Shown: positions 1 through 64,000, counted from the first letter of the stretch. The stretch is 64,000 nucleotides of DNA from Candidatus Melainabacteria bacterium 17Bon1m (GCA_032128875.1 JAVLKG010000010.1:1-64000), one strand, 5' to 3'. The notes: a model not told the origin generated them from the sequence alone. Numbers and translations are program-made.

Positions 1-140
1 AAATCGACCAACCACTCAATTTCGCGTCTATCCTCAGCCGCTGCGGCGGCTGACAGCTCTGCTGTCTGCTGCCGCAGCGGAGCCGTAGCCGTTGCAAGGC
101 TGCGGGCTAATTGACGTCCGACAGGAAATCTACAAGAATA

Positions 141-165
141 GGTAGACGCATGGCGTCGACCCTGA
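141..165 (-). repeat. REP-like palindrome (GGGTCGACGCCATGCGTC(G/T)ACC type)
   Basis: Reverse complement matches gtagggtcgacgccatgcgtcgacc at 25698-25722 and resembles 13258-13281; lies just 3' of the 183..884 gene. Confidence 0.7.
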
Positions 166-182
166 AGTCTTGCTCTTCCGTT

Positions 183-884
183 TTATCGATCCCAGATGTG
201 AATGTTCTTCTTGTCGAAGTAGACAGACAAAACCGCACCCTGGTTGTTAACCGTATACGTCATGTTTACTTTGGAAAGCCCATTGTCGATCAGGCAGCCT
301 TCCGGCGTAAGCCGAATCATCAACAGCGTTCGCAGGGGACGAGCCAGCTTATAGAAATTATTATTGCTCTCGCTCGACGAGTGACGATAACGTCTGAAAA
401 TGTTTCGCGCTACTTGCTCGCGCCCACCGACCAATGCATCGGCGAGCAATTCGAGAGCTTCCAGATCATGACGCGCCAGCCCTTTCAATTCCGAGCGCAA
501 CTGAGTGTCGCATCCAATCGCACGAGCACGCTCTGCAAGCCACAGGTGCTCATGACTGATCGGATTGAGCGGCAATCCATCGATGAAAACCCGCAAATTG
601 TGACCCGGGACCATCTGACGTTGGTAAGGAAGATAAACGGTATGCCGCTGTCCGCGCCTGTCTTTTAAGTTGGTAACTGTTACGCTGCCGTCGGGATTAA
701 GGATTACATCGGCTCCAGCTACTCTTTCATGCGCCGTTCTGGCACTGCCGTTGACGTTGGTTGAAGCTCCCAGAGCCGAATTACCGCCTGCATTCTGAAC
801 ATTCCCACCAGGCGGAGCAAAGGGATTGGGCACGGACGAGGACATCGTTCTGGGCGGAGGCCCCAGAGACCAAGCATCAGACAT
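183..884 (-). CDS. hypothetical protein (low-complexity Gly/Asn/Pro N-terminus)
   Basis: 233-aa ATG ORF divergent from lysA; protein-like composition; no recognisable family. Confidence 0.65.
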   Translation of the reverse strand: MSDAWSLGPPPRTMSSSVPNPFAPPGGNVQNAGGNSALGASTNVNGSARTAHERVAGADVILNPDGSVTVTNLKDRRGQRHTVYLPYQRQMVPGHNLRVFIDGLPLNPISHEHLWLAERARAIGCDTQLRSELKGLARHDLEALELLADALVGGREQVARNIFRRYRHSSSESNNNFYKLARPLRTLLMIRLTPEGCLIDNGLSKVNMTYTVNNQGAVLSVYFDKKNIHIWDR

Positions 885-1142
885 AATTTTGAACCCCAGG
901 TAAGAGGAAACGAGGAAGTCGAAGGGGGGTGACTTGCTTCTAGGCTAAGCCAAAATTGTTAACGACACATAAAACGCCTTTTGGAGCGTGTTTTGGTCGT
1001 TTGCGCCTTAATGCTGAGAAGGTGTGCCTTCAGGCGGGTACGAAATTAGCTTAGACTGCAATTTTGGTATTTTCTTGGCATTACCCTGCCTACCAAAATC
1101 TTTGCGACTCCATTATCTATACCTTTTGGGAAATTTTTGGAA

Positions 1143-2474
1143 ATGCCGGAATCACCGAACACATCAATCATGCCTCAGACCGCTAAAGTCGATTCCAGCG
1201 GACATTTGAACATCGGCGGCTGCGACACTGTCGAGCTAGCGAAGCGTTTTGGGACACCTCTGTGGATTATGGACGAAGAGACCATTCTCCAGGCTGGCAG
1301 GGCTCTTAAGGAGGGCTTGTCCGTTTATCCCAACGCCAGAGGTCTTTATGCCGGTAAGGCATTCTTATGCATGGCGATGTGCCATTTGGTCCGGAAAATG
1401 GGGATGGGGCTGGATGTGGTTTCCGACGGAGAGATGTACACAGCCGAGAAAGCTGGCTTTCCAAAGGATCTTATCTATGTGCATGGCAACAACAAATCAG
1501 AGCACGAGATCCGAAAGGCAATCGCAAGCAATGGTCCCAAGATAGTCATAGACAGCGTTTCTGAATTGGAGATGTGCGCGCGCATTGCTGAAGAATTGAA
1601 CGCACGTGCGAAAGTTTTGATCAGAGTGATACCAGATGTAGAACCAGATACGCACCATCACATTGTCACAGGACACGCCACAAGTAAGTTCGGAGTGCCA
1701 TTAGACGAGCTCGATGGCGTCCTCGAATTGGCAAAAGCGAAGAGCGCGCATATTGAACTTTTGGGACTGCATGCTCACATCGGCAGCCAATCGAAGGAAT
1801 TGGAGCCGTTTTTGGAAACAGTGGATATTTTGGCGAACTTATATAAAAACGCAAAAGAAAAGCACGGACTGGAATTCCCGCTCTTGGACGTTGGCGGTGG
1901 TTTGGGCATCACTTACGTCGAAGCCGACAAGCCAGCCCCAATCTATGAATGGGCACGTCAGGTCGCAGAGCAGACGCTCTCAGCCTTCAAAGCGCGAAAT
2001 CTGACACTTCCCGAACTCCTCGTGGAGCCAGGGCGCTCAGTTATTGGACCTGCCGGAACGACGATATATACAGTCGGTCACACGAAAAAATTGCCAGACG
2101 GAACCGACTACATTGCCGTAGACGGCGGCATGGCTGATAATCCAAGACCGATAACGTATGGCGCAAAATACACTCCAGCCGTCGCAAACCGCATGAACAG
2201 CGCCGCCACGAAGACTCCAGCGGCAATTGTCGGCCGCTACTGCGAATCGGGAGATATAATCGTAGAGGAGGCTTACCTATCTGCGCAAACTGGTGATCTA
2301 ATCGCCGTGTTCGCTACCGGTGCGTACAACTACAGCATGGCCTCCAATTACAATCGCACCGGACGCCCAGCGTGTGTGCTGGTCAGCGAAGGACAGGCTG
2401 AAATAATCATCGAACGGGAAAACAACGACGATTTAATCAGTAAGGACAGGGTGCCGAACCGGCTCAAAGATTAA
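1143..2474 (+). CDS. lysA: diaminopimelate decarboxylase
   Basis: PLP-binding YAGKAF, HGNNKS, SKFG, HAHIGSQ, LDVGGG, EPGRS, CESGD and GAYNYSMASNYN motifs; start could be 1137, 1143 or 1170. Confidence 0.97.
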   Translation: MPESPNTSIMPQTAKVDSSGHLNIGGCDTVELAKRFGTPLWIMDEETILQAGRALKEGLSVYPNARGLYAGKAFLCMAMCHLVRKMGMGLDVVSDGEMYTAEKAGFPKDLIYVHGNNKSEHEIRKAIASNGPKIVIDSVSELEMCARIAEELNARAKVLIRVIPDVEPDTHHHIVTGHATSKFGVPLDELDGVLELAKAKSAHIELLGLHAHIGSQSKELEPFLETVDILANLYKNAKEKHGLEFPLLDVGGGLGITYVEADKPAPIYEWARQVAEQTLSAFKARNLTLPELLVEPGRSVIGPAGTTIYTVGHTKKLPDGTDYIAVDGGMADNPRPITYGAKYTPAVANRMNSAATKTPAAIVGRYCESGDIIVEEAYLSAQTGDLIAVFATGAYNYSMASNYNRTGRPACVLVSEGQAEIIIERENNDDLISKDRVPNRLKD

Positions 2475-2520
2475 ATGAGCCAAGGCAGAAGGTAAGAGTC
2501 GAGCGAGGAGCAGGATCAAA

Positions 2521-3948
2521 ATGGATCTCGAAAGAATGCTTTCTCACCTCGACGGGGTTGTCGTAGCCAAAACCATAGTCCAGCTTTTCATAATCGTCTA
2601 CGCCGTACTTTGGGTTTGGAGCCGAATCATCGGCACACAGGCTGAAAGGCTCGTCAAAGGCGTCATTATCATCTCGCTGATTTTCTTGGCGTCGTACTTC
2701 GCCGGCTTTACCATCATTACCTCCTTGCTGCAGCATTTGATTCCGGTCGCCGCCATGGCAATGGTCGTCGTCTTCCAGCCCGAAATCCGCCGTGGACTTG
2801 GTTATCTGGGTCGCGTGAAAACCATAAGAACCGACCTTTCGCTGGCAGACAGCGAACAGGAGAAGTTGAAGCGGGATATCGAACAGATTATTGCCGCAGT
2901 GAAAGAACTCTCGCGCAGCAAAACTGGTGCCCTTATTGTTATCGAACCACCAGAGGGCGAGCGCGACTACGTCAGCCCCGGGACTCCAGTCAAAGCAGAT
3001 ATCTCCATGAATCTGCTGCTCACGATTTTCTTCCACAAGTCGCCCCTGCACGATGGCGCAGTAGTCATCCGCAACGACAAGATCGTCGCTGCTGGTGTGA
3101 TTCTTCCGATGACTTCAAATCCTAAACTCAGCTACAGATATGGAACCCGCCACCGTGCAGCCATTGGTCTTTCCGAAATCTACGACGGGCTGTGCATTGT
3201 TGTTTCTGAGGAAACAGGCTCAATCTCGGCAGCCAGCCGTGGCATGTTGGTGCGTTATCAAAATGCCGATGAGCTGGCAGACCCAATCGAATACCTGTAT
3301 CACACACCCGAGCAAAGCGACAAAGCCACCACTCCCTGGCAGTCGTTCCTCAATATGTTCAAGAAAGGCCACGAGCCGACGCCTTCCGCGCAAGACCTTT
3401 CCGAGATCCACCACTTCACTGATTCCATGTCTAAAATCCCAGACAGCATGGTGAAACCTGGGAGCGCTGGCGGCTCGTCGACTTCGATGCCCGGGAGCGC
3501 CGGCGGCTCGCCGGCTTCGATGTCTGGGAGCGCCGGCGGCTCGCCGGCTTCGATGCCTGGGAGCGCCGGCGGCTCGCCGGCTTCGCATATGGGGTACGTC
3601 GGCGGAACGTCGTCGCATGAATCTGGGAGCGCCACAGGAAACAGCGGACAGAGCGCCGGCATCCTGCCAGCATCTAAAGAAGATTCAGATAGTAAGTCAT
3701 CCCAAAAGCAAGTAGAAACCGCTGATGATATCGCCGAATACAAAGAAGAATCTCGCAGTCTTCCAGAACCGCATGTTTTGGGCGAAGTCCAAGCGTCTCG
3801 CAAAACAGCAAATGATGTAGACACGTTACCACCGGCCAATGAAGTTAAGCCGCGCACCAGCTTTGGTGGCAAAGAAAAACGCAAAGACAGACGCACTAAC
3901 GATCTACCTTCGCCAATGTCCTTTGAAGAACCAGAAGGCGTGCATTAG
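2521..3948 (+). CDS. cdaA: diadenylate cyclase CdaA/DacA with long low-complexity C-terminal extension
   Basis: Three N-terminal TM helices, FQPEIRR, catalytic LHDGA and GTRHRAA motifs, VVSEETG; GGAG/AGGA RBS; follows lysA. Confidence 0.95.
   Translation: MDLERMLSHLDGVVVAKTIVQLFIIVYAVLWVWSRIIGTQAERLVKGVIIISLIFLASYFAGFTIITSLLQHLIPVAAMAMVVVFQPEIRRGLGYLGRVKTIRTDLSLADSEQEKLKRDIEQIIAAVKELSRSKTGALIVIEPPEGERDYVSPGTPVKADISMNLLLTIFFHKSPLHDGAVVIRNDKIVAAGVILPMTSNPKLSYRYGTRHRAAIGLSEIYDGLCIVVSEETGSISAASRGMLVRYQNADELADPIEYLYHTPEQSDKATTPWQSFLNMFKKGHEPTPSAQDLSEIHHFTDSMSKIPDSMVKPGSAGGSSTSMPGSAGGSPASMSGSAGGSPASMPGSAGGSPASHMGYVGGTSSHESGSATGNSGQSAGILPASKEDSDSKSSQKQVETADDIAEYKEESRSLPEPHVLGEVQASRKTANDVDTLPPANEVKPRTSFGGKEKRKDRRTNDLPSPMSFEEPEGVH
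3460..3671 (+). repeat. in-frame 33-bp tandem repeat built on palindrome GGGAGCGCCGGCGGCTCGCCGGC
   Basis: Units start at 3460, 3493, 3526 and 3559, with degenerate ones at 3592 and 3625; encode GSAGGSPASMP; same core occurs at 16235, 16841 (rc) and 26610 (rc). Confidence 0.9.
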
Positions 3949-3956
3949 GTTTCGCT

Positions 3957-5225
3957 ATGATTGCCAGCAAATTAATATTTGCGGTCTTTCTTGCCACTGC
4001 TATTGCCTTATGCACTGTTTCAAGATCAGATGCTGACACTAATTATGACCTCATCGACGATTGGCCTCAGTTTCTCCAAAGCAGCTATTCATCGCTAAGG
4101 ACGCCACCGTGGCGCGAGTCGTTGCAGGCGTTATTACCTTACGTTTCTGCTCCAGAGATTATAGGCGTGTACGACATTGAAACAATAGGGCTTCTTTGGA
4201 TTTCAACACTACAGCAAAATCAAGTTAACGAACAGCACAATTGCAAACAAGATCCAAATCTCAGGTCAGCCGAAGTTCCAAACCATTTGAACATCTATCG
4301 AATTTTGTCGTGGAAAAATGGAAACTCAGACCGTGCCTCAGCTTCACAAAACAAAGCAACGCAGAAGATCAACGATGAAATAGAAAAAAAACTCTATGAT
4401 AAAGCCGTTTCTTTAGTTCGTTGCTACAGCCAATATTACACACCGATCAAACAAAAAGGAGCATTCGTCGCAAGAGACGATTCAGCTCGCAAAGATCTTG
4501 TTGCTCTAGCTGGAGAACAAGCGGTACAAGCCATGGACGACGACTACATAAATGGTACAGAAAAATTACTGCAACTTTCCGGCAATCAAATTCTAGACTT
4601 CAGAATACAAGAACTCAACAGCATGTCATTCGAGGTTAGCGACGAGCAAATTCAAAAAGAACTTGCAGCTAAGCTGAAAACAGCAAATACATCCGACGTC
4701 ATAGCGATTAAAGAACTTTGGAAAGAGTTATTATCCAGAAACGCCGACTTAGTTGATGCGTTCAGGAAATTTAGAACCAAGTTTCCAAACTGCGCAGATT
4801 CCGATAGTTTCAACATAGCGATGCACTTAAGAAAAGAAGCTATAACATGGGCGGAAAATTCGCCTCCTGTAAGATCACCCGGTTTTGGACCCTTGTTAGG
4901 AGATGGTCCAGCTTGGTTTCGTACCTATGAAGCTCGCGTGAATCAATGGATGAAAAACCTTCAAATCAGAACAGAGGAGTTTGGATACTATGACATCGTC
5001 GACAAAATCCAAAAGCTTATCAATGCATATTTAACGATGAAACTGACGTATGAAGAACTAACTATTCCTTCCAAGGTTGCCCGCCAATCACCTGCACCAA
5101 TATTAAAAGAATTCAGAATTGAATTCTTTCAAAGAGCTAAGCGAGACATGTCCAGATTGGTCGGAGAAGAGGCTGCTTCCAACCTAGAAATATTTTGGAA
5201 ATCAGACCAGAAGCACCGTGACTAA
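3957..5225 (+). CDS. hypothetical exported protein
   Basis: 422-aa ORF with N-terminal signal-peptide-like hydrophobic stretch; visibly more AT-rich than neighbours; no family recognised. Confidence 0.75.
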   Translation: MIASKLIFAVFLATAIALCTVSRSDADTNYDLIDDWPQFLQSSYSSLRTPPWRESLQALLPYVSAPEIIGVYDIETIGLLWISTLQQNQVNEQHNCKQDPNLRSAEVPNHLNIYRILSWKNGNSDRASASQNKATQKINDEIEKKLYDKAVSLVRCYSQYYTPIKQKGAFVARDDSARKDLVALAGEQAVQAMDDDYINGTEKLLQLSGNQILDFRIQELNSMSFEVSDEQIQKELAAKLKTANTSDVIAIKELWKELLSRNADLVDAFRKFRTKFPNCADSDSFNIAMHLRKEAITWAENSPPVRSPGFGPLLGDGPAWFRTYEARVNQWMKNLQIRTEEFGYYDIVDKIQKLINAYLTMKLTYEELTIPSKVARQSPAPILKEFRIEFFQRAKRDMSRLVGEEAASNLEIFWKSDQKHRD

Positions 5226-5992
5226 ACCCAAGGATGACGCTCTTTCATACGCGCCCATAATGTGACGAGGTTTCTTCGTGCCATTGAAGTAACGGAGTTG
5301 CCGTGCACGCGGTATCTGCAAAGCAGCTCGGGGACAAAAATGGCACTGCGTCCAGTTTCTGCGATCTTGCACCAGAAGTCATAGTCTTCCCAACCGTTGA
5401 AGACAGACTCCCAGCCACCCACATACTCCCATGCTTCTTTCTTATAGAGCGCCATTCCATCGATGTAATTGCCGCCCTTGAAGTACTCCGGGTTCCAGAA
5501 ATCAGCGTCTCCGACACCAGCCTTATCGCCGAACTTCTCTAGTTGAGAATAGGCTGCGATGAAGTCACCTTGCATGAGCGCATAGTGCAGACGTTTGATT
5601 GCACGCGGATAAAGCAAATTATCGGCATCCACGAGCATCACGAGTTCACTGCGGGCTTTATCAAAAGCACCATTCTTAGAAGCAGCCGCACCGCTGTTCT
5701 TCTCATTCTTCCAGAGTGATACTCGACTAAAGCGTGAGTGGTTTTCCTCCATCCATTTATGCGCAATCGCCAGTGAATCATCCGGTGAACAGTCGTCTAC
5801 AACGACTATCTCAAGCTGCTCGTAAGTCTGGTCTTTAATGGACTCAAGACATTCGCCTAAATAACTCCCATATTTGTACACGGTCACAGCGACAGTGACT
5901 GTATCGGGACTTACATCAGAGTTTATAACTTCAAAAACACTTTCTGCCTTTGGTGTCGGCATTGGTTTGACAGTCAGATTTTCAGACATCAA
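5222..5992 (-). CDS. glycosyltransferase family 2
   Basis: VTVYKY...ECLESI, VVDDCSPD, LVDADN (DxD), WEDYDFW and YRVH motifs. Confidence 0.92.
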   Translation of the reverse strand: MMSENLTVKPMPTPKAESVFEVINSDVSPDTVTVAVTVYKYGSYLGECLESIKDQTYEQLEIVVVDDCSPDDSLAIAHKWMEENHSRFSRVSLWKNEKNSGAAASKNGAFDKARSELVMLVDADNLLYPRAIKRLHYALMQGDFIAAYSQLEKFGDKAGVGDADFWNPEYFKGGNYIDGMALYKKEAWEYVGGWESVFNGWEDYDFWCKIAETGRSAIFVPELLCRYRVHGNSVTSMARRNLVTLWARMKERHPWV

Positions 5993-7377
5993 ACACCACC
6001 ATTATGCTTTTGCGCGTTCAACTGAGCCAAAAACTGCACCAATTGAAGGCTTGTATTGCGCATCTCAAACTGACTCTGCAAAAGGTTGAACGCATTGCTA
6101 CGGATGCGCTCAGCTTCTTTCATCCCCTCTGGCGTCTCGAGAATCCACCTAATTCTATCGCCCATGCCCTCACGGGTTTCTTCAATATAGTGCGTTCCTG
6201 CATGCAACAACGGATGAGGTAAGCAGGGTTCGGAAATTACAACAGCATTGCTATCCATTGCCAAACGCACTATTCGATGCCACTCAAAATATTTGTTATC
6301 GTCACGATGCACATTCAACGCGATTTTAGAGTGTCGCGAAATATGACGGCTAAGCCTGTTCAGGCTCTGCTCCGCCCTCGTATCTTGGACAGCCCCTCGC
6401 AGTTCATCCCTGCGGTAATATAAGAAAGTTTGATATTTCGAAAACAGTGCCGCATTCTCCGCGAGAAAGCTCTCACGCCTGGGACTGCTAGTGGAGAAAA
6501 ACGAAACATCAATGCAACGCTCGCTCAAAGGCGCGAAGATATCGCCAATTTCGCGCGCAGCCTGTGGAAGAGGTAGAAGGAATGGGTGTCGCGCGTCATC
6601 AGGAAGCAGGCATGATTCGCCAGGTTTCGAAGCAAAAGTAAGATGCATCGATGGAATGCCGCATTGCTTTAGCAGGAAAGCAGATTGGAAAGATAGATCG
6701 ATAACCCCTTTTGCCATCAAGATAAACGGCATGCCACGCAAGAACCACTCTGTTTGAATCTGCTCAACGTTGAAAATGATCGCGCGCTTCAAAATATCAT
6801 CACGAATCCATTCGGGCCCCTTGCCTATGATGAAGAACTCATGCGGGGCCACAAAGATCGGGATTGCAGGGCATTCAGAAATCGGCGACTTTTCCGTGAG
6901 GAGAGAGCAATTGACGCCAGTGTTTTCAAAAGCTGCATAAAGCTCGTGCGCAAATTCTTTTAAAAGGCGGCTGCCTTGCGAGTGCGCAAAGATACCTACG
7001 GCGGGCAGTTCTTGTGCAAATTTATGGATAGCGGTAGTTGCACTTTCGGCGGATAAGACATCTGGTGCCAGCAAACTAAGATCATCCGTTGGACTCTGAA
7101 TTTTGCTAAGGAAATCAGCCACGCGAGCCCTGGAAAAGGTTTCCTTTCGTCCTTCAAAACAACCATATCGGATCAGATGCTCTGTCGGTTTCAATGCATT
7201 AGCAGCAACGTCAGGATGTCTACTGACGTACAGCTTTTCATCATACGGCGCAAACTTCTTGAGACGCTCTTCGGCTTTACGTACCATGTCATCCGAGACG
7301 CAGTTCGGCAAGAAATCGCAGTTGTAGACTGCACGCTCTTCCTCTCTCTGTATCGGAATAGAGTGACCGCTTAGCAT
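5989..7377 (-). CDS. putative glycosyltransferase (GT-B, Glyco_trans_1_2-like C-terminus)
   Basis: C-terminal SKIALNVH...FEWHRI...VISE motif; N-terminal YxxRHPDVA...HLIRYGxxEGR motif seen in polysaccharide-locus proteins; overlaps the GT2 gene. Confidence 0.7.
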   Translation of the reverse strand: MLSGHSIPIQREEERAVYNCDFLPNCVSDDMVRKAEERLKKFAPYDEKLYVSRHPDVAANALKPTEHLIRYGCFEGRKETFSRARVADFLSKIQSPTDDLSLLAPDVLSAESATTAIHKFAQELPAVGIFAHSQGSRLLKEFAHELYAAFENTGVNCSLLTEKSPISECPAIPIFVAPHEFFIIGKGPEWIRDDILKRAIIFNVEQIQTEWFLRGMPFILMAKGVIDLSFQSAFLLKQCGIPSMHLTFASKPGESCLLPDDARHPFLLPLPQAAREIGDIFAPLSERCIDVSFFSTSSPRRESFLAENAALFSKYQTFLYYRRDELRGAVQDTRAEQSLNRLSRHISRHSKIALNVHRDDNKYFEWHRIVRLAMDSNAVVISEPCLPHPLLHAGTHYIEETREGMGDRIRWILETPEGMKEAERIRSNAFNLLQSQFEMRNTSLQLVQFLAQLNAQKHNGGV

Positions 7378-7380
7378 TGC

Positions 7381-8685
7381 CTATTTCTGTCTCCTGCGCG
7401 ACACGCGAAAACGCAGCGGCTCTGTCACTTTCCATGATTGGCTTGTCTTCACCTTGGAAATCATCCCGCGCAAGTGATAGATGTAGAGTTCTTGTTGGTG
7501 AGCAACATCCACGCCTGACACTTCGACAAAGTCTTCTTCCGATTCGGGAATGGTTTGTCCATAGACCATCTTTTTAAAATCGCGCAACGGCTTTGTCATG
7601 CGCCACGAATGACTACCCAGAAGTGTGCGCAGCTCATTCTCTAATTTGTCGATTTTTCTGCCGTTGGTGTGGCGAGCTTCCGTCTGTTTAACCGCCTCCT
7701 TCTGACCAGCCGCGTGGCTCATCAAACGCAAGCAGTGAAATGAGAGTTCGCGAAATGTCTCTAATTGATCGTAAAGTGCCTCGATTTCTTCCTTTGTGTC
7801 CGCCTGAACCATCGCCTCTTTCTGCTGCTCACCGGCTAGCCTTAGGCGGTACTGGTCAAGCAATCCTTTCTCTATCGAATGAACTGTTTGGAGTGAAAGA
7901 TCAGCAAGGTTTTTTTCGAAAAACTCTTCTTCCTTGCGCGCGCAAAGTTCGAACATCCACTGATGCTTCCTAGCAATAGTAATTACGTCAGCTGCGGCCG
8001 CCATAGAATTCACGTTTGAGCTCGTTGTACTTGCGTCATGTCGTCGGAAGTAGCAATACGGCTTGCTGCTCAAATACAAATGCCCTGCGGTCGAGATGCG
8101 AATCCAATACTCAATGTCGCCTACTTGCAGGAGATCGACACAAAAGCCTTTGCCTTGAACTTTACGTCTGAACATCACCGTACTGGGCTCACCGATGCAG
8201 TTCGTGACAGGGAAAAGACACTGGGCTGCGACCTCGTGCGCCGTAAGCGGAAGGTCCATTGGCAGGCGGTCTCGATAATCCGCAGAGGAATCAACAACAT
8301 CACCACATTCATCGATGACAACGCGCTGAAGACTTACGATACTGACTTCTGAGCGCTCATTGAGAACACAAACGCATTCGGACAACGCCTCTCTATGAAG
8401 AAGATCGTCCTGTGCAAAAGGTTTTACAAACTCACCCTCAGCCAACTTAAAGCAAGAGTTGTAGTTAGCGAACAGCCCCTTGCTTGTCTTATTGAAGTGA
8501 TATTTAATTCGCGAATCTTTAGCGGCGTAACTTTCGATAATTTGCCTGGTGCCGTCAGATGAGGCATCATCGACAATAATTAGCTCAAAGTCACGAAAAG
8601 ACTGCGCAAGGACGCTGTCCAGCGCTGCGGCGAGAAACCTCTCGCCGTTATAGGTTGGCAAACAAATTGATACCCTGGAAGCCAA
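7381..8685 (-). CDS. glycosyltransferase family 2 with coiled-coil C-terminus
   Basis: VSICLPTYNGERFL, IVDDASSDGT, AQDD and IGEPSTV motifs; two SW(R/K)xTxPLR motifs at the C-terminus; TTG start. Confidence 0.92.
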   Translation of the reverse strand: MASRVSICLPTYNGERFLAAALDSVLAQSFRDFELIIVDDASSDGTRQIIESYAAKDSRIKYHFNKTSKGLFANYNSCFKLAEGEFVKPFAQDDLLHREALSECVCVLNERSEVSIVSLQRVVIDECGDVVDSSADYRDRLPMDLPLTAHEVAAQCLFPVTNCIGEPSTVMFRRKVQGKGFCVDLLQVGDIEYWIRISTAGHLYLSSKPYCYFRRHDASTTSSNVNSMAAAADVITIARKHQWMFELCARKEEEFFEKNLADLSLQTVHSIEKGLLDQYRLRLAGEQQKEAMVQADTKEEIEALYDQLETFRELSFHCLRLMSHAAGQKEAVKQTEARHTNGRKIDKLENELRTLLGSHSWRMTKPLRDFKKMVYGQTIPESEEDFVEVSGVDVAHQQELYIYHLRGMISKVKTSQSWKVTEPLRFRVSRRRQK

Positions 8686-8775
8686 AACACTTGCCCATTA
8701 GCGCCAGTGCCATTATAAGATTGCCAAGGACCAATCTCATTAAGCGCAAATCATTATGATAAATGGCTAAAACGC

Positions 8776-9396
8776 TTAGATGAAGCGGTTTTTCCTTAGT
8801 TCTGCGTCGTGGGCGGTTGCAGTCTCGATAGTAGCGAAATTAGGTTCCTGCCCTAAAACTACCTGGCAGTAAGCTTCGTACATTTGAAACGCAGCTACAG
8901 CGGGGGGAAATTTAGCACCCCCAGTGCCCATTCCCACAAAAACGACAGATTCGATTTTGGTGCCACCGTTCTCATTCGCCTCGCGAATATGCGCAGCAAT
9001 CGCACGCAAAGCAGCTCTGGTAGCCAAATATGTGTTGCAGTTAGTGTTGGTTTGACGAATCGGCACGCGCACCGTTGGCGCCACCACTACAAATTGCGGC
9101 TTGTCCATACCGGATTTGATAATTTCCGCTTGACCCACAGGCAATTCACCTGCGTGCTTGTCTTGAATCATCTTGCGGATGCGGTTTTCCAGCTTTCCTT
9201 GACTAACCTTATTGAGGCAATCTCCAAGTCCGCCTTCGAGAATGCCAAAACTGTTGGAAGGAGTCACTATGGCTGTCGTATCCAATTCCATTACGTCGCC
9301 TTCGCTAATTTCAACGCGCCCACCGCGACTGAAAAACTGCTGCCAGGCTTTCACAACGTCTGGATTCAAATCTCGCAAATGAAATGTAAGCGCCAT
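8776..9396 (-). CDS. macrodomain (Appr-1-p processing family) protein
   Basis: EGD...AIVTPSNSFG...GGL, GELPVGQA, APTVRVP and GMGTG motifs; AAGGGG RBS. Confidence 0.85.
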   Translation of the reverse strand: MALTFHLRDLNPDVVKAWQQFFSRGGRVEISEGDVMELDTTAIVTPSNSFGILEGGLGDCLNKVSQGKLENRIRKMIQDKHAGELPVGQAEIIKSGMDKPQFVVVAPTVRVPIRQTNTNCNTYLATRAALRAIAAHIREANENGGTKIESVVFVGMGTGGAKFPPAVAAFQMYEAYCQVVLGQEPNFATIETATAHDAELRKNRFI

Positions 9397-9431
9397 TTAT
9401 GACCCCTTTCAGCTACTGGTGCGCGCAACTC

Positions 9432-9486
9432 TTATACGCTGCTCTGATACGCCTAATGTGATACGACTGCTCTGACACGACTGCAT
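9432..9486. repeat. four degenerate 13-14 bp direct repeats (TGATACGACTGCTC consensus)
   Basis: ttatacgctgctc / tgatacgcctaatg / tgatacgactgctc / tgacacgactgcat between the tubulin-like and macrodomain genes. Confidence 0.6.
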
Positions 9487-9493
9487 GCAATTT

Positions 9494-12400
9494 CTACTCT
9501 GATGCGCCGACGGCAGCGGTTACCTTGTCTTTCTCGCCGTGTCGTTCGGGACACTTGCCGTCCTTGGGCACCATGCGTTTTTCCTTGCCGGCAGCTTTGC
9601 ATTGAGCGCACTCGTTAAGCTCCTTCAAACATCGCGGGCATCTTCCTGTGTCCGGCGTGACCGGGCAATTGCAACCACAGCAGAGAAGAATCTCAGGAGA
9701 TTCGAAAATGCAGGAGTCACTGCCCTTGGTGCACATGGTTAGTTTTTCAAGAGCAGCACTGCAGTAGGGACACAGGTTCGTCCAGATAGAACCACAGTCC
9801 GGACAGAATGTTTTACCGGTGCTTTCCTTACCTTGCTTCACGACCATCGTCTCAGGATTATCCTTGCCGAGCGTGACGCAACCAGGACACAAAGTCTTCT
9901 TCTGGTCGACAACCGTACCTGGCGGAATAGTCTTACGCTGCGCGGATTTCTCTTCGACACCGTCAATGACGCCTCGGCATTCAGGACACTTGCGAGAGCC
10001 TTTGTCGATGATTTGTGTACACAGAGGACATAGCATTTTCCCTTTTACGATGAGCGTCTTCACGCCGTCAAGCGAGCAGTGCGGGCAAAATTGGGTGCCA
10101 TCATCGCAACCGCCAATGTCGTGACCACGGTCGCACACCTTGATAGTGACGCGATCTGGTGACTTATACGATAGCCATTGCAGATACGGATTAGGCTCAG
10201 GCACAAACTTCACGTCTGTGTGCATCGGATTCAATCTGCGATCCGTATTTTTGTAATAGTTTTCGTAATCGCCAATCGTGGCGTAAGAAGCTAAAGAATA
10301 GAGCGGGTCGTATTGCTTCACCACAACACGTGGCTCGACGTCAGACAACACGATGTCTGTAGTGCGGAAGTTTGGAATGTGCTTCTGAACTTCACCGACA
10401 ATATCTTCCGGCAGCTTGATACCATTCAATCCAAGGAACGTTACAGGCTGGCTGGCAGAGCCGATTTGGTGAGTTTGAACAAACCAGAGCGGATTGGAGT
10501 GTTGAACCATAAGCGTCAGCAAATTCTCAGCACCAAAGTCGAGAAGCAAGCTTCTTCCGTCAGCGGTTGTATATGCCGGCTCTTTCCATTTGCCCGTCTC
10601 TGGGTTGATCGTAAAGACTCTCGGCAACAGCTTTGTCTTGACGAATGCACGCAGCTCAGATTCGATTTTCTCTTTGCGTACTTGATCGGTCAGCGAATGA
10701 TCGAACTGGATCTGCAGAAGTTTGTAACTCAACTCCGATTCGATAAGCGCTTTGATGTCACTGGAAAGCGAGGGAACAACTGTTTTCCAGTCTCCCTTGT
10801 GCCAAAGCGGGGCAAGCAAACTGTCAATAAATTTCTCAACCTCTTTGCGCCCGATCAAATTCTTGTCGATGAGAATTCTCTCTTGCGTCATGTCGCCGAG
10901 ATCTGCCACAGTTTGGTCAAACTCAGCTCCCATGCTGTCGTCCAGGTGTTTGATGTTGTCGACCAAACCCTTGACCTTCGCGTATTGTTTTTCAAAAACC
11001 TTATTCAGCTCTTCATAAAAACCGACCATCAAGCGATGCGTGCGCAGCGCGCGCCCGCGGCTATCGTAATACTCGGACAACCGCTCGAGCAAGACTTCAA
11101 GCGTGTCTCGCAACACAGGCAACTGCACGTCATTGCCAACACGCTGAAGAGAATCGATAGCCTCTTTGACTTGCCTAGTCGGGTCACCCTCGACCTGCGG
11201 CACCGATGTGACCTGCTGCAATTTCGACTTGCAGTTAGCCATCAGTTCTTCTAGCCATTCATAAAGGAATACATAGCCACGCTCCGGATCGTCCGAGAAT
11301 ACTTTGAACGATTTCTCCATTTCTGCCGCGACAAGTTCGAGTGCATTCTTACGCGCAGTCAATGCATGCTGTTCGCCCTCGAGTGGGCTGTTCACATCCA
11401 CAGTCTCGCTGAGAGCTGCGTCCACCCACTGTTTTAGCTTATTAACACAAGCGGGGCGGTTAAGGCGAAACTCTTCATGAAACGGGCGAGAAAGAAAACG
11501 CCCATAAGCCGGGTCCATGCTCAAACTGCTTTTCAGCGTCAGCTCGTCTTCAATCTTGGAAAGATGATCAGCGAAGAACTGTTTTGCCAGAGCTTTTTCC
11601 GTAACTTCAGGGTCGGGTCTCAAAAGAAAATCGATCGCAGAATTGCAAAGACGCGATTCAATCATCTTAGAGAAATGACTGATGGGTGGGACCTTCACAG
11701 AGGAAACTCCAACCGCCGAATAGGACTTGTGGAAAGTTCTGTCCTCAACGGTTTCCGGGTCTGAAATTGAGGTGAAGATGTTGCTTAGAATAGACTCGCT
11801 GCGCTCGGTCAGCGGAGAAAGAACATCAGTGACAATCGCTTCCGACATGTACTGGGCGACTCTGTCGTCGACTGCAACCGGCTTATCACCGGAAACTTGT
11901 CGCTGCGAAATGACCGCACCACGGCGGTTTTTGTTGCTGAAAAGGAACGTAAAATCGAAAGGTGTTACGTCGCCCGAGAAATCGACAAAGGTATGATCCT
12001 TGCCGCGGATTTTATACGAGCGCTTGTTGCTGTTCAAAAGATAATCAAGCTCACGCAGTGCAGCATAACCATTGGCATAAATGCGCTTAATGTGCGCGTT
12101 CTCCACGACAGGTTCGTAAACTTCAGGCATGACCAACATGCCGATGAATCTTCTTGTCGACGGATCAACACCACAGATTTTACGCAGCATGTATGCAACA
12201 TCAAGGAACATGCCACTGCCTGTGCCACCACAAATTGAGCATATGATATAGACGAACTGCAGGTTCTGGTCAACGTCAAAACCGGGAAACTCTTCCCATG
12301 ATGCTGGATCGGAGACATCGTGCGCGGCTTGTTGCAACCAGCGATAAGTCGTATGCAAGTTGTCGCCCTTGTACAGACCAATTTTCCCGAACATACGTAC

Positions 12401-12754
12401 TTGACCGGAGCCGCGAGCGGCTTTCGGAAAGTCTACTTTCAAATCCGGGTCCGGGTACCAATCAAGAATGTGTTTGTTTTCCGGAGCCGACAAATTGCTT
12501 ATCACTTGCGGCGTATCGCTCTGATCGATAACCCGCATTTCGGTATTGCCTAGATTGATGAATTCGCCTGTCGTCTGACTGATAACAGGCGGATTGTTAA
12601 CACCGGCACTATCAGTATCGATCGACAGCATCCGAATCCACGGCAGTTCTTCGACGCCATAGGTGTCAAAGATACGACGTTTGAGGTGCGTCAGCGCCCG
12701 TTTGCCTGTTCCACCGAGACCTACAACCAGCGACGGGATTGTTCTAATTGCCAT
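9494..12754 (-). CDS. tubulin/FtsZ-like GTPase (Tubulin_2 / FtsZl type) with helical middle region and C-terminal multi-zinc-ribbon domain
   Basis: VVGLGGTG, IDTD, GSGQVRMFG, tubulin signature CGGTGSGMFLD, ANGYAALRELDY; about 12 CxxC/CxxH half-sites at the C-terminus; ATG 12754 has a GAGGA RBS (ORF track starts at TTG 12820). Confidence 0.9.
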   Translation of the reverse strand: MAIRTIPSLVVGLGGTGKRALTHLKRRIFDTYGVEELPWIRMLSIDTDSAGVNNPPVISQTTGEFINLGNTEMRVIDQSDTPQVISNLSAPENKHILDWYPDPDLKVDFPKAARGSGQVRMFGKIGLYKGDNLHTTYRWLQQAAHDVSDPASWEEFPGFDVDQNLQFVYIICSICGGTGSGMFLDVAYMLRKICGVDPSTRRFIGMLVMPEVYEPVVENAHIKRIYANGYAALRELDYLLNSNKRSYKIRGKDHTFVDFSGDVTPFDFTFLFSNKNRRGAVISQRQVSGDKPVAVDDRVAQYMSEAIVTDVLSPLTERSESILSNIFTSISDPETVEDRTFHKSYSAVGVSSVKVPPISHFSKMIESRLCNSAIDFLLRPDPEVTEKALAKQFFADHLSKIEDELTLKSSLSMDPAYGRFLSRPFHEEFRLNRPACVNKLKQWVDAALSETVDVNSPLEGEQHALTARKNALELVAAEMEKSFKVFSDDPERGYVFLYEWLEELMANCKSKLQQVTSVPQVEGDPTRQVKEAIDSLQRVGNDVQLPVLRDTLEVLLERLSEYYDSRGRALRTHRLMVGFYEELNKVFEKQYAKVKGLVDNIKHLDDSMGAEFDQTVADLGDMTQERILIDKNLIGRKEVEKFIDSLLAPLWHKGDWKTVVPSLSSDIKALIESELSYKLLQIQFDHSLTDQVRKEKIESELRAFVKTKLLPRVFTINPETGKWKEPAYTTADGRSLLLDFGAENLLTLMVQHSNPLWFVQTHQIGSASQPVTFLGLNGIKLPEDIVGEVQKHIPNFRTTDIVLSDVEPRVVVKQYDPLYSLASYATIGDYENYYKNTDRRLNPMHTDVKFVPEPNPYLQWLSYKSPDRVTIKVCDRGHDIGGCDDGTQFCPHCSLDGVKTLIVKGKMLCPLCTQIIDKGSRKCPECRGVIDGVEEKSAQRKTIPPGTVVDQKKTLCPGCVTLGKDNPETMVVKQGKESTGKTFCPDCGSIWTNLCPYCSAALEKLTMCTKGSDSCIFESPEILLCCGCNCPVTPDTGRCPRCLKELNECAQCKAAGKEKRMVPKDGKCPERHGEKDKVTAAVGASE

Positions 12755-12881
12755 GACTTTCGAGTCCTCTAAAGTTTGCCTTTGCTGACGACCACCGGAC
12801 AACCAATTCAAACCAAACAAAACTTGCTACGTGCACGCCCTGAGCGCCTTGTCTCAGGTTGCGAACAACGAATTAACCGAC

Positions 12882-13088
12882 TCAGTGCTTCGAAAGCAGA
12901 AAATTTCCTACCAGTGCGAGCAGCGCGACTCCGCCTGCCGCCAAACTTGAAGCGTTCGCGACTTTTGTTGCCCTCTCCGGCAACCAGCGATTGAATTTCA
13001 CGAGAATTGTGTAAATGCCGAACCTGAGAGCAACAGCGATGAGAATGCTAACGATAGCGAGAATTCCGTACCACCACGTCGTGTCCAT
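12882..13088 (-). CDS. small two-TM membrane protein
   Basis: 68 aa with two hydrophobic helices; AAGGAAAGGA RBS; co-oriented between the vWA and tubulin-like genes. Confidence 0.75.
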   Translation of the reverse strand: MDTTWWYGILAIVSILIAVALRFGIYTILVKFNRWLPERATKVANASSLAAGGVALLALVGNFLLSKH

Positions 13089-13257
13089 GCTCTGTGTCCT
13101 TTCCTTGTCAGGTCGATTGTATTTTTCATCTGTCTTCTAATTACTAGGCATTAGCCCGCTGGGAATACTTCCTAAACGCAAAAATCCAACTCTTAAGAAT
13201 CTCACAAGAATTGGCGCCCCTATTGGGTTTGCGCACTTCCAAACATTGTTTTTTTCT

Positions 13258-13502
13258 GTAGGGTCAACGGCATGCGTCGACTGTTTTGCGTGGGGTCGCG
13301 TTGCACGCGCTTTTTTGCGTGGGGTCGCGTTGCACGCGACCTTTTTTTCCAATACATCGCCCGGTCTTCGTGGGGTCGCGTTGCACGCGACCTTTTCTAT
13401 CGGCTGCCCTCCTCAGTACGGGAGGCACATGTGCCTCCCTGCTAGGTGAGCCGCATGCGGCTCCCTTACAAAAGTCTTGGAGGGGCGGCATACATGCCGC
13501 CC
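13258..13502 (+). repeat. composite cluster of REP-like palindromes
   Basis: gtagggtcaacggcatgcgtcgac; three cgtggggtcgcgttgcacgcg(acc); gggaggcacatgtgcctccc; gagccgcatgcggctccc; ggggcggcatacatgccgccc. Confidence 0.9.
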
Positions 13503-13523
13503 ACCGATGGTTTTACATGCAAT

Positions 13524-15425
13524 CTATCGTCCGCGTTTCAACGTGGACAACCACAGGAATATCCCCAACCCACAGACGATGATGCAGACAATTATCAACG
13601 GAACAGCAACTGGCGCGACTTCTTCCCACGGACTAGGGTCGACAACGACTTCAAAGGGAATTTGGCTCGGTGCCATCGTTTCCGAATCCCCGCTCACCTT
13701 CACCACCAACTTGCCTTCATACCGACCAGGTTTTTGTTTCGCAGGAATAGCGACATTCATCTTTATCTCTTGCCTGTCCGCCTTTGAGGCATCGTAGGCA
13801 AACTTCACAGGCTTGCCGTCATTGATGTTCGCCACATCAATTTTTTCGTTCTGATACTCGGCTGCCGTTGGCTTACCCACTTCAGCCTTCATCTGAGCAG
13901 CCTCTGGCGTCACTTCAACACTTACGGCTGTCTGACGTTTTGCGCCCTCCGATTGACCAAGAGACGTCGTAATTTCGACTGCAGTCGGCTCGGGCCAAAA
14001 GAATCCAGGCTTTTTCACTTTTACTTTGATGTTCTCAGGCGAAACAACAAGACGGCTCGGCACCGAAACAACAAAAGGAACATACTGCGGTACGCGTGCG
14101 GTGGATGACATTTTGAGGAAACCGAGAAAGTGCCCGGCAGGGCAATTGCTGTGCGCTTGAACGGTCACAGGTACGAGGTTGGTGGGCTTGGCACCCTCGT
14201 ATTTGCGACCCGGAACGATTGGTGCAAGCACGACATCTGGATGCGTCAAGGCAACGGTAATAGCGCCAGGCGGTAGTGTAGAAACTAGTTTCCAGCCCTG
14301 AGGTCGAATAATGGATTGAGGCGACGAGAAAGTTTTCAGCTCTTCGTTTTGCTTGGCAATGCTCACAGCACCTGAGCACTCTTCCGCTTTTGCAATTTGT
14401 TCCGAGTAACAGGAGCGCAATTCGGCAGGAAATGCACAAGTTGCCATGCCATTGCCATCAACATTGCCGAAGCTAATGAAACCGTTATGAGCTCCTACAG
14501 CATTGGCATCAACTCCGCCGAAACATCCTTCACTCATCGAAAGTGCTGGAACAATCTCACCCTTCAAGCTCTCAACAGTTTTCTTCAGCGCTGCAAAAAT
14601 TCTGTCAGAGACCGTGCCACCAGATTGCGAATTCACGTCGATAAACTCACCACCAATAAGTGTCGCAAGTTCTTTCGCCGTGGTAGTTCCGGCCTTGCTG
14701 TCTGGCAATCGCTGCAAGCCTACGACGCGAGTTTGCCAGGTATCTACACCAACTTTTTCTTTGGCGATTCTCTTCTCTAGCAAAATTTGCTTAGACACAT
14801 CGCGCACTTTATGTGGTGCGCCTGCCGGGGGTTCGTCCCATCCATCGGTGAACATCACAATGAATGTCATCGTGCATGCGTCGCCTTCTTTCGCCATTGC
14901 GCGCGCCTTTTCGACCGCCGCGTACAACGCGCCACCCATATATGTATCACCGTGTTTGTCGGCGGCTAAAGTTTCCGGTGAGACTATTTTGCTGACCAAC
15001 TGCGCGCGCAGCGCCGGGTCTCCAAGCTTGTTCGGCCAGTCGGCTTTCTCTGTGATTGCGGTTCCAAATGTGATGAACGAAACTTGGCTCGCAGGTCCAA
15101 TCAAGCGGCTGTCTTCAACCATTTGCTTAAGCGCCGAACGCAACGCTTCGAAAAGAGTTATGTCCTTCCCGTCCGGTCCTTTCACCATTGTCGATTTCAT
15201 CACCATGCTGCCGGAGACATCGACAAGAAAAACGAAATTCACAGGGCGCTCACGTTCTTCCGCAGCTTGAGCAGGTGGCGGAAACGCGGCAGGGGCGAGC
15301 ATCAAAGACGCAGGCAACAACACGCCTGCGATCGAAAACATCATCGAGCTAAAGCAAGCACACAGCGCAAGAAGCAACGCAAAAACTGCATTGACGAACT
15401 TGTGTTTATCTTTTAAAAGCGACAT
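13524..15425 (-). CDS. membrane-anchored vWA domain protein
   Basis: N-terminal signal/TM segment, MIDAS DVSGSM...GDT...FTDG, beta-rich C-terminal domains and a C-terminal TM anchor with basic tail. Confidence 0.9.
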   Translation of the reverse strand: MSLLKDKHKFVNAVFALLLALCACFSSMMFSIAGVLLPASLMLAPAAFPPPAQAAEERERPVNFVFLVDVSGSMVMKSTMVKGPDGKDITLFEALRSALKQMVEDSRLIGPASQVSFITFGTAITEKADWPNKLGDPALRAQLVSKIVSPETLAADKHGDTYMGGALYAAVEKARAMAKEGDACTMTFIVMFTDGWDEPPAGAPHKVRDVSKQILLEKRIAKEKVGVDTWQTRVVGLQRLPDSKAGTTTAKELATLIGGEFIDVNSQSGGTVSDRIFAALKKTVESLKGEIVPALSMSEGCFGGVDANAVGAHNGFISFGNVDGNGMATCAFPAELRSCYSEQIAKAEECSGAVSIAKQNEELKTFSSPQSIIRPQGWKLVSTLPPGAITVALTHPDVVLAPIVPGRKYEGAKPTNLVPVTVQAHSNCPAGHFLGFLKMSSTARVPQYVPFVVSVPSRLVVSPENIKVKVKKPGFFWPEPTAVEITTSLGQSEGAKRQTAVSVEVTPEAAQMKAEVGKPTAAEYQNEKIDVANINDGKPVKFAYDASKADRQEIKMNVAIPAKQKPGRYEGKLVVKVSGDSETMAPSQIPFEVVVDPSPWEEVAPVAVPLIIVCIIVCGLGIFLWLSTLKRGR

Positions 15426-15433
15426 AGTTAATG

Positions 15434-16192
15434 CTAAACACTCAGTTCTTCTGCGATGCGCTTAGCTGCATCTTTTCTATCATTCGCACGCGTAATCGGG
15501 CGACCCACAACGACGTAGTCTGTTCCCATCGACACCGCATCTTTCGGAGTGACTATGCGCTTCTGATCGTCTTCCGCTGCCCACGTTGGGCGAATCCCCG
15601 GCGTGACAATAACAAAGTCTTTACCGACCCTCTCACGAATGATCGGTACTTCCTTCGCAGATGCCACCACTCCATCAGCGCCCGACGCTTTAGCAAGAGC
15701 CGCATAGCGAGCCACGACTTCGTCAACTTTGTCTGTAATTCCCAAATCCTTAGTCAAAATTTCCTGCGAGATGCTGGTCAATACCGTGACGGCAAGAAGA
15801 ATCGGGCGTGCCACTTTTGCCTCATCCGCAGCATCGTGTGCGGCTTTCTGAGCAGCTCTGATCATTTCGCTGCCGCCTTGTGCGTGCACGTTGAACATCT
15901 GCACGCCGCGTCTGCCTATCTCTCTTGATGCCGCCGCGGCGGTGTTTGGAATATCGTGAAACTTACCATCGAAGAAGACAGGCGCTTCCAACTTTTTGAG
16001 TTCGTCCAGCAGTTTTGTTCCGCAGTGCGTGAAGAGTTCGAGACCGACTTTGAACATGCCGACTTCGTCTTTCAACTCTTCGACCAGCTTGAGCGCATCA
16101 AACATCGTGGGCACATCGAGAGCCACGATTAGCCGTTCTTTCCCGTTTAACTGAGTCATTTTCGCTTCTTCTACTTTTTGCACTTGGGACAT
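15434..16192 (-). CDS. pyrF: orotidine-5'-phosphate decarboxylase
   Basis: LIVALD, FKVGLEL, DGKFHDIPNT, VTVLTS, VTPGIR, DDQKR and VVGRPI motifs; start 16192 (AGGA upstream) or 16159. Confidence 0.97.
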   Translation of the reverse strand: MSQVQKVEEAKMTQLNGKERLIVALDVPTMFDALKLVEELKDEVGMFKVGLELFTHCGTKLLDELKKLEAPVFFDGKFHDIPNTAAAASREIGRRGVQMFNVHAQGGSEMIRAAQKAAHDAADEAKVARPILLAVTVLTSISQEILTKDLGITDKVDEVVARYAALAKASGADGVVASAKEVPIIRERVGKDFVIVTPGIRPTWAAEDDQKRIVTPKDAVSMGTDYVVVGRPITRANDRKDAAKRIAEELSV

Positions 16193-16234
16193 TTCCTCTT
16201 TCCTGGGAGCGCGGAACACTTGCACGCTTATCTT

Positions 16235-16283
16235 GGGAGCGCCGGCGGCTCGCCGGCTACGGGCGGCATCAATGCCGCCCCTA
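16235..16283. repeat. heterologous REP doublet (GGGAGCGCCGGCGGCTCGCCGGC + GGGCGGCATCAATGCCGCCCCTA)
   Basis: The same two-palindrome unit occurs inverted at 26583-26633. Confidence 0.85.
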
Positions 16284-16362
16284 AAAGGGTAAATCATGGC
16301 TGCAAAAAAGACTTGGCAAATTGCTTGCCAAGTCTCAATGCATTCATGTCGAACACCACTTA

Positions 16363-16581
16363 CTAGCTGCCAGATTTGGCGCCTTGCTTAGCGTAGCGCT
16401 TGACAAATCTGTCTACGCGACCTTCGGTGTCAACGATTTTTTGTTGTCCAGTGTAGAACGGGTGGCAGGAACTGCAAATTTCTACACGGATTGCAGGTTT
16501 GGTAGAACCAGTAAGAACTTCAGCACCGCAAACGCAGGTGGCGTTGATTTCCTGGTACTTAGGGTGAATGCCTTCTTTCAT
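16363..16581 (-). CDS. rpmE: 50S ribosomal protein L31 (Zn-binding type)
   Basis: MKEGIHPKY...CVCG...[10 protein letters not shown]...GRVDRF. Confidence 0.98.
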
Positions 16582-16840
16582 ATCTTTTATTTCAACTCTG
16601 GTTGTGTGGGCCCCGAAAGAGCACGTGGTCTCTTGCAGTCAACCCCGACTGTTGATGACGCTTCGACTATGCTCGCGGCTCGAAGAAGCCGCAGCACATA
16701 GCGAACGCTAATGATAACAGACAAGGTGTATATACGCCCAGACTCACATTCTTTGTTAATACGAATTGCAAAACCAAAGCCTACGGCTCTTAAGCGAACC
16801 TAATGAAAAGTGCAGCACGCGCTCCACATAAAACTACAAA

Positions 16841-17031
16841 GCCGGCGAGCCGCCGGCGCTCCCAGGCTTTTGCTGTTTTCATCACTTTGCTCTGCAGGAA
16901 CGGCTTTTATGCCGCCCGCTGGCGATGCATGGCATCGCCCCAACAAAATCGGGCGCGTGCAACGCGCCCCCACGCCAATAACGCGCCCCACGCCAATAAC
17001 GCGCCCCCACGCCAATAACGCGCCCCCACGC
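16841..17031 (-). repeat. REP-like cluster with three tandem 18-19 bp half-REP duplications
   Basis: gccggcgagccgccggcgctccca, ggcgatgcatggcatcgcc, gggcgcgtgcaacgcgcccccacg, then (ccaataacgcgcccc(c)acg)x3. Confidence 0.85.
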
Positions 17032-17053
17032 CAAAATAAGGCGCGGCTGCGCT

Positions 17054-17614
17054 CTAATAATTGATTGGTTGCTGGATTTCCAGCCCGTCTGATGAAGCAA
17101 CAAGGCGTTTGCCTTCAACGTTTAAGAAGACTTTGTGTGAGCCAACAACAGAGGTAACGGTTCTCTTTAGTTGCTCCATGCGGGTTTCCATCGAAGCACC
17201 GCCCCCACTGGCAGCAAATCGCCGAGACAAATCAATCTCGTAGTCATCATCAAGAGGCGTTACGCCCAAAAGAATCGTTCCCTTTGGAATCTCTGTAGCC
17301 AGCCCCTGCCCCTCTTCCTCACCGGTTGGTCCGTGCAGAAGTTCCGTAATCGCCGCCTCCAGCTTATCTTTCCCGTTTAGCTTGCGGCTAACTTTGACCA
17401 ATTCGAGGTTCTCGCCGCCTGGCTTTACGAACCAAACTTCAGCGGTATTGCCCACCAGTTCAGCCTGAACAGCCCTCTCAGCATGTTTGCGCTGCGGAAC
17501 GGCAGAACCAGTCAATATTTTGCGCTCCGCGCATCCTGTTAAAAGGACTGCAGAGCAGGCGAGTGTGCCCACCGCGATTTGAACCAGTCTTGTCGCTCTT
17601 GAACTAATAGTCAT
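17054..17614 (-). CDS. GerMN domain lipoprotein
   Basis: Lipobox LLTGC; LLHGPT.EE..GL.TEIPKGT.LL; DLSRRFAASGGG; QLKRTVT...VFLNVEG. Confidence 0.9.
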   Translation of the reverse strand: MTISSRATRLVQIAVGTLACSAVLLTGCAERKILTGSAVPQRKHAERAVQAELVGNTAEVWFVKPGGENLELVKVSRKLNGKDKLEAAITELLHGPTGEEEGQGLATEIPKGTILLGVTPLDDDYEIDLSRRFAASGGGASMETRMEQLKRTVTSVVGSHKVFLNVEGKRLVASSDGLEIQQPINY

Positions 17615-17646
17615 CGATTCCTCTTTCTAAACAGTGCTAATACACT

Positions 17647-18717
17647 TTAGCGGGTCTTTTGCTCAACTCCGGCAATTCCCGAAGAATTTGTTGGAGTATT
17701 CGCGGAAGAAGTTGAAGGAACAGCCGAAGACTGTGTGGTTGAGGAAGGCTTTACCTTTGAGGATGCCTTTCTTGGCGCAGCTGGTGCAGGAACAAGCACA
17801 GCTGGTGGATTCTTCGGCGCAAGTATCAACCGCCCTTCGCCGGACAAACCGCTTTGATTAATATCGAGCGAACTCAAGCGAAATGCATGATCGCGCCGGT
17901 CCATTCTTTTCAAATCAATGAGCGGATTCAGCAATTCTTCTGCGAAATTGGCGAATTTCTCAGGCTCAATGATGTCGCTGCTTTCAACCTTCATGTCTGC
18001 AATTTCGACTCTGTCATCGCCCTTCAGCTTGAGCTTGCCCGTGATTTTGAGTGGCACGCCAGTCGAATCATCCGCACCTTCCGCCTTCAATAGCGCTTCG
18101 ATGCAAACGTTATCTTCTACGATGTCCACTTTGGGATTCACTACCTGCAACTGCTGCGCACCCAGCCCTGGCATATCTAGATTTAGCCCGCGCAAGGACT
18201 TAGCCACCCTCTCGCTCTTCAACGCATCCGTAATCTGCTCTTTCGTCAACGCAGCTTTGACGTTAACTAGAACAGGCGTTTTAAGCTGAATATGCCGCTT
18301 TTCATGCAAATCGATCCACACAGGCTGGTTAGTCGATGCGGTCACCTGCCCTATGTTGACGCCCTTCACGCTCGAATTCTTGAGAGAACAGTCAACACCC
18401 TTCACTTTGCCTGCGAGCAAATCAGTAAAACTGTAGAGCTTTACTTTGACTTTTACGTCGCCACCCAACTTCTTTTTGAGTACCAGTTTTGCGGTTTGCC
18501 CAGCAACAACTGAGCCTAAGAGATTAAGCCCAGTCACTGTTTGCAGAGTTCGAGAAACCTTACCCGCAACTTTGAATGGCGGCGGACTTTCTTTCGCGCC
18601 CTCAGTTTTTGCAGCGTCAGAAACTTCAGCGCAATACGCTGACAAAGGACTCATAAGTGAGGCAAAACATGTTGCCGTTACCATCAAAGACAACAGCTCG
18701 TTACTTCTTTTGTTCAT
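17647..18717 (-). CDS. LmeA/DUF2993-like exported lipid-binding protein
   Basis: Signal peptide; DLLAGKV motif and beta-rich body typical of the cyanobacterial DUF2993 family; ATGA overlap with the upstream gene at 18714-18717. Confidence 0.65.
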   Translation of the reverse strand: MNKRSNELLSLMVTATCFASLMSPLSAYCAEVSDAAKTEGAKESPPPFKVAGKVSRTLQTVTGLNLLGSVVAGQTAKLVLKKKLGGDVKVKVKLYSFTDLLAGKVKGVDCSLKNSSVKGVNIGQVTASTNQPVWIDLHEKRHIQLKTPVLVNVKAALTKEQITDALKSERVAKSLRGLNLDMPGLGAQQLQVVNPKVDIVEDNVCIEALLKAEGADDSTGVPLKITGKLKLKGDDRVEIADMKVESSDIIEPEKFANFAEELLNPLIDLKRMDRRDHAFRLSSLDINQSGLSGEGRLILAPKNPPAVLVPAPAAPRKASSKVKPSSTTQSSAVPSTSSANTPTNSSGIAGVEQKTR

Positions 18718-21209
18718 TCTAATTGCCCCCACCAAGATGGAGTTTTCTCCTTGATCAACGACACGTTATACACATTAGTCGTGCTTCTCTTCTCAACGCC
18801 AGGCGCCACGGCAGGATACAAAACCAATTGCTTGATTCGGCACTCCATCGGTAATTCGCAAAGCTTCAATTCATAGCTGCAGAGATGTATATCGTTGTCT
18901 ACAGGCAAAGGAATACTGAAGATCTTGAAGCTACCGGAATCAAGGACGAGCATCACCTTTAGTGCACGTCCGTACATTTTCGGTGCGCCAACAGAAACCA
19001 ACAAATGGCTGAAGTCCCTGATGGGAATTGGGTTGCTCGGCGTATAAGACATCGCAGAGTAATTAGTACGCCCTTTCGGTGCGCCTGTTATGTCTGTGGG
19101 CAGGTTTATTTTGAATGGAGCGCTATGCCATTCCTTCGCAGTCAGAGGGGGCAGCTCCAGCTTTTGCTGCTGATCGAAGTCTTTGCCAAAGTTGACATTC
19201 AAATCAGTGTTTACTGGACGCCATAAGACTTTATCGCCATGCATTCGTGCAGAGAAAAGATTGTTTTCTTCCGACGTGCGCTTGTGCAACTTCACTTCAA
19301 TAGTGGGATATTCAAAAACCGCAATGTCGTCCGCATGGTCTTTTCCACCATTCGTGGTCAAGACCAAAGTCACCTTCTTGCCCTTAAAACGAGAAAGGTC
19401 AAGATCAACTGGCGTCCACTCGTCAGCCTTCTCAATATGCACCTCTTGCAAAAGCTCTTTGCGAGAAGCGATGCCCTCAGGGCTTTCGATTATGGCATAA
19501 ACTTTTCCTGTGACACCATCAGTGATGGCCGGCTTCACTCGTTTAGTTTGCGAGCCAATTTTCAGAGCCGTCTTGAAGCGCGCGCTTCGCAAATCTGCAG
19601 GAAATGGAATTGTCCAGCTTATAGCGTTGGGCGAATGAATATAAACGTTCGCATGTTCGTAATAGGACCAAGGCACAACGTGATCAGTGGTGTCATTCTC
19701 AATAAAACGCACGGGCGGGACAGATGGAGTATTGAAAACTTTGACGCGGGGCAGCACAAAATCTCCCTGCAGAGACCACGTTTGATCAGGCGCGAAAGCA
19801 GATAGCTGATATTTTTCCAGAGGTAACGCGATATTGGTGACATTGCGCGGTTGTCCATCACCCCATTGGAAGAGAAGACCTTCAATATAAGAGGGCGCGT
19901 CTCTAAAATTGCGCAAACCTGCCTCAGAAGCGGGGCTGCGAGTACTGAGATAAACGTGCTTATCTTTCCAGGTACGATTCGACGCAGCATACATAACTGG
20001 AATGATGAAAAGACCAATGACGCACAGAGTTTTTAAGACAATGCTCAAGCGCGGCTTTACATCAGTTTTTTCCATATCGCCTTTTGGCTCAACGCCCTGA
20101 AGCAATGAAACCAAAAGACCAACAACCCCGATCCAAAAGTAGATTGTAAATCCGCAGTACCACGGGCAAACGTAGGTTCTGACGCAGCTCAGCATTGCTG
20201 CCGACACCAACCCGTAGGTGCATAAAGCGAGAGATGCTTTCATGGACAAACCAAAATTCTTCAATCGCCAACTCACCGCTAGCCCAAAGAAGAACAGTGC
20301 CAGCCCTACACCACCAGCGAATTCAGACATGGGAAGGCGACCGATTTGAAGTCCTATTTGATTTGCAAACGGGCGTCCGACGACATTGATAAAGAACAAC
20401 GGATCAAACCAATGCTGACAATATTTAAGTGCGCTAGGCTGTGCCGAGTGAAATAAGAGGTATGGCGCAAACGAGGCAACAGAGCCAAAAACCCAGGCAA
20501 TGTAGATGTTGCGCTCTTTGACTCTATACCCGCACAGAATAGCAGCGACTAGAAGAGCAGCCCAGCAAGCAGGCACGTTGCCCATCGAAGCAGCGGAAGA
20601 AAGTCCGCCTGCCAGCATCAAAGAAATACCACGCCAATCTTTGAAGCGAATCAGCCCCCACAATGCGACTGTGAAGCCCAAAGTGGCCAAACTTACCGGG
20701 AAGCACGCCTGACCAAAGAAATGAATGGAAGCCTGAGTCATCGAAAAAACAAGCGCCAACACGGCGCCCAAGACAAGCAATCGCCATTCTTTTTTATATC
20801 CATGCGCCAAAAGGTCGCAAATCAGCAAAGACCGAATTACATTGAGGCCCACGCCGATAAGCAACTCAGCGCGTGCATTCCAATCGAAGAGATAAGCAGA
20901 AAGGAGGTGGAAAGCCATCGGCACGGCGACAAAGTGCTGGCCGACCTTTAGGGCGGAAAGGAAGTTGGACCCATCGAGTTTTCCACTGAATGCGAAATTG
21001 ATCGCCGGGACGACGTCCAAGTAGTCGTTGGAAATATTGTTGCCGCCGACGGTAAGGATAATTTGGCAAACACGCGCCACAGCGAAAATCCCACACACTA
21101 AGGCAATTACGCCAAGCAAAAGCACAAAATTCCGTCCAAATGAACGTCGCGGTATACCGGAGTCGTTTGAAGTGTCAGCTTTTGAGCGCTGGTGGGACGT
21201 TGCTTGCAT
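18714..21209 (-). CDS. multi-pass membrane protein (GT-C-like) with extracytoplasmic beta-sandwich domains
   Basis: About 11-12 TM helices; conserved-looking D in the first loop (SNDYLD); C-terminal DGV...W.PVDLDLSRFKGKKVTL.L.T carbohydrate-binding-like motif; start uncertain (21209 or 21305). Confidence 0.65.
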   Translation of the reverse strand: MQATSHQRSKADTSNDSGIPRRSFGRNFVLLLGVIALVCGIFAVARVCQIILTVGGNNISNDYLDVVPAINFAFSGKLDGSNFLSALKVGQHFVAVPMAFHLLSAYLFDWNARAELLIGVGLNVIRSLLICDLLAHGYKKEWRLLVLGAVLALVFSMTQASIHFFGQACFPVSLATLGFTVALWGLIRFKDWRGISLMLAGGLSSAASMGNVPACWAALLVAAILCGYRVKERNIYIAWVFGSVASFAPYLLFHSAQPSALKYCQHWFDPLFFINVVGRPFANQIGLQIGRLPMSEFAGGVGLALFFFGLAVSWRLKNFGLSMKASLALCTYGLVSAAMLSCVRTYVCPWYCGFTIYFWIGVVGLLVSLLQGVEPKGDMEKTDVKPRLSIVLKTLCVIGLFIIPVMYAASNRTWKDKHVYLSTRSPASEAGLRNFRDAPSYIEGLLFQWGDGQPRNVTNIALPLEKYQLSAFAPDQTWSLQGDFVLPRVKVFNTPSVPPVRFIENDTTDHVVPWSYYEHANVYIHSPNAISWTIPFPADLRSARFKTALKIGSQTKRVKPAITDGVTGKVYAIIESPEGIASRKELLQEVHIEKADEWTPVDLDLSRFKGKKVTLVLTTNGGKDHADDIAVFEYPTIEVKLHKRTSEENNLFSARMHGDKVLWRPVNTDLNVNFGKDFDQQQKLELPPLTAKEWHSAPFKINLPTDITGAPKGRTNYSAMSYTPSNPIPIRDFSHLLVSVGAPKMYGRALKVMLVLDSGSFKIFSIPLPVDNDIHLCSYELKLCELPMECRIKQLVLYPAVAPGVEKRSTTNVYNVSLIKEKTPSWWGQLE

Positions 21210-21506
21210 GTGCTTTCTTTCAGTGTCCGAAACCAAGTGGACTTTACATCGACTCAAGCCCGGATTGCATGAGCCAGGCTTGATATCCACGATTTTGAAG
21301 AGCATAACCCAGACGGGTGACGCCTCGAAATCCCAGCCCTATATAATTTTGGAAGCGACTTAAAAGTCGCTAATGTCGCCGGGCAACCGTTACTTACCAA
21401 ACCGCGGGGTTGGAAAGGAATTTAGCGATTGCAGGAAGCGAGGGGACCAAGAAAAACCTTTTTTAGCGTTTGGGTTTATTTTTTGGGATTTAGAAGGTAC
21501 AGGAAA

Positions 21507-23420
21507 ATGTCTCATACAGGTAATAAGCAAAATAGAATGCAGATGCTCCGACTCGCTCGAAGCGCCAGTGGCAATACCCTGGCACTGATCGCGGGAGTGG
21601 GTTTCATTCTGATCGTCATTCTTTTGTTTGCTTTGGGCTACACGAGATTAGTTGGCAGCAGCCAGGAGCAGAGAACAGCAATTGAAGCTGCTTCTCTTGC
21701 CGCCGCCAAAGAGCTCGGGCGCATCGTCATCAACGATCCGAGTTTTGGCTATATCTCACTGTCAGATGCGGCTCCAGTTGGAAAAGCGACCGCCGCAGGA
21801 GACAACTACTTCATGCCTGTATATGGCGTAAACACTCTTATGGGAACGATTCGTCTCGATCTCATTATTGCTGATGCGCTCGGCAATACCGCAATGAAAA
21901 ACCTAGCCAAGCGCGATCTGGCTAACTTGAAAAACGCTAACAACACTTTGATAAGCGAGCTCAAAGCCTCGTTGAACGGCTCCGGAAGTGCGAAAGATAT
22001 TGATGGGCAAGTGGTGAATCCTTACGCCGCCGCCGAATCAGCCTACAAGCAAAACCAGGTGAGACTGACTGGTGGTTCTTCTTACGTCGCTGGATCTATG
22101 AAACTCACGCTGGGTTGCATTGACGGAACGATGCAGACCAATATTCCTGTTCCCAAACCAAGCGACTACTCGCACGTGAGTGGCAGCCAGTCTCAAAATA
22201 ACTGCTACATGTCCGGCGTCAACATTCCGTACGGTGGCGAAGATTTCGTTTTCGCAGCCGTCAGCGACAGCTTAAAACTCGTTGATCCGCGCAAATTTCA
22301 AGAGACATCTAGCAGTGTACCCTTCCAAATGCTCTCTGTTGTAAAAGCAGAAGCAGATCAGAAGATGGTTGACCCTGAGCGCAATACGACAAGCGTCATT
22401 CACGCTCTGAGTTGCGCAGCTCCAGCCAGCGTTTATGACCCCAAGCCGGCGCCTGGAACTTTGTCGTTCAGCTTTCCGGACGGCATGCCGCCTGAGATTA
22501 CGAACGTCAACTCGATGCTCATTCTTCCTGGAATGAACGGCATTCCTGTAACTCTGCAAAAATCTACGAACGGCGACTATCCTGAACCCGGCTCCAACTT
22601 AGTGCCTATGACCTACAGCGGTGGTGGTTCGGCCGATGGAGGAACCATCGTATCCGGTAGCATATATGACTGGATGAAGAAAGTCGGAGCGCGGCTCGAT
22701 GCATCGCAAATGGTCGCTCTATTTACCGAACCACTCAACAACAGCGGCGTCCCTAGCTTGCACATCTTCTCGGTGAAGGCGAACGGATCACTCCAGTACG
22801 ACAGCACTGTTTCGCTAGAACAAAATCCTTACTGGGTCGCCAGTGAAGAGCAATTGTATGGTGTCGCTCAAGATGCTCTCAAGAGTTCCGATACCTATGA
22901 GTATGACGTTCACATCCGAGATTACACCTATCAACCTGGCACCATCAATGGTGGCAAGCACGGTGGTGAACCTCTCGCAAACTCAGCAGTGGTCGTTCCT
23001 ATCGTGAGCAAGAAGTCCACTGAAGTTGGCAGCCATAGATTGGAAATAGCATCTGCTGGAACCAGCGGCACAATGGACGGTGGCGACTGCGGTGGCTACG
23101 GCGACGGAGCAACAAGTTGGAACTGGCTCGGTGGACCACCGCCAGGACCGCCCACCACCATGACTGTAGGAGGTGTCTCATACAAAGTGTGGCCAAATGC
23201 TCCGACCTCTCTGCTTGGCAGAAACGACTTCGGATTATTAGACCCGGCCAAAACGCTCGTCCAATTCCCTAACGGACCAGCAGGCGGACTAATGAGATCG
23301 ACTTATCTCCAAAACGGAGCTGCAGTTGATATCCGATTTAGACAAGTTGTAGACCTTACTCCGGTTGGAATTCCGAAGAAGTTCTACGTGACAAAGAAAG
23401 GGGATCTGACCGATCCATAA
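21507..23420 (+). CDS. TadG/Tad-like pseudopilin-domain protein (paralogue 1)
   Basis: Basic leader, SG|NTLALI hydrophobic helix, EQRTAIEAASLAAA resembling the Tad motif LQxAADAAALAGA; ATG 21507 after AGGA. Confidence 0.75.
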   Translation: MSHTGNKQNRMQMLRLARSASGNTLALIAGVGFILIVILLFALGYTRLVGSSQEQRTAIEAASLAAAKELGRIVINDPSFGYISLSDAAPVGKATAAGDNYFMPVYGVNTLMGTIRLDLIIADALGNTAMKNLAKRDLANLKNANNTLISELKASLNGSGSAKDIDGQVVNPYAAAESAYKQNQVRLTGGSSYVAGSMKLTLGCIDGTMQTNIPVPKPSDYSHVSGSQSQNNCYMSGVNIPYGGEDFVFAAVSDSLKLVDPRKFQETSSSVPFQMLSVVKAEADQKMVDPERNTTSVIHALSCAAPASVYDPKPAPGTLSFSFPDGMPPEITNVNSMLILPGMNGIPVTLQKSTNGDYPEPGSNLVPMTYSGGGSADGGTIVSGSIYDWMKKVGARLDASQMVALFTEPLNNSGVPSLHIFSVKANGSLQYDSTVSLEQNPYWVASEEQLYGVAQDALKSSDTYEYDVHIRDYTYQPGTINGGKHGGEPLANSAVVVPIVSKKSTEVGSHRLEIASAGTSGTMDGGDCGGYGDGATSWNWLGGPPPGPPTTMTVGGVSYKVWPNAPTSLLGRNDFGLLDPAKTLVQFPNGPAGGLMRSTYLQNGAAVDIRFRQVVDLTPVGIPKKFYVTKKGDLTDP

Positions 23421-23446
23421 AGTTTGACTACCGACAGTCAACAAGG

Positions 23447-23485
23447 CAGGGCGCACTAATCCACAGTGCGCCCTGTTCTTAATTT
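23447..23485 (+). terminator. intrinsic terminator-like hairpin
   Basis: 11-bp stem cagggcgcact/agtgcgccctg, 7-nt loop, followed by ttcttaattt; 26 nt after the stop codon. Confidence 0.7.
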
Positions 23486-23661
23486 AGGGCGGTCACCCGC
23501 AGGGGCGATTACATCCAATGTACGGGTAATTACAATATGACTGCCTAGAAAAGGCCTTTCACTTCACTTACCACAAAGTTACTCAGCAGATTAGCTTAAA
23601 ACACTCTGCAATAGAGTCCATAGAGTTCTGGCATTCTCGAATTACCGTCCGGAAACGAGCA

Positions 23662-25578
23662 ATGAAATCACCATCTAACATCGCGCATCTATCGCGCAAT
23701 TCCTCAGGAAATACGCTGGCACTCATCGCCGCGATTTCAGCAGGCATCTTGATTCTTATCCTGCTGTTTGCCCTGAGCTACACTCGTCTTGTTGGAAGCA
23801 ACCAGGAGCAACGTACCGCTGTGGAAGCGGCGGCGCTGGCTGCGGCCAAAGAAGTCTCACGCATCGTCATCAACGACCAGAATTTCGGCTACGTTTCCTT
23901 ATCAGACGCAGCACCGATCGGCAAAGCAACAGCTGCCGGCGACAACTATTTCATGCCGGTGAACGGCATCAATACAATGATGGGCACAATCAGACTCGAC
24001 TTGATCATTGCCGACTCGCTCGGAAATTTACCAATGAAAGCGCTGGCTAAGCGCGATTTAGCAAACCTCAAGCTGGCTAAAGAAAAGCTGGTTACAGAAA
24101 TCCGCCAATCCTTAACTGGAGCCGGAAACTCCAAAGACATTGACGGCAATCCGGTAAATCCATACACAGCTGCAGAGGCCGCGTACAACCAAAACCTCGT
24201 CAGAATGTCCGGCAACGCTAGCTACGTGCCCAACTCGATGAAGTTGACCTTGGGCTCGATAAGCGCGCCCATGCAAACCAACGTTCCTGTTCCAAAGCCA
24301 ACATCCTATGCCAACGTAGATGACGAGCAGGCGATGAACGGCTTCTACATGTCTGGCGTCAATGTCCCGTACGATGGCGAAGACTTTGTGTTCGGAGCTA
24401 TCGGTGACAGTCTAAAACTCGTAGACCCCAGGAAATTTGCAGAAACACAAAGCGGTGTCCCTTATCAAATGCCGAGTGTGGTTAAAGCAGAAGCTGACCA
24501 AAGAATTCAGGACCAGGCTGACAAATCATACAAGACAGTTCACGCGCAGACATGCGCAGCGACTGCCAGCGTGTACGATCCAAAACCTGCACCAGGAACT
24601 CTCACTCTCAGCTTTCCGGACCAAATGCCGCCTGAAATAACAAGCATCAACTCGATTCTGAGCCTGCCAAACATGAACGGACCGGGTCCAATCGACATCA
24701 AGAAATCAACAAATGGGGACTACCCAGAGCCGGGCTCATCGCTCGTTCCTAACACGTGGACCGGTGGTGGAACGGCCAACGGCAACACTGTCGCGTCTGG
24801 TGCCTATTATGACTGGCTCAGAAGAAGCGGCGCAAGAATGAATGCGGACCAAGCCGTAAAACTACTCACAGAGCCACTTACAAACTCTGGATTGCCATCC
24901 ATACATATCTTTTCTGTAAAACCGGATGGAACAATTCAATATAATTATGATCCCAGTCTTGATACTGCACCGTATTGGGTGGCAAGTGAAAATCAAATGT
25001 ATGGCGTCGCCATGGATGCACTGGGAAGCTCTAACGGCAACGGTTATGACGTACATATCAGAGACTACGGCTATCAACCAGGCACCATTAATGGTGGCAA
25101 GCATGGCGGCGAGCCATTGAAGAATGCCCAGGTCACCGTTCCGATTGCAATGCTCAAGCCAGGACAGACAATTGCTACAGTAGGCAGCAGAAGGCTTGAA
25201 ATAGCTTCTTCCGGCACCTCTGGCACCATGTTTGGTGGCGATTGTGGTGGTAGCGGAGATGGTGCCACATGGAATTGGATCGGCAGTCCGCCTCCAGGAC
25301 CACCGACAAAAGTCACCATAGGTGGTGTTCAATACAAGATCTGGCCGAACGCGACGGGGGGACCTCCAGGGCTCGTCAGAAACGATTTCGGACTACCTGG
25401 CGGATTGCCACTTGTGCAATTCCTTCTAGGACCTGCAGGAGGGTTAGACAGACCCACATATTTGCAGAACGGTGCGTCGGTAGACATTCGATTCCGTCAT
25501 GCAATTCCGTTTGTTGATCCAATAGACGGAAGTAACAAGAAGGGCTACAAGACGAAGAAAAACGATCCCGACGACTAA
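23662..25578 (+). CDS. TadG/Tad-like pseudopilin-domain protein (paralogue 2)
   Basis: Collinear with and highly similar to 21507..23420, sharing long identical blocks such as GKATAAGDNYFMPV, YDPKPAPGTL and QPGTINGGKHGGEPL. Confidence 0.75.
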   Translation: MKSPSNIAHLSRNSSGNTLALIAAISAGILILILLFALSYTRLVGSNQEQRTAVEAAALAAAKEVSRIVINDQNFGYVSLSDAAPIGKATAAGDNYFMPVNGINTMMGTIRLDLIIADSLGNLPMKALAKRDLANLKLAKEKLVTEIRQSLTGAGNSKDIDGNPVNPYTAAEAAYNQNLVRMSGNASYVPNSMKLTLGSISAPMQTNVPVPKPTSYANVDDEQAMNGFYMSGVNVPYDGEDFVFGAIGDSLKLVDPRKFAETQSGVPYQMPSVVKAEADQRIQDQADKSYKTVHAQTCAATASVYDPKPAPGTLTLSFPDQMPPEITSINSILSLPNMNGPGPIDIKKSTNGDYPEPGSSLVPNTWTGGGTANGNTVASGAYYDWLRRSGARMNADQAVKLLTEPLTNSGLPSIHIFSVKPDGTIQYNYDPSLDTAPYWVASENQMYGVAMDALGSSNGNGYDVHIRDYGYQPGTINGGKHGGEPLKNAQVTVPIAMLKPGQTIATVGSRRLEIASSGTSGTMFGGDCGGSGDGATWNWIGSPPPGPPTKVTIGGVQYKIWPNATGGPPGLVRNDFGLPGGLPLVQFLLGPAGGLDRPTYLQNGASVDIRFRHAIPFVDPIDGSNKKGYKTKKNDPDD

Positions 25579-25589
25579 GATTGTGGAAT

Positions 25590-25768
25590 CGTGGGGGCGC
25601 GTTGCACGCGCCCATTTGGCTTGGGTCTGTGTTTAGCGTGGGGGCATTTTGCACACACCCGCCCTTTTGGCCGGGCGGCAGCTTGCCGCCCGTCTTCTGT
25701 AGGGTCGACGCCATGCGTCGACCGGTCTGATCGCCTCCTTCCAGGCGGCATCGGTATTTATGCCGCCT
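25590..25768 (+). repeat. cluster of REP-like palindromes between convergent genes
   Basis: cgtgggggcgcgttgcacgcgccc, gggcggcagcttgccgccc, gtagggtcgacgccatgcgtcgacc, aggcggcat...atgccgcct. Confidence 0.85.
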
Positions 25769-26808
25769 CACTTAGCATCAACTTGAGATTTTTCTCCAGC
25801 CTTCGCAGCGTGCTCTTTTATTTTTTGCTTCTGCTTCTCAATCAGCTCGCGAATTTTGCGCTCATCCTCCGCTCGTTGTCTTCTCAACTCTGGCGCAAGC
25901 CGCTCGTACTCTAGCTCTGCATCTTCAACTTTCGAATTCACTTTGGATGCGGCATGATCAGCCATAGTGATTTTGTCGTAGAAAGCGGAGATCACGTTCG
26001 CCTTGTCGAGCGTATCCTCGCGATACTTCCGTGCCATTTCTTGATTGACGTCGTTCAAAGCGCTTTTGAGCGTTGTTTCAAAATCAGGTCCGTGTGCTGT
26101 AAGTTCTTTTCCTACAATACTGTCCGCAGCATCCTGAGCCACTTTACTCGCCTGTTTGTAGATGTCTATACAAATCGCGGCGTGCCCTTTTTCATGCGCC
26201 ATAACGTCCTCAGAGGCCTTTTCTGGAAGCCACATCGTAATATCTAGCTTCAGAGTCAAATTGACCTTTTTGATTTTGATAACAACATTTTCTCCATCGG
26301 CAGCTCTTTCTCTCTTTATGAGATCCCAGGAGACCTGAGGGATGAAACCGTAATGCCAATGAGTATTTGCACAATCGTTGTGATCAGGCGTATTAGCTTC
26401 CGGTGGACGAGCACCTTTGTCAAAGTACTCGGTCTTAATTTCCGGTGGAATCTGAGTGATCTTCACAGGACCTTGCGAGCAACCTGTAAGAACAGCAGGT
26501 AAAACCAAGAGAATAAACAACGAAAGAAGTTTTTGCAGAAGATTCTGCGAGCGCTTCTGGGAGTGTTTGTGTAGGTGATTCTGTAGGGGCGGCATTAATG
26601 CCGCCCGATGCCGGCGAGCCGCCGGCGCTCCCAGCGACGACTGCAGAGACTGACGAACGACTGTCGCCGAGGAGACTACCGAAGCGAGTAGAGGCAACGC
26701 GCGGAGGGCAGCGCGCAGCAATGCCAGGACCGCATACAAAAAGCGTGTGTGCAACACGCCCCTACGCTCTTTCCAAAAAATGGGCGTAGCTAGAGTTCTT
26801 ACTCTCAT
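25768..26808 (-). CDS. putative zinc-peptidase lipoprotein (DUF922-like)
   Basis: HEKGH (HExxH) preceded by ITMWLP; lipobox VLTGC at about residue 110, so the true start may be downstream of 26808. Confidence 0.7.
   Translation of the reverse strand: MRVRTLATPIFWKERRGVLHTRFLYAVLALLRAALRALPLLASVVSSATVVRQSLQSSLGAPAARRHRAALMPPLQNHLHKHSQKRSQNLLQKLLSLFILLVLPAVLTGCSQGPVKITQIPPEIKTEYFDKGARPPEANTPDHNDCANTHWHYGFIPQVSWDLIKRERAADGENVVIKIKKVNLTLKLDITMWLPEKASEDVMAHEKGHAAICIDIYKQASKVAQDAADSIVGKELTAHGPDFETTLKSALNDVNQEMARKYREDTLDKANVISAFYDKITMADHAASKVNSKVEDAELEYERLAPELRRQRAEDERKIRELIEKQKQKIKEHAAKAGEKSQVDAK
26583..26633. repeat. heterologous REP doublet (inverted copy of 16235-16283)
   Basis: gtaggggcggcattaatgccgccc-gat-gccggcgagccgccggcgctccca; another REP lies at 26743-26766. 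Confidence 0.85.
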
Positions 26809-26818
26809 CTTTGAGGCT

Positions 26819-27628
26819 TTAATCTGTCGGGCTGATCTTTTGGTTGAGTGCTTCTTTAAGCAGCTCGTTCTGCTTCAGAAGGGCACGCAAGTGCTCGTTG
26901 GCAATTGCCAGCTCGGCTTGCAGCTCGGCAACCGTCTGCTCGTGCGTGACACCGGTAACCGGGTCGCGTCCGGGCATCTTCGGCAAAAGCACATAACCCA
27001 ATTGCACGGCTTTCAGCGCGGCTGCAGTGCGCGTAGGCACCTTAAGCTTTGCGAGAATACACTCGATGTGTTTTTCAACCGTGCGGAGTTTCATATCTAG
27101 TTCTTCTGCAATTTCTTTATTACGAAGATCTAGTCGAATAAGAACTTCAATTTCACGGTCGGTCAAATTGCAGTTGGGCATGCTCGTCGAAGGAGCCTGT
27201 TTTACCAACTGAGTAATCTTCGGGTCGCAGTATGGCAACGCGCGAGTAACTTGTTCTATAGCTTCAAATAGAGTTCTTGGACCAGAACTCTTCAGGCAAA
27301 AACCACGGGCGCCCGCTCTCATAAGCTGGTTGTGATATTTGGTCGCGTGATAAGAGTCTGTCAGAACCAGAACATTGGAGTTTGGAAGCTCCTGGCTGAC
27401 GCGCCGGCAGACTTCAACACCATTAAGTACATCAAGATCAACGTCGAGAATTACAAAGTCAGGACGCTGCCTGCGGATCATTTCCGTGGCAGTCATGCCG
27501 TCAGCGGCCTCGCCGATGATATCGACCACTTCCGAAACCACACGCTTCAAGCCGAAGCGAATTAATTCATGTCTTTCGCACAAGATAGTGCGGGGACGGA
27601 AGGGATTGGAGCGGAATGTAGAGTCCAA
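26819..27628 (-). CDS. NarL/LuxR-family response regulator with C-terminal coiled coil
   Basis: REC (VILDVDL, LT, LK) plus LuxR HTH (LTDREIEVL...NKEIAEEL...TVEKH...KLKV); GGAG RBS before a TTG start. Confidence 0.92.
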   Translation of the reverse strand: MDSTFRSNPFRPRTILCERHELIRFGLKRVVSEVVDIIGEAADGMTATEMIRRQRPDFVILDVDLDVLNGVEVCRRVSQELPNSNVLVLTDSYHATKYHNQLMRAGARGFCLKSSGPRTLFEAIEQVTRALPYCDPKITQLVKQAPSTSMPNCNLTDREIEVLIRLDLRNKEIAEELDMKLRTVEKHIECILAKLKVPTRTAAALKAVQLGYVLLPKMPGRDPVTGVTHEQTVAELQAELAIANEHLRALLKQNELLKEALNQKISPTD

Positions 27629-28105
27629 GAATGTCTCCGGAATTAATGCACAACGCCTGGACGGTATATGCGAGGGACATAGGATCCGATTTGATACTCA
27701 GTTTGGCTAAAGGCGTTAGTTATCAGCCGCTTGAGTCTTCCTCGCCTTAATTCTAACAATGCCACAAATTTTCGGAGTAAAACGGTTTTTGATCGCCGCG
27801 GGAGCTTTTGCTTGCAGTTTTTTCTGAACGGTAATTCACATAAATTCCTCTTTACAACAGTTCTTTATTCGTTTTCTTCTCACGATATCTAAATTACAGT
27901 GACGGCATGGCGGCTTCAAAACCGGAACTGGCGGCGTTTTTCGCTTTTTGGACATGGCGTGATGGGAAATATACGAATGGCGTGGGATTCCCCCCAATAG
28001 ACTGACCACCCCCAACATCGTTAAGCTGTGCTCACATTCGCCCCTCGACAACCCCGGGTCGAACTGACAAACCAGCTTCTACGACAAATTCACCTCGATT
28101 CTCAA

Positions 28106-30259
28106 ATGCTCAAACAGTCCTCACTCTTAAAGTTCTCACCGATACTCCTGGCAGTAGCCTTCACGGTTGCCCTGGGCACTCAAAGCGCACTCGCCACAAA
28201 ACTCACGGGAGCACCCCTTCCGTACGAGCGTGAGACCAAAGAATTCAATGACAGCAACGCTGTAGCCATTCCGCCGAGCGGCAGCAGATTCCAGCGCCGT
28301 CTGGACTACCGCGAAGAAGAAAAGCTCAAGAAGCAGCAAGAAGCGGAAGCGGCGAAGAAGGCTGAAGCAGATAAGCTCAAAGCTATTGAAGAGCAAAAGA
28401 AGGCTGCAGCTCAACAAGCAGAAAACGCCAAGCAATTCATCCAAACCGCAATCGACGCAAACAACAGCGCGGTTGCTTTTGGCAAACAAGGACGTTGGAA
28501 CGAAGCAATCGTGGCTCACGAAAAAGCCGTTCAATATGATCCTTCCAATAAGCAATTCAAAATCAATCTTTCCGCCGCCCGCACCGCCTACGGTCAACAG
28601 CGGCTTGCATCACATGATTATGCCGGCGCCGCCCATCTATTTAGACAAGCGCTCGCCGCTGCCAGCGACAACTCGATGGCAGCTAAGCACTTGAGCGAAG
28701 CGCTCAAGAAGCAAGGCATCGATCCTGGTTCGGTCGACCAAAGACTGGAACTGGCTGAAAAACTTATGGGCTCCGGCGACCTCGTCGGCGCTTCGATTGA
28801 AATTCAACAGTGCATGGCTCTCGAGCAGTCCGCCCGCGTATATCAAAAGATGGGCGACCTCTGTGTTCGCTACGGTCAAGTGACCAACGCAATGGCGTAC
28901 TACCGCCAAGCCATTGTTAAGGATGCAGATTATGGTCCGGCTCACAGACAGCTGGCATTCCTGCAAATGTCCAAGAACGACTTTACCGCGGCTGCTGCGT
29001 CTTTGCGCAAAGCCATCATCTGCGACAGCAAAGACGTAGCTGCCGGTCAGGCACTCGTCGAACTCTGGCGCAAACAAGTAGCGCAAAACCCGCTGCTTGC
29101 TGAAAATCATTTGGGTCTGGCTGGCGCCATGCAACTCACGGGTGACTTTGTTGGGGCAGAAGGCGAATATCGCCGCCTCGAAGCACTCGATCCACGTAAC
29201 CCGGGATTGGAATCGGGACGTGCAAGCCTGAAGAGGGCTTATCAGCATGCTATTGCAGAAAAGCACAGAATGGCGGCTGAAACATTGTTCAGCCAAGGGC
29301 TCCGTAGAGAAGCCCTTGGTGAGATCAATCAAGCAGTGATGATGGAAGACAAAAATCCCAAGTACATCTACTTGATGGCGGAATGCCTCGAAGGCATCGG
29401 CAACTATGCCGCCGCCCACGCAGCGTACTTGAAAGTAGTCATCATCGATCCGACCAAGGTCGAAGCTGCAGAACGCGCGAAAGAAATGCAAAAGAACATG
29501 GGCATGAGTGGTGCTCAAGTTGCGCAAATGAGCGGTCAAATCGCCAATCAAATAACTGCGCAGCCTGCACAACAACCGCCGATGCAGCAAGCTCCTCAAC
29601 AAATGAAACCGGCTCAACAGCAAATGCAACAACAGCAATTTGCAGCTCAGCCTCCGGGCAGCTTCCGCGTTGCACAACCTGAAGAGCAAGTACAACAACA
29701 AATGCAACCGCACGATCCTTCGAGAAAGAGCATGTACGAAGGTGGTTCGCAACGTCCTGCTTTCAATCCGCAAGCGATGAACTTCAGAACTCACGATGAG
29801 TCTCAGCAAGCTCAAGCTCAAATGGAACAAGAAATGCAACAGCAAGCTCGCCAACAGGCGATGCAGGCTCAACAAGCACAAGCTCAAGCGCAACAAGCTC
29901 AAGCACAACAACAACAACAAGCTCAAACCGCAGCCCAAGCCAATGGCGCTCCGGTCAGCACCAACGATGCACTGAGCCAAGTAAGCGTTCTTGAATCACA
30001 AAGGGACTACCAAGGTGCAGCCACTCTGCTCAGACAAATGTGCGATGCCGACGTACAAAATCCTGAGCTCCACCACAGACTGGCTACCAACCTTCTTAAT
30101 CTCGGACAAGTTGTCGAGGCAATCCCCGAGTTCCGCATCGCCAGCGCACTGAAGCCGGCAATGAAAGCCTACTCGGACGACCTGGCACGGGCAATGGCAA
30201 TTCACAAGCGTTCACTCATGAGTGACAAATCAGATTCTAGCGTTAGCGGGAGCAAGTAA
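28106..30259 (+). CDS. exported tetratricopeptide-repeat protein with Gln-rich linker
   Basis: Signal peptide MLKQ...ALGTQSALA; many TPR helices; Q/A/P-rich segment; TAA stop immediately abuts the ATG of the rpoB paralogue; start may be 28028. Confidence 0.9.
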   Translation: MLKQSSLLKFSPILLAVAFTVALGTQSALATKLTGAPLPYERETKEFNDSNAVAIPPSGSRFQRRLDYREEEKLKKQQEAEAAKKAEADKLKAIEEQKKAAAQQAENAKQFIQTAIDANNSAVAFGKQGRWNEAIVAHEKAVQYDPSNKQFKINLSAARTAYGQQRLASHDYAGAAHLFRQALAAASDNSMAAKHLSEALKKQGIDPGSVDQRLELAEKLMGSGDLVGASIEIQQCMALEQSARVYQKMGDLCVRYGQVTNAMAYYRQAIVKDADYGPAHRQLAFLQMSKNDFTAAAASLRKAIICDSKDVAAGQALVELWRKQVAQNPLLAENHLGLAGAMQLTGDFVGAEGEYRRLEALDPRNPGLESGRASLKRAYQHAIAEKHRMAAETLFSQGLRREALGEINQAVMMEDKNPKYIYLMAECLEGIGNYAAAHAAYLKVVIIDPTKVEAAERAKEMQKNMGMSGAQVAQMSGQIANQITAQPAQQPPMQQAPQQMKPAQQQMQQQQFAAQPPGSFRVAQPEEQVQQQMQPHDPSRKSMYEGGSQRPAFNPQAMNFRTHDESQQAQAQMEQEMQQQARQQAMQAQQAQAQAQQAQAQQQQQAQTAAQANGAPVSTNDALSQVSVLESQRDYQGAATLLRQMCDADVQNPELHHRLATNLLNLGQVVEAIPEFRIASALKPAMKAYSDDLARAMAIHKRSLMSDKSDSSVSGSK

Positions 30260-33200
30260 ATGACGTTTTACTTTCAAGCACCAGACTTAGCTGAGTTCCC
30301 GAGACGCTCGTACCGGCGCTTCACGGAAGAGATCATTGGCAATCTCTTCACTGAAATTTCGCCGATTTCCAGCGATTTCTCGCCACGCTTCGAATTATCT
30401 TTTATCGGACCAGATGGAAAGCCGCACTGGAGATTCGAAGACTACGCTGCAGACTCAGGCTATCCAACAACTCCAGAACAAGCCAGAAAAACAAACATGA
30501 CTCATGCAAAGCGCATGATGATGGAAGTTTGGTTGCGCGACATTCAAACCGGCGAAATCCGCAAGTCGACCGCATACATGGGCGATGTTCCGGTAATCAC
30601 AGACCGCGGAACCTTCGTAATCAACGGTTCTGAGCGTGTCGTTCTCGGTCAGCTCGTCAGAGCTCCCGGCATCTATTTTTCCAACCCGACCCACATCACA
30701 TACAAAGCTCTGATGTTGGCAGAACAGGGCGCACCAATCACCTTTGAATTGGAACTCGACCCCACCATCTCCAGCCGCGCATCCAAGGCTAAGTGCCGTG
30801 TCAAATTGCCCAAGCGTGCTTGGGTTTCCGCCCAGACCTTGCTTTTGGCAATGGGCGTCGACGAAGCCATTCTCGAAAAGAGACTTAAGCCGCTTCTCGA
30901 AGCAAGACGTATTGAATGGAAAAACATCACCAAGACTGAAGCATTGGCTGTCATCGGACGTTCGTGGAAACCGGACGGTGGCGGTGGCGCAGGCGGCGGT
31001 TTGGTCGCATTGCAAGAATTGACCGACAAGAGAAAGTATTCGCTCGGCAAACTGGGCAGAAGACGTTTCAACAAGAAGATGGGCTTGGATGAAGAATCCC
31101 ACCAAGTCACCGGCATGGACTTGCTCAACATCTTCGAATATCTCCTGAACTTGCCGAACGGCATGGGACAACTGGACAACCCAGACTCCTTGGAAAACCG
31201 CCACTTGCGCGGTGTCGGCGAAACCATGACCCGTGCAGTGCGTCCCGCTCTGGCACAAATGGTTCGCTCGCTCAAGACCAGACTGGAAATGAACGAAGAC
31301 GAAGAGATTGGTTCACCCAACGACATTCTCGACTGCCGTCCGTTCGCCAACGCAGTAATGAAGTACTTCTCGGGCAACCCGCTCGTTCAGTACCTCGACC
31401 AACAAAATCCTCTGTCCGAACTTTCGCACAGAAGAAGAATCACATCGTTCGGTCCTGGTGGTATCGACCCCAACGCTGCTCCTACAGAAATGCGTGACGT
31501 TCACCCGTCGCAAATCGGTCGTGTCTGCCTGGTTGAATCGCCTGAAGGTAAGAACTGCGGTATGGTCAGCTACATGGCGACCTACTGCCGCATCGACGAA
31601 GACGGCTTCATGACCGTGCCTTACCGCCGCGTCATCAACGGATTCTTGACCGATGAAGTTGTATACCTCGCTCCTGGCGACGACAAAATCTACACATTGG
31701 CACCGCCCGATGCGAAAGTAGCCAACGACCACTTGGTCGGACCGCTCGTACCGGCAAGACGCGGTGAGAAATTCTTCGAAGTCGCACCCGAAGAAATCGA
31801 CATGATCGGTATCACGCCACAAGGTTTCTTGTCTGTAGGTTCTGCTCTTATCCCATTCCTGGAGCACGACGATACGGGACGAGCCCTCATGGGTGGTGGC
31901 ATGATGCGCCAAACTTTGCCGCTCATCAAGCCTGAGCGTCCGCGCGTCGGAACAGGCATGGAGCGCATTGTCGGACGTTCGTCCGGTCACTCGTTGGCTG
32001 CAAAACGCGCCGGCACCGTGACCAGCGTCACCGGCAAAGAAATTGTCATCACGCAACCTTCTGGCGAAAAGCGCTACTACCCACTCATTCGTTACGACAG
32101 AACCAACCAAAACACTATCCTCGACCAACGCCCAGCAGTTAAGGTCGGACAGCAAATCGAAGCCGGTCAAATCATCGCTGACGGTCCTGGTATCGACCAA
32201 GGTGAATTGGCACTAGGACGCAATTTGCTCGTAGCCTTCATGCCGTGGCGCGGTTACAACTTTGAGGATGCGATTGTCGTCAGAGAAGGTCTGGTCAAAG
32301 ATCAAAAACTGACTCACATTGAAATTGAAAAACATTCGACCAACGTTTATCAAACTCTGCGCGGTCCTGAAATTCTCACGCCTGAAATGCCGAACGTTGC
32401 AGGCAAAGACCTCGAGCACTTGGACGAACGCGGCATCGCCAAAATCGGCAGCTACGTCAATCCTGGTGATGTTTTGGTCTCCAAATTGACCCCGAAAGAA
32501 GCTCGCGCTCTTTCTGCAGAAGAAGAACTCTTGCAAGCAGTATTCGGCAAAGTCGCCGAAGAAATGGCAGACAGCAGCCTGCGCGTACCGCACGGCTCCG
32601 GCGGTCGCGTCATCGACATCCGCATCTTCACTCCGGAAACAACGCCGGAATTGAAAGCAGGCGTCATCTGCGAAATCGAAGTTCTCATCGCCAGACTCTG
32701 CCCGGTTGAAGTGGGCGACAAGCTGGCAGGACGTCACGGAAACAAAGGCATCGTTTCAATCATTGTTCCGGATTGCGACATGCCCTACTTGCCGGACGGC
32801 ACCCCTGTAGACCTCTGCTTGAACGCACTCGGCGTACCTTCCCGTATGAACGTCGGTCAGGTATTCGACGCTCAGTTGGGTCTCTACTCGCAGATTTTGA
32901 ACCGCTATTACCGCATTCACCAATTCGACGAGTCACTCACCGAAGACGCATCCTTCCGCCTCATCAACGAAGCGCTCAAAGAAGCTCGCAAGATGCCCGG
33001 TTACGAATGGCTGCAAGCCAACGGCAAAGTGCAACTTTTCGACGGCAGAACCGGTGAGCCTTTCGATCGCCCGGTCTTGGTCGGTCGCCAGTACATGTTG
33101 AAGTTGAACCAACTCGTACTGCACAAAGTCAACGCTCGCTCCGGTCTCGGTGGACCGTACGCAGCAGTCACACAACAGCCGGTCGGCGGAAAAGCCAACC

Positions 33201-35107
33201 ACGGTGGACAAAGAATGGGCGAAATGGAAGTTTGGGCAATCCAAGCTTACGGCGCCGCCAATATCCTGCACGAGATGATGACCATCAAGGCAGACGATAT
33301 CCAGGGCAGACACCAAGCCTACGCCGATATGGTTCAAGGCAAGGAAATCACTGCCGGCGGACGCACCGCTGCATTCGACGGTCTGTGCTGCGAATTGCGC
33401 GGACTGGGCATGGAAGTCACTTTGGGCAAGATCGTCGACGATTTCGAACCCGTCGCAGACCGTTCTTGCAGCAAAGAACAAGCGCCCAAGACGCTCGAAG
33501 AAGAATATCAAGTCATGTCTGTGGACAAGGTGGAAGCGGCAGATGGCTCCAAGATCCTGGAAATTCCAGCAGGAGACTACGTGCCCCAAACCAAGCCACT
33601 GGCAGCACCAATCATCACGTCGCTCACCAACGGCAAAAACGGTTCCAAGCCGAAAATCGAAATCTCTCAAGAACCACTCATCGACGATATCGACGAGTCG
33701 GATTCGGAAGACGCCGAGGACGCTGGAGCAGCAGCCGACGGCTGGACCATCAGAATGCCAGTCAATCAACAGGCTCCGGCTTTCGATGCGACAAAGAGCT
33801 CCACTGCAATTCCGAGCATGCCCGGTTCGTTCGCCGCTGCGCCGTCAGAAGGTGTCACACCGCCTGCCGACGACAAGGTCAAGTCGATGTTGGATTCCTT
33901 TATAGAGGAACAAACCAAAGACGTCCTGGCCGGTCTCGACCTGGAAAACCTCGACCTGTCCAATCTGGACATGTTCGATTCGCTCGAAGCACAGGAAGCC
34001 CTCCTGGCGGCATTCGATGCCAAAGATCACAATGGCAACGACGAAGCAGAGCGTGGGGGCGCATTGCATGCGCCCAACCTGGGTGGCCATGTGTTGGGTC
34101 AACCAGTTCCACACAATCTGTTCGCCGATCAGCCTGCCCAGCCAATCAAAAATGAGCCTGTGCAACAACCATTGGATGGTTTTGGACCGCTCAGCATGCG
34201 CATCAATCAGCGCAATCCGAAGAATATCGAACAAGAAGCTCCGGCTTCGGAAAGCGAAGCTCGTGGGGGCGCGTTGCACGCGCCCGCGGAAAACGTTGAA
34301 CAAGTTTCAACCGAAGCGCCATCCGCTGTTCCAGTTGCTGAAGCTCCGGTAGCCGCTCCAATCGTTGAAGCTCCAGTAGCCGCTCCCGTCGTTGAAGCAC
34401 CAGTTGTCGAAGCCGCACCAGCGCCAGCTCCTGTAGCCGCAGCGCCAATATTCCTGCCCTTCCCGACTGCACAAGCACCGGCAACGCCAGCACCTGCGCC
34501 AGTTTCGGAACCAGTGGCAGAACAAGTATCCGAGACGGCTGTAGCACCAGTCACGGCTCCGGCACCCTCAATCGTGCCAGTAGTCAGAGCTTCGGCGCCT
34601 GTTCAACAGCCACAAGCTCCAGCAGTTCAACCTGAAGCTCCATTCGCTCCAGCAGCGCCTGTGATTCAAGCTGTAACGTCTGCTCCCGTGATTCAACCAA
34701 TCACGCCGGCACCTGCAGCACAGCCTGTAATCCAGCCGGTGACAGCAGCTCCACAGGCGAAAGCTCTGACAAACGAAAGCTTCGAGCCTTCGTTCGAGCC
34801 AACCACTGAGGACGAACCTGATTTCGGCTCTATCTTAAGTATGTCCATTCTGCAAACCGCCGACGCTACGGTAAGTCAAACACAGCCTGCAAGCCAGTCC
34901 GGATTGTCAGCTCTCGGCAACGAACTGACCCAGACCTCAGCACAGCCGCTAGTTGACTTCCCTTCGTTGACAGAACTGAAGTCGCTTGCCACCGAGCTCA
35001 TGAGCATGAACCTTGTGGACACTCGGGTGGGAGTAGGTGCCGGTAACGACGAAAAATTCGCAAATTCTTCGTCGAACCATGAGGAAACTACGAAAACAAG
35101 CGACTGA
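30260..35107 (+). CDS. rpoB: divergent paralogue of DNA-directed RNA polymerase beta subunit with ~560-aa acidic Pro/Ala-rich tail
   Basis: All beta conserved regions in order: GTFVINGSERV, DQQNPLSELSHRRR..GPGG, RDVHPS..GRVC..ESPEG, LIPFLEHDD, GYNFED, GDKLAGRHGNKG, GVPSRMNVGQ, DGRTGEPF, TQQPVGGK..GGQRMGEMEVWA; core ends near 33430; no rpoC or rplL nearby. Confidence 0.95.
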   Translation: MTFYFQAPDLAEFPRRSYRRFTEEIIGNLFTEISPISSDFSPRFELSFIGPDGKPHWRFEDYAADSGYPTTPEQARKTNMTHAKRMMMEVWLRDIQTGEIRKSTAYMGDVPVITDRGTFVINGSERVVLGQLVRAPGIYFSNPTHITYKALMLAEQGAPITFELELDPTISSRASKAKCRVKLPKRAWVSAQTLLLAMGVDEAILEKRLKPLLEARRIEWKNITKTEALAVIGRSWKPDGGGGAGGGLVALQELTDKRKYSLGKLGRRRFNKKMGLDEESHQVTGMDLLNIFEYLLNLPNGMGQLDNPDSLENRHLRGVGETMTRAVRPALAQMVRSLKTRLEMNEDEEIGSPNDILDCRPFANAVMKYFSGNPLVQYLDQQNPLSELSHRRRITSFGPGGIDPNAAPTEMRDVHPSQIGRVCLVESPEGKNCGMVSYMATYCRIDEDGFMTVPYRRVINGFLTDEVVYLAPGDDKIYTLAPPDAKVANDHLVGPLVPARRGEKFFEVAPEEIDMIGITPQGFLSVGSALIPFLEHDDTGRALMGGGMMRQTLPLIKPERPRVGTGMERIVGRSSGHSLAAKRAGTVTSVTGKEIVITQPSGEKRYYPLIRYDRTNQNTILDQRPAVKVGQQIEAGQIIADGPGIDQGELALGRNLLVAFMPWRGYNFEDAIVVREGLVKDQKLTHIEIEKHSTNVYQTLRGPEILTPEMPNVAGKDLEHLDERGIAKIGSYVNPGDVLVSKLTPKEARALSAEEELLQAVFGKVAEEMADSSLRVPHGSGGRVIDIRIFTPETTPELKAGVICEIEVLIARLCPVEVGDKLAGRHGNKGIVSIIVPDCDMPYLPDGTPVDLCLNALGVPSRMNVGQVFDAQLGLYSQILNRYYRIHQFDESLTEDASFRLINEALKEARKMPGYEWLQANGKVQLFDGRTGEPFDRPVLVGRQYMLKLNQLVLHKVNARSGLGGPYAAVTQQPVGGKANHGGQRMGEMEVWAIQAYGAANILHEMMTIKADDIQGRHQAYADMVQGKEITAGGRTAAFDGLCCELRGLGMEVTLGKIVDDFEPVADRSCSKEQAPKTLEEEYQVMSVDKVEAADGSKILEIPAGDYVPQTKPLAAPIITSLTNGKNGSKPKIEISQEPLIDDIDESDSEDAEDAGAAADGWTIRMPVNQQAPAFDATKSSTAIPSMPGSFAAAPSEGVTPPADDKVKSMLDSFIEEQTKDVLAGLDLENLDLSNLDMFDSLEAQEALLAAFDAKDHNGNDEAERGGALHAPNLGGHVLGQPVPHNLFADQPAQPIKNEPVQQPLDGFGPLSMRINQRNPKNIEQEAPASESEARGGALHAPAENVEQVSTEAPSAVPVAEAPVAAPIVEAPVAAPVVEAPVVEAAPAPAPVAAAPIFLPFPTAQAPATPAPAPVSEPVAEQVSETAVAPVTAPAPSIVPVVRASAPVQQPQAPAVQPEAPFAPAAPVIQAVTSAPVIQPITPAPAAQPVIQPVTAAPQAKALTNESFEPSFEPTTEDEPDFGSILSMSILQTADATVSQTQPASQSGLSALGNELTQTSAQPLVDFPSLTELKSLATELMSMNLVDTRVGVGAGNDEKFANSSSNHEETTKTSD
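34052..34075 (+). repeat. REP palindrome in-frame in the rpoB-paralogue tail (RGGALHAP)
   Basis: cgtgggggcgcattgcatgcgccc, identical (rc) to intergenic 44956-44979. Confidence 0.9.
34262..34285 (+). repeat. REP palindrome in-frame in the rpoB-paralogue tail (RGGALHAP)
   Basis: cgtgggggcgcgttgcacgcgccc, identical to intergenic copies at 25590, 37821 and 61881. Confidence 0.9.
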
Positions 35108-35184
35108 AGTGGGTAATCTCCCCATTGGATCCTCGTGAGTATTTCGTCATTATGTACTCACAAACCGATGGAGGAAGTCCCTAG

Positions 35185-36162
35185 ATGGCGACGCAAGAGA
35201 GCACCTTTAGAAATACGGCAAAAGCGATTCTCGTCGCATGCCTCGTTTCTGTCGGTATTTCCTTCGCTGTTCCTCAAAGTTCTTCCGCACAGTTTGCACA
35301 ACCGCTGCCTCCCTATCAGGCACCGCCGGAAGGCGCACCGCCTCCGATCGGCGACGGCAGCACCCCGCTCCAAGTTGAGCCGGGCGATGTGCAAGCACCA
35401 CCTTCGGTTCCATCTGGTGCAGCTGATTCGACTCCGGGACACAACTTCCCGGTAGGCAACGGCAGCAACAGAAGCGTTGTCCGCATCTATCGCCAGCGCG
35501 CTGGCGGTGCAACTGGACAAAATCGTGGCGAAGGCATGGTTCAAACGATCCGCCCTGATCAACTCTCGGCAGATCAAATCAGCCAAATTAATGGCATTCT
35601 CGGAATTAACATGCTGAACGGTCAAGATTCGCAAGATGTTCAAGCATCCAACGATCAAATTGAGCAAGTACAGAACGTTCTGTTCCCGTACCCACAAGCT
35701 CAAGACCAAGGCGGCAAGAAGTTCATCAACAGTGATGCTCCTGCACAAGGCTATCCAAAAGCCGGTCAAGAGAGCAGCTATGAATTCCAAGGTCCGCTTC
35801 CAACAGTAAGAACATTCTGCCGTTACCTGGTGATACTAGGTGTGGTGAGTGCCACCATCTGGATGGCTTTGTCAATGTACGCGATGGTCATGGGACACCC
35901 TTACGGCGGTGCACGTGTAGTCGGCTCGATAGCTGGATTCATGCTGCTCCTCATGGGCTACACCATCTGGAAGATTGTGCAGATGAACACCTTCAATGCG
36001 ATGAGTGACAGACCTGCAATCGTTCAGAACAGACCGAATGATGCGCAATCAAATCAAATGAATGCGCCGGATTTACCGCCCAACAATCCTGGGGCGGGTG
36101 GCGGAAGACCAAACAGGTCAGGCGTGCCGGTTATGCCTCTGTACAACGCGCAAAACCCATAA
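35185..36162 (+). CDS. exported/membrane protein with C-terminal two-TM hairpin resembling TrbC/VirB2-type pilin
   Basis: Signal peptide, P/Q/G-rich region, then YLVILGVV..TIWMA...Y..VMG......VVGSIAGFMLLLMGYTIWKIV; GGAGGA RBS. The pilin resemblance is by eye. Confidence 0.7.
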   Translation: MATQESTFRNTAKAILVACLVSVGISFAVPQSSSAQFAQPLPPYQAPPEGAPPPIGDGSTPLQVEPGDVQAPPSVPSGAADSTPGHNFPVGNGSNRSVVRIYRQRAGGATGQNRGEGMVQTIRPDQLSADQISQINGILGINMLNGQDSQDVQASNDQIEQVQNVLFPYPQAQDQGGKKFINSDAPAQGYPKAGQESSYEFQGPLPTVRTFCRYLVILGVVSATIWMALSMYAMVMGHPYGGARVVGSIAGFMLLLMGYTIWKIVQMNTFNAMSDRPAIVQNRPNDAQSNQMNAPDLPPNNPGAGGGRPNRSGVPVMPLYNAQNP

Positions 36163-36256
36163 GGCTTGAAACAAGCGAATCGGTAAGCGACAGAGCAAGT
36201 TCTTAGACATCTAAAACATCGTCTAGTAGAAACACGTAGTTCGAAGGGACACAGCA

Positions 36257-36961
36257 ATGGCATTGGGTAATACAGCTAATTTGATTCTCGCGGCAGTTGC
36301 GGCCTCGACCCTCACTTTGTCTGTTGCCGCACCGCAAGCTCAAGCCGGTCGTCCTAGTCAATCAGACTACTTCGCGACTGGTGGACATAGTGTTCCACCT
36401 GCAAAACCAGCACCGGCTCAAGACAACAGCAAGTATCCGAAAAACACCGATCCGCTCGCAGGACGCCAAGGCGCCGGAGCACTGTACTCGGACAAGTCTC
36501 CTCAATTAGATTGGTTCGAAATCTTCGATGAGTACGTTTGGACACTGCTACCAAATGAAGAAGACAAATCAGTTCTTTCCCGACCAATCAACAACGAACT
36601 GGAAAGAGTGCAGGACTACATCAAAGTTTGCTCAAAGATTTCCAAGAACTATAGAACTCTAGCAATCAACGTTCGAAAACTTCCAGTACCGCCAAACAGC
36701 CCAGGGCTCAATAAATATCAAACTCTGAAAGCTGACTTCTATGTAGATATGGCGACGGTATACGAAGACTTGATTCGACCAAGAAAAACTAGAACACAAG
36801 AAGAATTACAAGCGCAGCTTCAAGACATCAAAGAAAGAGCAGAGCAACTAAAGGTAAACAGTAACAACCTGCTCACCATGGACATGGACCTTAGACGAAC
36901 CTTCCGAGTACACCAGCCGAAACGCACAGATGCCTTGAGGCGATACGTAGAAAACAAGTAA
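36257..36961 (+). CDS. secreted helical hypothetical protein
   Basis: Signal peptide ending QAQA; helical/coiled-coil body; GAAGGGA RBS. Confidence 0.8.
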   Translation: MALGNTANLILAAVAASTLTLSVAAPQAQAGRPSQSDYFATGGHSVPPAKPAPAQDNSKYPKNTDPLAGRQGAGALYSDKSPQLDWFEIFDEYVWTLLPNEEDKSVLSRPINNELERVQDYIKVCSKISKNYRTLAINVRKLPVPPNSPGLNKYQTLKADFYVDMATVYEDLIRPRKTRTQEELQAQLQDIKERAEQLKVNSNNLLTMDMDLRRTFRVHQPKRTDALRRYVENK

Positions 36962-37037
36962 CGGTAACAACAGCTCCTAATTCGCACCCCCGCGAATCTC
37001 TCTTTCACCCAATCACACCCGCAGAGGACGCACCCAA

Positions 37038-37814
37038 ATGGCTATCCAACTCAACGACAGAGATCTCCTGATCTTCCAATTGATTGATGAGCACAGGGTC
37101 CTGCTTGAAAAACATATTTCCTGGTTTATTTCCGGCGAAGACAAGCCTGTTCTTATCCGCGATCGCCTACGGAAGTTGTTCTATCTGGACTACCTGCTCT
37201 GCCACCGTCACGGCACCAAACTTCCCTGGTGGACAACGCCCACCAAGCCGCTCGTATACATGCTCTCTGGCATCAGCCGCTCAGCAGCCAATGTTGGCGA
37301 AGAAGAGCTTGACCTTTATGACAGCGAAATTCAACGTCACTTCCTCGAAGTAGCCAACCTGAGAATGCTTGGCCTCATCGATCAGAAAGACGAGAAGCTC
37401 TCGAAATTCACCTGGACGACAGTGAAAACTGAAAAGCCCGGCAAGACCGTCGACGCTTTCGTCACCTTCGTTCAAAACGCAAGAACTCACAAGATCGCCA
37501 TCGTCAACCATGCGACCGCAACAACTGAATTGATTCCTTCGATTGACGAAGCCATCAAATCCGGTGCCGAACATGTGTTGCTCGTATCACGCGATGACGC
37601 TCACCAGGCTGCTTTGCAAAAGATTGTTGCACAAAGTGGATCGATCAACATCAAGCGCTGCTTGTTTGCGACCCACCATGAAATCTATCGCGAAGGTTTG
37701 ATCACCACCGCGTGGACTACATGCGACAACGCCAAAGCAACCGTGTTTGCAAAGCCTGTGGAAGCTGCTCCGACAACCAACTGGGCAACCATGCCGGTAG
37801 CAACAGCCGTGTAA
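37038..37814 (+). CDS. Replic_Relax-like protein (wHTH plus degenerate PD-(D/E)XK-like domain)
   Basis: LNDRDLLIF..I.EHR.L...HI...IRDRLRKL...YL...P.VY.L and H.LEV pattern typical of the replication-relaxation family; VDA present but no E-x-D; AGAGGA RBS. Confidence 0.7.
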   Translation: MAIQLNDRDLLIFQLIDEHRVLLEKHISWFISGEDKPVLIRDRLRKLFYLDYLLCHRHGTKLPWWTTPTKPLVYMLSGISRSAANVGEEELDLYDSEIQRHFLEVANLRMLGLIDQKDEKLSKFTWTTVKTEKPGKTVDAFVTFVQNARTHKIAIVNHATATTELIPSIDEAIKSGAEHVLLVSRDDAHQAALQKIVAQSGSINIKRCLFATHHEIYREGLITTAWTTCDNAKATVFAKPVEAAPTTNWATMPVATAV

Positions 37815-37820
37815 GAGTGG

Positions 37821-37898
37821 CGTGGGGGCGCGTTGCACGCGCCCAACTGTAGGGGCGCATTATGCGCCGAGTTGTAGGGGCGATGCAGTGCGTCGCCC
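37821..37898 (+). repeat. three REP-like palindromes at the 3' end of the rpoB-paralogue operon
   Basis: cgtgggggcgcgttgcacgcgccc, gtaggggcgcattatgcgcc, gtaggggcgatgcagtgcgtcgccc. Confidence 0.88.
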
Positions 37899-38206
37899 GG
37901 TCCGAAAGACAAAGATTGAAATAACCAACCTATTTCGATTACTGAACCTTCCGGACCACCGAAGCTGACCGCTATGCTAGCAACTTGCGCAACGCGTAGC
38001 ACTCTTGGATTTTGACCCAAGGCGTCACATCGGGGTATGCGAATGAGCATCTGGTATGCGGAGTAATTTAAAAAACTCCCTCCTGAAAGCGTGGCAACTA
38101 CATACCTGTAATCTCCGATGTGTTTACTAGATAGAAAACTGAATACAGATCACAACCTTTTCGTGATAGGTTGGAATAACGACGTCTGCCTCGAAGAGGG
38201 TGCGCC

Positions 38207-39355
38207 ATGATCAATCCGGCGAATTTGGGTAATCTTCCAACGCCTGTTGGCACTTTTGCGACGGTTTTTCTTTCGCTACTCGCAGTTGTCACTTCGCCTT
38301 TTCTTGTGCCGCTGCATGATCATTTGGAATGGCAACACATTTCTCATGTAGAAATTAAAGCTGGTCATCTGTCGCACTTTCAGTTTGGAAAAGAAGAGTT
38401 TGATGCTTGCGAAATTTACTGGCGGAACGAACTAAAGTGGCATTTGATTGATAAAACACATGACCGACTGTATGGAATCGCTAACGTTAGATTGGCAGAT
38501 GTTCTATGCAGAAAGTCCCGCTATTATGGACTACCAATTCCTGCCGAGCTAGAAGCACTCTACATTGAAGGTCTCAAGGTCGAAGAAGCACTGGACGAAG
38601 AACCTGGCCATCTGGCTAATGCAGCCGAGGCACTAGCAAATTTTTATCAGTTGCGAAAGAGATATGTCGATTCCGAGAATATTTTGAAGACTAAGTTGGC
38701 TTCGTTGAAAAACCCATACGCACATCGGGGGATGGAAATTATTACTCAACTCGGTGATCAATATATTGAACAGAAACGCTATCAAGAAGCAGTTACGCTT
38801 TGGACTGAAACATTTTCAAAACGGAAAAAATTTGCCGCCTTTAAGTGGGAAGACCCATTTTATCTCTGCGAACTTGCTCGCGCGTATCACGGAATGGGTG
38901 ATTATTCGCACGTGATCGCAATCTGCGAAAAAGCCCTGCGCTATGGAAATTCAGCAAACACGCAGCTCCGTCCATACCTTGCAAATGCGCTACACAAACT
39001 AGGTAGAGACGAAGAAGCAATCTCACATTACTCTCGAGATCTCAAATTTGAGAGGGAACGGAGAGGATGGACAAGGATCGGAGACAAATTTGTAATGAGC
39101 GCAACTCCTCTCCCAGACACACAAACTGGTGCAGGAAGTGATTTGTTTGCTCTTGGAGAAATTTATTTTGAACAAAGGCAATACGCCAAGGCAGAGCCAT
39201 TATTAGTGGAAGCACTAGACATCGGCAATAGAAAACTCAAAGAAGAACAGCCGGCATTTGTTCGAGAATCAGAGACCGAATGGGTGGCAAAGGTCCAACA
39301 CACCTTGGAAAAGCTCCACAAATGCCAGGGACGAGCTTCCAATACCAAGTTTTGA
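38207..39355 (+). CDS. membrane-anchored TPR protein
   Basis: N-terminal TM; TPR helices such as LGEIYFEQRQYAKAEPLLVEALDI; GAAGAGGG RBS. Confidence 0.85.
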   Translation: MINPANLGNLPTPVGTFATVFLSLLAVVTSPFLVPLHDHLEWQHISHVEIKAGHLSHFQFGKEEFDACEIYWRNELKWHLIDKTHDRLYGIANVRLADVLCRKSRYYGLPIPAELEALYIEGLKVEEALDEEPGHLANAAEALANFYQLRKRYVDSENILKTKLASLKNPYAHRGMEIITQLGDQYIEQKRYQEAVTLWTETFSKRKKFAAFKWEDPFYLCELARAYHGMGDYSHVIAICEKALRYGNSANTQLRPYLANALHKLGRDEEAISHYSRDLKFERERRGWTRIGDKFVMSATPLPDTQTGAGSDLFALGEIYFEQRQYAKAEPLLVEALDIGNRKLKEEQPAFVRESETEWVAKVQHTLEKLHKCQGRASNTKF

Positions 39356-39401
39356 AGCGGATTTCGGATTAACCCCTTTTAGACGCAAACATTGTCGTTA
39401 A

Positions 39402-40961
39402 TTACCGCCCCGGGGAACGTGTGCGCAGCGCAGCTTCGACATTCTGCCGCAGGCGCGTTGGCAAACTTCCCGCAAGTGCGGTTATTCTTTGGCGTGCAGT
39501 ATCTCTATCCGCGCGGACTTCGGGTGAGAATGCCGTGCCGCCGGCCGACTCGACAAGTTGCCAGCGCTCTACATAAGCGCGGGTCAACCTAGTAAGGTTG
39601 CGAGCAAATTCCGCTTGCGACATGCTTCCGCGCGCGCTAACGAGTCTGTCGAGTAGTTCGTTTGCTCTCACTACGTTCGTTGCGCGGTAAAAGGTATCCA
39701 AGCTCACGGGGCGATCGTTTCGATCTGACTCAGGGCCGTATTGGTCGTCATATCGCACAGTGCGCGTTACTGGATCGTATCCAGTGATGGTGACAAAATG
39801 ACCGTCGTTGAAAATGTTATCGGGCACCTCAGCGCGCTGCCGCAGAGTTTCACGATTAATCGGCCGAGTTTCACCACTAGTTGACTGAGTAAGCAACTCG
39901 CTATTTGCGTGCACAAAAACAACTGCAGGCATCCGACCAGAGCTTGCGAGGCGTTCCAAAGTCTGTCCAAGATCATCAGCACTAGCGAAGGTAGCCGCGC
40001 GCGAAGAGGTTCTTCCATGTCGCTCCTGACTCACGATGAAAGCGTCGGCCTCATCTCTTCGCCCCGTAATGCTTTCATTGGCAGCGATCAAGCCGTTCGG
40101 TCTGCCGGCGGCGCCTGGCTCTCGCTCAACCACACGCCCGGAGCGAACATCCACCAGCGCCTCACCGAAGTCGCCTCTGCTCTGAGGCGGACGCTGCTCA
40201 TATCTCATCGAGCGAAAATCGCGATCCAAAATATTAGCTATGTTAGCTGCCGTTACTTGAAACAACTGGCTGGCAAAATTGCGGCGGCTTGGCTCTTGCT
40301 CAAGCTCGGTGGTGCCCAACACCGATGGAGTCAGGCTACGATTATCGAGACGCACCGTGGTGCCATCATGACAGGAGAAAGAACCGCGTGTCGCGACATC
40401 GGCTACGAGAGCAGCAGCAGCGGAAGGTTGCCGCATGTATGTGCGTACCTCTAAGGATGTGACGTTGCAGGTGTTTTCGTTTTGCCGAATCTCAGTCGGA
40501 CGCGCGGCATTGTGCATCACCTGAGAAGCCAGAGCAAGTCTTTCTGCGCGTGCAAGACGAGCGTCAGAACCAGCATCTAGTATGCGCGACACTTGTCTGA
40601 ATGTCTCGGCGATTTCCCTTTCACTTATGCCGGATGATCTCGCACGCTCTGTAAATGAGTCCATATCGCGGGAAAAACGTTCACCACGCGCCCGCAATTC
40701 AGGAGTCGAATAAGATTCAGAAACTTGGCGTCGAAGGGCGCTTTCAGGGGTTTCGGCAACTCTAGCTGATTCGTTCGGTACGTCGACTAACTCAAGGCGA
40801 GGCAAGGATGTCGGAAGGGAAGACACTTCATGCCGCGCATGAATGTTTCGGAATTCAGTTCTGTCGATATCGTTAATCGATAAGGCAGGAGTTCTGGAAG
40901 CTGCGCGTTCTCCTTCACCGGCTTGGCGCGCTTCGGGACGAAACTGTAGTTCGTTTGGCAT
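39402..40961 (-). CDS. putative papain-fold cysteine protease-domain protein
   Basis: QNENTCNVTS (Q...C), GHFVTITGYD (H) and YDDQYG in papain order; no signal peptide; start 40961 preferred over 41006. Confidence 0.65.
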   Translation of the reverse strand: MPNELQFRPEARQAGEGERAASRTPALSINDIDRTEFRNIHARHEVSSLPTSLPRLELVDVPNESARVAETPESALRRQVSESYSTPELRARGERFSRDMDSFTERARSSGISEREIAETFRQVSRILDAGSDARLARAERLALASQVMHNAARPTEIRQNENTCNVTSLEVRTYMRQPSAAAALVADVATRGSFSCHDGTTVRLDNRSLTPSVLGTTELEQEPSRRNFASQLFQVTAANIANILDRDFRSMRYEQRPPQSRGDFGEALVDVRSGRVVEREPGAAGRPNGLIAANESITGRRDEADAFIVSQERHGRTSSRAATFASADDLGQTLERLASSGRMPAVVFVHANSELLTQSTSGETRPINRETLRQRAEVPDNIFNDGHFVTITGYDPVTRTVRYDDQYGPESDRNDRPVSLDTFYRATNVVRANELLDRLVSARGSMSQAEFARNLTRLTRAYVERWQLVESAGGTAFSPEVRADRDTARQRITALAGSLPTRLRQNVEAALRTRSPGR

Positions 40962-41326
40962 GGTTAATCCAGGGGATGCAATCGAACGAAAACAGCCACC
41001 CCGCATGAAGTGCTGCGAAGCAAACGATGAAATTCGATTGGCTTTTAGAAACTGGTGCGGGTGCGCGATGTCACTACAACATCAATACCGAACTGTTGTG
41101 ACATGAAGGTAACATTTCCGGCTCGCGTAAGATTCCGGCATTAAATCTGGTAGCTCTGTACGCCATTCACTTCATATTTTGCCGGTCAGTGGCGATGTTT
41201 CCCCCATGTCAAACTGGCGCTTTATTGTCTCCATGCAGGCATTCACATCTGCCCCCACCAACTTCCCTCAAGCTTGCCTGGTTCGACAAACCGTGCGCGG
41301 CTTGCTTTTACCTTACAGGTCTTTAC

Positions 41327-43090
41327 ATGGCTGAAATTCAAAATAGACATGATGTCCAAAAGGAAAGAGAGACCTACAGCAGCGAAGCGCAGACAGCGAC
41401 TCGGCTCTTCTCAGAGGTTTTGGACACAGTAAGGGTCGCGAGGCAACGAACAGAGCTGAGGTCAGCAGAACAGACAAGTTCGCCCAATCAAGTTGGACAA
41501 TTTCAAATCAGCAACATTTGGTCGGAGATGAATCTCTCAGGCGATCGTCTAGGACGCGCCCAAGAGGATTTACATCCGGCGCAAATTCAACGTACCACTG
41601 TTCGGGGAGTTGGTGCAAATGACTTAACGCAAGTCCAAATTACATCCAGGAATGGAGTTGCTACCAATATAAGAGACCATCTTGGGCTTTGGACCAGCGA
41701 AGATGGGCAGACCTGGACCACCGGCGAACCTCACTATCGCGTGCGCAGGGGCAGCGCGCAAATTGACGCAACTGGTACCTATTCATTTCACAATGAAGAC
41801 TATGGCGTCCGCACTTCTTTGTCACCAGATGGAACAACACGAAGAGAAGTAACCATCGGTGGTGTCACCTACTCGCATACGCGAAATGCGATGGGCGAAC
41901 CAGTTGCATTCACTGACGAGCGTGGACAATGGACAATGCAAGGCAATCGCTGGGTTCATGAAGATGCTGTGCAACAGCGGGAAGGAGATGTTGACCTAAC
42001 CTCCTTTGGAAGATTTTCGTTCAGACCGAGAGCTGGTAGCGATGGACAGACGAGAGTCACGGAGCAGCTCAGGGAAATTCAAGCACTCACAAGACAAATC
42101 GAAGAACGATTTCGTCTGAGAATTGCACCTGAAGGAGTTCAGCGGGTTGATTACAGAGCAACAAACATTGCTGGGACACCGACTTTACGCGAACTGCAAG
42201 TGCTGCAGAGTGTGTTAGAAAGGTCGCCAGTACGCGATTACGAGAATCGCATGACAGTCTGGTTCATAAGACCCGACGAAATGCGCCCAGGAGATGCCCA
42301 GTCACACATGGGACATCTCGCGAGTGAAAATTCACCGCGCAGAGATCATTCATGTGATAACTGCGGCAGACATGGACTTGTTCGTGACGGCAACCACATG
42401 GTGATCATGCCGAGTGCAAGACAAACACCAGAGGGATTCAATGGACTCGAAGGCACAGTAATTCACGAGTTGGTGCATTATGAACAGAGTCGATTTTTTG
42501 TTCGTGGAAACGAAGGTTGGGGAACAGGAAGACAACGGACACCGGAAATTGAGCGAATAGTCAACGACTTGGGTTGGCGCTTTTGGTCAGGACGGGCGGA
42601 GAACGGAAGAGCTGTCGAAAGAAGTGCGCTAATTGACAGACAAAATAATCATTGGGTGTCAAATACAGACCGAGAGGGAAACACGACATGGCGGCGAGTT
42701 GTTGGTGGAGTGCTGCAAAACGGACGCCTCGTTGGCGGACAAGTAAGCAGTCGCAATGATTCCGAGCATAGGCTTAACAACGAGCAAATGGCAGAACGTG
42801 CGGCCGTACCTCAAGGAACCGGTTATTTCATAGAACCGGATGAGACGCTGGCAAATCTGTTTGCGATGTTCAGAGTAAGCACCGCGAGTGCAACAGAAAA
42901 TCGAAGAACGTTGGCTGTGAATCATCCACAACTTTACGCGACAGTCAGAAGGCTTGACCAAGAGTTCATAAATAGAGGCTTGAGAAGAGACGCAAGGCAA
43001 CCCGAATTAGTTCGCGATCTGGAAGGACGCATCGTTCTAAATACATCGGAAGTCAGTCGTGAAATTAGAGAAAGCGAAATGCAGTGGTAG
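41327..43090 (+). CDS. putative zinc metalloprotease-domain protein
   Basis: VIHELVH (HExxH) and downstream EPDETLA (third-ligand Glu-like); W-rich beta repeats N-terminally; no signal peptide; ATG 41327 after AGGT. Confidence 0.65.
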   Translation: MAEIQNRHDVQKERETYSSEAQTATRLFSEVLDTVRVARQRTELRSAEQTSSPNQVGQFQISNIWSEMNLSGDRLGRAQEDLHPAQIQRTTVRGVGANDLTQVQITSRNGVATNIRDHLGLWTSEDGQTWTTGEPHYRVRRGSAQIDATGTYSFHNEDYGVRTSLSPDGTTRREVTIGGVTYSHTRNAMGEPVAFTDERGQWTMQGNRWVHEDAVQQREGDVDLTSFGRFSFRPRAGSDGQTRVTEQLREIQALTRQIEERFRLRIAPEGVQRVDYRATNIAGTPTLRELQVLQSVLERSPVRDYENRMTVWFIRPDEMRPGDAQSHMGHLASENSPRRDHSCDNCGRHGLVRDGNHMVIMPSARQTPEGFNGLEGTVIHELVHYEQSRFFVRGNEGWGTGRQRTPEIERIVNDLGWRFWSGRAENGRAVERSALIDRQNNHWVSNTDREGNTTWRRVVGGVLQNGRLVGGQVSSRNDSEHRLNNEQMAERAAVPQGTGYFIEPDETLANLFAMFRVSTASATENRRTLAVNHPQLYATVRRLDQEFINRGLRRDARQPELVRDLEGRIVLNTSEVSREIRESEMQW

Positions 43091-43169
43091 ATTTTTCAAA
43101 TGATGTTTGAGTGATGGTTTTCGCAAAGCGCGCCGCCAAATAAACGACAACAAAACAGAGTGCTTCTGC

Positions 43170-44675
43170 TTAGAACTTAATCACTAGCCGGTTATCTTTG
43201 CCTTTCAGTTCCGCAGAGATTTTACAGGTACTTATGTGCTCAGTCCATGACTCGTTTGGTAATGTCCAGACAACATCGTATCCTCGTTTCTCTTTTAAGT
43301 CATACAGAATTTTGCGGTCATATCCATCTTTCGGATCTACTGCCGTCAGCCAAATGTGCGCACTTCGCAAATCCATGCCTGCAAGATGTATAGTCTTCAG
43401 CTGAGCGGGCGCAGAGAAATTTAGTTGCACATGCCGTTTGCGCATTGGCAGGGTCAAACAGAGTTGAGCCCCTGTTGGGTAATAGAACAGGTATTTGGAA
43501 TCAGAGAATTTGCTCACTTCCAGACTACCTGGAATCCAATCGCAAATTTCCAGCTCCGGTTTGAGCACGGCCGTTTTAGGACCGAGAACCTGTGGGAAAT
43601 TCTTTTCCAAAATGTCAGCTGCTTCTTTCGCGTAGAAGTGTGTGATGAAAGAACCAGGATGCGAATCGGCTGGATTACACGCCAAACGCATCGAAGCATT
43701 GTCGACATTAAATTGAGGCTCAATGCGCAGAGCTCTGATGTATGAGTCCGTAATATCAAAACACTGAATGCCGAAATGTCGAAACCATGGAAGAATTTGT
43801 GAGAAACGAACCTTGTAGTAGTCTGCTAAATAGTCAAAATATTTTTGCGGGCAGATACCGACACTATCTTCCGGAGCCCCATTTGTGATTGCCGGCAATG
43901 TCATCATAAATGCAGGACAACTCAAATCTTTCAAAGTTTTGCTAACATCGGCAAGAGTCGCCTTATATTCTTGGAAGTTAGTACCCATGAGATACCTAAG
44001 TTCCATTTGAGTTGCGTAGGTACCTGCCGCGATTGAAGACGCACGATCTAATCTTTCCAGCGTTGTTTCGGCAATATGCGGCAAGGTGCTGCGAAATGTG
44101 CGCAAAATATATTTCTCTAAGACGCTGGAATCTCTTGAATGAGAATCGCGGACTAAAGACCTGCCAGATTTATCAAATTCCTGTGCGTCGTTAGGATTGT
44201 ATCCCCAGATCAAGATATCCGGCTCATAGAGTTTCGCCCACTTCTGAACCAGACATAACTCGCCCCTCGTGTTTCCAAATAAAAGCGGGCCAATTGCCAT
44301 CACTTCAACATCGTTATAGCCTCGGCGCAATAGAAGCAGCTGAAGTTGACGCCACCAAGCATCGTTTATATTTGCCAGGGGATGACCAACGACGTAAGAA
44401 TCGCCAACTACAATTATTCGCTTTGCTTTCGTCTTTTTCTGTTTGAAGCGAAGGCCTGGAGACATCCAAACACCCACATCCTTCGCATCAAGCGGTCTCG
44501 CGTTAGACGCCCACTGAAGAAAATTAGCCTCTCGCTTCGCGTCTTTGGATACCAAACGCAAATTGTCTTCAAGGTACGGAAATACGAAATAGTCAATTGC
44601 CACCAATGAAATGGCAGTTACTAAGAAGGATATAGCTGCGATTGATTCCAGACGTTTCCGAGTGTCTCTTGTCAT
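43170..44675 (-). CDS. SGNH/GDSL hydrolase family membrane-anchored protein
   Basis: N-terminal TM, IVVGDSY, PNDA and DSHP (D-x-H). Confidence 0.85.
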   Translation of the reverse strand: MTRDTRKRLESIAAISFLVTAISLVAIDYFVFPYLEDNLRLVSKDAKREANFLQWASNARPLDAKDVGVWMSPGLRFKQKKTKAKRIIVVGDSYVVGHPLANINDAWWRQLQLLLLRRGYNDVEVMAIGPLLFGNTRGELCLVQKWAKLYEPDILIWGYNPNDAQEFDKSGRSLVRDSHSRDSSVLEKYILRTFRSTLPHIAETTLERLDRASSIAAGTYATQMELRYLMGTNFQEYKATLADVSKTLKDLSCPAFMMTLPAITNGAPEDSVGICPQKYFDYLADYYKVRFSQILPWFRHFGIQCFDITDSYIRALRIEPQFNVDNASMRLACNPADSHPGSFITHFYAKEAADILEKNFPQVLGPKTAVLKPELEICDWIPGSLEVSKFSDSKYLFYYPTGAQLCLTLPMRKRHVQLNFSAPAQLKTIHLAGMDLRSAHIWLTAVDPKDGYDRKILYDLKEKRGYDVVWTLPNESWTEHISTCKISAELKGKDNRLVIKF

Positions 44676-44955
44676 GCCAAACAGTTCAAAAAAAATGACA
44701 CAAAAACATTACACCGATTTGAAACGATCAATATTAACCATTTGGCCACAAATGGCCCTAATAGTATCCTTTAAGCAGGAAACCTGCAGAAAAGGAGCTA
44801 AACTCAGGAATGTAAGAAATAAATGACATAGGCTCATCGGCGCAAAAGAACAGCCGTTGCGTTTGCGTTACATCCTACTCATCTATATCTACAATTTAAT
44901 GCAGCTCACCCACCTGAAACGCCACTCAAATATGGTGATGATGATGATGAAAAAA

Positions 44956-45015
44956 GGGCGCATGCAATGCGCCCCCACGATAATTGCAAAAAAAGGCGCG
45001 TGCAGTGTGCCCCCA
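44956..45015 (-). repeat. REP-like palindrome pair
   Basis: gggcgcatgcaatgcgcccccacg plus a degenerate second copy. Confidence 0.8.
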
Positions 45016-45055
45016 GAAATTAGAAGTCCGTTCCACCTAAGATGAAACGGACTTC
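45016..45055 (-). terminator. hairpin terminator candidate
   Basis: 10-bp stem gaagtccgtt/aacggacttc just downstream of the 45081 stop, with a T-rich tail on the minus strand. Confidence 0.55.
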
Positions 45056-45080
45056 CTTTCTTCGTTCTCTCGCTCAAAAA

Positions 45081-45476
45081 CTATATTTTTGGTTTATGCA
45101 TAATAGATTTCTTTTGTTTGATAATGTCCATGTTTGCTTCGCTATCGAGATGACGCAGTTTTTCAGTATATTCTTGCGGGCTCAAGCGCTGGCGTGCGCC
45201 ACGACCGCTCTCCTCCATTCCTGCGGGTTGATCGGCAAGACGAAGATCTTTGGTTCCACCTCCGACGAGATTGATGATGTTTGGGTCACCACCAACATTG
45301 CGTCCTGCATTATCTGCTCCGCTCAAAGTTAGCGGCGGTAGACTGTCATATGTTCTTCCAGCCTGAAAGTTGCTCAGCTGACTAAACGAACCCGGTTGTG
45401 TCCACGGCGATTCAAAAGCACTACTGGTAGTACCAACAGCAGGGATTTCATTCCTGCCAATATTCCGCTCTGTCAT
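45081..45476 (-). CDS. small hydrophilic hypothetical protein (131 aa)
   Basis: ATG 45476 with AGGAG 10 nt upstream; the longer ORF-track extension overlaps the response regulator. Confidence 0.75.
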   Translation of the reverse strand: MTERNIGRNEIPAVGTTSSAFESPWTQPGSFSQLSNFQAGRTYDSLPPLTLSGADNAGRNVGGDPNIINLVGGGTKDLRLADQPAGMEESGRGARQRLSPQEYTEKLRHLDSEANMDIIKQKKSIMHKPKI

Positions 45477-45736
45477 AATATAAGATCTCCTGTGGGGTGA
45501 AGAAGCGATTGCTGGGGTGAAGCTGCTTCGCTGGAGTAAAGCTACCGCAGCTACAGCAGCAGCTGCTGCACAGCTGTAATTGCACACGCTCGTTCTTGGA
45601 TGTACACATCTTAGAGATCGCAGCTGACATGGGGACAACATCGATATTTCACTTGCTTGAGTCGCAAATTCTGCTACATTCACATTTACATACCTACTTA
45701 TTTGAATCGCGCTGCACCTTAAGCTCTCAAAAACAA

Positions 45737-46408
45737 ATGACAAAGATTCTATTCGCCGAAGACGACAAGCTTGTTGCTGAAACAGTTGCCGATGCTCTGC
45801 AACTGGCAAAATACGAAGTAGATGTTGTTGAGTCAGGCTTGGAAGCTGAAGAGCGACTTCGGAATTCTTCTTATGACATGGCAATTCTAGACAGAGGACT
45901 ACCTGAAAAAGATGGTCTGGTCATTTTGCAGGAATATCGTGTTGCAGGTGGTGACATACCTGTGCTGATTCTTACCGGTAAGGGCGATATTGAGAGCCGT
46001 GTTGAAGGACTAGAGTCTGGCGCCGATGATTACCTCGGAAAACCATTTTCGATGGATGAGCTGCTAGCGCGCGTTCGCTCTTTGCTGAGACGTCCACATA
46101 CGCTTGTAAGCAACCAAGTTAAGATTGGATATCTCACTATCAACTTCGATAATTCAACGGTATCGAAGGACGGAGAGCCGGAGATTTCTCTTCTCGCAAA
46201 AGAGGCCGCGCTGCTAGAGTTTCTTCTGAAGAACCGCGGCAAATATTTTACGGCAATCGAACTCTTAAATAAGGTTTGGGCTTCAGAGTCAGACTCAACA
46301 GAAGATGCAGTGCGTCAATGCTTTGTACGTTTGCGGAAGAAAATTGACAAACCGGGGTCTGACTCGCTCATCAAAAGCAGCCGCAACCTCGGTTACATGT
46401 TGGAATAA
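45737..46408 (+). CDS. OmpR/PhoB-family response regulator
   Basis: ILFAEDD, ILDRGLP, LT, GADDYLGKPF and C-terminal wHTH (RLRKKI...GY). Confidence 0.95.
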   Translation: MTKILFAEDDKLVAETVADALQLAKYEVDVVESGLEAEERLRNSSYDMAILDRGLPEKDGLVILQEYRVAGGDIPVLILTGKGDIESRVEGLESGADDYLGKPFSMDELLARVRSLLRRPHTLVSNQVKIGYLTINFDNSTVSKDGEPEISLLAKEAALLEFLLKNRGKYFTAIELLNKVWASESDSTEDAVRQCFVRLRKKIDKPGSDSLIKSSRNLGYMLE

Positions 46409-46411
46409 AAA

Positions 46412-47722
46412 CTACGGATCGACCGATAGCTTCTTTGCGGTTTCTAAATCGCGGCGAGCATCGTCTCTTTTGCCAAGCTTTTCATAGGCTTTTGCTCTAC
46501 ACTCATACCATTTTGGGAAGCTAGACTGCTTGTTGACCAGCCGGTCCCAATCTGTAAGCGCATCATTCCAGCGCCCAACTCCTTCGTAGGCGCGTGCTCG
46601 CAACTCTCTTGCATTTGTATTTTCAGGAATCACAGTCAAGATGGAAGTCAACTTTTGCGCAGCACTCGCATATTTTTTCAACGCTATCTCCAGTCTGCAC
46701 ATTTCAACCGCGTCTTTTGCAAAACCACTTCCAAGGTTTTTGACATTGCCACGAGACAAATCGTAGTCATTGATTTTCTGCTCCACGTCGACAATGTGTT
46801 CCCTTGCTTTGAGCGCACCTTGTAGATCGCCCATCGATTCCAAACACTTCGCCAATGAATTACTTGCGATAATTTCGCTGGATGGATTTAGCTCCATAGC
46901 CAAAAGAGTGTTCAAGGTTTTCACCGCTACCTTGTAATCCTTTTCCTTTTGGTAGGCTTCCGCAAGTTTTTGAAGCGCAAATGTGTGATTTGGTGCGAGT
47001 TTCACCACCACAGTCAAATCAGCAATCACCTCTTGTCGCTTTCCAAGGATCTCCCAAATTTCACTGCGCAGCACCAACGCACTTAGATCTTTTGGATGTT
47101 TCCTCACATAATCGCTGATGAACTTGACCGTATCATCACTCTTCATTCGAGATTTAGATATGCGTACCTGAGCGCTGACAACATCGAAGTCGTTGGTATT
47201 AGCGTGCAGCGCCTTTTGCAGCGCCACATCCGCAGCGGTTTGATTTCCCATCGCATCGCACACTTCAGCTTGGACCGCATAATTTCTTGCCGACGGGTTT
47301 ATTCTCAGCGCCTTCCTAATGGGCTCAACAGCTGAAGAAGTTTGTTTGCACTTGCACAGGACCAGGGCTCGTGACGCTAACACCGAGTCGTCGTTTGGTG
47401 CTAGCAAAACAGCTCTGGCACTCAGATTTAGAGCGTCAGCAAACCACCGCAGGCTCGCATAATTTAACGCAGCTTCCGCAAGTGCTCGCGGATATTTCTG
47501 CAATTCTTGATGCTCTTCAAAATAACCGCGAGCTGCATGCCTGTCGTCAATCGAGCGTAGTCGTAAAAATTCGGCAAGCACTCTAGGCGCCGACACCGTA
47601 CTAGCTCTTCGTGAGGATGGCTTCAGTTGAGCATCCGAAACTTTCGCCACCGCACCGAGTTGAACGCACGGGAGAAATATATCTATCGCTATCGCGAACG
47701 CGAAAATCGCTAGTGGGCGCAT
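46412..47722 (-). CDS. exported TPR protein
   Basis: Signal peptide; multiple TPRs; start overlaps the histidine kinase stop. Confidence 0.88.
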   Translation of the reverse strand: MRPLAIFAFAIAIDIFLPCVQLGAVAKVSDAQLKPSSRRASTVSAPRVLAEFLRLRSIDDRHAARGYFEEHQELQKYPRALAEAALNYASLRWFADALNLSARAVLLAPNDDSVLASRALVLCKCKQTSSAVEPIRKALRINPSARNYAVQAEVCDAMGNQTAADVALQKALHANTNDFDVVSAQVRISKSRMKSDDTVKFISDYVRKHPKDLSALVLRSEIWEILGKRQEVIADLTVVVKLAPNHTFALQKLAEAYQKEKDYKVAVKTLNTLLAMELNPSSEIIASNSLAKCLESMGDLQGALKAREHIVDVEQKINDYDLSRGNVKNLGSGFAKDAVEMCRLEIALKKYASAAQKLTSILTVIPENTNARELRARAYEGVGRWNDALTDWDRLVNKQSSFPKWYECRAKAYEKLGKRDDARRDLETAKKLSVDP

Positions 47723-49503
47723 GGCACACTCACAACAAACTTACTGCCTTTGCCGATTTCGCTTTCGACCCAGATGGAGCCGCCATGGGCTTGCACTATT
47801 GCCTTACAAACAGACAGACCCAAACCAACTCCGCCCTTCGATTGCTTCTTGCCGGCTTCAGTTTGTGCAAAACGCTGGAAAAGATTTGCTTGTTCTTCTT
47901 TTTCTATGCCGGGTCCTTCATCGATGACTTCAAACACAGCACTTGAATCGCGCTTTGCTGCAACGACATTTATTGTGGAATTTTCCGGAGAAAACTTAAT
48001 CGCGTTGCTCAGCAGGTTGGTTATAACTCGCACGAGACGCGCCTTATCGACCAGGCAAGCAAACTCTTCGCTGTCCGTACTAATCACGATGTTTTTCTTC
48101 GTGGCCAGCTCACCTATCAAACCGCAAGACAACTCAACAACTTCGCGAGCGCTTGTTTCGCTTTTATCTAATACGTAAGCAGAGGAATCGATTTTTTCGA
48201 GTTCGAGAAAGTCATCGAGTAAATCGACCATTTGCGAAAGAGACAATTCCGCTCTGCTTAGCCTTTGCTGCGCGCCCTCAGGCATTTCGCCAATAGAACC
48301 GGAAGAAAGTATGTTTAAGGTGATTTGAAGAGCCGACATCGGTGAGCGAAGGTCGTGCGTAATCATCTCAACGAGTTGCGCTTTCATCCGCTCGAGTTTC
48401 TTTCTTTCAGTCACGTCATGAGCGACGCAAAAGATCTGCTTCATCTCTTGCGAGAAAAAAGTGTTCCATTGCATCTCAACGCGCTGGTTATCGCGCGTTA
48501 CAACATTTGTCTCAAAAGTCGTGATTCCTTCGCTAGACACCACTTGCGAAATCGTTCGCTGCACACGCTCTTTTTCATCTGGCGCAACCAAACTGGCAAG
48601 ACTCTTTCCAAGAATTTCGTCGCTCTCGAACTTCCACAGTCTTTGCGCAGCAGGATTCACCTGCTGGAATTTGCCCTTCTCATCGAGCGCACAAATAACG
48701 TCTACCGCTTGCTCGACTATAGCCTGTTCTTTGAGGCGAGAATCGCGCAGAACATTTGAAACTCTATGAATAACACTATCCAATTCAACAATGTCATCCT
48801 TGCCTTCGATGCGGTGCTTCAAGGGCTGATTGGCACCGAGAGACATGACATTTTCTGTCAAGTGCGCAAAGCGCTCGGAAGTAGTTCGGTCAAAACGCAG
48901 AATGAAAAGAATCAGAATAATCACATTCGCTGCGATAGTCGCATATATGATCGCGTAGATGCGACCTTGCGTTTCCAGCTTGCTCAAAGCGATGCTTCGA
49001 CGAGCATCGGTCAGACGGCTCATCATTTCGCCAGTCACGCCAGTGACTCTGTTGAGAATGCCGCGCAATTCCATGAATGCTACAGCTTGATCGATTTGGT
49101 CTTGTGATTGCGCTGCCTGCGATCCGCGCTCGGACGCCTGCTTCAAGGACAAGAAAAGGTCTTCGAGCTCTTTTGATTCCTTCCGTTCGCCGAGAAAAGG
49201 CTTCGCTTTCGCTCGCAATATGTCGCTTTGGATTGTGGCTGCTTGAACCTTGTTGCGGAAAGAAAGTTCGTACTTCGGCTCTCGACTGACTTGATACATC
49301 GCTTGGGCGCCGGCACACGCGATGAGCTGAGCGAGGAATTTGACGTTTTCGCCCAGGTAATCGGCGGCACGAGCCTCGCCGTTGTAACACTGCTCTAACT
49401 GCTTGATGTTGGACGCAAGCAGGTAGACGAGTGCTATTTGCACAACCATCGGAATACAGACAAACAGCAGGATTTGCCTAGTAAACTTAAGTCGGAATTT
49501 CAA
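47710..49503 (-). CDS. membrane PAS-domain sensor histidine kinase
   Basis: Two TMs, PAS (VNPAA..W), H-box THDLRSP, N-box NLLSNAIKF, DEGPG and GLGL; TTG start. Confidence 0.95.
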   Translation of the reverse strand: MKFRLKFTRQILLFVCIPMVVQIALVYLLASNIKQLEQCYNGEARAADYLGENVKFLAQLIACAGAQAMYQVSREPKYELSFRNKVQAATIQSDILRAKAKPFLGERKESKELEDLFLSLKQASERGSQAAQSQDQIDQAVAFMELRGILNRVTGVTGEMMSRLTDARRSIALSKLETQGRIYAIIYATIAANVIILILFILRFDRTTSERFAHLTENVMSLGANQPLKHRIEGKDDIVELDSVIHRVSNVLRDSRLKEQAIVEQAVDVICALDEKGKFQQVNPAAQRLWKFESDEILGKSLASLVAPDEKERVQRTISQVVSSEGITTFETNVVTRDNQRVEMQWNTFFSQEMKQIFCVAHDVTERKKLERMKAQLVEMITHDLRSPMSALQITLNILSSGSIGEMPEGAQQRLSRAELSLSQMVDLLDDFLELEKIDSSAYVLDKSETSAREVVELSCGLIGELATKKNIVISTDSEEFACLVDKARLVRVITNLLSNAIKFSPENSTINVVAAKRDSSAVFEVIDEGPGIEKEEQANLFQRFAQTEAGKKQSKGGVGLGLSVCKAIVQAHGGSIWVESEIGKGSKFVVSVPCAH

Positions 49504-49558
49504 GATAAGTGGACCAAGGTCGGCGACTATAGGTATTCTACAGTCCGTGACAACCGAC

Positions 49559-50167
49559 TCACGGCGCTCTTGGGTCGTCGCTCTCTAAAATTTGCCCAGA
49601 TTCCGACTTGTAGAGTCCTTTCCTGATTCGTTGGACGGTACTTCGCTTTTCCGTCAGAAACATCAGAGTCTTGGCATAATCCTCGAAATTAGCGGGGCAA
49701 GAATTCCCTTCTTCTGTAAAAACGCTGATGGAATGTGGCTTTCGGCGGCTATCAAACGCATCAAACTTCAAGCACAGCGTATATCGTCGACCGTCAACAA
49801 AGATAAGTTGGGCGTTTAGGAGTGGTCGCTTGCGCTCGCGCCCACGATTTAGCCCGCGAGCTGAGCGCACCCAGTTTTGCACAAGCCAGCCAGGCAGACC
49901 AAGGCGGCGCGCCACCTCCGCCGCGGTCAAGCCGCCTTCAACTTCCGAAACAGCCTTATCTTTGAAAGATTGGTCAAACACCTGCTTCTTCGGCATTTGT
50001 CCATCTGCCGTATCAGCGGCGCTTTGACGATCTGAGGCGCTTGGAGTATCAGCGGCTCTTTCAGCTTCTGCATTGGCAGCAGTCTCTGTAGCTGCCTTGG
50101 TAGCAGTCTCTGTAGGCGCCTTGTCTACAGTGCCTGATGTTTCAAACGTACCAATTGATGCAACCAA
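49559..50167 (-). CDS. protein with IS3-OrfA-like helix-turn-helix fused to an unknown C-terminal domain
   Basis: FDQSFKDKAV...G.TAAEVARRLGL....VQNWVR; TTG 50167 after AGGGGG; no DDE domain. Confidence 0.65.
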   Translation of the reverse strand: MVASIGTFETSGTVDKAPTETATKAATETAANAEAERAADTPSASDRQSAADTADGQMPKKQVFDQSFKDKAVSEVEGGLTAAEVARRLGLPGWLVQNWVRSARGLNRGRERKRPLLNAQLIFVDGRRYTLCLKFDAFDSRRKPHSISVFTEEGNSCPANFEDYAKTLMFLTEKRSTVQRIRKGLYKSESGQILESDDPRAP

Positions 50168-50330
50168 ATGGCCCCCTAATTTACACGCCAAACGCCCCAG
50201 GGCAAACGCTATGCCTCTATAAACCACCTTACTCGGCGACACCAAAATGAGACATCCATCTCGAAAGGGTTTCTCTATCACTAAATAGAGGGATTAATGG
50301 CTGGCGCAGAGGCGCAGACAGCGGTTGCGC

Positions 50331-51011
50331 CTACGCTTTGGGCGGCACGAGCATATATCCGACCCGGTGAATCGTCCTGATGATCGACTCCTTACCGGGC
50401 TCGTCAATCTTATTGCGCAGTCTCATGACGTGCAAACGCACCGTATCAGGGGCTGCATCAGAGCTGGCGGTCCAAACTCTATCCATTATGGCTTCAGCGT
50501 TAAACGGCTGATTCGGATGGCGCAGGAGAAATTCAAGCAACGAGTACTCCTTAGGCTGCAGATCAACCTCATTGCCGCAAAGCGTGACCGTGCGACTGGA
50601 AGGGTCCAGCGAAAGATTACCCGCGGAGAGAACTGTTTTGGTCACATTGTTCGTCCGTCTCAAAAGGGCGCGCAAGCGTGCCGAAAGTTCAATGACATCA
50701 AACGGCTTGGTCAAATAATCGTCCGCGCCGGAGTCCAGTCCCTCGGCTTTATCTGTGATTTCCTTCTTGCCGGTCAACATGAGAATGGGAGTCGTGCCAC
50801 CTTCATCACGAAATTGGCGGCAGACTTCTACGCCCGATAATCCTGGCAAATCCCAGTCCAATATGACAACGTCATACTTATAGAACTTCAGCCGCTCAAG
50901 CCCATCCGTGCCTTTATAGACCGCCTCGGTGGCGTATTTTTCGCCAGTGAGCCAATCTACAATTAGGGCTGAAAGCTGTTTATCATCTTCGACAATAAGA
51001 ACTTTGGCCAT
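50331..51011 (-). CDS. OmpR/PhoB-family response regulator
   Basis: VLIVEDD, ILDWDLP, GADDYLTKPF and wHTH (RLRNKI...VGY). Confidence 0.96.
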   Translation of the reverse strand: MAKVLIVEDDKQLSALIVDWLTGEKYATEAVYKGTDGLERLKFYKYDVVILDWDLPGLSGVEVCRQFRDEGGTTPILMLTGKKEITDKAEGLDSGADDYLTKPFDVIELSARLRALLRRTNNVTKTVLSAGNLSLDPSSRTVTLCGNEVDLQPKEYSLLEFLLRHPNQPFNAEAIMDRVWTASSDAAPDTVRLHVMRLRNKIDEPGKESIIRTIHRVGYMLVPPKA

Positions 51012-51137
51012 CGAGAATTCCGTTAAAGTTCAGGCATAACATATTAACAGACTGCGAAAGCGCCAAAAATTACGGGCAACTGCGTCAAACTAACCGAAGC
51101 TAAATCAATAACGCAACAACCGGCAGCCAACGGAAAC

Positions 51138-52952
51138 ATGCTCAACTTCAGCAATTTGAGACTATCGCAGCAAGGACTGATCCTTGTCGGCATTCCTATT
51201 GCGCTGATGCTGACGGTATTGGTCGCGCTGTTTGTGGTTTTTACCGAAGTTGAAAGTCAGGCAGTTAAGTCAGAGCACTCAAAGAAAATCATCGCACGCG
51301 CCAACTCGCTGGTGCGTGAGTATCAGGGCGTCGCCAATCAATTGATGATTTATAAGTACACCAAAGTCGAGAAAGTTCGCCAACGATTTGACGAAAAACT
51401 CACGCAGACAGAACAAAGTTTTGTCGAGTTGCAGGAATTGCTCAAAGACGATCCCGCACAATTGCAGTTGCTTCAAGAACTGAAGGGTGGCGCGGAAAAG
51501 GGCATGGCGATTATGCGCCAGTTTGCCAATAGAATTAAGAACGAAGGCGACATTCACGCGGTCGAAGCAACCGTGACATATCAGCGTTTAATGGCGGCGG
51601 GTTCGCATTTTAGTGAACAGCTCGAAGAGCTGGTTTCGAATGAGGTAAAACGCAACGAAGCCACACTAGCAGAGGAAGAACGCGGCCGCATGATGATGAA
51701 GATTTTCATTGTCGCAGGCGCTGCTTTGGCTGTGGCGGTAGGAACAGGGTTGACTCTTTTATTCACGAAAAACACGACGAGCCGCCTCGGCGCTGTTGTC
51801 GAGAACACTGTTCGATTGAGCAAGAAAGAGCCGCTCAAGCCGATTTTAAAAGGCGAGGATGAGATAGCAACTCTCGATCGTTTCTTCCACCGCATGGCAA
51901 ATGATTTAGCAGAAGCTACGCGCAAAGAGAAACTTATTCTAGACAACGCGATCGACGTCATTTGCTCGCTCGACCCTAAAGGTATGTTCGCCGCCGTTAA
52001 TCCTGCTGCCTTCGACGCATGGGGCTACAAGGAAGAACAGTTGATCGGACACAACTATACGGAATTGATTTCCAGCGAAAACATCCAGGATTTTCGGGAG
52101 ACCTTGGAGCGTATCAAGAGCGAGACAGGAACACTAGCAAATGTCGAAACGCGCGTCATTACAGCTTCCGGCGAGCGGGTCGATGTGCAGTGGTCATTGC
52201 GTTGGTCGGATTCTGAGAACTTGTATTTTTGCGTTGCGCATGATGTTTCCGATAGAAAACGCGTCGAGCAATTGAAGCAAGACTTTGTCGCGATGATCAG
52301 TCACGAACTGCGTACGCCTCTTACTGCCATGCAAGCGATGCTGTCATTGCTCGCCAATGGCTCCTATGGCGACATCAATGAGAGCGGGACGAAACGCATC
52401 AAGGGAGCAAAAACCAGCGTTACGCGCTTGATTATGCTGATTAATGATCTGCTCGACATGGAAAAAATGGAAGCCGGAAAGTTGAGCATGACTTATTCAG
52501 ATGTTGAACTTTCCGAGGTAGTCGAGCGCTCGGTCGACACCATAGAAGGATTTGCCGAAGAGCACGACGTGAAGGTCAAAGTTACGACCAAACCAGTGAC
52601 GGTTCTCGGTGATGCAGATCGCCTGATACAGGTTTTCGTCAACCTGCTGTCCAACGCAGTGAAATATTCGGAAGAAGACGGAACGGTCGAACTAAATATA
52701 GATATAGATGGCGATGAGTGCGAAGTCCAGGTAATCGACCACGGGGACGGGATTCCGCAGGGATTTGAGGAGAAGATCTTCGAAAGGTACGAGCAGGCGC
52801 CCACTGCTGGTGGAAAACGCCGAAAAGGTACCGGGCTGGGGCTTCCAATCTGCAAAGCCATCGTGGAGCAGCATGGCGGGACAATTGGCGTGCGGGCAAC
52901 CCCCGACGGCGGCAGCACTTTCTGGTTTCGCATACCAAAAGTCGGATCGTAA
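51138..52952 (+). CDS. membrane PAS-domain sensor histidine kinase (four-helix/CHASE3-like sensor)
   Basis: Two TMs, HAMP-like DEIATL, PAS, SHELRTPL, NLLSNAVKY, DHGDG and GTGLGL. Confidence 0.95.
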   Translation: MLNFSNLRLSQQGLILVGIPIALMLTVLVALFVVFTEVESQAVKSEHSKKIIARANSLVREYQGVANQLMIYKYTKVEKVRQRFDEKLTQTEQSFVELQELLKDDPAQLQLLQELKGGAEKGMAIMRQFANRIKNEGDIHAVEATVTYQRLMAAGSHFSEQLEELVSNEVKRNEATLAEEERGRMMMKIFIVAGAALAVAVGTGLTLLFTKNTTSRLGAVVENTVRLSKKEPLKPILKGEDEIATLDRFFHRMANDLAEATRKEKLILDNAIDVICSLDPKGMFAAVNPAAFDAWGYKEEQLIGHNYTELISSENIQDFRETLERIKSETGTLANVETRVITASGERVDVQWSLRWSDSENLYFCVAHDVSDRKRVEQLKQDFVAMISHELRTPLTAMQAMLSLLANGSYGDINESGTKRIKGAKTSVTRLIMLINDLLDMEKMEAGKLSMTYSDVELSEVVERSVDTIEGFAEEHDVKVKVTTKPVTVLGDADRLIQVFVNLLSNAVKYSEEDGTVELNIDIDGDECEVQVIDHGDGIPQGFEEKIFERYEQAPTAGGKRRKGTGLGLPICKAIVEQHGGTIGVRATPDGGSTFWFRIPKVGS

Positions 52953-53133
52953 GGGCGATGCCATGCGTCGCCCGGTCTTTCGTGGGGTCGCGTTGCACGC
53001 GACCTAATATTGGCTCTCTGTTCTTTCGTGGGGTCGCGTTGTACGCGACCTGAATATTTGCTCTCTGTTCTTTCGTGGGGTCGCGTTGCACGCGACCTAA
53101 TTATTAAATGGGCGTGTGCAACACGCCCCCACG
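52948..53133. repeat. REP-like cluster with 46-47 bp tandem units and one inverted copy
   Basis: cgtggggtcgcgttg(c/t)acgcgacc at 52981, 53027 and 53074 with near-identical linkers; inverted copy at 53110-53133. Confidence 0.9.
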
Positions 53134-53312
53134 ATCACATAGGCGCCCGTGGGCGTTTCGGCGTTTTCCAAAGAAATTTCCCGAAGTAAACAATTTGGAT
53201 ACAACTCAGCCGTATTGTGTGTTCACTGACCCCCAGCGAACGGCTCAAACAAATCACAAAGGACTCTCGAGGTATCGAGGTCAGCTTTTATGCGCCGTAA
53301 GGAGAAATCATC

Positions 53313-53975
53313 ATGGCACACGAACTCAACGAATCTTTCAACTCCGCAGAATGCAAAGACAACAGCGCATGCGCCCTCGGCGATTTCGCAATCACCCGCC
53401 AGGACATGCAACTGAAGTTCGACAATCAAGCTAACAATAACAAACTGGAAGATGCAGGCGTGTTGCCGAAGTTTGACCTCATGCTCGCCAACGGCGATGA
53501 CGAACCTATCGAATTGAAGAACCCCTTCAAAGAAGACATCACCACCAAGCAATTGAAGGAAGCCGGCGTCAAAGCCACCCGCAATCTGGAAAGTGATGGC
53601 ACGCACACAACAGTGACCGAAAGAAAAGATGGCGTCAAAGTACACGTCGGCGAAGGTCATGACGTCATGGGCAAGAACGGCAACAAAGTGCACATCGATG
53701 GAACCGTACTCATCGAGCCAAATGGCAAAATCCGTCCCAAAGATAAAACTGGTGATGTTTGGGTTGACGACAAAGGCAGAGAAGTCCTCAAGAAAAACGA
53801 AGATGGCAGCGTAACCATCGACACCGGTGACGGCGGTTTCATCAGACAAGATGGACAAGGCGTCAAAAAAGTCTCCGCAATCAGAAGCCGCGACGGCAAG
53901 ACATTCGAAGAAATCGATACCGATAGCCCGTTGGGTGGTTTGAGACCGAGCGACCTCAGCAAGCCTAGAAAGTAA
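53313..53975 (+). CDS. hypothetical protein (paralogue of 54241..54957)
   Basis: TAAGGAG RBS; shares DIT.K..KE.G.KA, VD.KGR...K.NEDG.VT.DTG.G and R.R.GK.FE...TD.PLGG with the next gene. Confidence 0.85.
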   Translation: MAHELNESFNSAECKDNSACALGDFAITRQDMQLKFDNQANNNKLEDAGVLPKFDLMLANGDDEPIELKNPFKEDITTKQLKEAGVKATRNLESDGTHTTVTERKDGVKVHVGEGHDVMGKNGNKVHIDGTVLIEPNGKIRPKDKTGDVWVDDKGREVLKKNEDGSVTIDTGDGGFIRQDGQGVKKVSAIRSRDGKTFEEIDTDSPLGGLRPSDLSKPRK

Positions 53976-54034
53976 GCAGAGCCGCAAGTCTTGAATCAAT
54001 TAAGCAAAGCAAGTTACAAACCGAATTCCACAAG

Positions 54035-54184
54035 TGTTAGAGCAGAGCATTCGCAGTAGAGAGGCTGCGTAATTCGGAAGAATCTGGGGGCAGAGAATTC
54101 GAATTGACCCATTCAGAAGCAGTATCACCATGAAAAGGAAACCAATGCGGTAATACGCTCTCTGAATGGGTTAATGCTCTAACA
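54035..54184. other. structured intergenic element with 10-bp terminal inverted repeats (MITE- or ncRNA-like)
   Basis: tgttagagca/tgctctaaca ends enclosing a 14-bp stem ttgacccattcaga/tctgaatgggttaa and smaller hairpins. Confidence 0.45.
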
Positions 54185-54240
54185 ATAATGCCCGACGCAA
54201 CCGGCGCAAGATTTTCCCCGTGTCACGAAGGACTACGACA

Positions 54241-54957
54241 ATGGCCAACTTTGAAGCTTACGAGTCAGCCGCAGCCGAAGCAAGTAAGGTAGGAACAGCC
54301 AGCCTGAGCGATTATGCAATGGTGCGCAACAGTGCCGCCGCAGCACAATTCGATCGTCAAATGAATGACGCTCTCGTAGGCAACGGATTGCTTCCAGTAC
54401 TAGAATTTGCAGACGGCGCAGGCAAAGAAAGAGAAACTGCCAAAGGCAAAGACGGCAATCCTAGAGAAAAGGACACTGCACCGAAAGCCAACGACGCCGC
54501 GCCAAAAGCTAAGGACATCACCTCGAAAGAGATGAAAGAATCAGGCATCAAAGCAGAGATAGAAGTCGACGGTGAGCGCAAAACCACCCGAGCAAAATAT
54601 CCGGGTGGCATTGACGTCCAGGTCAGCAACGGTGGAAAAATCAAGACCGACGACGGACGCGAAATCACCATCACGAAATCGAACATTGTCTCAGTCAAAC
54701 CCCCTATCCATGAAACAAAGGAAGGTAGCGGCGTCTTTGTCGATGAGAAAGGCAGAGCGATAATGAAAGTCAATGAAGACGGCACCGTGACAGTTGATAC
54801 AGGCAAAGGTTTCTACACTCAAGGTCCCGATGGCATCAAGAAGATCACGGCATTGCGCACGCGCAACGGCAAAGATTTCGAAGTCCTCAACACCGATGAT
54901 CCTCTAGGTGGCATGGCACCACCAGACAACCTCAGTCACTCCAAGCGCAGAAAATAA
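54241..54957 (+). CDS. hypothetical protein (paralogue of 53313..53975)
   Basis: ATG 54241 with AAGGA RBS; shared motifs as above. Confidence 0.85.
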   Translation: MANFEAYESAAAEASKVGTASLSDYAMVRNSAAAAQFDRQMNDALVGNGLLPVLEFADGAGKERETAKGKDGNPREKDTAPKANDAAPKAKDITSKEMKESGIKAEIEVDGERKTTRAKYPGGIDVQVSNGGKIKTDDGREITITKSNIVSVKPPIHETKEGSGVFVDEKGRAIMKVNEDGTVTVDTGKGFYTQGPDGIKKITALRTRNGKDFEVLNTDDPLGGMAPPDNLSHSKRRK

Positions 54958-54971
54958 CGGATTGCACAGCA

Positions 54972-56108
54972 ATGACTAATCCATTCGTTTCTAATTCAGC
55001 TTTTGAACCAACACCAGCGCAGCAAAGTTACGAAGAACAACGTCAACAATGTTTCGCCTGGCGTCCAACTCAAGATTATGAATTCATCAATCAAAATCTA
55101 GATGCACGCAACAATGGAAGTTTAGACTCCAGAGTCAACCAGAGTCGGGATGCACAAAAGACTAGCGCAGAGATGACGAGAACTCTCTTCCACGAAGAAG
55201 CTTATCGCCTCTTTTCGAAAATCGAAAAAGCGCAGCCGTATCCGGTGCGCAACGCCTACCACTCGGATGGACAGGTATTCGAATTATCGAAGCTAGAACA
55301 CAACACTGGAAAACATAAAACATCTGATGCAGTTGTTTTTGTATCCAATGTGTTCGATCCCAAAAAACCAGTCAAACTCGTGATTTATAACCACGGGTTG
55401 GAAACAAATGCCAGCGAAGCCTTCAAGCAATCACTGTCGAAACAGATGAGCGGCGCGGATAGCAACACTGTGTTCATCGTCCCTGAGTGGCAAACCAAAC
55501 CAGACAGCCGAGTGAGCCCATCCGATGCAAAATTCCACGAACCGCAATTCTTCAGGAAAATGCTCACTGAGATTATGAGCAAGCCTCCGCCCCTTCGAAA
55601 TTTGACTATCGATAACATTTCAAACATCGGTATCATCACTCACTCCGGCGGCTACAAAGCCGCAATGTCGGAGATGTACAAAAATGGTCTGTACGACAAA
55701 GTGACCAGCTTGACTGTACTCGATTCACTCTACAATCCAATTGCATTCGATCGCTGGATGCAAGACAACATCACGGATCTCGCATATGGGAGGAAACAGC
55801 TTCAGGTAGTTTATACAGATCACCTTTCGGACGAAACCATTGGATTCGCTTTCCGAATCAAGCAAGCATTGCGGCGCCACAAACTGTCAGAGAACAATCT
55901 GTACTTTGATCATGGCACCTCCAAATCAGTCCTCAACTCAGACACATTCTCCAACCACGGCATCGTTTTCAAGAAAAGCGATTTTAAGATCAAGGATGAA
56001 AGTGCGCATGGTTCGATGACACACGTCTATGTGCGCGAGGTTCTTGCCGCGCAGAATAGAAACAATATCAAGCGTTCGAGAGAATTTGCTGCGAATTTCG
56101 CCCAATAG
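54972..56108 (+). CDS. alpha/beta-hydrolase-fold protein
   Basis: VIYNHG, IITHSGGY nucleophile elbow, VLDSLY and late His (AHG); no signal peptide. Confidence 0.75.
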   Translation: MTNPFVSNSAFEPTPAQQSYEEQRQQCFAWRPTQDYEFINQNLDARNNGSLDSRVNQSRDAQKTSAEMTRTLFHEEAYRLFSKIEKAQPYPVRNAYHSDGQVFELSKLEHNTGKHKTSDAVVFVSNVFDPKKPVKLVIYNHGLETNASEAFKQSLSKQMSGADSNTVFIVPEWQTKPDSRVSPSDAKFHEPQFFRKMLTEIMSKPPPLRNLTIDNISNIGIITHSGGYKAAMSEMYKNGLYDKVTSLTVLDSLYNPIAFDRWMQDNITDLAYGRKQLQVVYTDHLSDETIGFAFRIKQALRRHKLSENNLYFDHGTSKSVLNSDTFSNHGIVFKKSDFKIKDESAHGSMTHVYVREVLAAQNRNNIKRSREFAANFAQ

Positions 56109-56122
56109 CAGTTTTGCCAGAC

Positions 56123-56169
56123 GAGGGACCGTGGATGAGCTCACCGAAAGGTGGGCTTGTTCCTTTTTG
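56123..56169 (+). terminator. intrinsic terminator candidate
   Basis: gagctcacc-GAAA-ggtgggctt hairpin extended by gagggac/gttcctt, then a T run; 14 nt after the stop. Confidence 0.65.
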
Positions 56170-56223
56170 GTCACTGTGGCATATTGAGGCGGGATCTTAG
56201 GTAGCTGGCGCAGCTTTGGGCGA

Positions 56224-58308
56224 ATGGCAGAAAGCAAGAGAGACCAGATCGACGACATGACCAAGGAGCTGGCCTCGACGGCGCCGGTTTCTTCCGATGG
56301 TTTTCTAGAGCTAGAGCCGGGGCGCGTACTTCTGGAGAAGTACAGGGTTATCTGCTTGCTCGGGCGGGGCGGCATGGGCAGCGTTTATCGTGTGGAACAC
56401 CTGCAGTTGCAACGGGAATACGCACTTAAGTTTTTACACAAGCAGCAAACCAACGATGCCGCTTGGCGTCGTTTTGAAACAGAAGCCCGCGCCGCTAATA
56501 AACTAGACCATCCAAATCTCGTCAAAGTCCATGATTCCGGGCTTCTGGAAAACGGGCAGCCATATTTCATAATGGACCTTGTGGAAGGCGAAAGCCTCGC
56601 CGATATGTTGAAAGACATAGGGCGTCTTCCAGTCGACAAAGCCCTCAAGATTTTTATTCAGGTTGGCTTTGCCCTTAGTTATGCACATTCCAATGGCGTC
56701 ATTCACCGGGACATCAAACCGAGCAACATCATGATTGCATCTACCGACACGGAAGGTGCTCATAGTGTGCTTGTGAAGGTGGTGGATTTTGGAATCGCAA
56801 AGTTGACTGGTCAAGACGAATTCAATCAGCAAACATTGACGAAGACCGGTGAGATTTTCGGCAGCCCGCTTTACATGAGCCCTGAGCAATGCCTGGGTAT
56901 TTCCATCGACAAGCGATGCGACTTGTATTCTTTAGGTTGCGTGATGTTTGAAGCACTAACTGGCGCACCACCTTTGGTGGGTGAAAATGCGCTCGCAACT
57001 ATGATGAAACACCAATCCGAAATTCCTGTCACTCTCAAGGAAGCTTCGATGGGCATAGAGTTTCCTGAAAAGATGGAATCAATAGTCGCGCAACTTTTAG
57101 AGAAAAAACCAGACAACAGATATCAATCAGCGCAGCACCTTACGGCAGATCTAGTCGGACTAGACTCTGGTCAACACAGTATATTTGAACCATTTCGCCC
57201 GCGCCCAACTCTTACAATTCGAGAGAAGGGACACAACCCTTGGACTTTGATATTTTACGGCTCCTGTTTCTTGGCAGCAGGAACGATTTCAGGATGGGTC
57301 TGTGATGCATTGCGCGCGCCACAAAAGAAAGAAGCACCGGTAAAACTGAACACGTCGAATTTTGTAAATGTTTGGGATCCCGCAACCGAGCAAAGTAAGT
57401 TAGCTTCCAAACAGCGCAACGAATCGGAAGAAGTTATGTTGGCGCTGGAAAAGCAACCAGGATACTTCTCAACATTCGGCTCTCAGCCTGGAGAGCGCAT
57501 CTTCTATTTCCCAGAAGAAGGAATAGGCAACCTTTTCTACAGCAAGAGAAATCGCCCTCCCGCTAGTGGAAAAATGACATTTCGAAACTTCGGAGGACTG
57601 GCTTTAATCCCGTCTGAGCAGTTTCAAAAGCATCCAAAGCTATTTAAGAAATTTCGCGCAGACGATATTAAGTTTCTCGATTTGCAGTCTAGTGCACATT
57701 TGTTGAACCTCAATGAAAAGGATATGTCAGCGGCTAACGATGCACTATTCGGCATCAGCCATTTGACCAGAATCGAAGTAATTGACTTAGGTGACACGAT
57801 CATTACGCCAGAAGGATTAATGCAAGTAGATAAGCTTCCCAATTTGTCCAGGCTGCTTCTGACTCGCATTAATCTTCCGGGCTCTGAAATTGCACGTCTT
57901 CATTGTCTGACGCGTCTCACGTTTTTGAAAGTAGTGAATACGAAGAACATCAAACCGCTTTTACAAAAGCTCCAGCATTCGCGAAAGATGATGTACCTAG
58001 TGCTGACTGGATGCGATCTCGACGCGAACGATTTAAAGTTGGTGGCAAATATCAAAAATCTCAGAAGCTTGGAGATTGCGCAAAACGAGCGCATAACGGA
58101 CGATGCTTTAGCCAACCTTCCTCAAAATCTAGACGATTTAGACATAAGAGGATGTCCCGTCACAAGCAAAGGTGCGATGCACTTGCTTCGATTGAAAAAA
58201 CTGCAGACTTTGCGACTGGACACAAGGGGTTGGTCGAACGCAGAGATGGAGGCATTTAAGAAGCACATTCCACGGACGACATTTTTCGATGGAGAACTCC
58301 AAAGATGA
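56224..58308 (+). CDS. Hanks-type Ser/Thr protein kinase with TM and C-terminal leucine-rich repeats
   Basis: LGRGGMG, YALK, HRDIKPSN, DFG, GSPLYMSPEQ, DLYSLG; TM segment; LRR-like LxxLxxLxL units. Confidence 0.95.
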   Translation: MAESKRDQIDDMTKELASTAPVSSDGFLELEPGRVLLEKYRVICLLGRGGMGSVYRVEHLQLQREYALKFLHKQQTNDAAWRRFETEARAANKLDHPNLVKVHDSGLLENGQPYFIMDLVEGESLADMLKDIGRLPVDKALKIFIQVGFALSYAHSNGVIHRDIKPSNIMIASTDTEGAHSVLVKVVDFGIAKLTGQDEFNQQTLTKTGEIFGSPLYMSPEQCLGISIDKRCDLYSLGCVMFEALTGAPPLVGENALATMMKHQSEIPVTLKEASMGIEFPEKMESIVAQLLEKKPDNRYQSAQHLTADLVGLDSGQHSIFEPFRPRPTLTIREKGHNPWTLIFYGSCFLAAGTISGWVCDALRAPQKKEAPVKLNTSNFVNVWDPATEQSKLASKQRNESEEVMLALEKQPGYFSTFGSQPGERIFYFPEEGIGNLFYSKRNRPPASGKMTFRNFGGLALIPSEQFQKHPKLFKKFRADDIKFLDLQSSAHLLNLNEKDMSAANDALFGISHLTRIEVIDLGDTIITPEGLMQVDKLPNLSRLLLTRINLPGSEIARLHCLTRLTFLKVVNTKNIKPLLQKLQHSRKMMYLVLTGCDLDANDLKLVANIKNLRSLEIAQNERITDDALANLPQNLDDLDIRGCPVTSKGAMHLLRLKKLQTLRLDTRGWSNAEMEAFKKHIPRTTFFDGELQR

Positions 58309-60464
58309 TGCCCATGGATAACGACGCGACAAGGCCACTCAACGATGACGCCAATATAACTAGGTCCGGTTTTGCTGGTGCAGAACCCTCAATCGAATAT
58401 AAAGCAGACGACGTAATACTGGACCGATACAAAGTCATTCGCCTGCTCGGTCGTGGCGGAATGGGCAGTGTCTACGAAGTCGAACACGTAAATTTGCATG
58501 GACGCTATGCGCTGAAATTTTTGCATAAAACTCAGACCAATGATGCGGCATGGAGGCGTTTTGAAATAGAAGCCCGAGCTACAAACAAGCTCGAACATCC
58601 CAATCTCATTAAGGTGCATGACTTCGGCGTTCTGCCTAATGGACAGCCGTACTTCATCATGGATTTGGTCGAAGGGGAAACACTGGCAGACATCTTAAAA
58701 AAGAGAGGAAGGTTGTCTGTTGAGCAGACTATAAAGATGTTCATTCAAGTGGGATTTGCGCTGAGCTATGCTCACAGCAACGGCATCATTCACCGTGATA
58801 TAAAACCGAGCAATATCATAGTTGCGGCCTCGAGTGCCGATCGCACGGAAAGTTTTGGCAACACCGAAGATTCCCTGGTGAAGCTGGTCGATTTTGGCAT
58901 AGCAAAACTGACAGGGCAGGATGGTTTCAACCAGCAAACATTGACGCGAACAGGAGAAATTTTTGGTAGCCCACTCTACATGAGCCCCGAACAATGTCTA
59001 GGCATCGGCGTCGATCATCGCACCGATCTTTATTCACTGGGTTGCGTGATGTTTGAGGCGCTTACAGGATCGCCCCCGCTTGTTGGAGACTCAGCTCTCG
59101 CAACAATGATGAAGCACCAGACTGAAGAGCCCGTCTCCCTAAAAGAAGCATCACTCGGAGTTGTGTTTCCGAAGCGCATAGAGCAAGTTGTAAAACGTTT
59201 GCTAGCCAAGGATCTAAATGCGCGTTATCAATCTGCCGAACTTTTTACCGCGGATCTTGTGGGTTTGGACACCGAACAAAATCTTACGTCCGCCCTAACC
59301 GTTCTGCCAGCACCAATAGTCGAGAAGGAAGGTTGGCACCTCACTAAACCGGTCGGTATAGTCAGCGCTGCAACTTTGTTTGCGATTGGATTTTTCTTTG
59401 GTCTTGCAAATCGGCCAGAGAAAGTTGCGGAGTGGGTTGATGTAAAACCAGACAAACAAAACCATCAATTACCTCCGATTGGAGTATTGCCATCTCCAAA
59501 CTCGAGCATTCCTGCATTACCAGACTCTGATGCAACAAAACAAATCGACAAAGACTTCATTGCAGCAACAAAGATTAACTCGCCGTTTTCCGAGCTAAAG
59601 CCCCACAACACACGGGTATTCAACTTTCCAAACTTCGAGATTGGCGACTACCATGCAGCTGGCAATCCCCAAACAGCGCCACCATGGACAGTGCATGATT
59701 TTCAGGGAATCTATTTCCACCCTAATATAAATTTCCGAAGACACCCTCAATTGTTTTTGCGATTCCGCCCTGATGATATTCGAGCTCTGAATCTTTCCAA
59801 CACAAGAACCTTTCTAAACCTAGTCGCAGACAACCTTTCCGATGCAGATGCACTGCTTCCCTTTATCACCCACCTGAAGACAATCGAGATTCTAGGTGTT
59901 GCTGATTCGGAAATTTCTGCAAAAGGAATGAAGTGCATTGGGCAACTGCCAAATCTCAAGGCATTGAATTTAGAACGCTCAACACTCAATGCGGAAGACC
60001 TCGTAAAAATGAGCAACTTATCGCACCTTTCACTGTTGTCGGTTTATTCGTTGCCTGACGCGCGGCCAATTATCAATGCTTTAAGAACGTCGAAGAATTT
60101 GAACATACTTCGCCTAATTAGCTGCAACGTGGAAGGAAAACAACTGGAGCAGTTAGCTAACTTTCCATCACTGATTGAGTTAGATCTCTCAAAAAATCCG
60201 CTGATCACCGATGCAGAAATGCATCTGATGCCAAAGCACTTGCAGACTCTTTCGCTGATTGGATGCCCGGTTTCGCCTGCCAGCACAAAGCAGCTGGCAG
60301 CAATGAAACAACTGCGTTTTCTTTTCCTGGACATATCCTTATGGAAGCCAGAACAAGTAAACAAACTGCAAGCACTGCTGCCCAAAACAGCAATTCAAAT
60401 TGCAAAGGAAAAGAGACGCACAAACTTCGCGCAAAATACACTAGATTGGGACTCTGAATATTAG
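58305..60464 (+). CDS. Hanks-type Ser/Thr protein kinase with TM and C-terminal leucine-rich repeats (tandem paralogue)
   Basis: Same kinase motifs; ATGA overlap with the preceding kinase. Confidence 0.95.
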   Translation: MMPMDNDATRPLNDDANITRSGFAGAEPSIEYKADDVILDRYKVIRLLGRGGMGSVYEVEHVNLHGRYALKFLHKTQTNDAAWRRFEIEARATNKLEHPNLIKVHDFGVLPNGQPYFIMDLVEGETLADILKKRGRLSVEQTIKMFIQVGFALSYAHSNGIIHRDIKPSNIIVAASSADRTESFGNTEDSLVKLVDFGIAKLTGQDGFNQQTLTRTGEIFGSPLYMSPEQCLGIGVDHRTDLYSLGCVMFEALTGSPPLVGDSALATMMKHQTEEPVSLKEASLGVVFPKRIEQVVKRLLAKDLNARYQSAELFTADLVGLDTEQNLTSALTVLPAPIVEKEGWHLTKPVGIVSAATLFAIGFFFGLANRPEKVAEWVDVKPDKQNHQLPPIGVLPSPNSSIPALPDSDATKQIDKDFIAATKINSPFSELKPHNTRVFNFPNFEIGDYHAAGNPQTAPPWTVHDFQGIYFHPNINFRRHPQLFLRFRPDDIRALNLSNTRTFLNLVADNLSDADALLPFITHLKTIEILGVADSEISAKGMKCIGQLPNLKALNLERSTLNAEDLVKMSNLSHLSLLSVYSLPDARPIINALRTSKNLNILRLISCNVEGKQLEQLANFPSLIELDLSKNPLITDAEMHLMPKHLQTLSLIGCPVSPASTKQLAAMKQLRFLFLDISLWKPEQVNKLQALLPKTAIQIAKEKRRTNFAQNTLDWDSEY

Positions 60465-60482
60465 TCCTTTTCTAGACGTAAC

Positions 60483-60911
60483 CTAGTCTTCCGTAACTTG
60501 CGGACGCGTCAACAAATAAAACGAATACACACAAATTGAACTGAAGAAAATCACTGTCGCCGTGGCAACTGTGGTTTCAAAAAGCGCTCGCTGCAAATCG
60601 CCACTGATAAAAGCTTGCAAGAACACAGATGCTAAAGCCAGCGGGATAAAGAGAATTACTTTTTGATAGTGCTCAATCCAAAAGCGAAATTCGCAGGTGT
60701 TATCTCTCTTCTTGCATTCGCAGATATTGCCGTGACGCATGCCGCCGCGAGGCAATAGAGTCAGATATCTTGGTGCAAGCGCAATGGCGAAAGGGGCGCA
60801 GACGATAAACTGCCGCCAGTCTCCGGAGTAAACTCCGTACAAAATCGCACAAATAATTGAGCCTGCTATCCCAATAGAAAGAAAGACTTTGAGGTCGTTT
60901 GATAATTGCAT
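60483..60911 (-). CDS. hypothetical four-TM membrane protein
   Basis: 142-aa ORF with four hydrophobic segments. Confidence 0.65.
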   Translation of the reverse strand: MQLSNDLKVFLSIGIAGSIICAILYGVYSGDWRQFIVCAPFAIALAPRYLTLLPRGGMRHGNICECKKRDNTCEFRFWIEHYQKVILFIPLALASVFLQAFISGDLQRALFETTVATATVIFFSSICVYSFYLLTRPQVTED

Positions 60912-61135
60912 CAGGAATCCAAACTAGGCGGGTGCGCAAACCTTACAGCTTTAATGAATTTGCCCCGGTAAAGCCATGCCATATCCCGCGTGATGGCGCT
61001 TCTCAAAGATACTTTACATCCACACAAGCCAGCGGCCAACCCTTCGGGTGGATCATTTAAAACTTCTGTACACCGTGCCAGAATAGGGGGCTTAGTTCTT
61101 TTGCCAATTATCTTCGCCGATTCGGGATATTTAAA

Positions 61136-61816
61136 ATGAAAAACAAAAACGCCTTTGTACCTTGCCTGGCTGCGCTGGCGCTGACTCTTGCGGCTCCACT
61201 ACAGGGGTTTTGTGCTGACGCCTCGCCCACTGCAAAAGAGGCTCTGGAGAAGCTGAAATCCGGCAACACACGGTACTTGAGCGGAATATCCAGTGTGCCG
61301 CGCATAGACACTCACCGTCGAGAAGAAACCGCAACCAGAGGACAACGCCCAATAGCCACAGTTTTGGGTTGCTCGGATGCTCGCGTCCCCCCTGAAATTG
61401 TTTTTGACCAGAGGTTCGGCAACCTCTTCGTCATCCGCGTAGCCGGCAATGTGACGGGCACATCAGAGGTCGCTTCAGTTGAATATGGGGTCCAATATCT
61501 CGGCACCCCGCTTGTTGTGGTTCTCGGACATTCGGCTTGCGGCGCTGTGCAGGCGGCCGTGGAGAAAACACCTTTAGACGGCAAGCTGCCAAAACTGGTC
61601 GAATTAATCTCACCGGCAGTCGATTCGGCAAAGAAAGCCAAGCCCAATGCCAAAGGGCCGGAACTCATGGAAGCCGCAGTAGAAGCAAACGTTCGGCATC
61701 AAATGAGCGAACTGTCAAAGAGCGACGTGATGAAGAAGGCGCTCAGCAACAAGAAAGTGACGATTGTCGGGGCGATTCGCAATATTAATAGCGGCGCTGT
61801 CCGCTGGCTCGACTAG
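61136..61816 (+). CDS. exported beta-class carbonic anhydrase
   Basis: Signal peptide; LKSGNTRY, GCSDARV, IRVAGN, SVEYGV and GHSACGA zinc-ligand motifs. Confidence 0.95.
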   Translation: MKNKNAFVPCLAALALTLAAPLQGFCADASPTAKEALEKLKSGNTRYLSGISSVPRIDTHRREETATRGQRPIATVLGCSDARVPPEIVFDQRFGNLFVIRVAGNVTGTSEVASVEYGVQYLGTPLVVVLGHSACGAVQAAVEKTPLDGKLPKLVELISPAVDSAKKAKPNAKGPELMEAAVEANVRHQMSELSKSDVMKKALSNKKVTIVGAIRNINSGAVRWLD

Positions 61817-61820
61817 ATAC

Positions 61821-62048
61821 CGTGGGGGCGTGTTGCACGCGCCTTGTTTGCGTGGGGGCGTGTTGCACACGCCTTGTTTGCGTGGGGGCGCGTTGCACGC
61901 GCCCTTTTTGCGTGGGGGCGCGTTGCACGCGCCCTTTTTGCGTGGGGGCGCGTTGCACGCGCCCCGTTTCGTAGGGGAGGCACATGTGCCTCCCTGGCAG
62001 GGAGCCGCATGCGGCTCCCCTACAAGTGAAAGCCGCATGCGCCCCTAC
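61821..62048 (+). repeat. composite REP-like cluster (five 30-bp tandem units plus other palindromes)
   Basis: cgtgggggcg(t/c)gttgcac(g/a)cgcc at 61821, 61851, 61881, 61911 and 61941; then gggaggcacatgtgcctccc and gggagccgcatgcggctccc. Confidence 0.92.
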
Positions 62049-62107
62049 AAGTGAAAAACGTACTAAAATATGCAGCCTCACCACACCACAAGATCGGGGT
62101 TGTCAAA

Positions 62108-62653
62108 ATGTCAAAAGGTAAGGGAACCGAAAAGCTCTACGCATCTCGCATTGACCTGAGCGAAAAGGTCCGCGGCGAAATGACGCAGTTGCTCAACGAA
62201 TCACTGGCGTCAACACTAGATCTCTGGACACAAATCAAGCAAGCACACTGGAACGTCAAAGGCAAAGAGTTCTATCAATATCACCTGCTCTTCGATCAAA
62301 TCGCAGGCGAAGTTTACGAGTACATCGACATGATTGCGGAGCGCATCACCGCTTTGGGTGGTGTCGCAAACGGTACTACTCGCATGGCAGCCGAACATTC
62401 TGCATTGAAAGAGTATCCGAGCGACCTGGTGCAAGGCGAAGAGCACGTTGCAGCAGTCGCTGATCGCATGGCTGTCTACGGCAAGCACGTGCGCAGCGGT
62501 ATCGAGAAGGCAGGAGATGCAGATGCTGATACCGCCGATCTCTACACCGAAATTTCGCGCACGATCGATCAACGTTTGTGGTTCCTCGAGTCAATTCTCG
62601 TAGGCAGCAAATTCGAAGCGAAATCGGGAGAACTTGCTGGTTCGCGCCACTAA
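62108..62653 (+). CDS. dps: DNA starvation/stationary phase protection protein Dps
   Basis: KQAHWNVKG..F...HLLFD, D.IAERITALGG, DADTADL and LWFLES. Confidence 0.96.
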   Translation: MSKGKGTEKLYASRIDLSEKVRGEMTQLLNESLASTLDLWTQIKQAHWNVKGKEFYQYHLLFDQIAGEVYEYIDMIAERITALGGVANGTTRMAAEHSALKEYPSDLVQGEEHVAAVADRMAVYGKHVRSGIEKAGDADADTADLYTEISRTIDQRLWFLESILVGSKFEAKSGELAGSRH

Positions 62654-63857
62654 GCAGCGACTCCTGGTTCAACCATCGGAAATACAATTGAGTAAAATCG
62701 CAAGGACGGCCAATAGCAGCAAGCCCAATTCACGGGTGCGCTCGGCCGTCCTTGTTCTATTCATGTGCGCAGGTTTCACAATCGAGGCACTTTCATGCCA
62801 GTGGACAAGCCCTGCACAAGCTGCCGAGCAATTTTCAGCCTACGATGATGTTTTCTTTGATGCGCTCATTTTAAAGTCGAAAAGGAAATACAAAGCTGCC
62901 AACGAACTCTTTGCCAAAGCATCAAAAATGCGTCCGTCTGATCCTGAGCCATGGGCATTGCAAGCAAACTTGATGCTCAAAACAGGAAGGTGGAAAGAAG
63001 CAGAAGCTTACGCGCGAAAAGCTGTGGCATTGGATAAGGAATACGAGCAAGCGGTGCAGTATTTAGCCAACGCTTTGCTCTATCAAAACAAGCTCAAAGA
63101 AGGCATTGCAGAGTGCAAGAAGTGCTTGGCACTCAACCCGGAGAATAACTGGTCGCAGCACTATATGAGAATCGCGGAGCAGAAATTGCATCTCCCGATC
63201 ACCGACATTTTTGAAGGGCGCATAACGGAAGACAGAGCTTCCATGGAAGCAATTGCAAAATACTTGCAAGACCAAAAGTATGAAGACGCACTGAAGCTCA
63301 TCAACAAACACATAGCTAAATATCCGACCAATTCAAGCGGATACTTGAAACGCGCATATGTCTACGAAGTTATGCGCAGGCGAGACCTGGCAATTAAAGA
63401 CTATGACAAAATTCTCTCTATGTACCCGTGCCAGAAAGAGGCGCTCGATTTGCGCGCTCAGGCGTATCAAGCAATGAAGCAAGCCGGCAAGTCGGTGAAA
63501 GATTTGATCAAACTTGTGCGCAATGACAGCGACCATTGGAATACTCGCTTTAGACTCGCATTTGCATACATGGAGGCGGGCGATTACAAAGCGTCAAAAC
63601 GAGAATACACCGGTCTTTTGAAAGTGTACCCAAACTCTATTGAAGGTCTGACAGGGCGTGGATTAGCGCACCTCCGCGCCAAAGAGTACAAAGACGCTGT
63701 AGCGGACTATTCCAAAGCAATCGAGTGCGATCCTGACCGGAGCGCCAGCATGCACTACAAGCGCGGTCTCGCCTATGAAAAGTTAGGCGAAAAGAAGAAA
63801 GCCAGAGAAGACATTGCGCTTTCTAAGAAGATGGGCTACGACCCTAAAGAGTTTTAG
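62634..63857 (+). CDS. exported TPR protein
   Basis: Signal-like segment ending PAQA; multiple TPRs; start uncertain (probably downstream of 62634). Confidence 0.85.
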   Translation: MLVRATKQRLLVQPSEIQLSKIARTANSSKPNSRVRSAVLVLFMCAGFTIEALSCQWTSPAQAAEQFSAYDDVFFDALILKSKRKYKAANELFAKASKMRPSDPEPWALQANLMLKTGRWKEAEAYARKAVALDKEYEQAVQYLANALLYQNKLKEGIAECKKCLALNPENNWSQHYMRIAEQKLHLPITDIFEGRITEDRASMEAIAKYLQDQKYEDALKLINKHIAKYPTNSSGYLKRAYVYEVMRRRDLAIKDYDKILSMYPCQKEALDLRAQAYQAMKQAGKSVKDLIKLVRNDSDHWNTRFRLAFAYMEAGDYKASKREYTGLLKVYPNSIEGLTGRGLAHLRAKEYKDAVADYSKAIECDPDRSASMHYKRGLAYEKLGEKKKAREDIALSKKMGYDPKEF

Positions 63858-64000
63858 TACGTCTGTAGTGAATGAGAATTTGCGAGATGTCCTTTCAGAT
63901 TTTGCACTAACAACGCAATCTCCCAGACTGTTTGCTCGATTGTTTTAGCATCAGTGACGGCGGTGAAAACTTCAGTTTGTCCATTATCGCGAGGCACAAA
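63854..64000 (-). CDS. 3' end of a minus-strand gene running off the window
   Basis: 48 open codons (FVPRDNGQTEVFTAVTDAKTIEQTVWEIALLVQNLKGHLANSHSLQTY) ending in TAA that overlaps the convergent TPR stop. Confidence 0.5.
   Translation of the reverse strand, partial: FVPRDNGQTEVFTAVTDAKTIEQTVWEIALLVQNLKGHLANSHSLQTY

Follow-up and report, generated by a model that had tools for sequence, protein, structure and literature searches.

In the textbook view, bacteria possess a single RNA polymerase core that is reprogrammed via sigma factors. On the beta side, the only departures from this scheme known to us are nearly identical gene copies in a few actinomycetes. Thus, Nonomuraea, with rpoB(R) and rpoB(S), and Nocardia, with rpoB2, encode a second beta subunit beside the housekeeping one, together with a single beta' subunit, and the changes cluster in the rifampicin region. 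These duplicates are close copies (about 85-95% identity) that are found sporadically, in antibiotic-producing actinomycetes, and have neither a C-terminal tail nor a dedicated operon. Their proposed outcome is an additional form of the polymerase whose expression properties are altered (PMC5431353).

Here we analyze a locus from Candidatus Melainabacteria bacterium 17Bon1m (GCA_032128875.1 JAVLKG010000010.1:1-64000; this entire stretch of 64,000 nucleotides is hereinafter called the window), a member of the order Obscuribacterales, which comprises non-photosynthetic relatives of cyanobacteria. An earlier note, made from the sequence alone, had described an orphan paralogue of the RNA polymerase beta subunit in a five-gene operon and proposed that it represents an undescribed system. 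In agreement with that proposal, no description of such a second beta system was found in the literature. The fixed, order-wide operon encoding this divergent paralogue (denoted RpoB') suggests that, in these bacteria, the catalytic subunit of the polymerase is exchangeable.

Organization of the rpoB' locus

The following features were delineated (window coordinates, strand, description):

26819..27628, minus strand, NarL/FixJ-type response regulator (REC and GerE HTH domains), divergent from the operon
27962..28038, plus strand, conserved non-coding element 5' of the TPR gene, with two TGGGA boxes 21 nt apart
28106..30259, plus strand, exported 717-aa TPR protein (start ATG at 28106), matching only TPR families in Pfam
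30260..33427, plus strand, RpoB' core (aa 1-1056), divergent but full-length and colinear with RNA polymerase beta
33428..35107, plus strand, RpoB' C-terminal tail (aa 1057-1615), acidic, P/A-rich, mostly predicted to be disordered
34051..34075, plus strand, REP-like hairpin in frame inside the rpoB' tail (family D1, 88% to the reference copy), encoding ..RGGALHAP..
34261..34285, plus strand, second in-frame REP-like hairpin in the rpoB' tail (family D1, 100% to the copy at 25589-25613)
35185..36162, plus strand, membrane protein d1, with a signal-like N-terminus and a pair of adjacent transmembrane helices with a short connecting loop
36257..36961, plus strand, exported (periplasmic) helical protein d2, of no named family
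37038..37814, plus strand, cytoplasmic protein d3, with a nearly invariant, wHTH-like N-terminal region of 80 aa and a restriction-endonuclease-like C-terminal domain
37820..37844, plus strand, REP-like hairpin 6 nt past the d3 stop (family D1, 96%), at the end of the conserved block

The five co-oriented ORFs (28028/28106-30259, 30260-35107, 35185-36162, 36257-36961 and 37038-37814) retain their order in all 20 genera sampled, with d1 present in 19, so that the five-gene synteny anticipated in the earlier note is real. In the window, the stop codon of the TPR gene directly abuts the rpoB' start, as had been noticed; among the 20 loci, 15 show a 4-nt overlap of the two genes and three a 1-nt overlap, whereas in the other two the genes abut. 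The hairpin at 37820-37844 lies where the earlier note placed a REP cluster.

An intact second beta gene

The rpoB' gene (30260-35107, plus strand) encodes an intact protein of 1615 aa, in which six Rpb2 Pfam domains (1, 2, 3, 45, 6 and 7) follow the canonical order between aa 67 and 1055. RpoB' passes the equivalog cut-offs of the NCBIfam rpoB models, with scores of 1043.7 for NF001616 (cut-off 896) and 995.9 for TIGR02013 (cut-off 801); the canonical copy scores 1628 and 1664, respectively. The earlier description of an intact, full-length RpoB is borne out by these data. The first 15-20 N-terminal residues of canonical beta are absent from RpoB'. The paralogue is 43% identical to the canonical RpoB of the same genome and colinear with it over 1060 aa (29 gaps), and the identity between the two copies is 42.5-45.7% within each of 17 genomes. 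The best-scoring solved relatives of RpoB' are cyanobacterial beta chains (8syi_C, 902 bits; 8gzg_C, 887; 8h3v_A, 876). Because the paralogue scores above the rpoB marker cut-offs, it may distort rpoB phylogenies, amplicon surveys and contamination estimates based on single-copy markers for this lineage.

As predicted, a separate housekeeping locus exists: the canonical rpoB (1179 aa)-rpoC1 (601 aa)-rpoC2 (1228 aa) set is located on contig C9, apart from the window. The genome contains two PF00562 loci and one each of Rpb1_1, Rpb1_5 and RNA_pol_A_bac, that is, a single rpoC1 and a single rpoC2, both beside the canonical rpoB, and a single rpoA, which shares its contig with the window. Neither rplL nor rpoC or any Rpb1 domain was detected anywhere in the 64-kb window, as had been stated for the vicinity of the paralogue. 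A signal-like N-terminus was detected in 0 of the 20 RpoB' orthologues, so that the earlier suggestion of an exported subunit is left without support.

Distribution, selection and inheritance

RpoB' was detected in 90 of the 107 genomes of the order Obscuribacterales, closed chromosomes included, and in 0 of 151 other genomes of the class and 0 of 150 further genomes of the phylum; nearly all of the genomes compared are metagenome bins. In two high-quality genomes that seemingly lack RpoB' (G025 and G049), d3 lies near a contig end. Both beta genes reside on single closed chromosomes in G004 and G037, and therefore the locus is not a misassembly, one of the concerns of the earlier note.

The core of RpoB' is under strong purifying selection, as indicated by dN/dS values of 0.005-0.039 (eight same-genus pairs), compared with 0.022 for canonical beta and far below 1. 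The median identity over 136 genome pairs is 80% for RpoB' and 90% for the canonical subunit, and RpoB' evolves 2.1 times faster. In the phylogenetic tree, the paralogues form a monophyletic clade on a long branch, as had been expected, and their branching mirrors the canonical and species trees. This clade is placed outside the canonical clade of Obscuribacterales rather than nested in it. A Bacillota donor was rejected (AU p 0.003). We regard RpoB' as an ancient, vertically inherited beta paralogue specific to Obscuribacterales.

Retained and rewritten residues of RpoB'

Residues were compared in a three-way alignment that included Escherichia coli RpoB (from NZ_CP100918.1), and E. coli numbering is used for the individual residues and the 1237-1253 segment. 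RpoB' retains D516, H526, R529, R678, R687, Q688, E813, D814, K1065, K1073, R1106 and K1242, as well as the flap-tip pattern LLxA(I/V)FG. This set includes the active-centre residues of beta (E813, D814, K1065, K1073, R1106, R678 and Q688), among them E813 and D814 of the Mg/NTP site. Similarity to canonical beta peaks in the blocks responsible for catalysis and assembly (aa 521-560, 641-680, 841-880 and 921-1000), where 62-78% of the consensus is shared; for the lobe and protrusion, the figure is 17-42%. The Pfam domain scores agree with this picture. By these alignments, the catalytic and assembly core is retained by RpoB'.

The earlier claim that many near-invariant residues are altered holds. 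Among the 183 near-invariant columns, defined as those with at most one exception among 66 canonical RpoBs, the paralogue clade keeps 152 and changes 31 (17%), and in 21 of the 31, the new residue is identical across all 22 paralogues. Compared with the canonical beta of Obscuribacterales, 216 sites are fixed-different and 320 fixed-same. Fork loop 2 is changed from GLTRERAGFE to GIDPNAAPTE, and further changes by the active centre include N684G, Q686M, H1237Q, D1240L/D1241H and H1244N; given the location of these changes, catalysis could be impaired or altered. The changes Q510P, S512V, S531T, L533F, P567K and I572V are also found. In the segment of aa 361-440, conservation amounts to 91-95% among the paralogues and 100% among the canonical copies of the order, but the two sets have only 45-47% in common. 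Thus, as judged from the alignments, the sequence was first replaced and then held constant in fork loop 2, the region of the rifampicin pocket, the NMQRQ and 1237-1253 segments, and the peripheral lobe and protrusion.

This pattern could reflect target replacement, whereby RpoB' would be a spare beta subunit insensitive to a natural inhibitor or proteinaceous toxin and induced via envelope sensing. The inhibitor would dock in the rifampicin/GE23077/pseudouridimycin region of beta; the rewritten segments (S512V, Q510P, S531T, L533F, I572V, P567K, N684G, Q686M and fork loop 2) probably line the known inhibitor pockets, and the separate conservation of aa 361-440 in each set fits this reading. 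The actinomycete duplicates offer a precedent with the same logic (PMC5431353), RpoB' being much older. Resistance, however, requires only a few substitutions, whereas RpoB' combines 57% divergence with a rebuilt lobe and protrusion and a tail of 120 to 560 aa. Moreover, the classic high-level rifampicin positions D516, H526 and R529 are unaltered; resistance genes are usually patchy in distribution, whereas rpoB' is an order-wide core gene in a fixed operon; and no biosynthetic or efflux genes are linked to it in the 20 loci. Target replacement is, in our judgement, possible if unlikely.

The alteration of 17% of the universally invariant beta positions could instead signify a role outside the polymerase. 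RpoB' would then have ceased to be a catalytic subunit and would use its beta-like surfaces and acidic tail to capture sigma factors, regulators, nucleic acid or foreign proteins that bind beta, serving as a decoy, sponge or scaffold. The missing N-terminal residues of canonical beta, the absence of a second beta' that would pair with RpoB', and the long acidic tail, which could mimic nucleic acid, are all compatible with such a role. A decoy, however, would not need the active-centre residues, all of which are retained. Moreover, the catalytic blocks are the best-conserved parts, and selection on the core is as strong as that on the housekeeping enzyme. This explanation appears to us quite unlikely.

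The C-terminal tail

The earlier note did not mention the tail, which comprises about 560 aa in the RpoB' of the window and has no match in Pfam. Short motifs are conserved in it across genera (LEIPAGDYxP, PxITSxTxG, SQEPLIDDI, (S/A)FI and DFPSLSELxxLAxEL), and the D+E content is 14-26% in 14 of the 15 tails. In an AF2 model of aa 1037-1221 (mean pLDDT 61), only a beta-hairpin at about aa 1077-1106 is confident. The tail dN/dS is 0.13-0.28. Across the 20 loci, the orthologues differ in total length, the shortest having 1173 aa and the longest 1611 aa; the protein of the window itself has 1615 aa. The two in-frame REP-like hairpins within rpoB' had likewise escaped the first reading.

The envelope proteins and d3

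Three of the five operon products, the TPR protein, d1 and d2, are envelope proteins without a known link to transcription, which counts against reading RpoB' as an alternative polymerase subunit. Signal-peptide-like N-termini were identified in 19 of 20 TPR, 19 of 19 d1 and 18 of 20 d2 orthologues, consistent with the earlier reading of the first product as an exported TPR protein and of d2 as a secreted helical protein. In the TPR protein (20 of 20 loci, 42-97% identity), the signal-peptide-like N-terminus is followed by a K/E-rich stretch and TPR repeats, which a Gln-rich linker connects to a C-terminal TPR block. Protein d2 is also present in all 20 loci (31-80% identity); it has no Pfam or NCBIfam match, and Atlas yielded nothing above 0.87 and no named family.

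Protein d1, found in 19 of the 20 loci (absent from L057/G038), has no match in Pfam, NCBIfam or PADLOC. Its Pro/Gly-rich periplasmic part, with a small conserved domain, is N-terminal to the helices, and the helical hairpin region is invariant in the orthologue alignment. The number of hydrophobic 19-mers is one to three per orthologue, and two or three in 18 of 19. Since d1 has almost no cytoplasmic part, it is unlikely to serve as a direct, anti-sigma-like tether. The earlier characterization of d1 as pilin-like stands with respect to the signal peptide and the two-helix topology, but about 190 extra periplasmic residues precede the hairpin, and the models of TrbC (PF04956) and T4SS pilin (PF18895) matched 0 of 19 orthologues at E up to 1. 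What points to TrbC/T4SS pilin is a language-model (Atlas) score of 0.77, a weak lead only.

A signal-like N-terminus was detected in 0 of 20 d3 orthologues. In the AF2 model (mean pLDDT 72; 84-93 in the C-terminal domain), the C-terminal domain adopts a PD-(D/E)xK-type fold, for which the best VIA-align matches are the R.BspD6I small subunit (Z 8.0), FokI (7.8) and PaqCI (7.7). The designation of d3 as Replic_Relax-like was upheld by profile-profile comparison with the bona fide Replic_Relax proteins of the order (hhalign, 96.5%, E 7.4e-10, 234 columns), but not by Pfam (PF13814), with 0 of 19 orthologues matching at E up to 1; the bona fide members of the order score above the Pfam cut-off (the genome's own copy, 4e-10). 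In addition, where the bona fide proteins have the conserved acidic motif D...ExD (..DAT.., LLEIDTGN; invariant E178 and D180), d3 has (I/V)xN, and therefore d3 is probably not a nuclease. Taken together, d3 is a divergent Replic_Relax paralogue that lacks the acidic motif and is presumably inactivated.

The regulator, the putative promoter and the genomic neighborhood

Neither the response regulator nor the conserved non-coding element upstream of the operon was mentioned in the earlier note. The regulator matches Response_reg (PF00072, 1.3e-17) and GerE (PF00196, 7.4e-11) in Pfam and falls below the equivalog cut-offs of the NarL, UvrY and MadR-like NCBIfam models. Its identity across all 20 loci is 84-99%, and orthologue-level matches (at least 83%) are confined to the order, namely, 46 of 47 genomes of family f1 and one genome (G001) of f2; in 151 genomes of other families, the best match is at most about 40%.

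The cis element is the sole strongly conserved intergenic block in a 13-genus alignment (mean column identity 31%). Its second TGGGA box forms a GGGA..CCCA quasi-palindrome, and 3' of the boxes there are a -35-like TAGACT (27998-28003), an 18-nt spacer and a -10-like TAAGCT (28022-28027), with the conserved GTGCTCAC. In a regex scan, the element was found in 19 of 21 sequences (the window and 20 loci), with a variant in L040 and none found in L048. The element is unique in the genome of the window, with one exact match, and nine matches at 2-3 mismatches, compared with 23 for a reversed control. We infer that the element is an activator-dependent promoter/operator and, from their adjacency, the palindrome and their co-distribution among related (non-independent) genomes, that it is controlled by the regulator.

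The loci share a chromosomal neighborhood consisting of pyrF, a 184-aa gene, an LmeA-like gene, the regulator and the operon, and the gene beyond the block (38207-39355) is conserved in 0 of 20 loci. This stable synteny implies that the locus is not a mobile element. Horizontal acquisition of a mobile, defence or conjugation module, or else an artefact of assembly or binning, could be suspected from the relationship of d3 to Replic_Relax proteins, the pilin-like topology of d1, the REP-like repeats flanking the block and the position of the paralogue outside the canonical clade of the order. Such an origin is nonetheless extremely unlikely: both beta genes are on single closed chromosomes, rpoA is on the contig of the window, the paralogue phylogeny mirrors that of the species, the Bacillota donor was rejected, and the GC content is unremarkable (0.50-0.55 in the block, 0.44-0.54 in the flanks). 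PADLOC detected no family at 0.001 or below, the only match being a weak one of the TPR protein to RT_I-B (0.0062). The conjugation-like character attributed to the operon was not substantiated either: no T4SS, relaxase or coupling-protein families were found among the window ORFs scanned and no type IV secretion genes among the gene families common to the 20 loci, leaving the Atlas score of d1 as the sole hint.

A putative second RNA polymerase isoform

The explanation that we favor, with moderate confidence, is that RpoB' is functional and, under regulation, serves as an alternative beta subunit in a second isoform of RNA polymerase; of the three options raised initially, subunit swapping fits best. 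RpoB' would compete with or replace canonical beta on the same alpha2-gamma-beta'-omega scaffold, and the resulting isoform may differ in initiation and hybrid handling and in its set of partners, for which the tail could provide a landing pad. The adjacent NarL-type regulator would bind the GGGA..CCCA boxes and turn on the conserved weak promoter of the operon. Because rpoB' is co-operonic with the other genes and apparently switched by the regulator, the subunit swap would be coupled to the production of the three envelope proteins and d3, the latter possibly binding DNA as a Replic_Relax-like protein devoid of catalytic activity. Envelope remodelling and reprogrammed transcription would thereby be joined in a single programme under the control of a signal.

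A bolder version, which we consider a long shot, is that an envelope-linked two-component signal causes beta to be replaced by RpoB', whose rebuilt fork loop 2, hybrid pocket and initiating site would alter what the polymerase starts or copies, with the tail recruiting partners in a CTD-like manner; this would amount to a second bacterial RNA polymerase. Primed or non-canonical initiation and RNA-templated synthesis are examples of what such a catalytic-subunit switch might involve.

Should RpoB' assemble into a polymerase, the roles of fork loop 2, the rifampicin pocket and the initiating site could be read from a natural experiment. Exchange of the catalytic subunit would then also constitute a new level at which transcription is controlled, and the polymerase itself might be naturally insensitive to inhibitors.

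Comparison with known systems

Compared with cyanobacterial-type housekeeping beta (8syi_C, 8gzg_C and 8h3v_A), the RpoB' core has the same length, domain order and catalytic residues, but RpoB' lacks linkage to rplL and rpoC, carries an additional acidic tail and is encoded in an operon with envelope genes. Like the actinomycete rpoB duplicates, RpoB' is a second beta in the presence of a single beta', with changes that cluster in the rifampicin region. At the classic rifampicin-resistance positions, S512V, S531T, L533F and I572V are changed, and D516, H526 and R529 are kept. It differs from these duplicates in being only 43% identical to the canonical copy, order-wide, found in Cyanobacteriota, equipped with a tail and encoded in a five-gene operon with a regulator.

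Protein d3 and Replic_Relax (PF13814) both combine a wHTH-like N-terminus with a restriction-endonuclease-like C-terminal domain, but d3 is below Pfam detection, its acidic motif is replaced, and its gene is chromosomal rather than plasmid-borne. No sigma or anti-sigma domains were detected in the operon products with Pfam or NCBIfam. By analogy only, the proposed logic resembles that of the operons of ECF sigma factors, anti-sigma factors and envelope sensors, in which the gene of a swappable subunit is transcribed together with those of membrane and periplasmic proteins in response to an envelope signal. Unlike in alternative sigma modules, the part that would be swapped here is not the promoter-recognition subunit but catalytic beta.

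Operon organization and conservation

The genome of Candidatus Melainabacteria bacterium 17Bon1m encodes a second RNA polymerase beta subunit (RpoB'), under selection and catalytically equipped, in addition to the canonical beta and with a single beta' for both; its gene lies in a fixed operon with an order-specific regulator and cis element. The ORF coordinates and the Pfam and NCBIfam scores bear out the earlier description of five co-oriented ORFs, including an intact, divergent RpoB.

Features of the rpoB' operon (window coordinates)
28028/28106-30259, plus strand: TPR, ORF for an exported TPR protein; Pfam detects TPR repeats only
30260-35107, plus strand: rpoB', ORF (1615 aa); six RNA polymerase beta domains within aa 67-1055 (Pfam)
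34051-34075 and 34261-34285: REP-like hairpin copies in frame within the tail of rpoB', encoding RGGALHAP
35185-36162, plus strand: d1, ORF; no Pfam, NCBIfam or PADLOC match
36257-36961, plus strand: d2, ORF; no Pfam, NCBIfam or PADLOC match
37038-37814, plus strand: d3, ORF; no Pfam, NCBIfam or PADLOC match
37820-37844: REP-like hairpin after d3, the last operon gene

Synteny was assessed by tblastn in one genome from each of 20 genera in family f1 of the Obscuribacterales, chosen for long contigs. TPR, RpoB', d2 and d3 were detected in all 20 and d1 in 19, with identical gene order and orientation wherever present, so that the five-gene arrangement whose conservation the earlier note proposed to check is retained in the genera sampled; genes further downstream of d3 were matched in just 0-1 of the 20 loci. 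The TPR stop codon directly abuts the rpoB' start in the window; among the 20 loci, the two overlap by 4 nt in 15 and by 1 nt in three, and abut in two, which argues for co-translation of TPR and rpoB'.

The chromosomal neighbourhood is conserved as well, consisting of pyrF, a 184-aa gene, an LmeA-like gene, the regulator and then the operon. PADLOC yielded nothing at <=0.001 for the operon region (the best rows were weak, such as RT_I-B at 0.0062 for TPR), and no Rfam RNA family was found in window positions 20000-45000. We consider it highly improbable that the locus is a mobile element, a defence system or an artefact.

In the genus of the window, a ~8-kb insert (18714-26808) lies between the LmeA-like gene and the regulator; it comprises ORFs of 863, 663 and 346 aa as well as a TadE/G-like protein of 638 aa (Pfam Tad, 6e-4). 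A homologue of this TadG-like protein (33-37% identity) is located directly 3' of d3, on the same strand, in four other genera (loci L040, L041, L042 and L046). Elsewhere in the window, a 1108-aa protein with an N-terminal Tubulin_2 domain (PF13809, 9.7e-57; 9494-12820, minus strand) adjoins a 633-aa VWA-domain protein (13524-15425, minus strand), forming a tubulin-like/VWA pair.

Two beta subunits, one beta'

The host genome (7.55 Mb in 35 contigs, 93% complete; the window is part of contig C10) contains two PF00562 loci, the window copy and C9:262382-263578. Contig C9 carries consecutive rpoB (1179 aa), rpoC1 (601 aa) and rpoC2 (1228 aa), the separate canonical locus that the earlier note had proposed to confirm. 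Rpb1 domain 1, Rpb1 domain 5 and the alpha subunit are each represented once, with rpoA on C10. RpoB' and the canonical RpoB are colinear, with 43% identity over 1060 aa. A tyrosine recombinase (Phage_integrase, 1.7e-53) is encoded just upstream of the canonical rpoB on C9, and a Fic/DOC-HTH protein downstream of rpoC2; the two genes occupy L003:14039-15076 and L003:2002-3060.

Distribution of the paralogue

A search of 5.8 billion proteins retrieved ~100 clusters with 69-100% identity to RpoB', after which the matches drop to 42%. The named clusters are assigned to Obscuribacterales or Melainabacteria, apart from two labelled as Planktothrix MAGs, which we attribute to noise in binning. Clustering at 50% collapses the family into one cluster (2035 bits) and one fragment, the next protein scoring 786 bits. 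Matches to rpoB' (>=71% identity) were detected in 90 of the 107 Obscuribacterales genomes, nearly all of them MAGs that are related rather than independent. Both beta genes are present in two closed chromosomes, G004 (at 0.91 and 4.23 Mb) and G037 (at 5.27 and 0.42 Mb). Among the 17 genomes with no match, 14 are <90% complete; in two of the other three, G025 and G049, the last operon gene lies 1.7-2.5 kb from a contig end, so rpoB' is missing there through an assembly gap. In the sister family f2, genome G003 has rpoB' and d3, and G001 and G002 show neither. No rpoB' was found in the 151 genomes of nine other Vampirovibrionia families or in 150 further genomes of the phylum; these genomes each have a single beta match, with ~42-46% identity to RpoB'. 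Genome G019, with 8% contamination, shows two paralogue copies (C50:306-3758 and C21:133995-137438; 79-80% identity).

Selection and origin

Compared with eight same-genus orthologues, the dN/dS of the RpoB' core is 0.005-0.039 (canonical rpoB, 0.022), far from the value of 1 against which the earlier note proposed to check it; that of the tail is 0.13-0.28. Over 136 pairs of 17 genomes, the median identity is 80% for the paralogue and 90% for the canonical protein, the paralogue being more diverged in 135 of the pairs and evolving ~2.1 times faster. The two copies within one genome share 42.5-45.7% identity (17 genomes).

As the earlier note anticipated, phylogenetic analysis recovers the paralogues as a monophyletic, long-branch clade (support 100; stem 0.75 in FastTree and 4.41 under LG+C20 PMSF), the branching of which mirrors that of the canonical genes. 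Four loci in the first FastTree, L110, L114, L115 and L120, in which the longest ORF is not rpoB, were removed from later analyses. Placement of the stem was addressed by a fixed-backbone regraft AU test under LG+F+G4, which is more prone to long-branch effects than the mixture model. The test retains the stem as sister to the canonical beta of the order (p 0.084), of Vampirovibrionia (0.46) or of the phylum (0.47), or to the Margulisbacteria row (0.61); under the same model, sister positions to family f1 only (p 0.009), to the oxyphotobacterial pair (p 0.036) and to Bacillota (p 0.003) were rejected. The closest solved structures to RpoB' are cyanobacterial beta chains. We read the origin of rpoB' as a probable old duplication, or a transfer from a closely related lineage, no later than the root of the order, apparently followed by a burst of change and then by stasis and vertical descent.

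Conserved and altered residues of the core

Judged by its domains, scores and catalytic residues, RpoB' is a member of the RpoB family. It exceeds the cut-offs of both NCBI rpoB equivalogs (1043.7 vs 896 for NF001616; 995.9 vs 801 for TIGR02013) and hence would count as a duplicated single-copy marker. Part of the 4-6% 'contamination' recorded even for closed genomes (G004 and G037) may stem from this, and rpoB-based trees or amplicons could be confused by the paralogue order-wide.

An alignment of 66 canonical RpoBs, drawn from several phyla, has 183 invariant columns (<=1 exception); the paralogue retains the residue in 152 of these and differs in 31, of which 21 carry one and the same new residue throughout the 22 paralogues. 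In E. coli RpoB numbering, assigned by alignment, the retained residues include D516, H526, R529, R678, R687, Q688, E813, D814, K1065, K1073, R1106 and K1242, together with the flap-tip pattern. The changes comprise Q510P, S512V, K527R, S531T, L533F, H554Q, Y555I, P560L, T563S, P567K, L571M, I572V, N684G, Q686M, V690L, H1237Q, D1240L, D1241H, H1244N, S1252A, L1253A, E1279Q, P1320T and S1322A; fork loop 2 is fully replaced (GLTRERAGFE to GIDPNAAPTE). We assume the usual functional labels for individual beta residues. Paralogue and canonical consensus have 62-78% in common in the catalytic and assembly blocks (aa 521-560, 641-680, 841-880 and 921-1000) and 17-42% in the lobe and protrusion, in agreement with the Pfam domain scores. 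The segment aa 361-440 is 91-95% conserved among the paralogues and 100% among the canonical copies of the order, with 45-47% common to both.

A non-catalytic decoy or scaffold, for which the 31 changed columns would have to be weighed against the retained catalytic residues, appears distinctly unlikely. The changed segments presumably border the channel of the hybrid and initiating site as well as the pockets for rifampicin, GE23077 and pseudouridimycin. A spare beta that is insensitive to inhibitors could show changes at such pockets, and the protein keeps D516, H526 and R529; we regard this explanation as rather unlikely.

The acidic tail

Beyond aa 1056, RpoB' continues into a tail of about 560-568 aa in the window; in the remaining genera of the alignment the tail measures 126-285 aa. 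Of 15 aligned tails, 14 are acidic (D+E 14-26%), the exception being the aberrant L052 tail with 8%, and several short elements are kept across genera: LEIPAGDYxP, PxITSxTxG, SQEPLIDDI, (S/A)FI and, close to the C-terminus, DFPSLSELxxLAxEL. In its AF2 model, the tail has only one confident element, a beta-hairpin at about aa 1077-1106, with pLDDT around 50-60 for the remainder. Complex prediction for RpoB' aa 1040-1615 with d3 scored 0.00 vs a mark of 0.32, which gives no verdict either way. The REP-like hairpin found in frame within the tail is a GC-rich repeat that is normally intergenic, with further copies at 25589-25613, 25636-25660 and 37820-37844, suggesting that repeat insertion accounts for part of the inflated tail length in this genus. 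Either a frameshift or a genuine truncation could account for the RpoB' frame of L052 (genome G013), which leaves the consensus of the family beyond ..DKSCSQ and stops prematurely in a basic tail, at 1173 aa.

Operon partners

Signal-like N-termini were predicted for TPR (19/20), d1 (19/19) and d2 (18/20), and for none of the 20 orthologues of either RpoB' or d3. Export of RpoB', an option raised by the earlier note, is rejected on these counts. The d1 protein combines a Pro/Gly-rich periplasmic part with an invariant two-helix hairpin, and d2 is helical, with no named family retrieved by an Atlas search. In d3, a nearly invariant, wHTH-like N-terminus of 80 aa precedes a C-terminal domain with a restriction-endonuclease-like fold (VIA-align Z 8.0 to R.BspD6I, 7.8 to FokI and 7.7 to PaqCI, values that are borderline by the tool's note, with mutually consistent top rows); Foldseek returned no PDB match for d3 at E <=0.001.

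The Replic_Relax family is named after plasmid functions, and conservation as a single-copy chromosomal gene is unusual for it. A bona fide Replic_Relax (PF13814) gene is nevertheless conserved, single-copy and chromosomal in 54 of 61 genomes of the order; that at G000:C1:828184-828675 (L143:9907-10746) has unrelated neighbours. The d3 protein is a remote homologue of this protein (hhalign 96.5%, E 7.4e-10) that lacks the acidic ExD motif of the family. On this profile comparison, d3 is a divergent paralogue of the bona fide gene.

Regulator and cis element

Divergent from the operon is a gene for a REC+GerE response regulator, 84-99% identical in all 20 loci. Orthologue-level matches to it occur only in the order, in 46 of 47 f1 genomes and in G001 of f2, with identities elsewhere of at most about 40%; PADLOC gave only weak CARF-labelled HTH rows for the regulator, none at <=0.001. 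In the spacer that precedes the TPR gene, conservation is confined to ~77 nt (27962-28038). This block consists of two TGGGA boxes spaced by 21 nt, of which the second forms a GGGA..CCCA palindrome, followed by TAGACT, 18 nt and TAAGCT. A regex scan of the window and the 20 loci detected it in 19 of 21, including loci with genes between regulator and operon; L040 has a variant, and the block was not found in L048. The block looks like a weak promoter that would depend on a NarL/DosR-type dimer; its boxes may be compared with the DosR box. The rest of the host genome contains no other copy, and therefore no regulon is definable. A simple scan for promoters and terminators found them no more often than in shuffled sequence. 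Four public runs recorded as transcriptomic RNA-Seq (X1-X4) cover the stretch in full; mapped to window positions 23000-42900, they give contigs of 19 kb, records up to 182 kb and a flat depth across genes of either strand. They thus resemble genomic DNA libraries and do not constitute transcript evidence.

Proposed role and relation to known systems

On balance, we lean towards RpoB' joining the common alpha2-gamma-beta'-omega scaffold as the beta subunit of a second polymerase isoform that is induced by the regulator along with the envelope module and d3. RpoB' would assemble on the scaffold that also accommodates the canonical beta, the resulting isoform would differ in initiation and in handling of the hybrid, and the tail might recruit partners. 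Induction by the regulator would provide RpoB' together with the envelope module and the presumably DNA-binding d3.

No description of a second rpoB in Obscuribacter, Melainabacteria or Vampirovibrionia was found in the full-text literature searched; subscription journals and supplementary files could hold a mention. From the housekeeping rpoB, rpoB' differs in gene context and in residues that are otherwise invariant. The rpoB duplicates of actinomycetes (PMC5431353) are alike in logic but not in degree. In its working, the operon would resemble a sigma/anti-sigma envelope module, but one operating at the level of the catalytic subunit.
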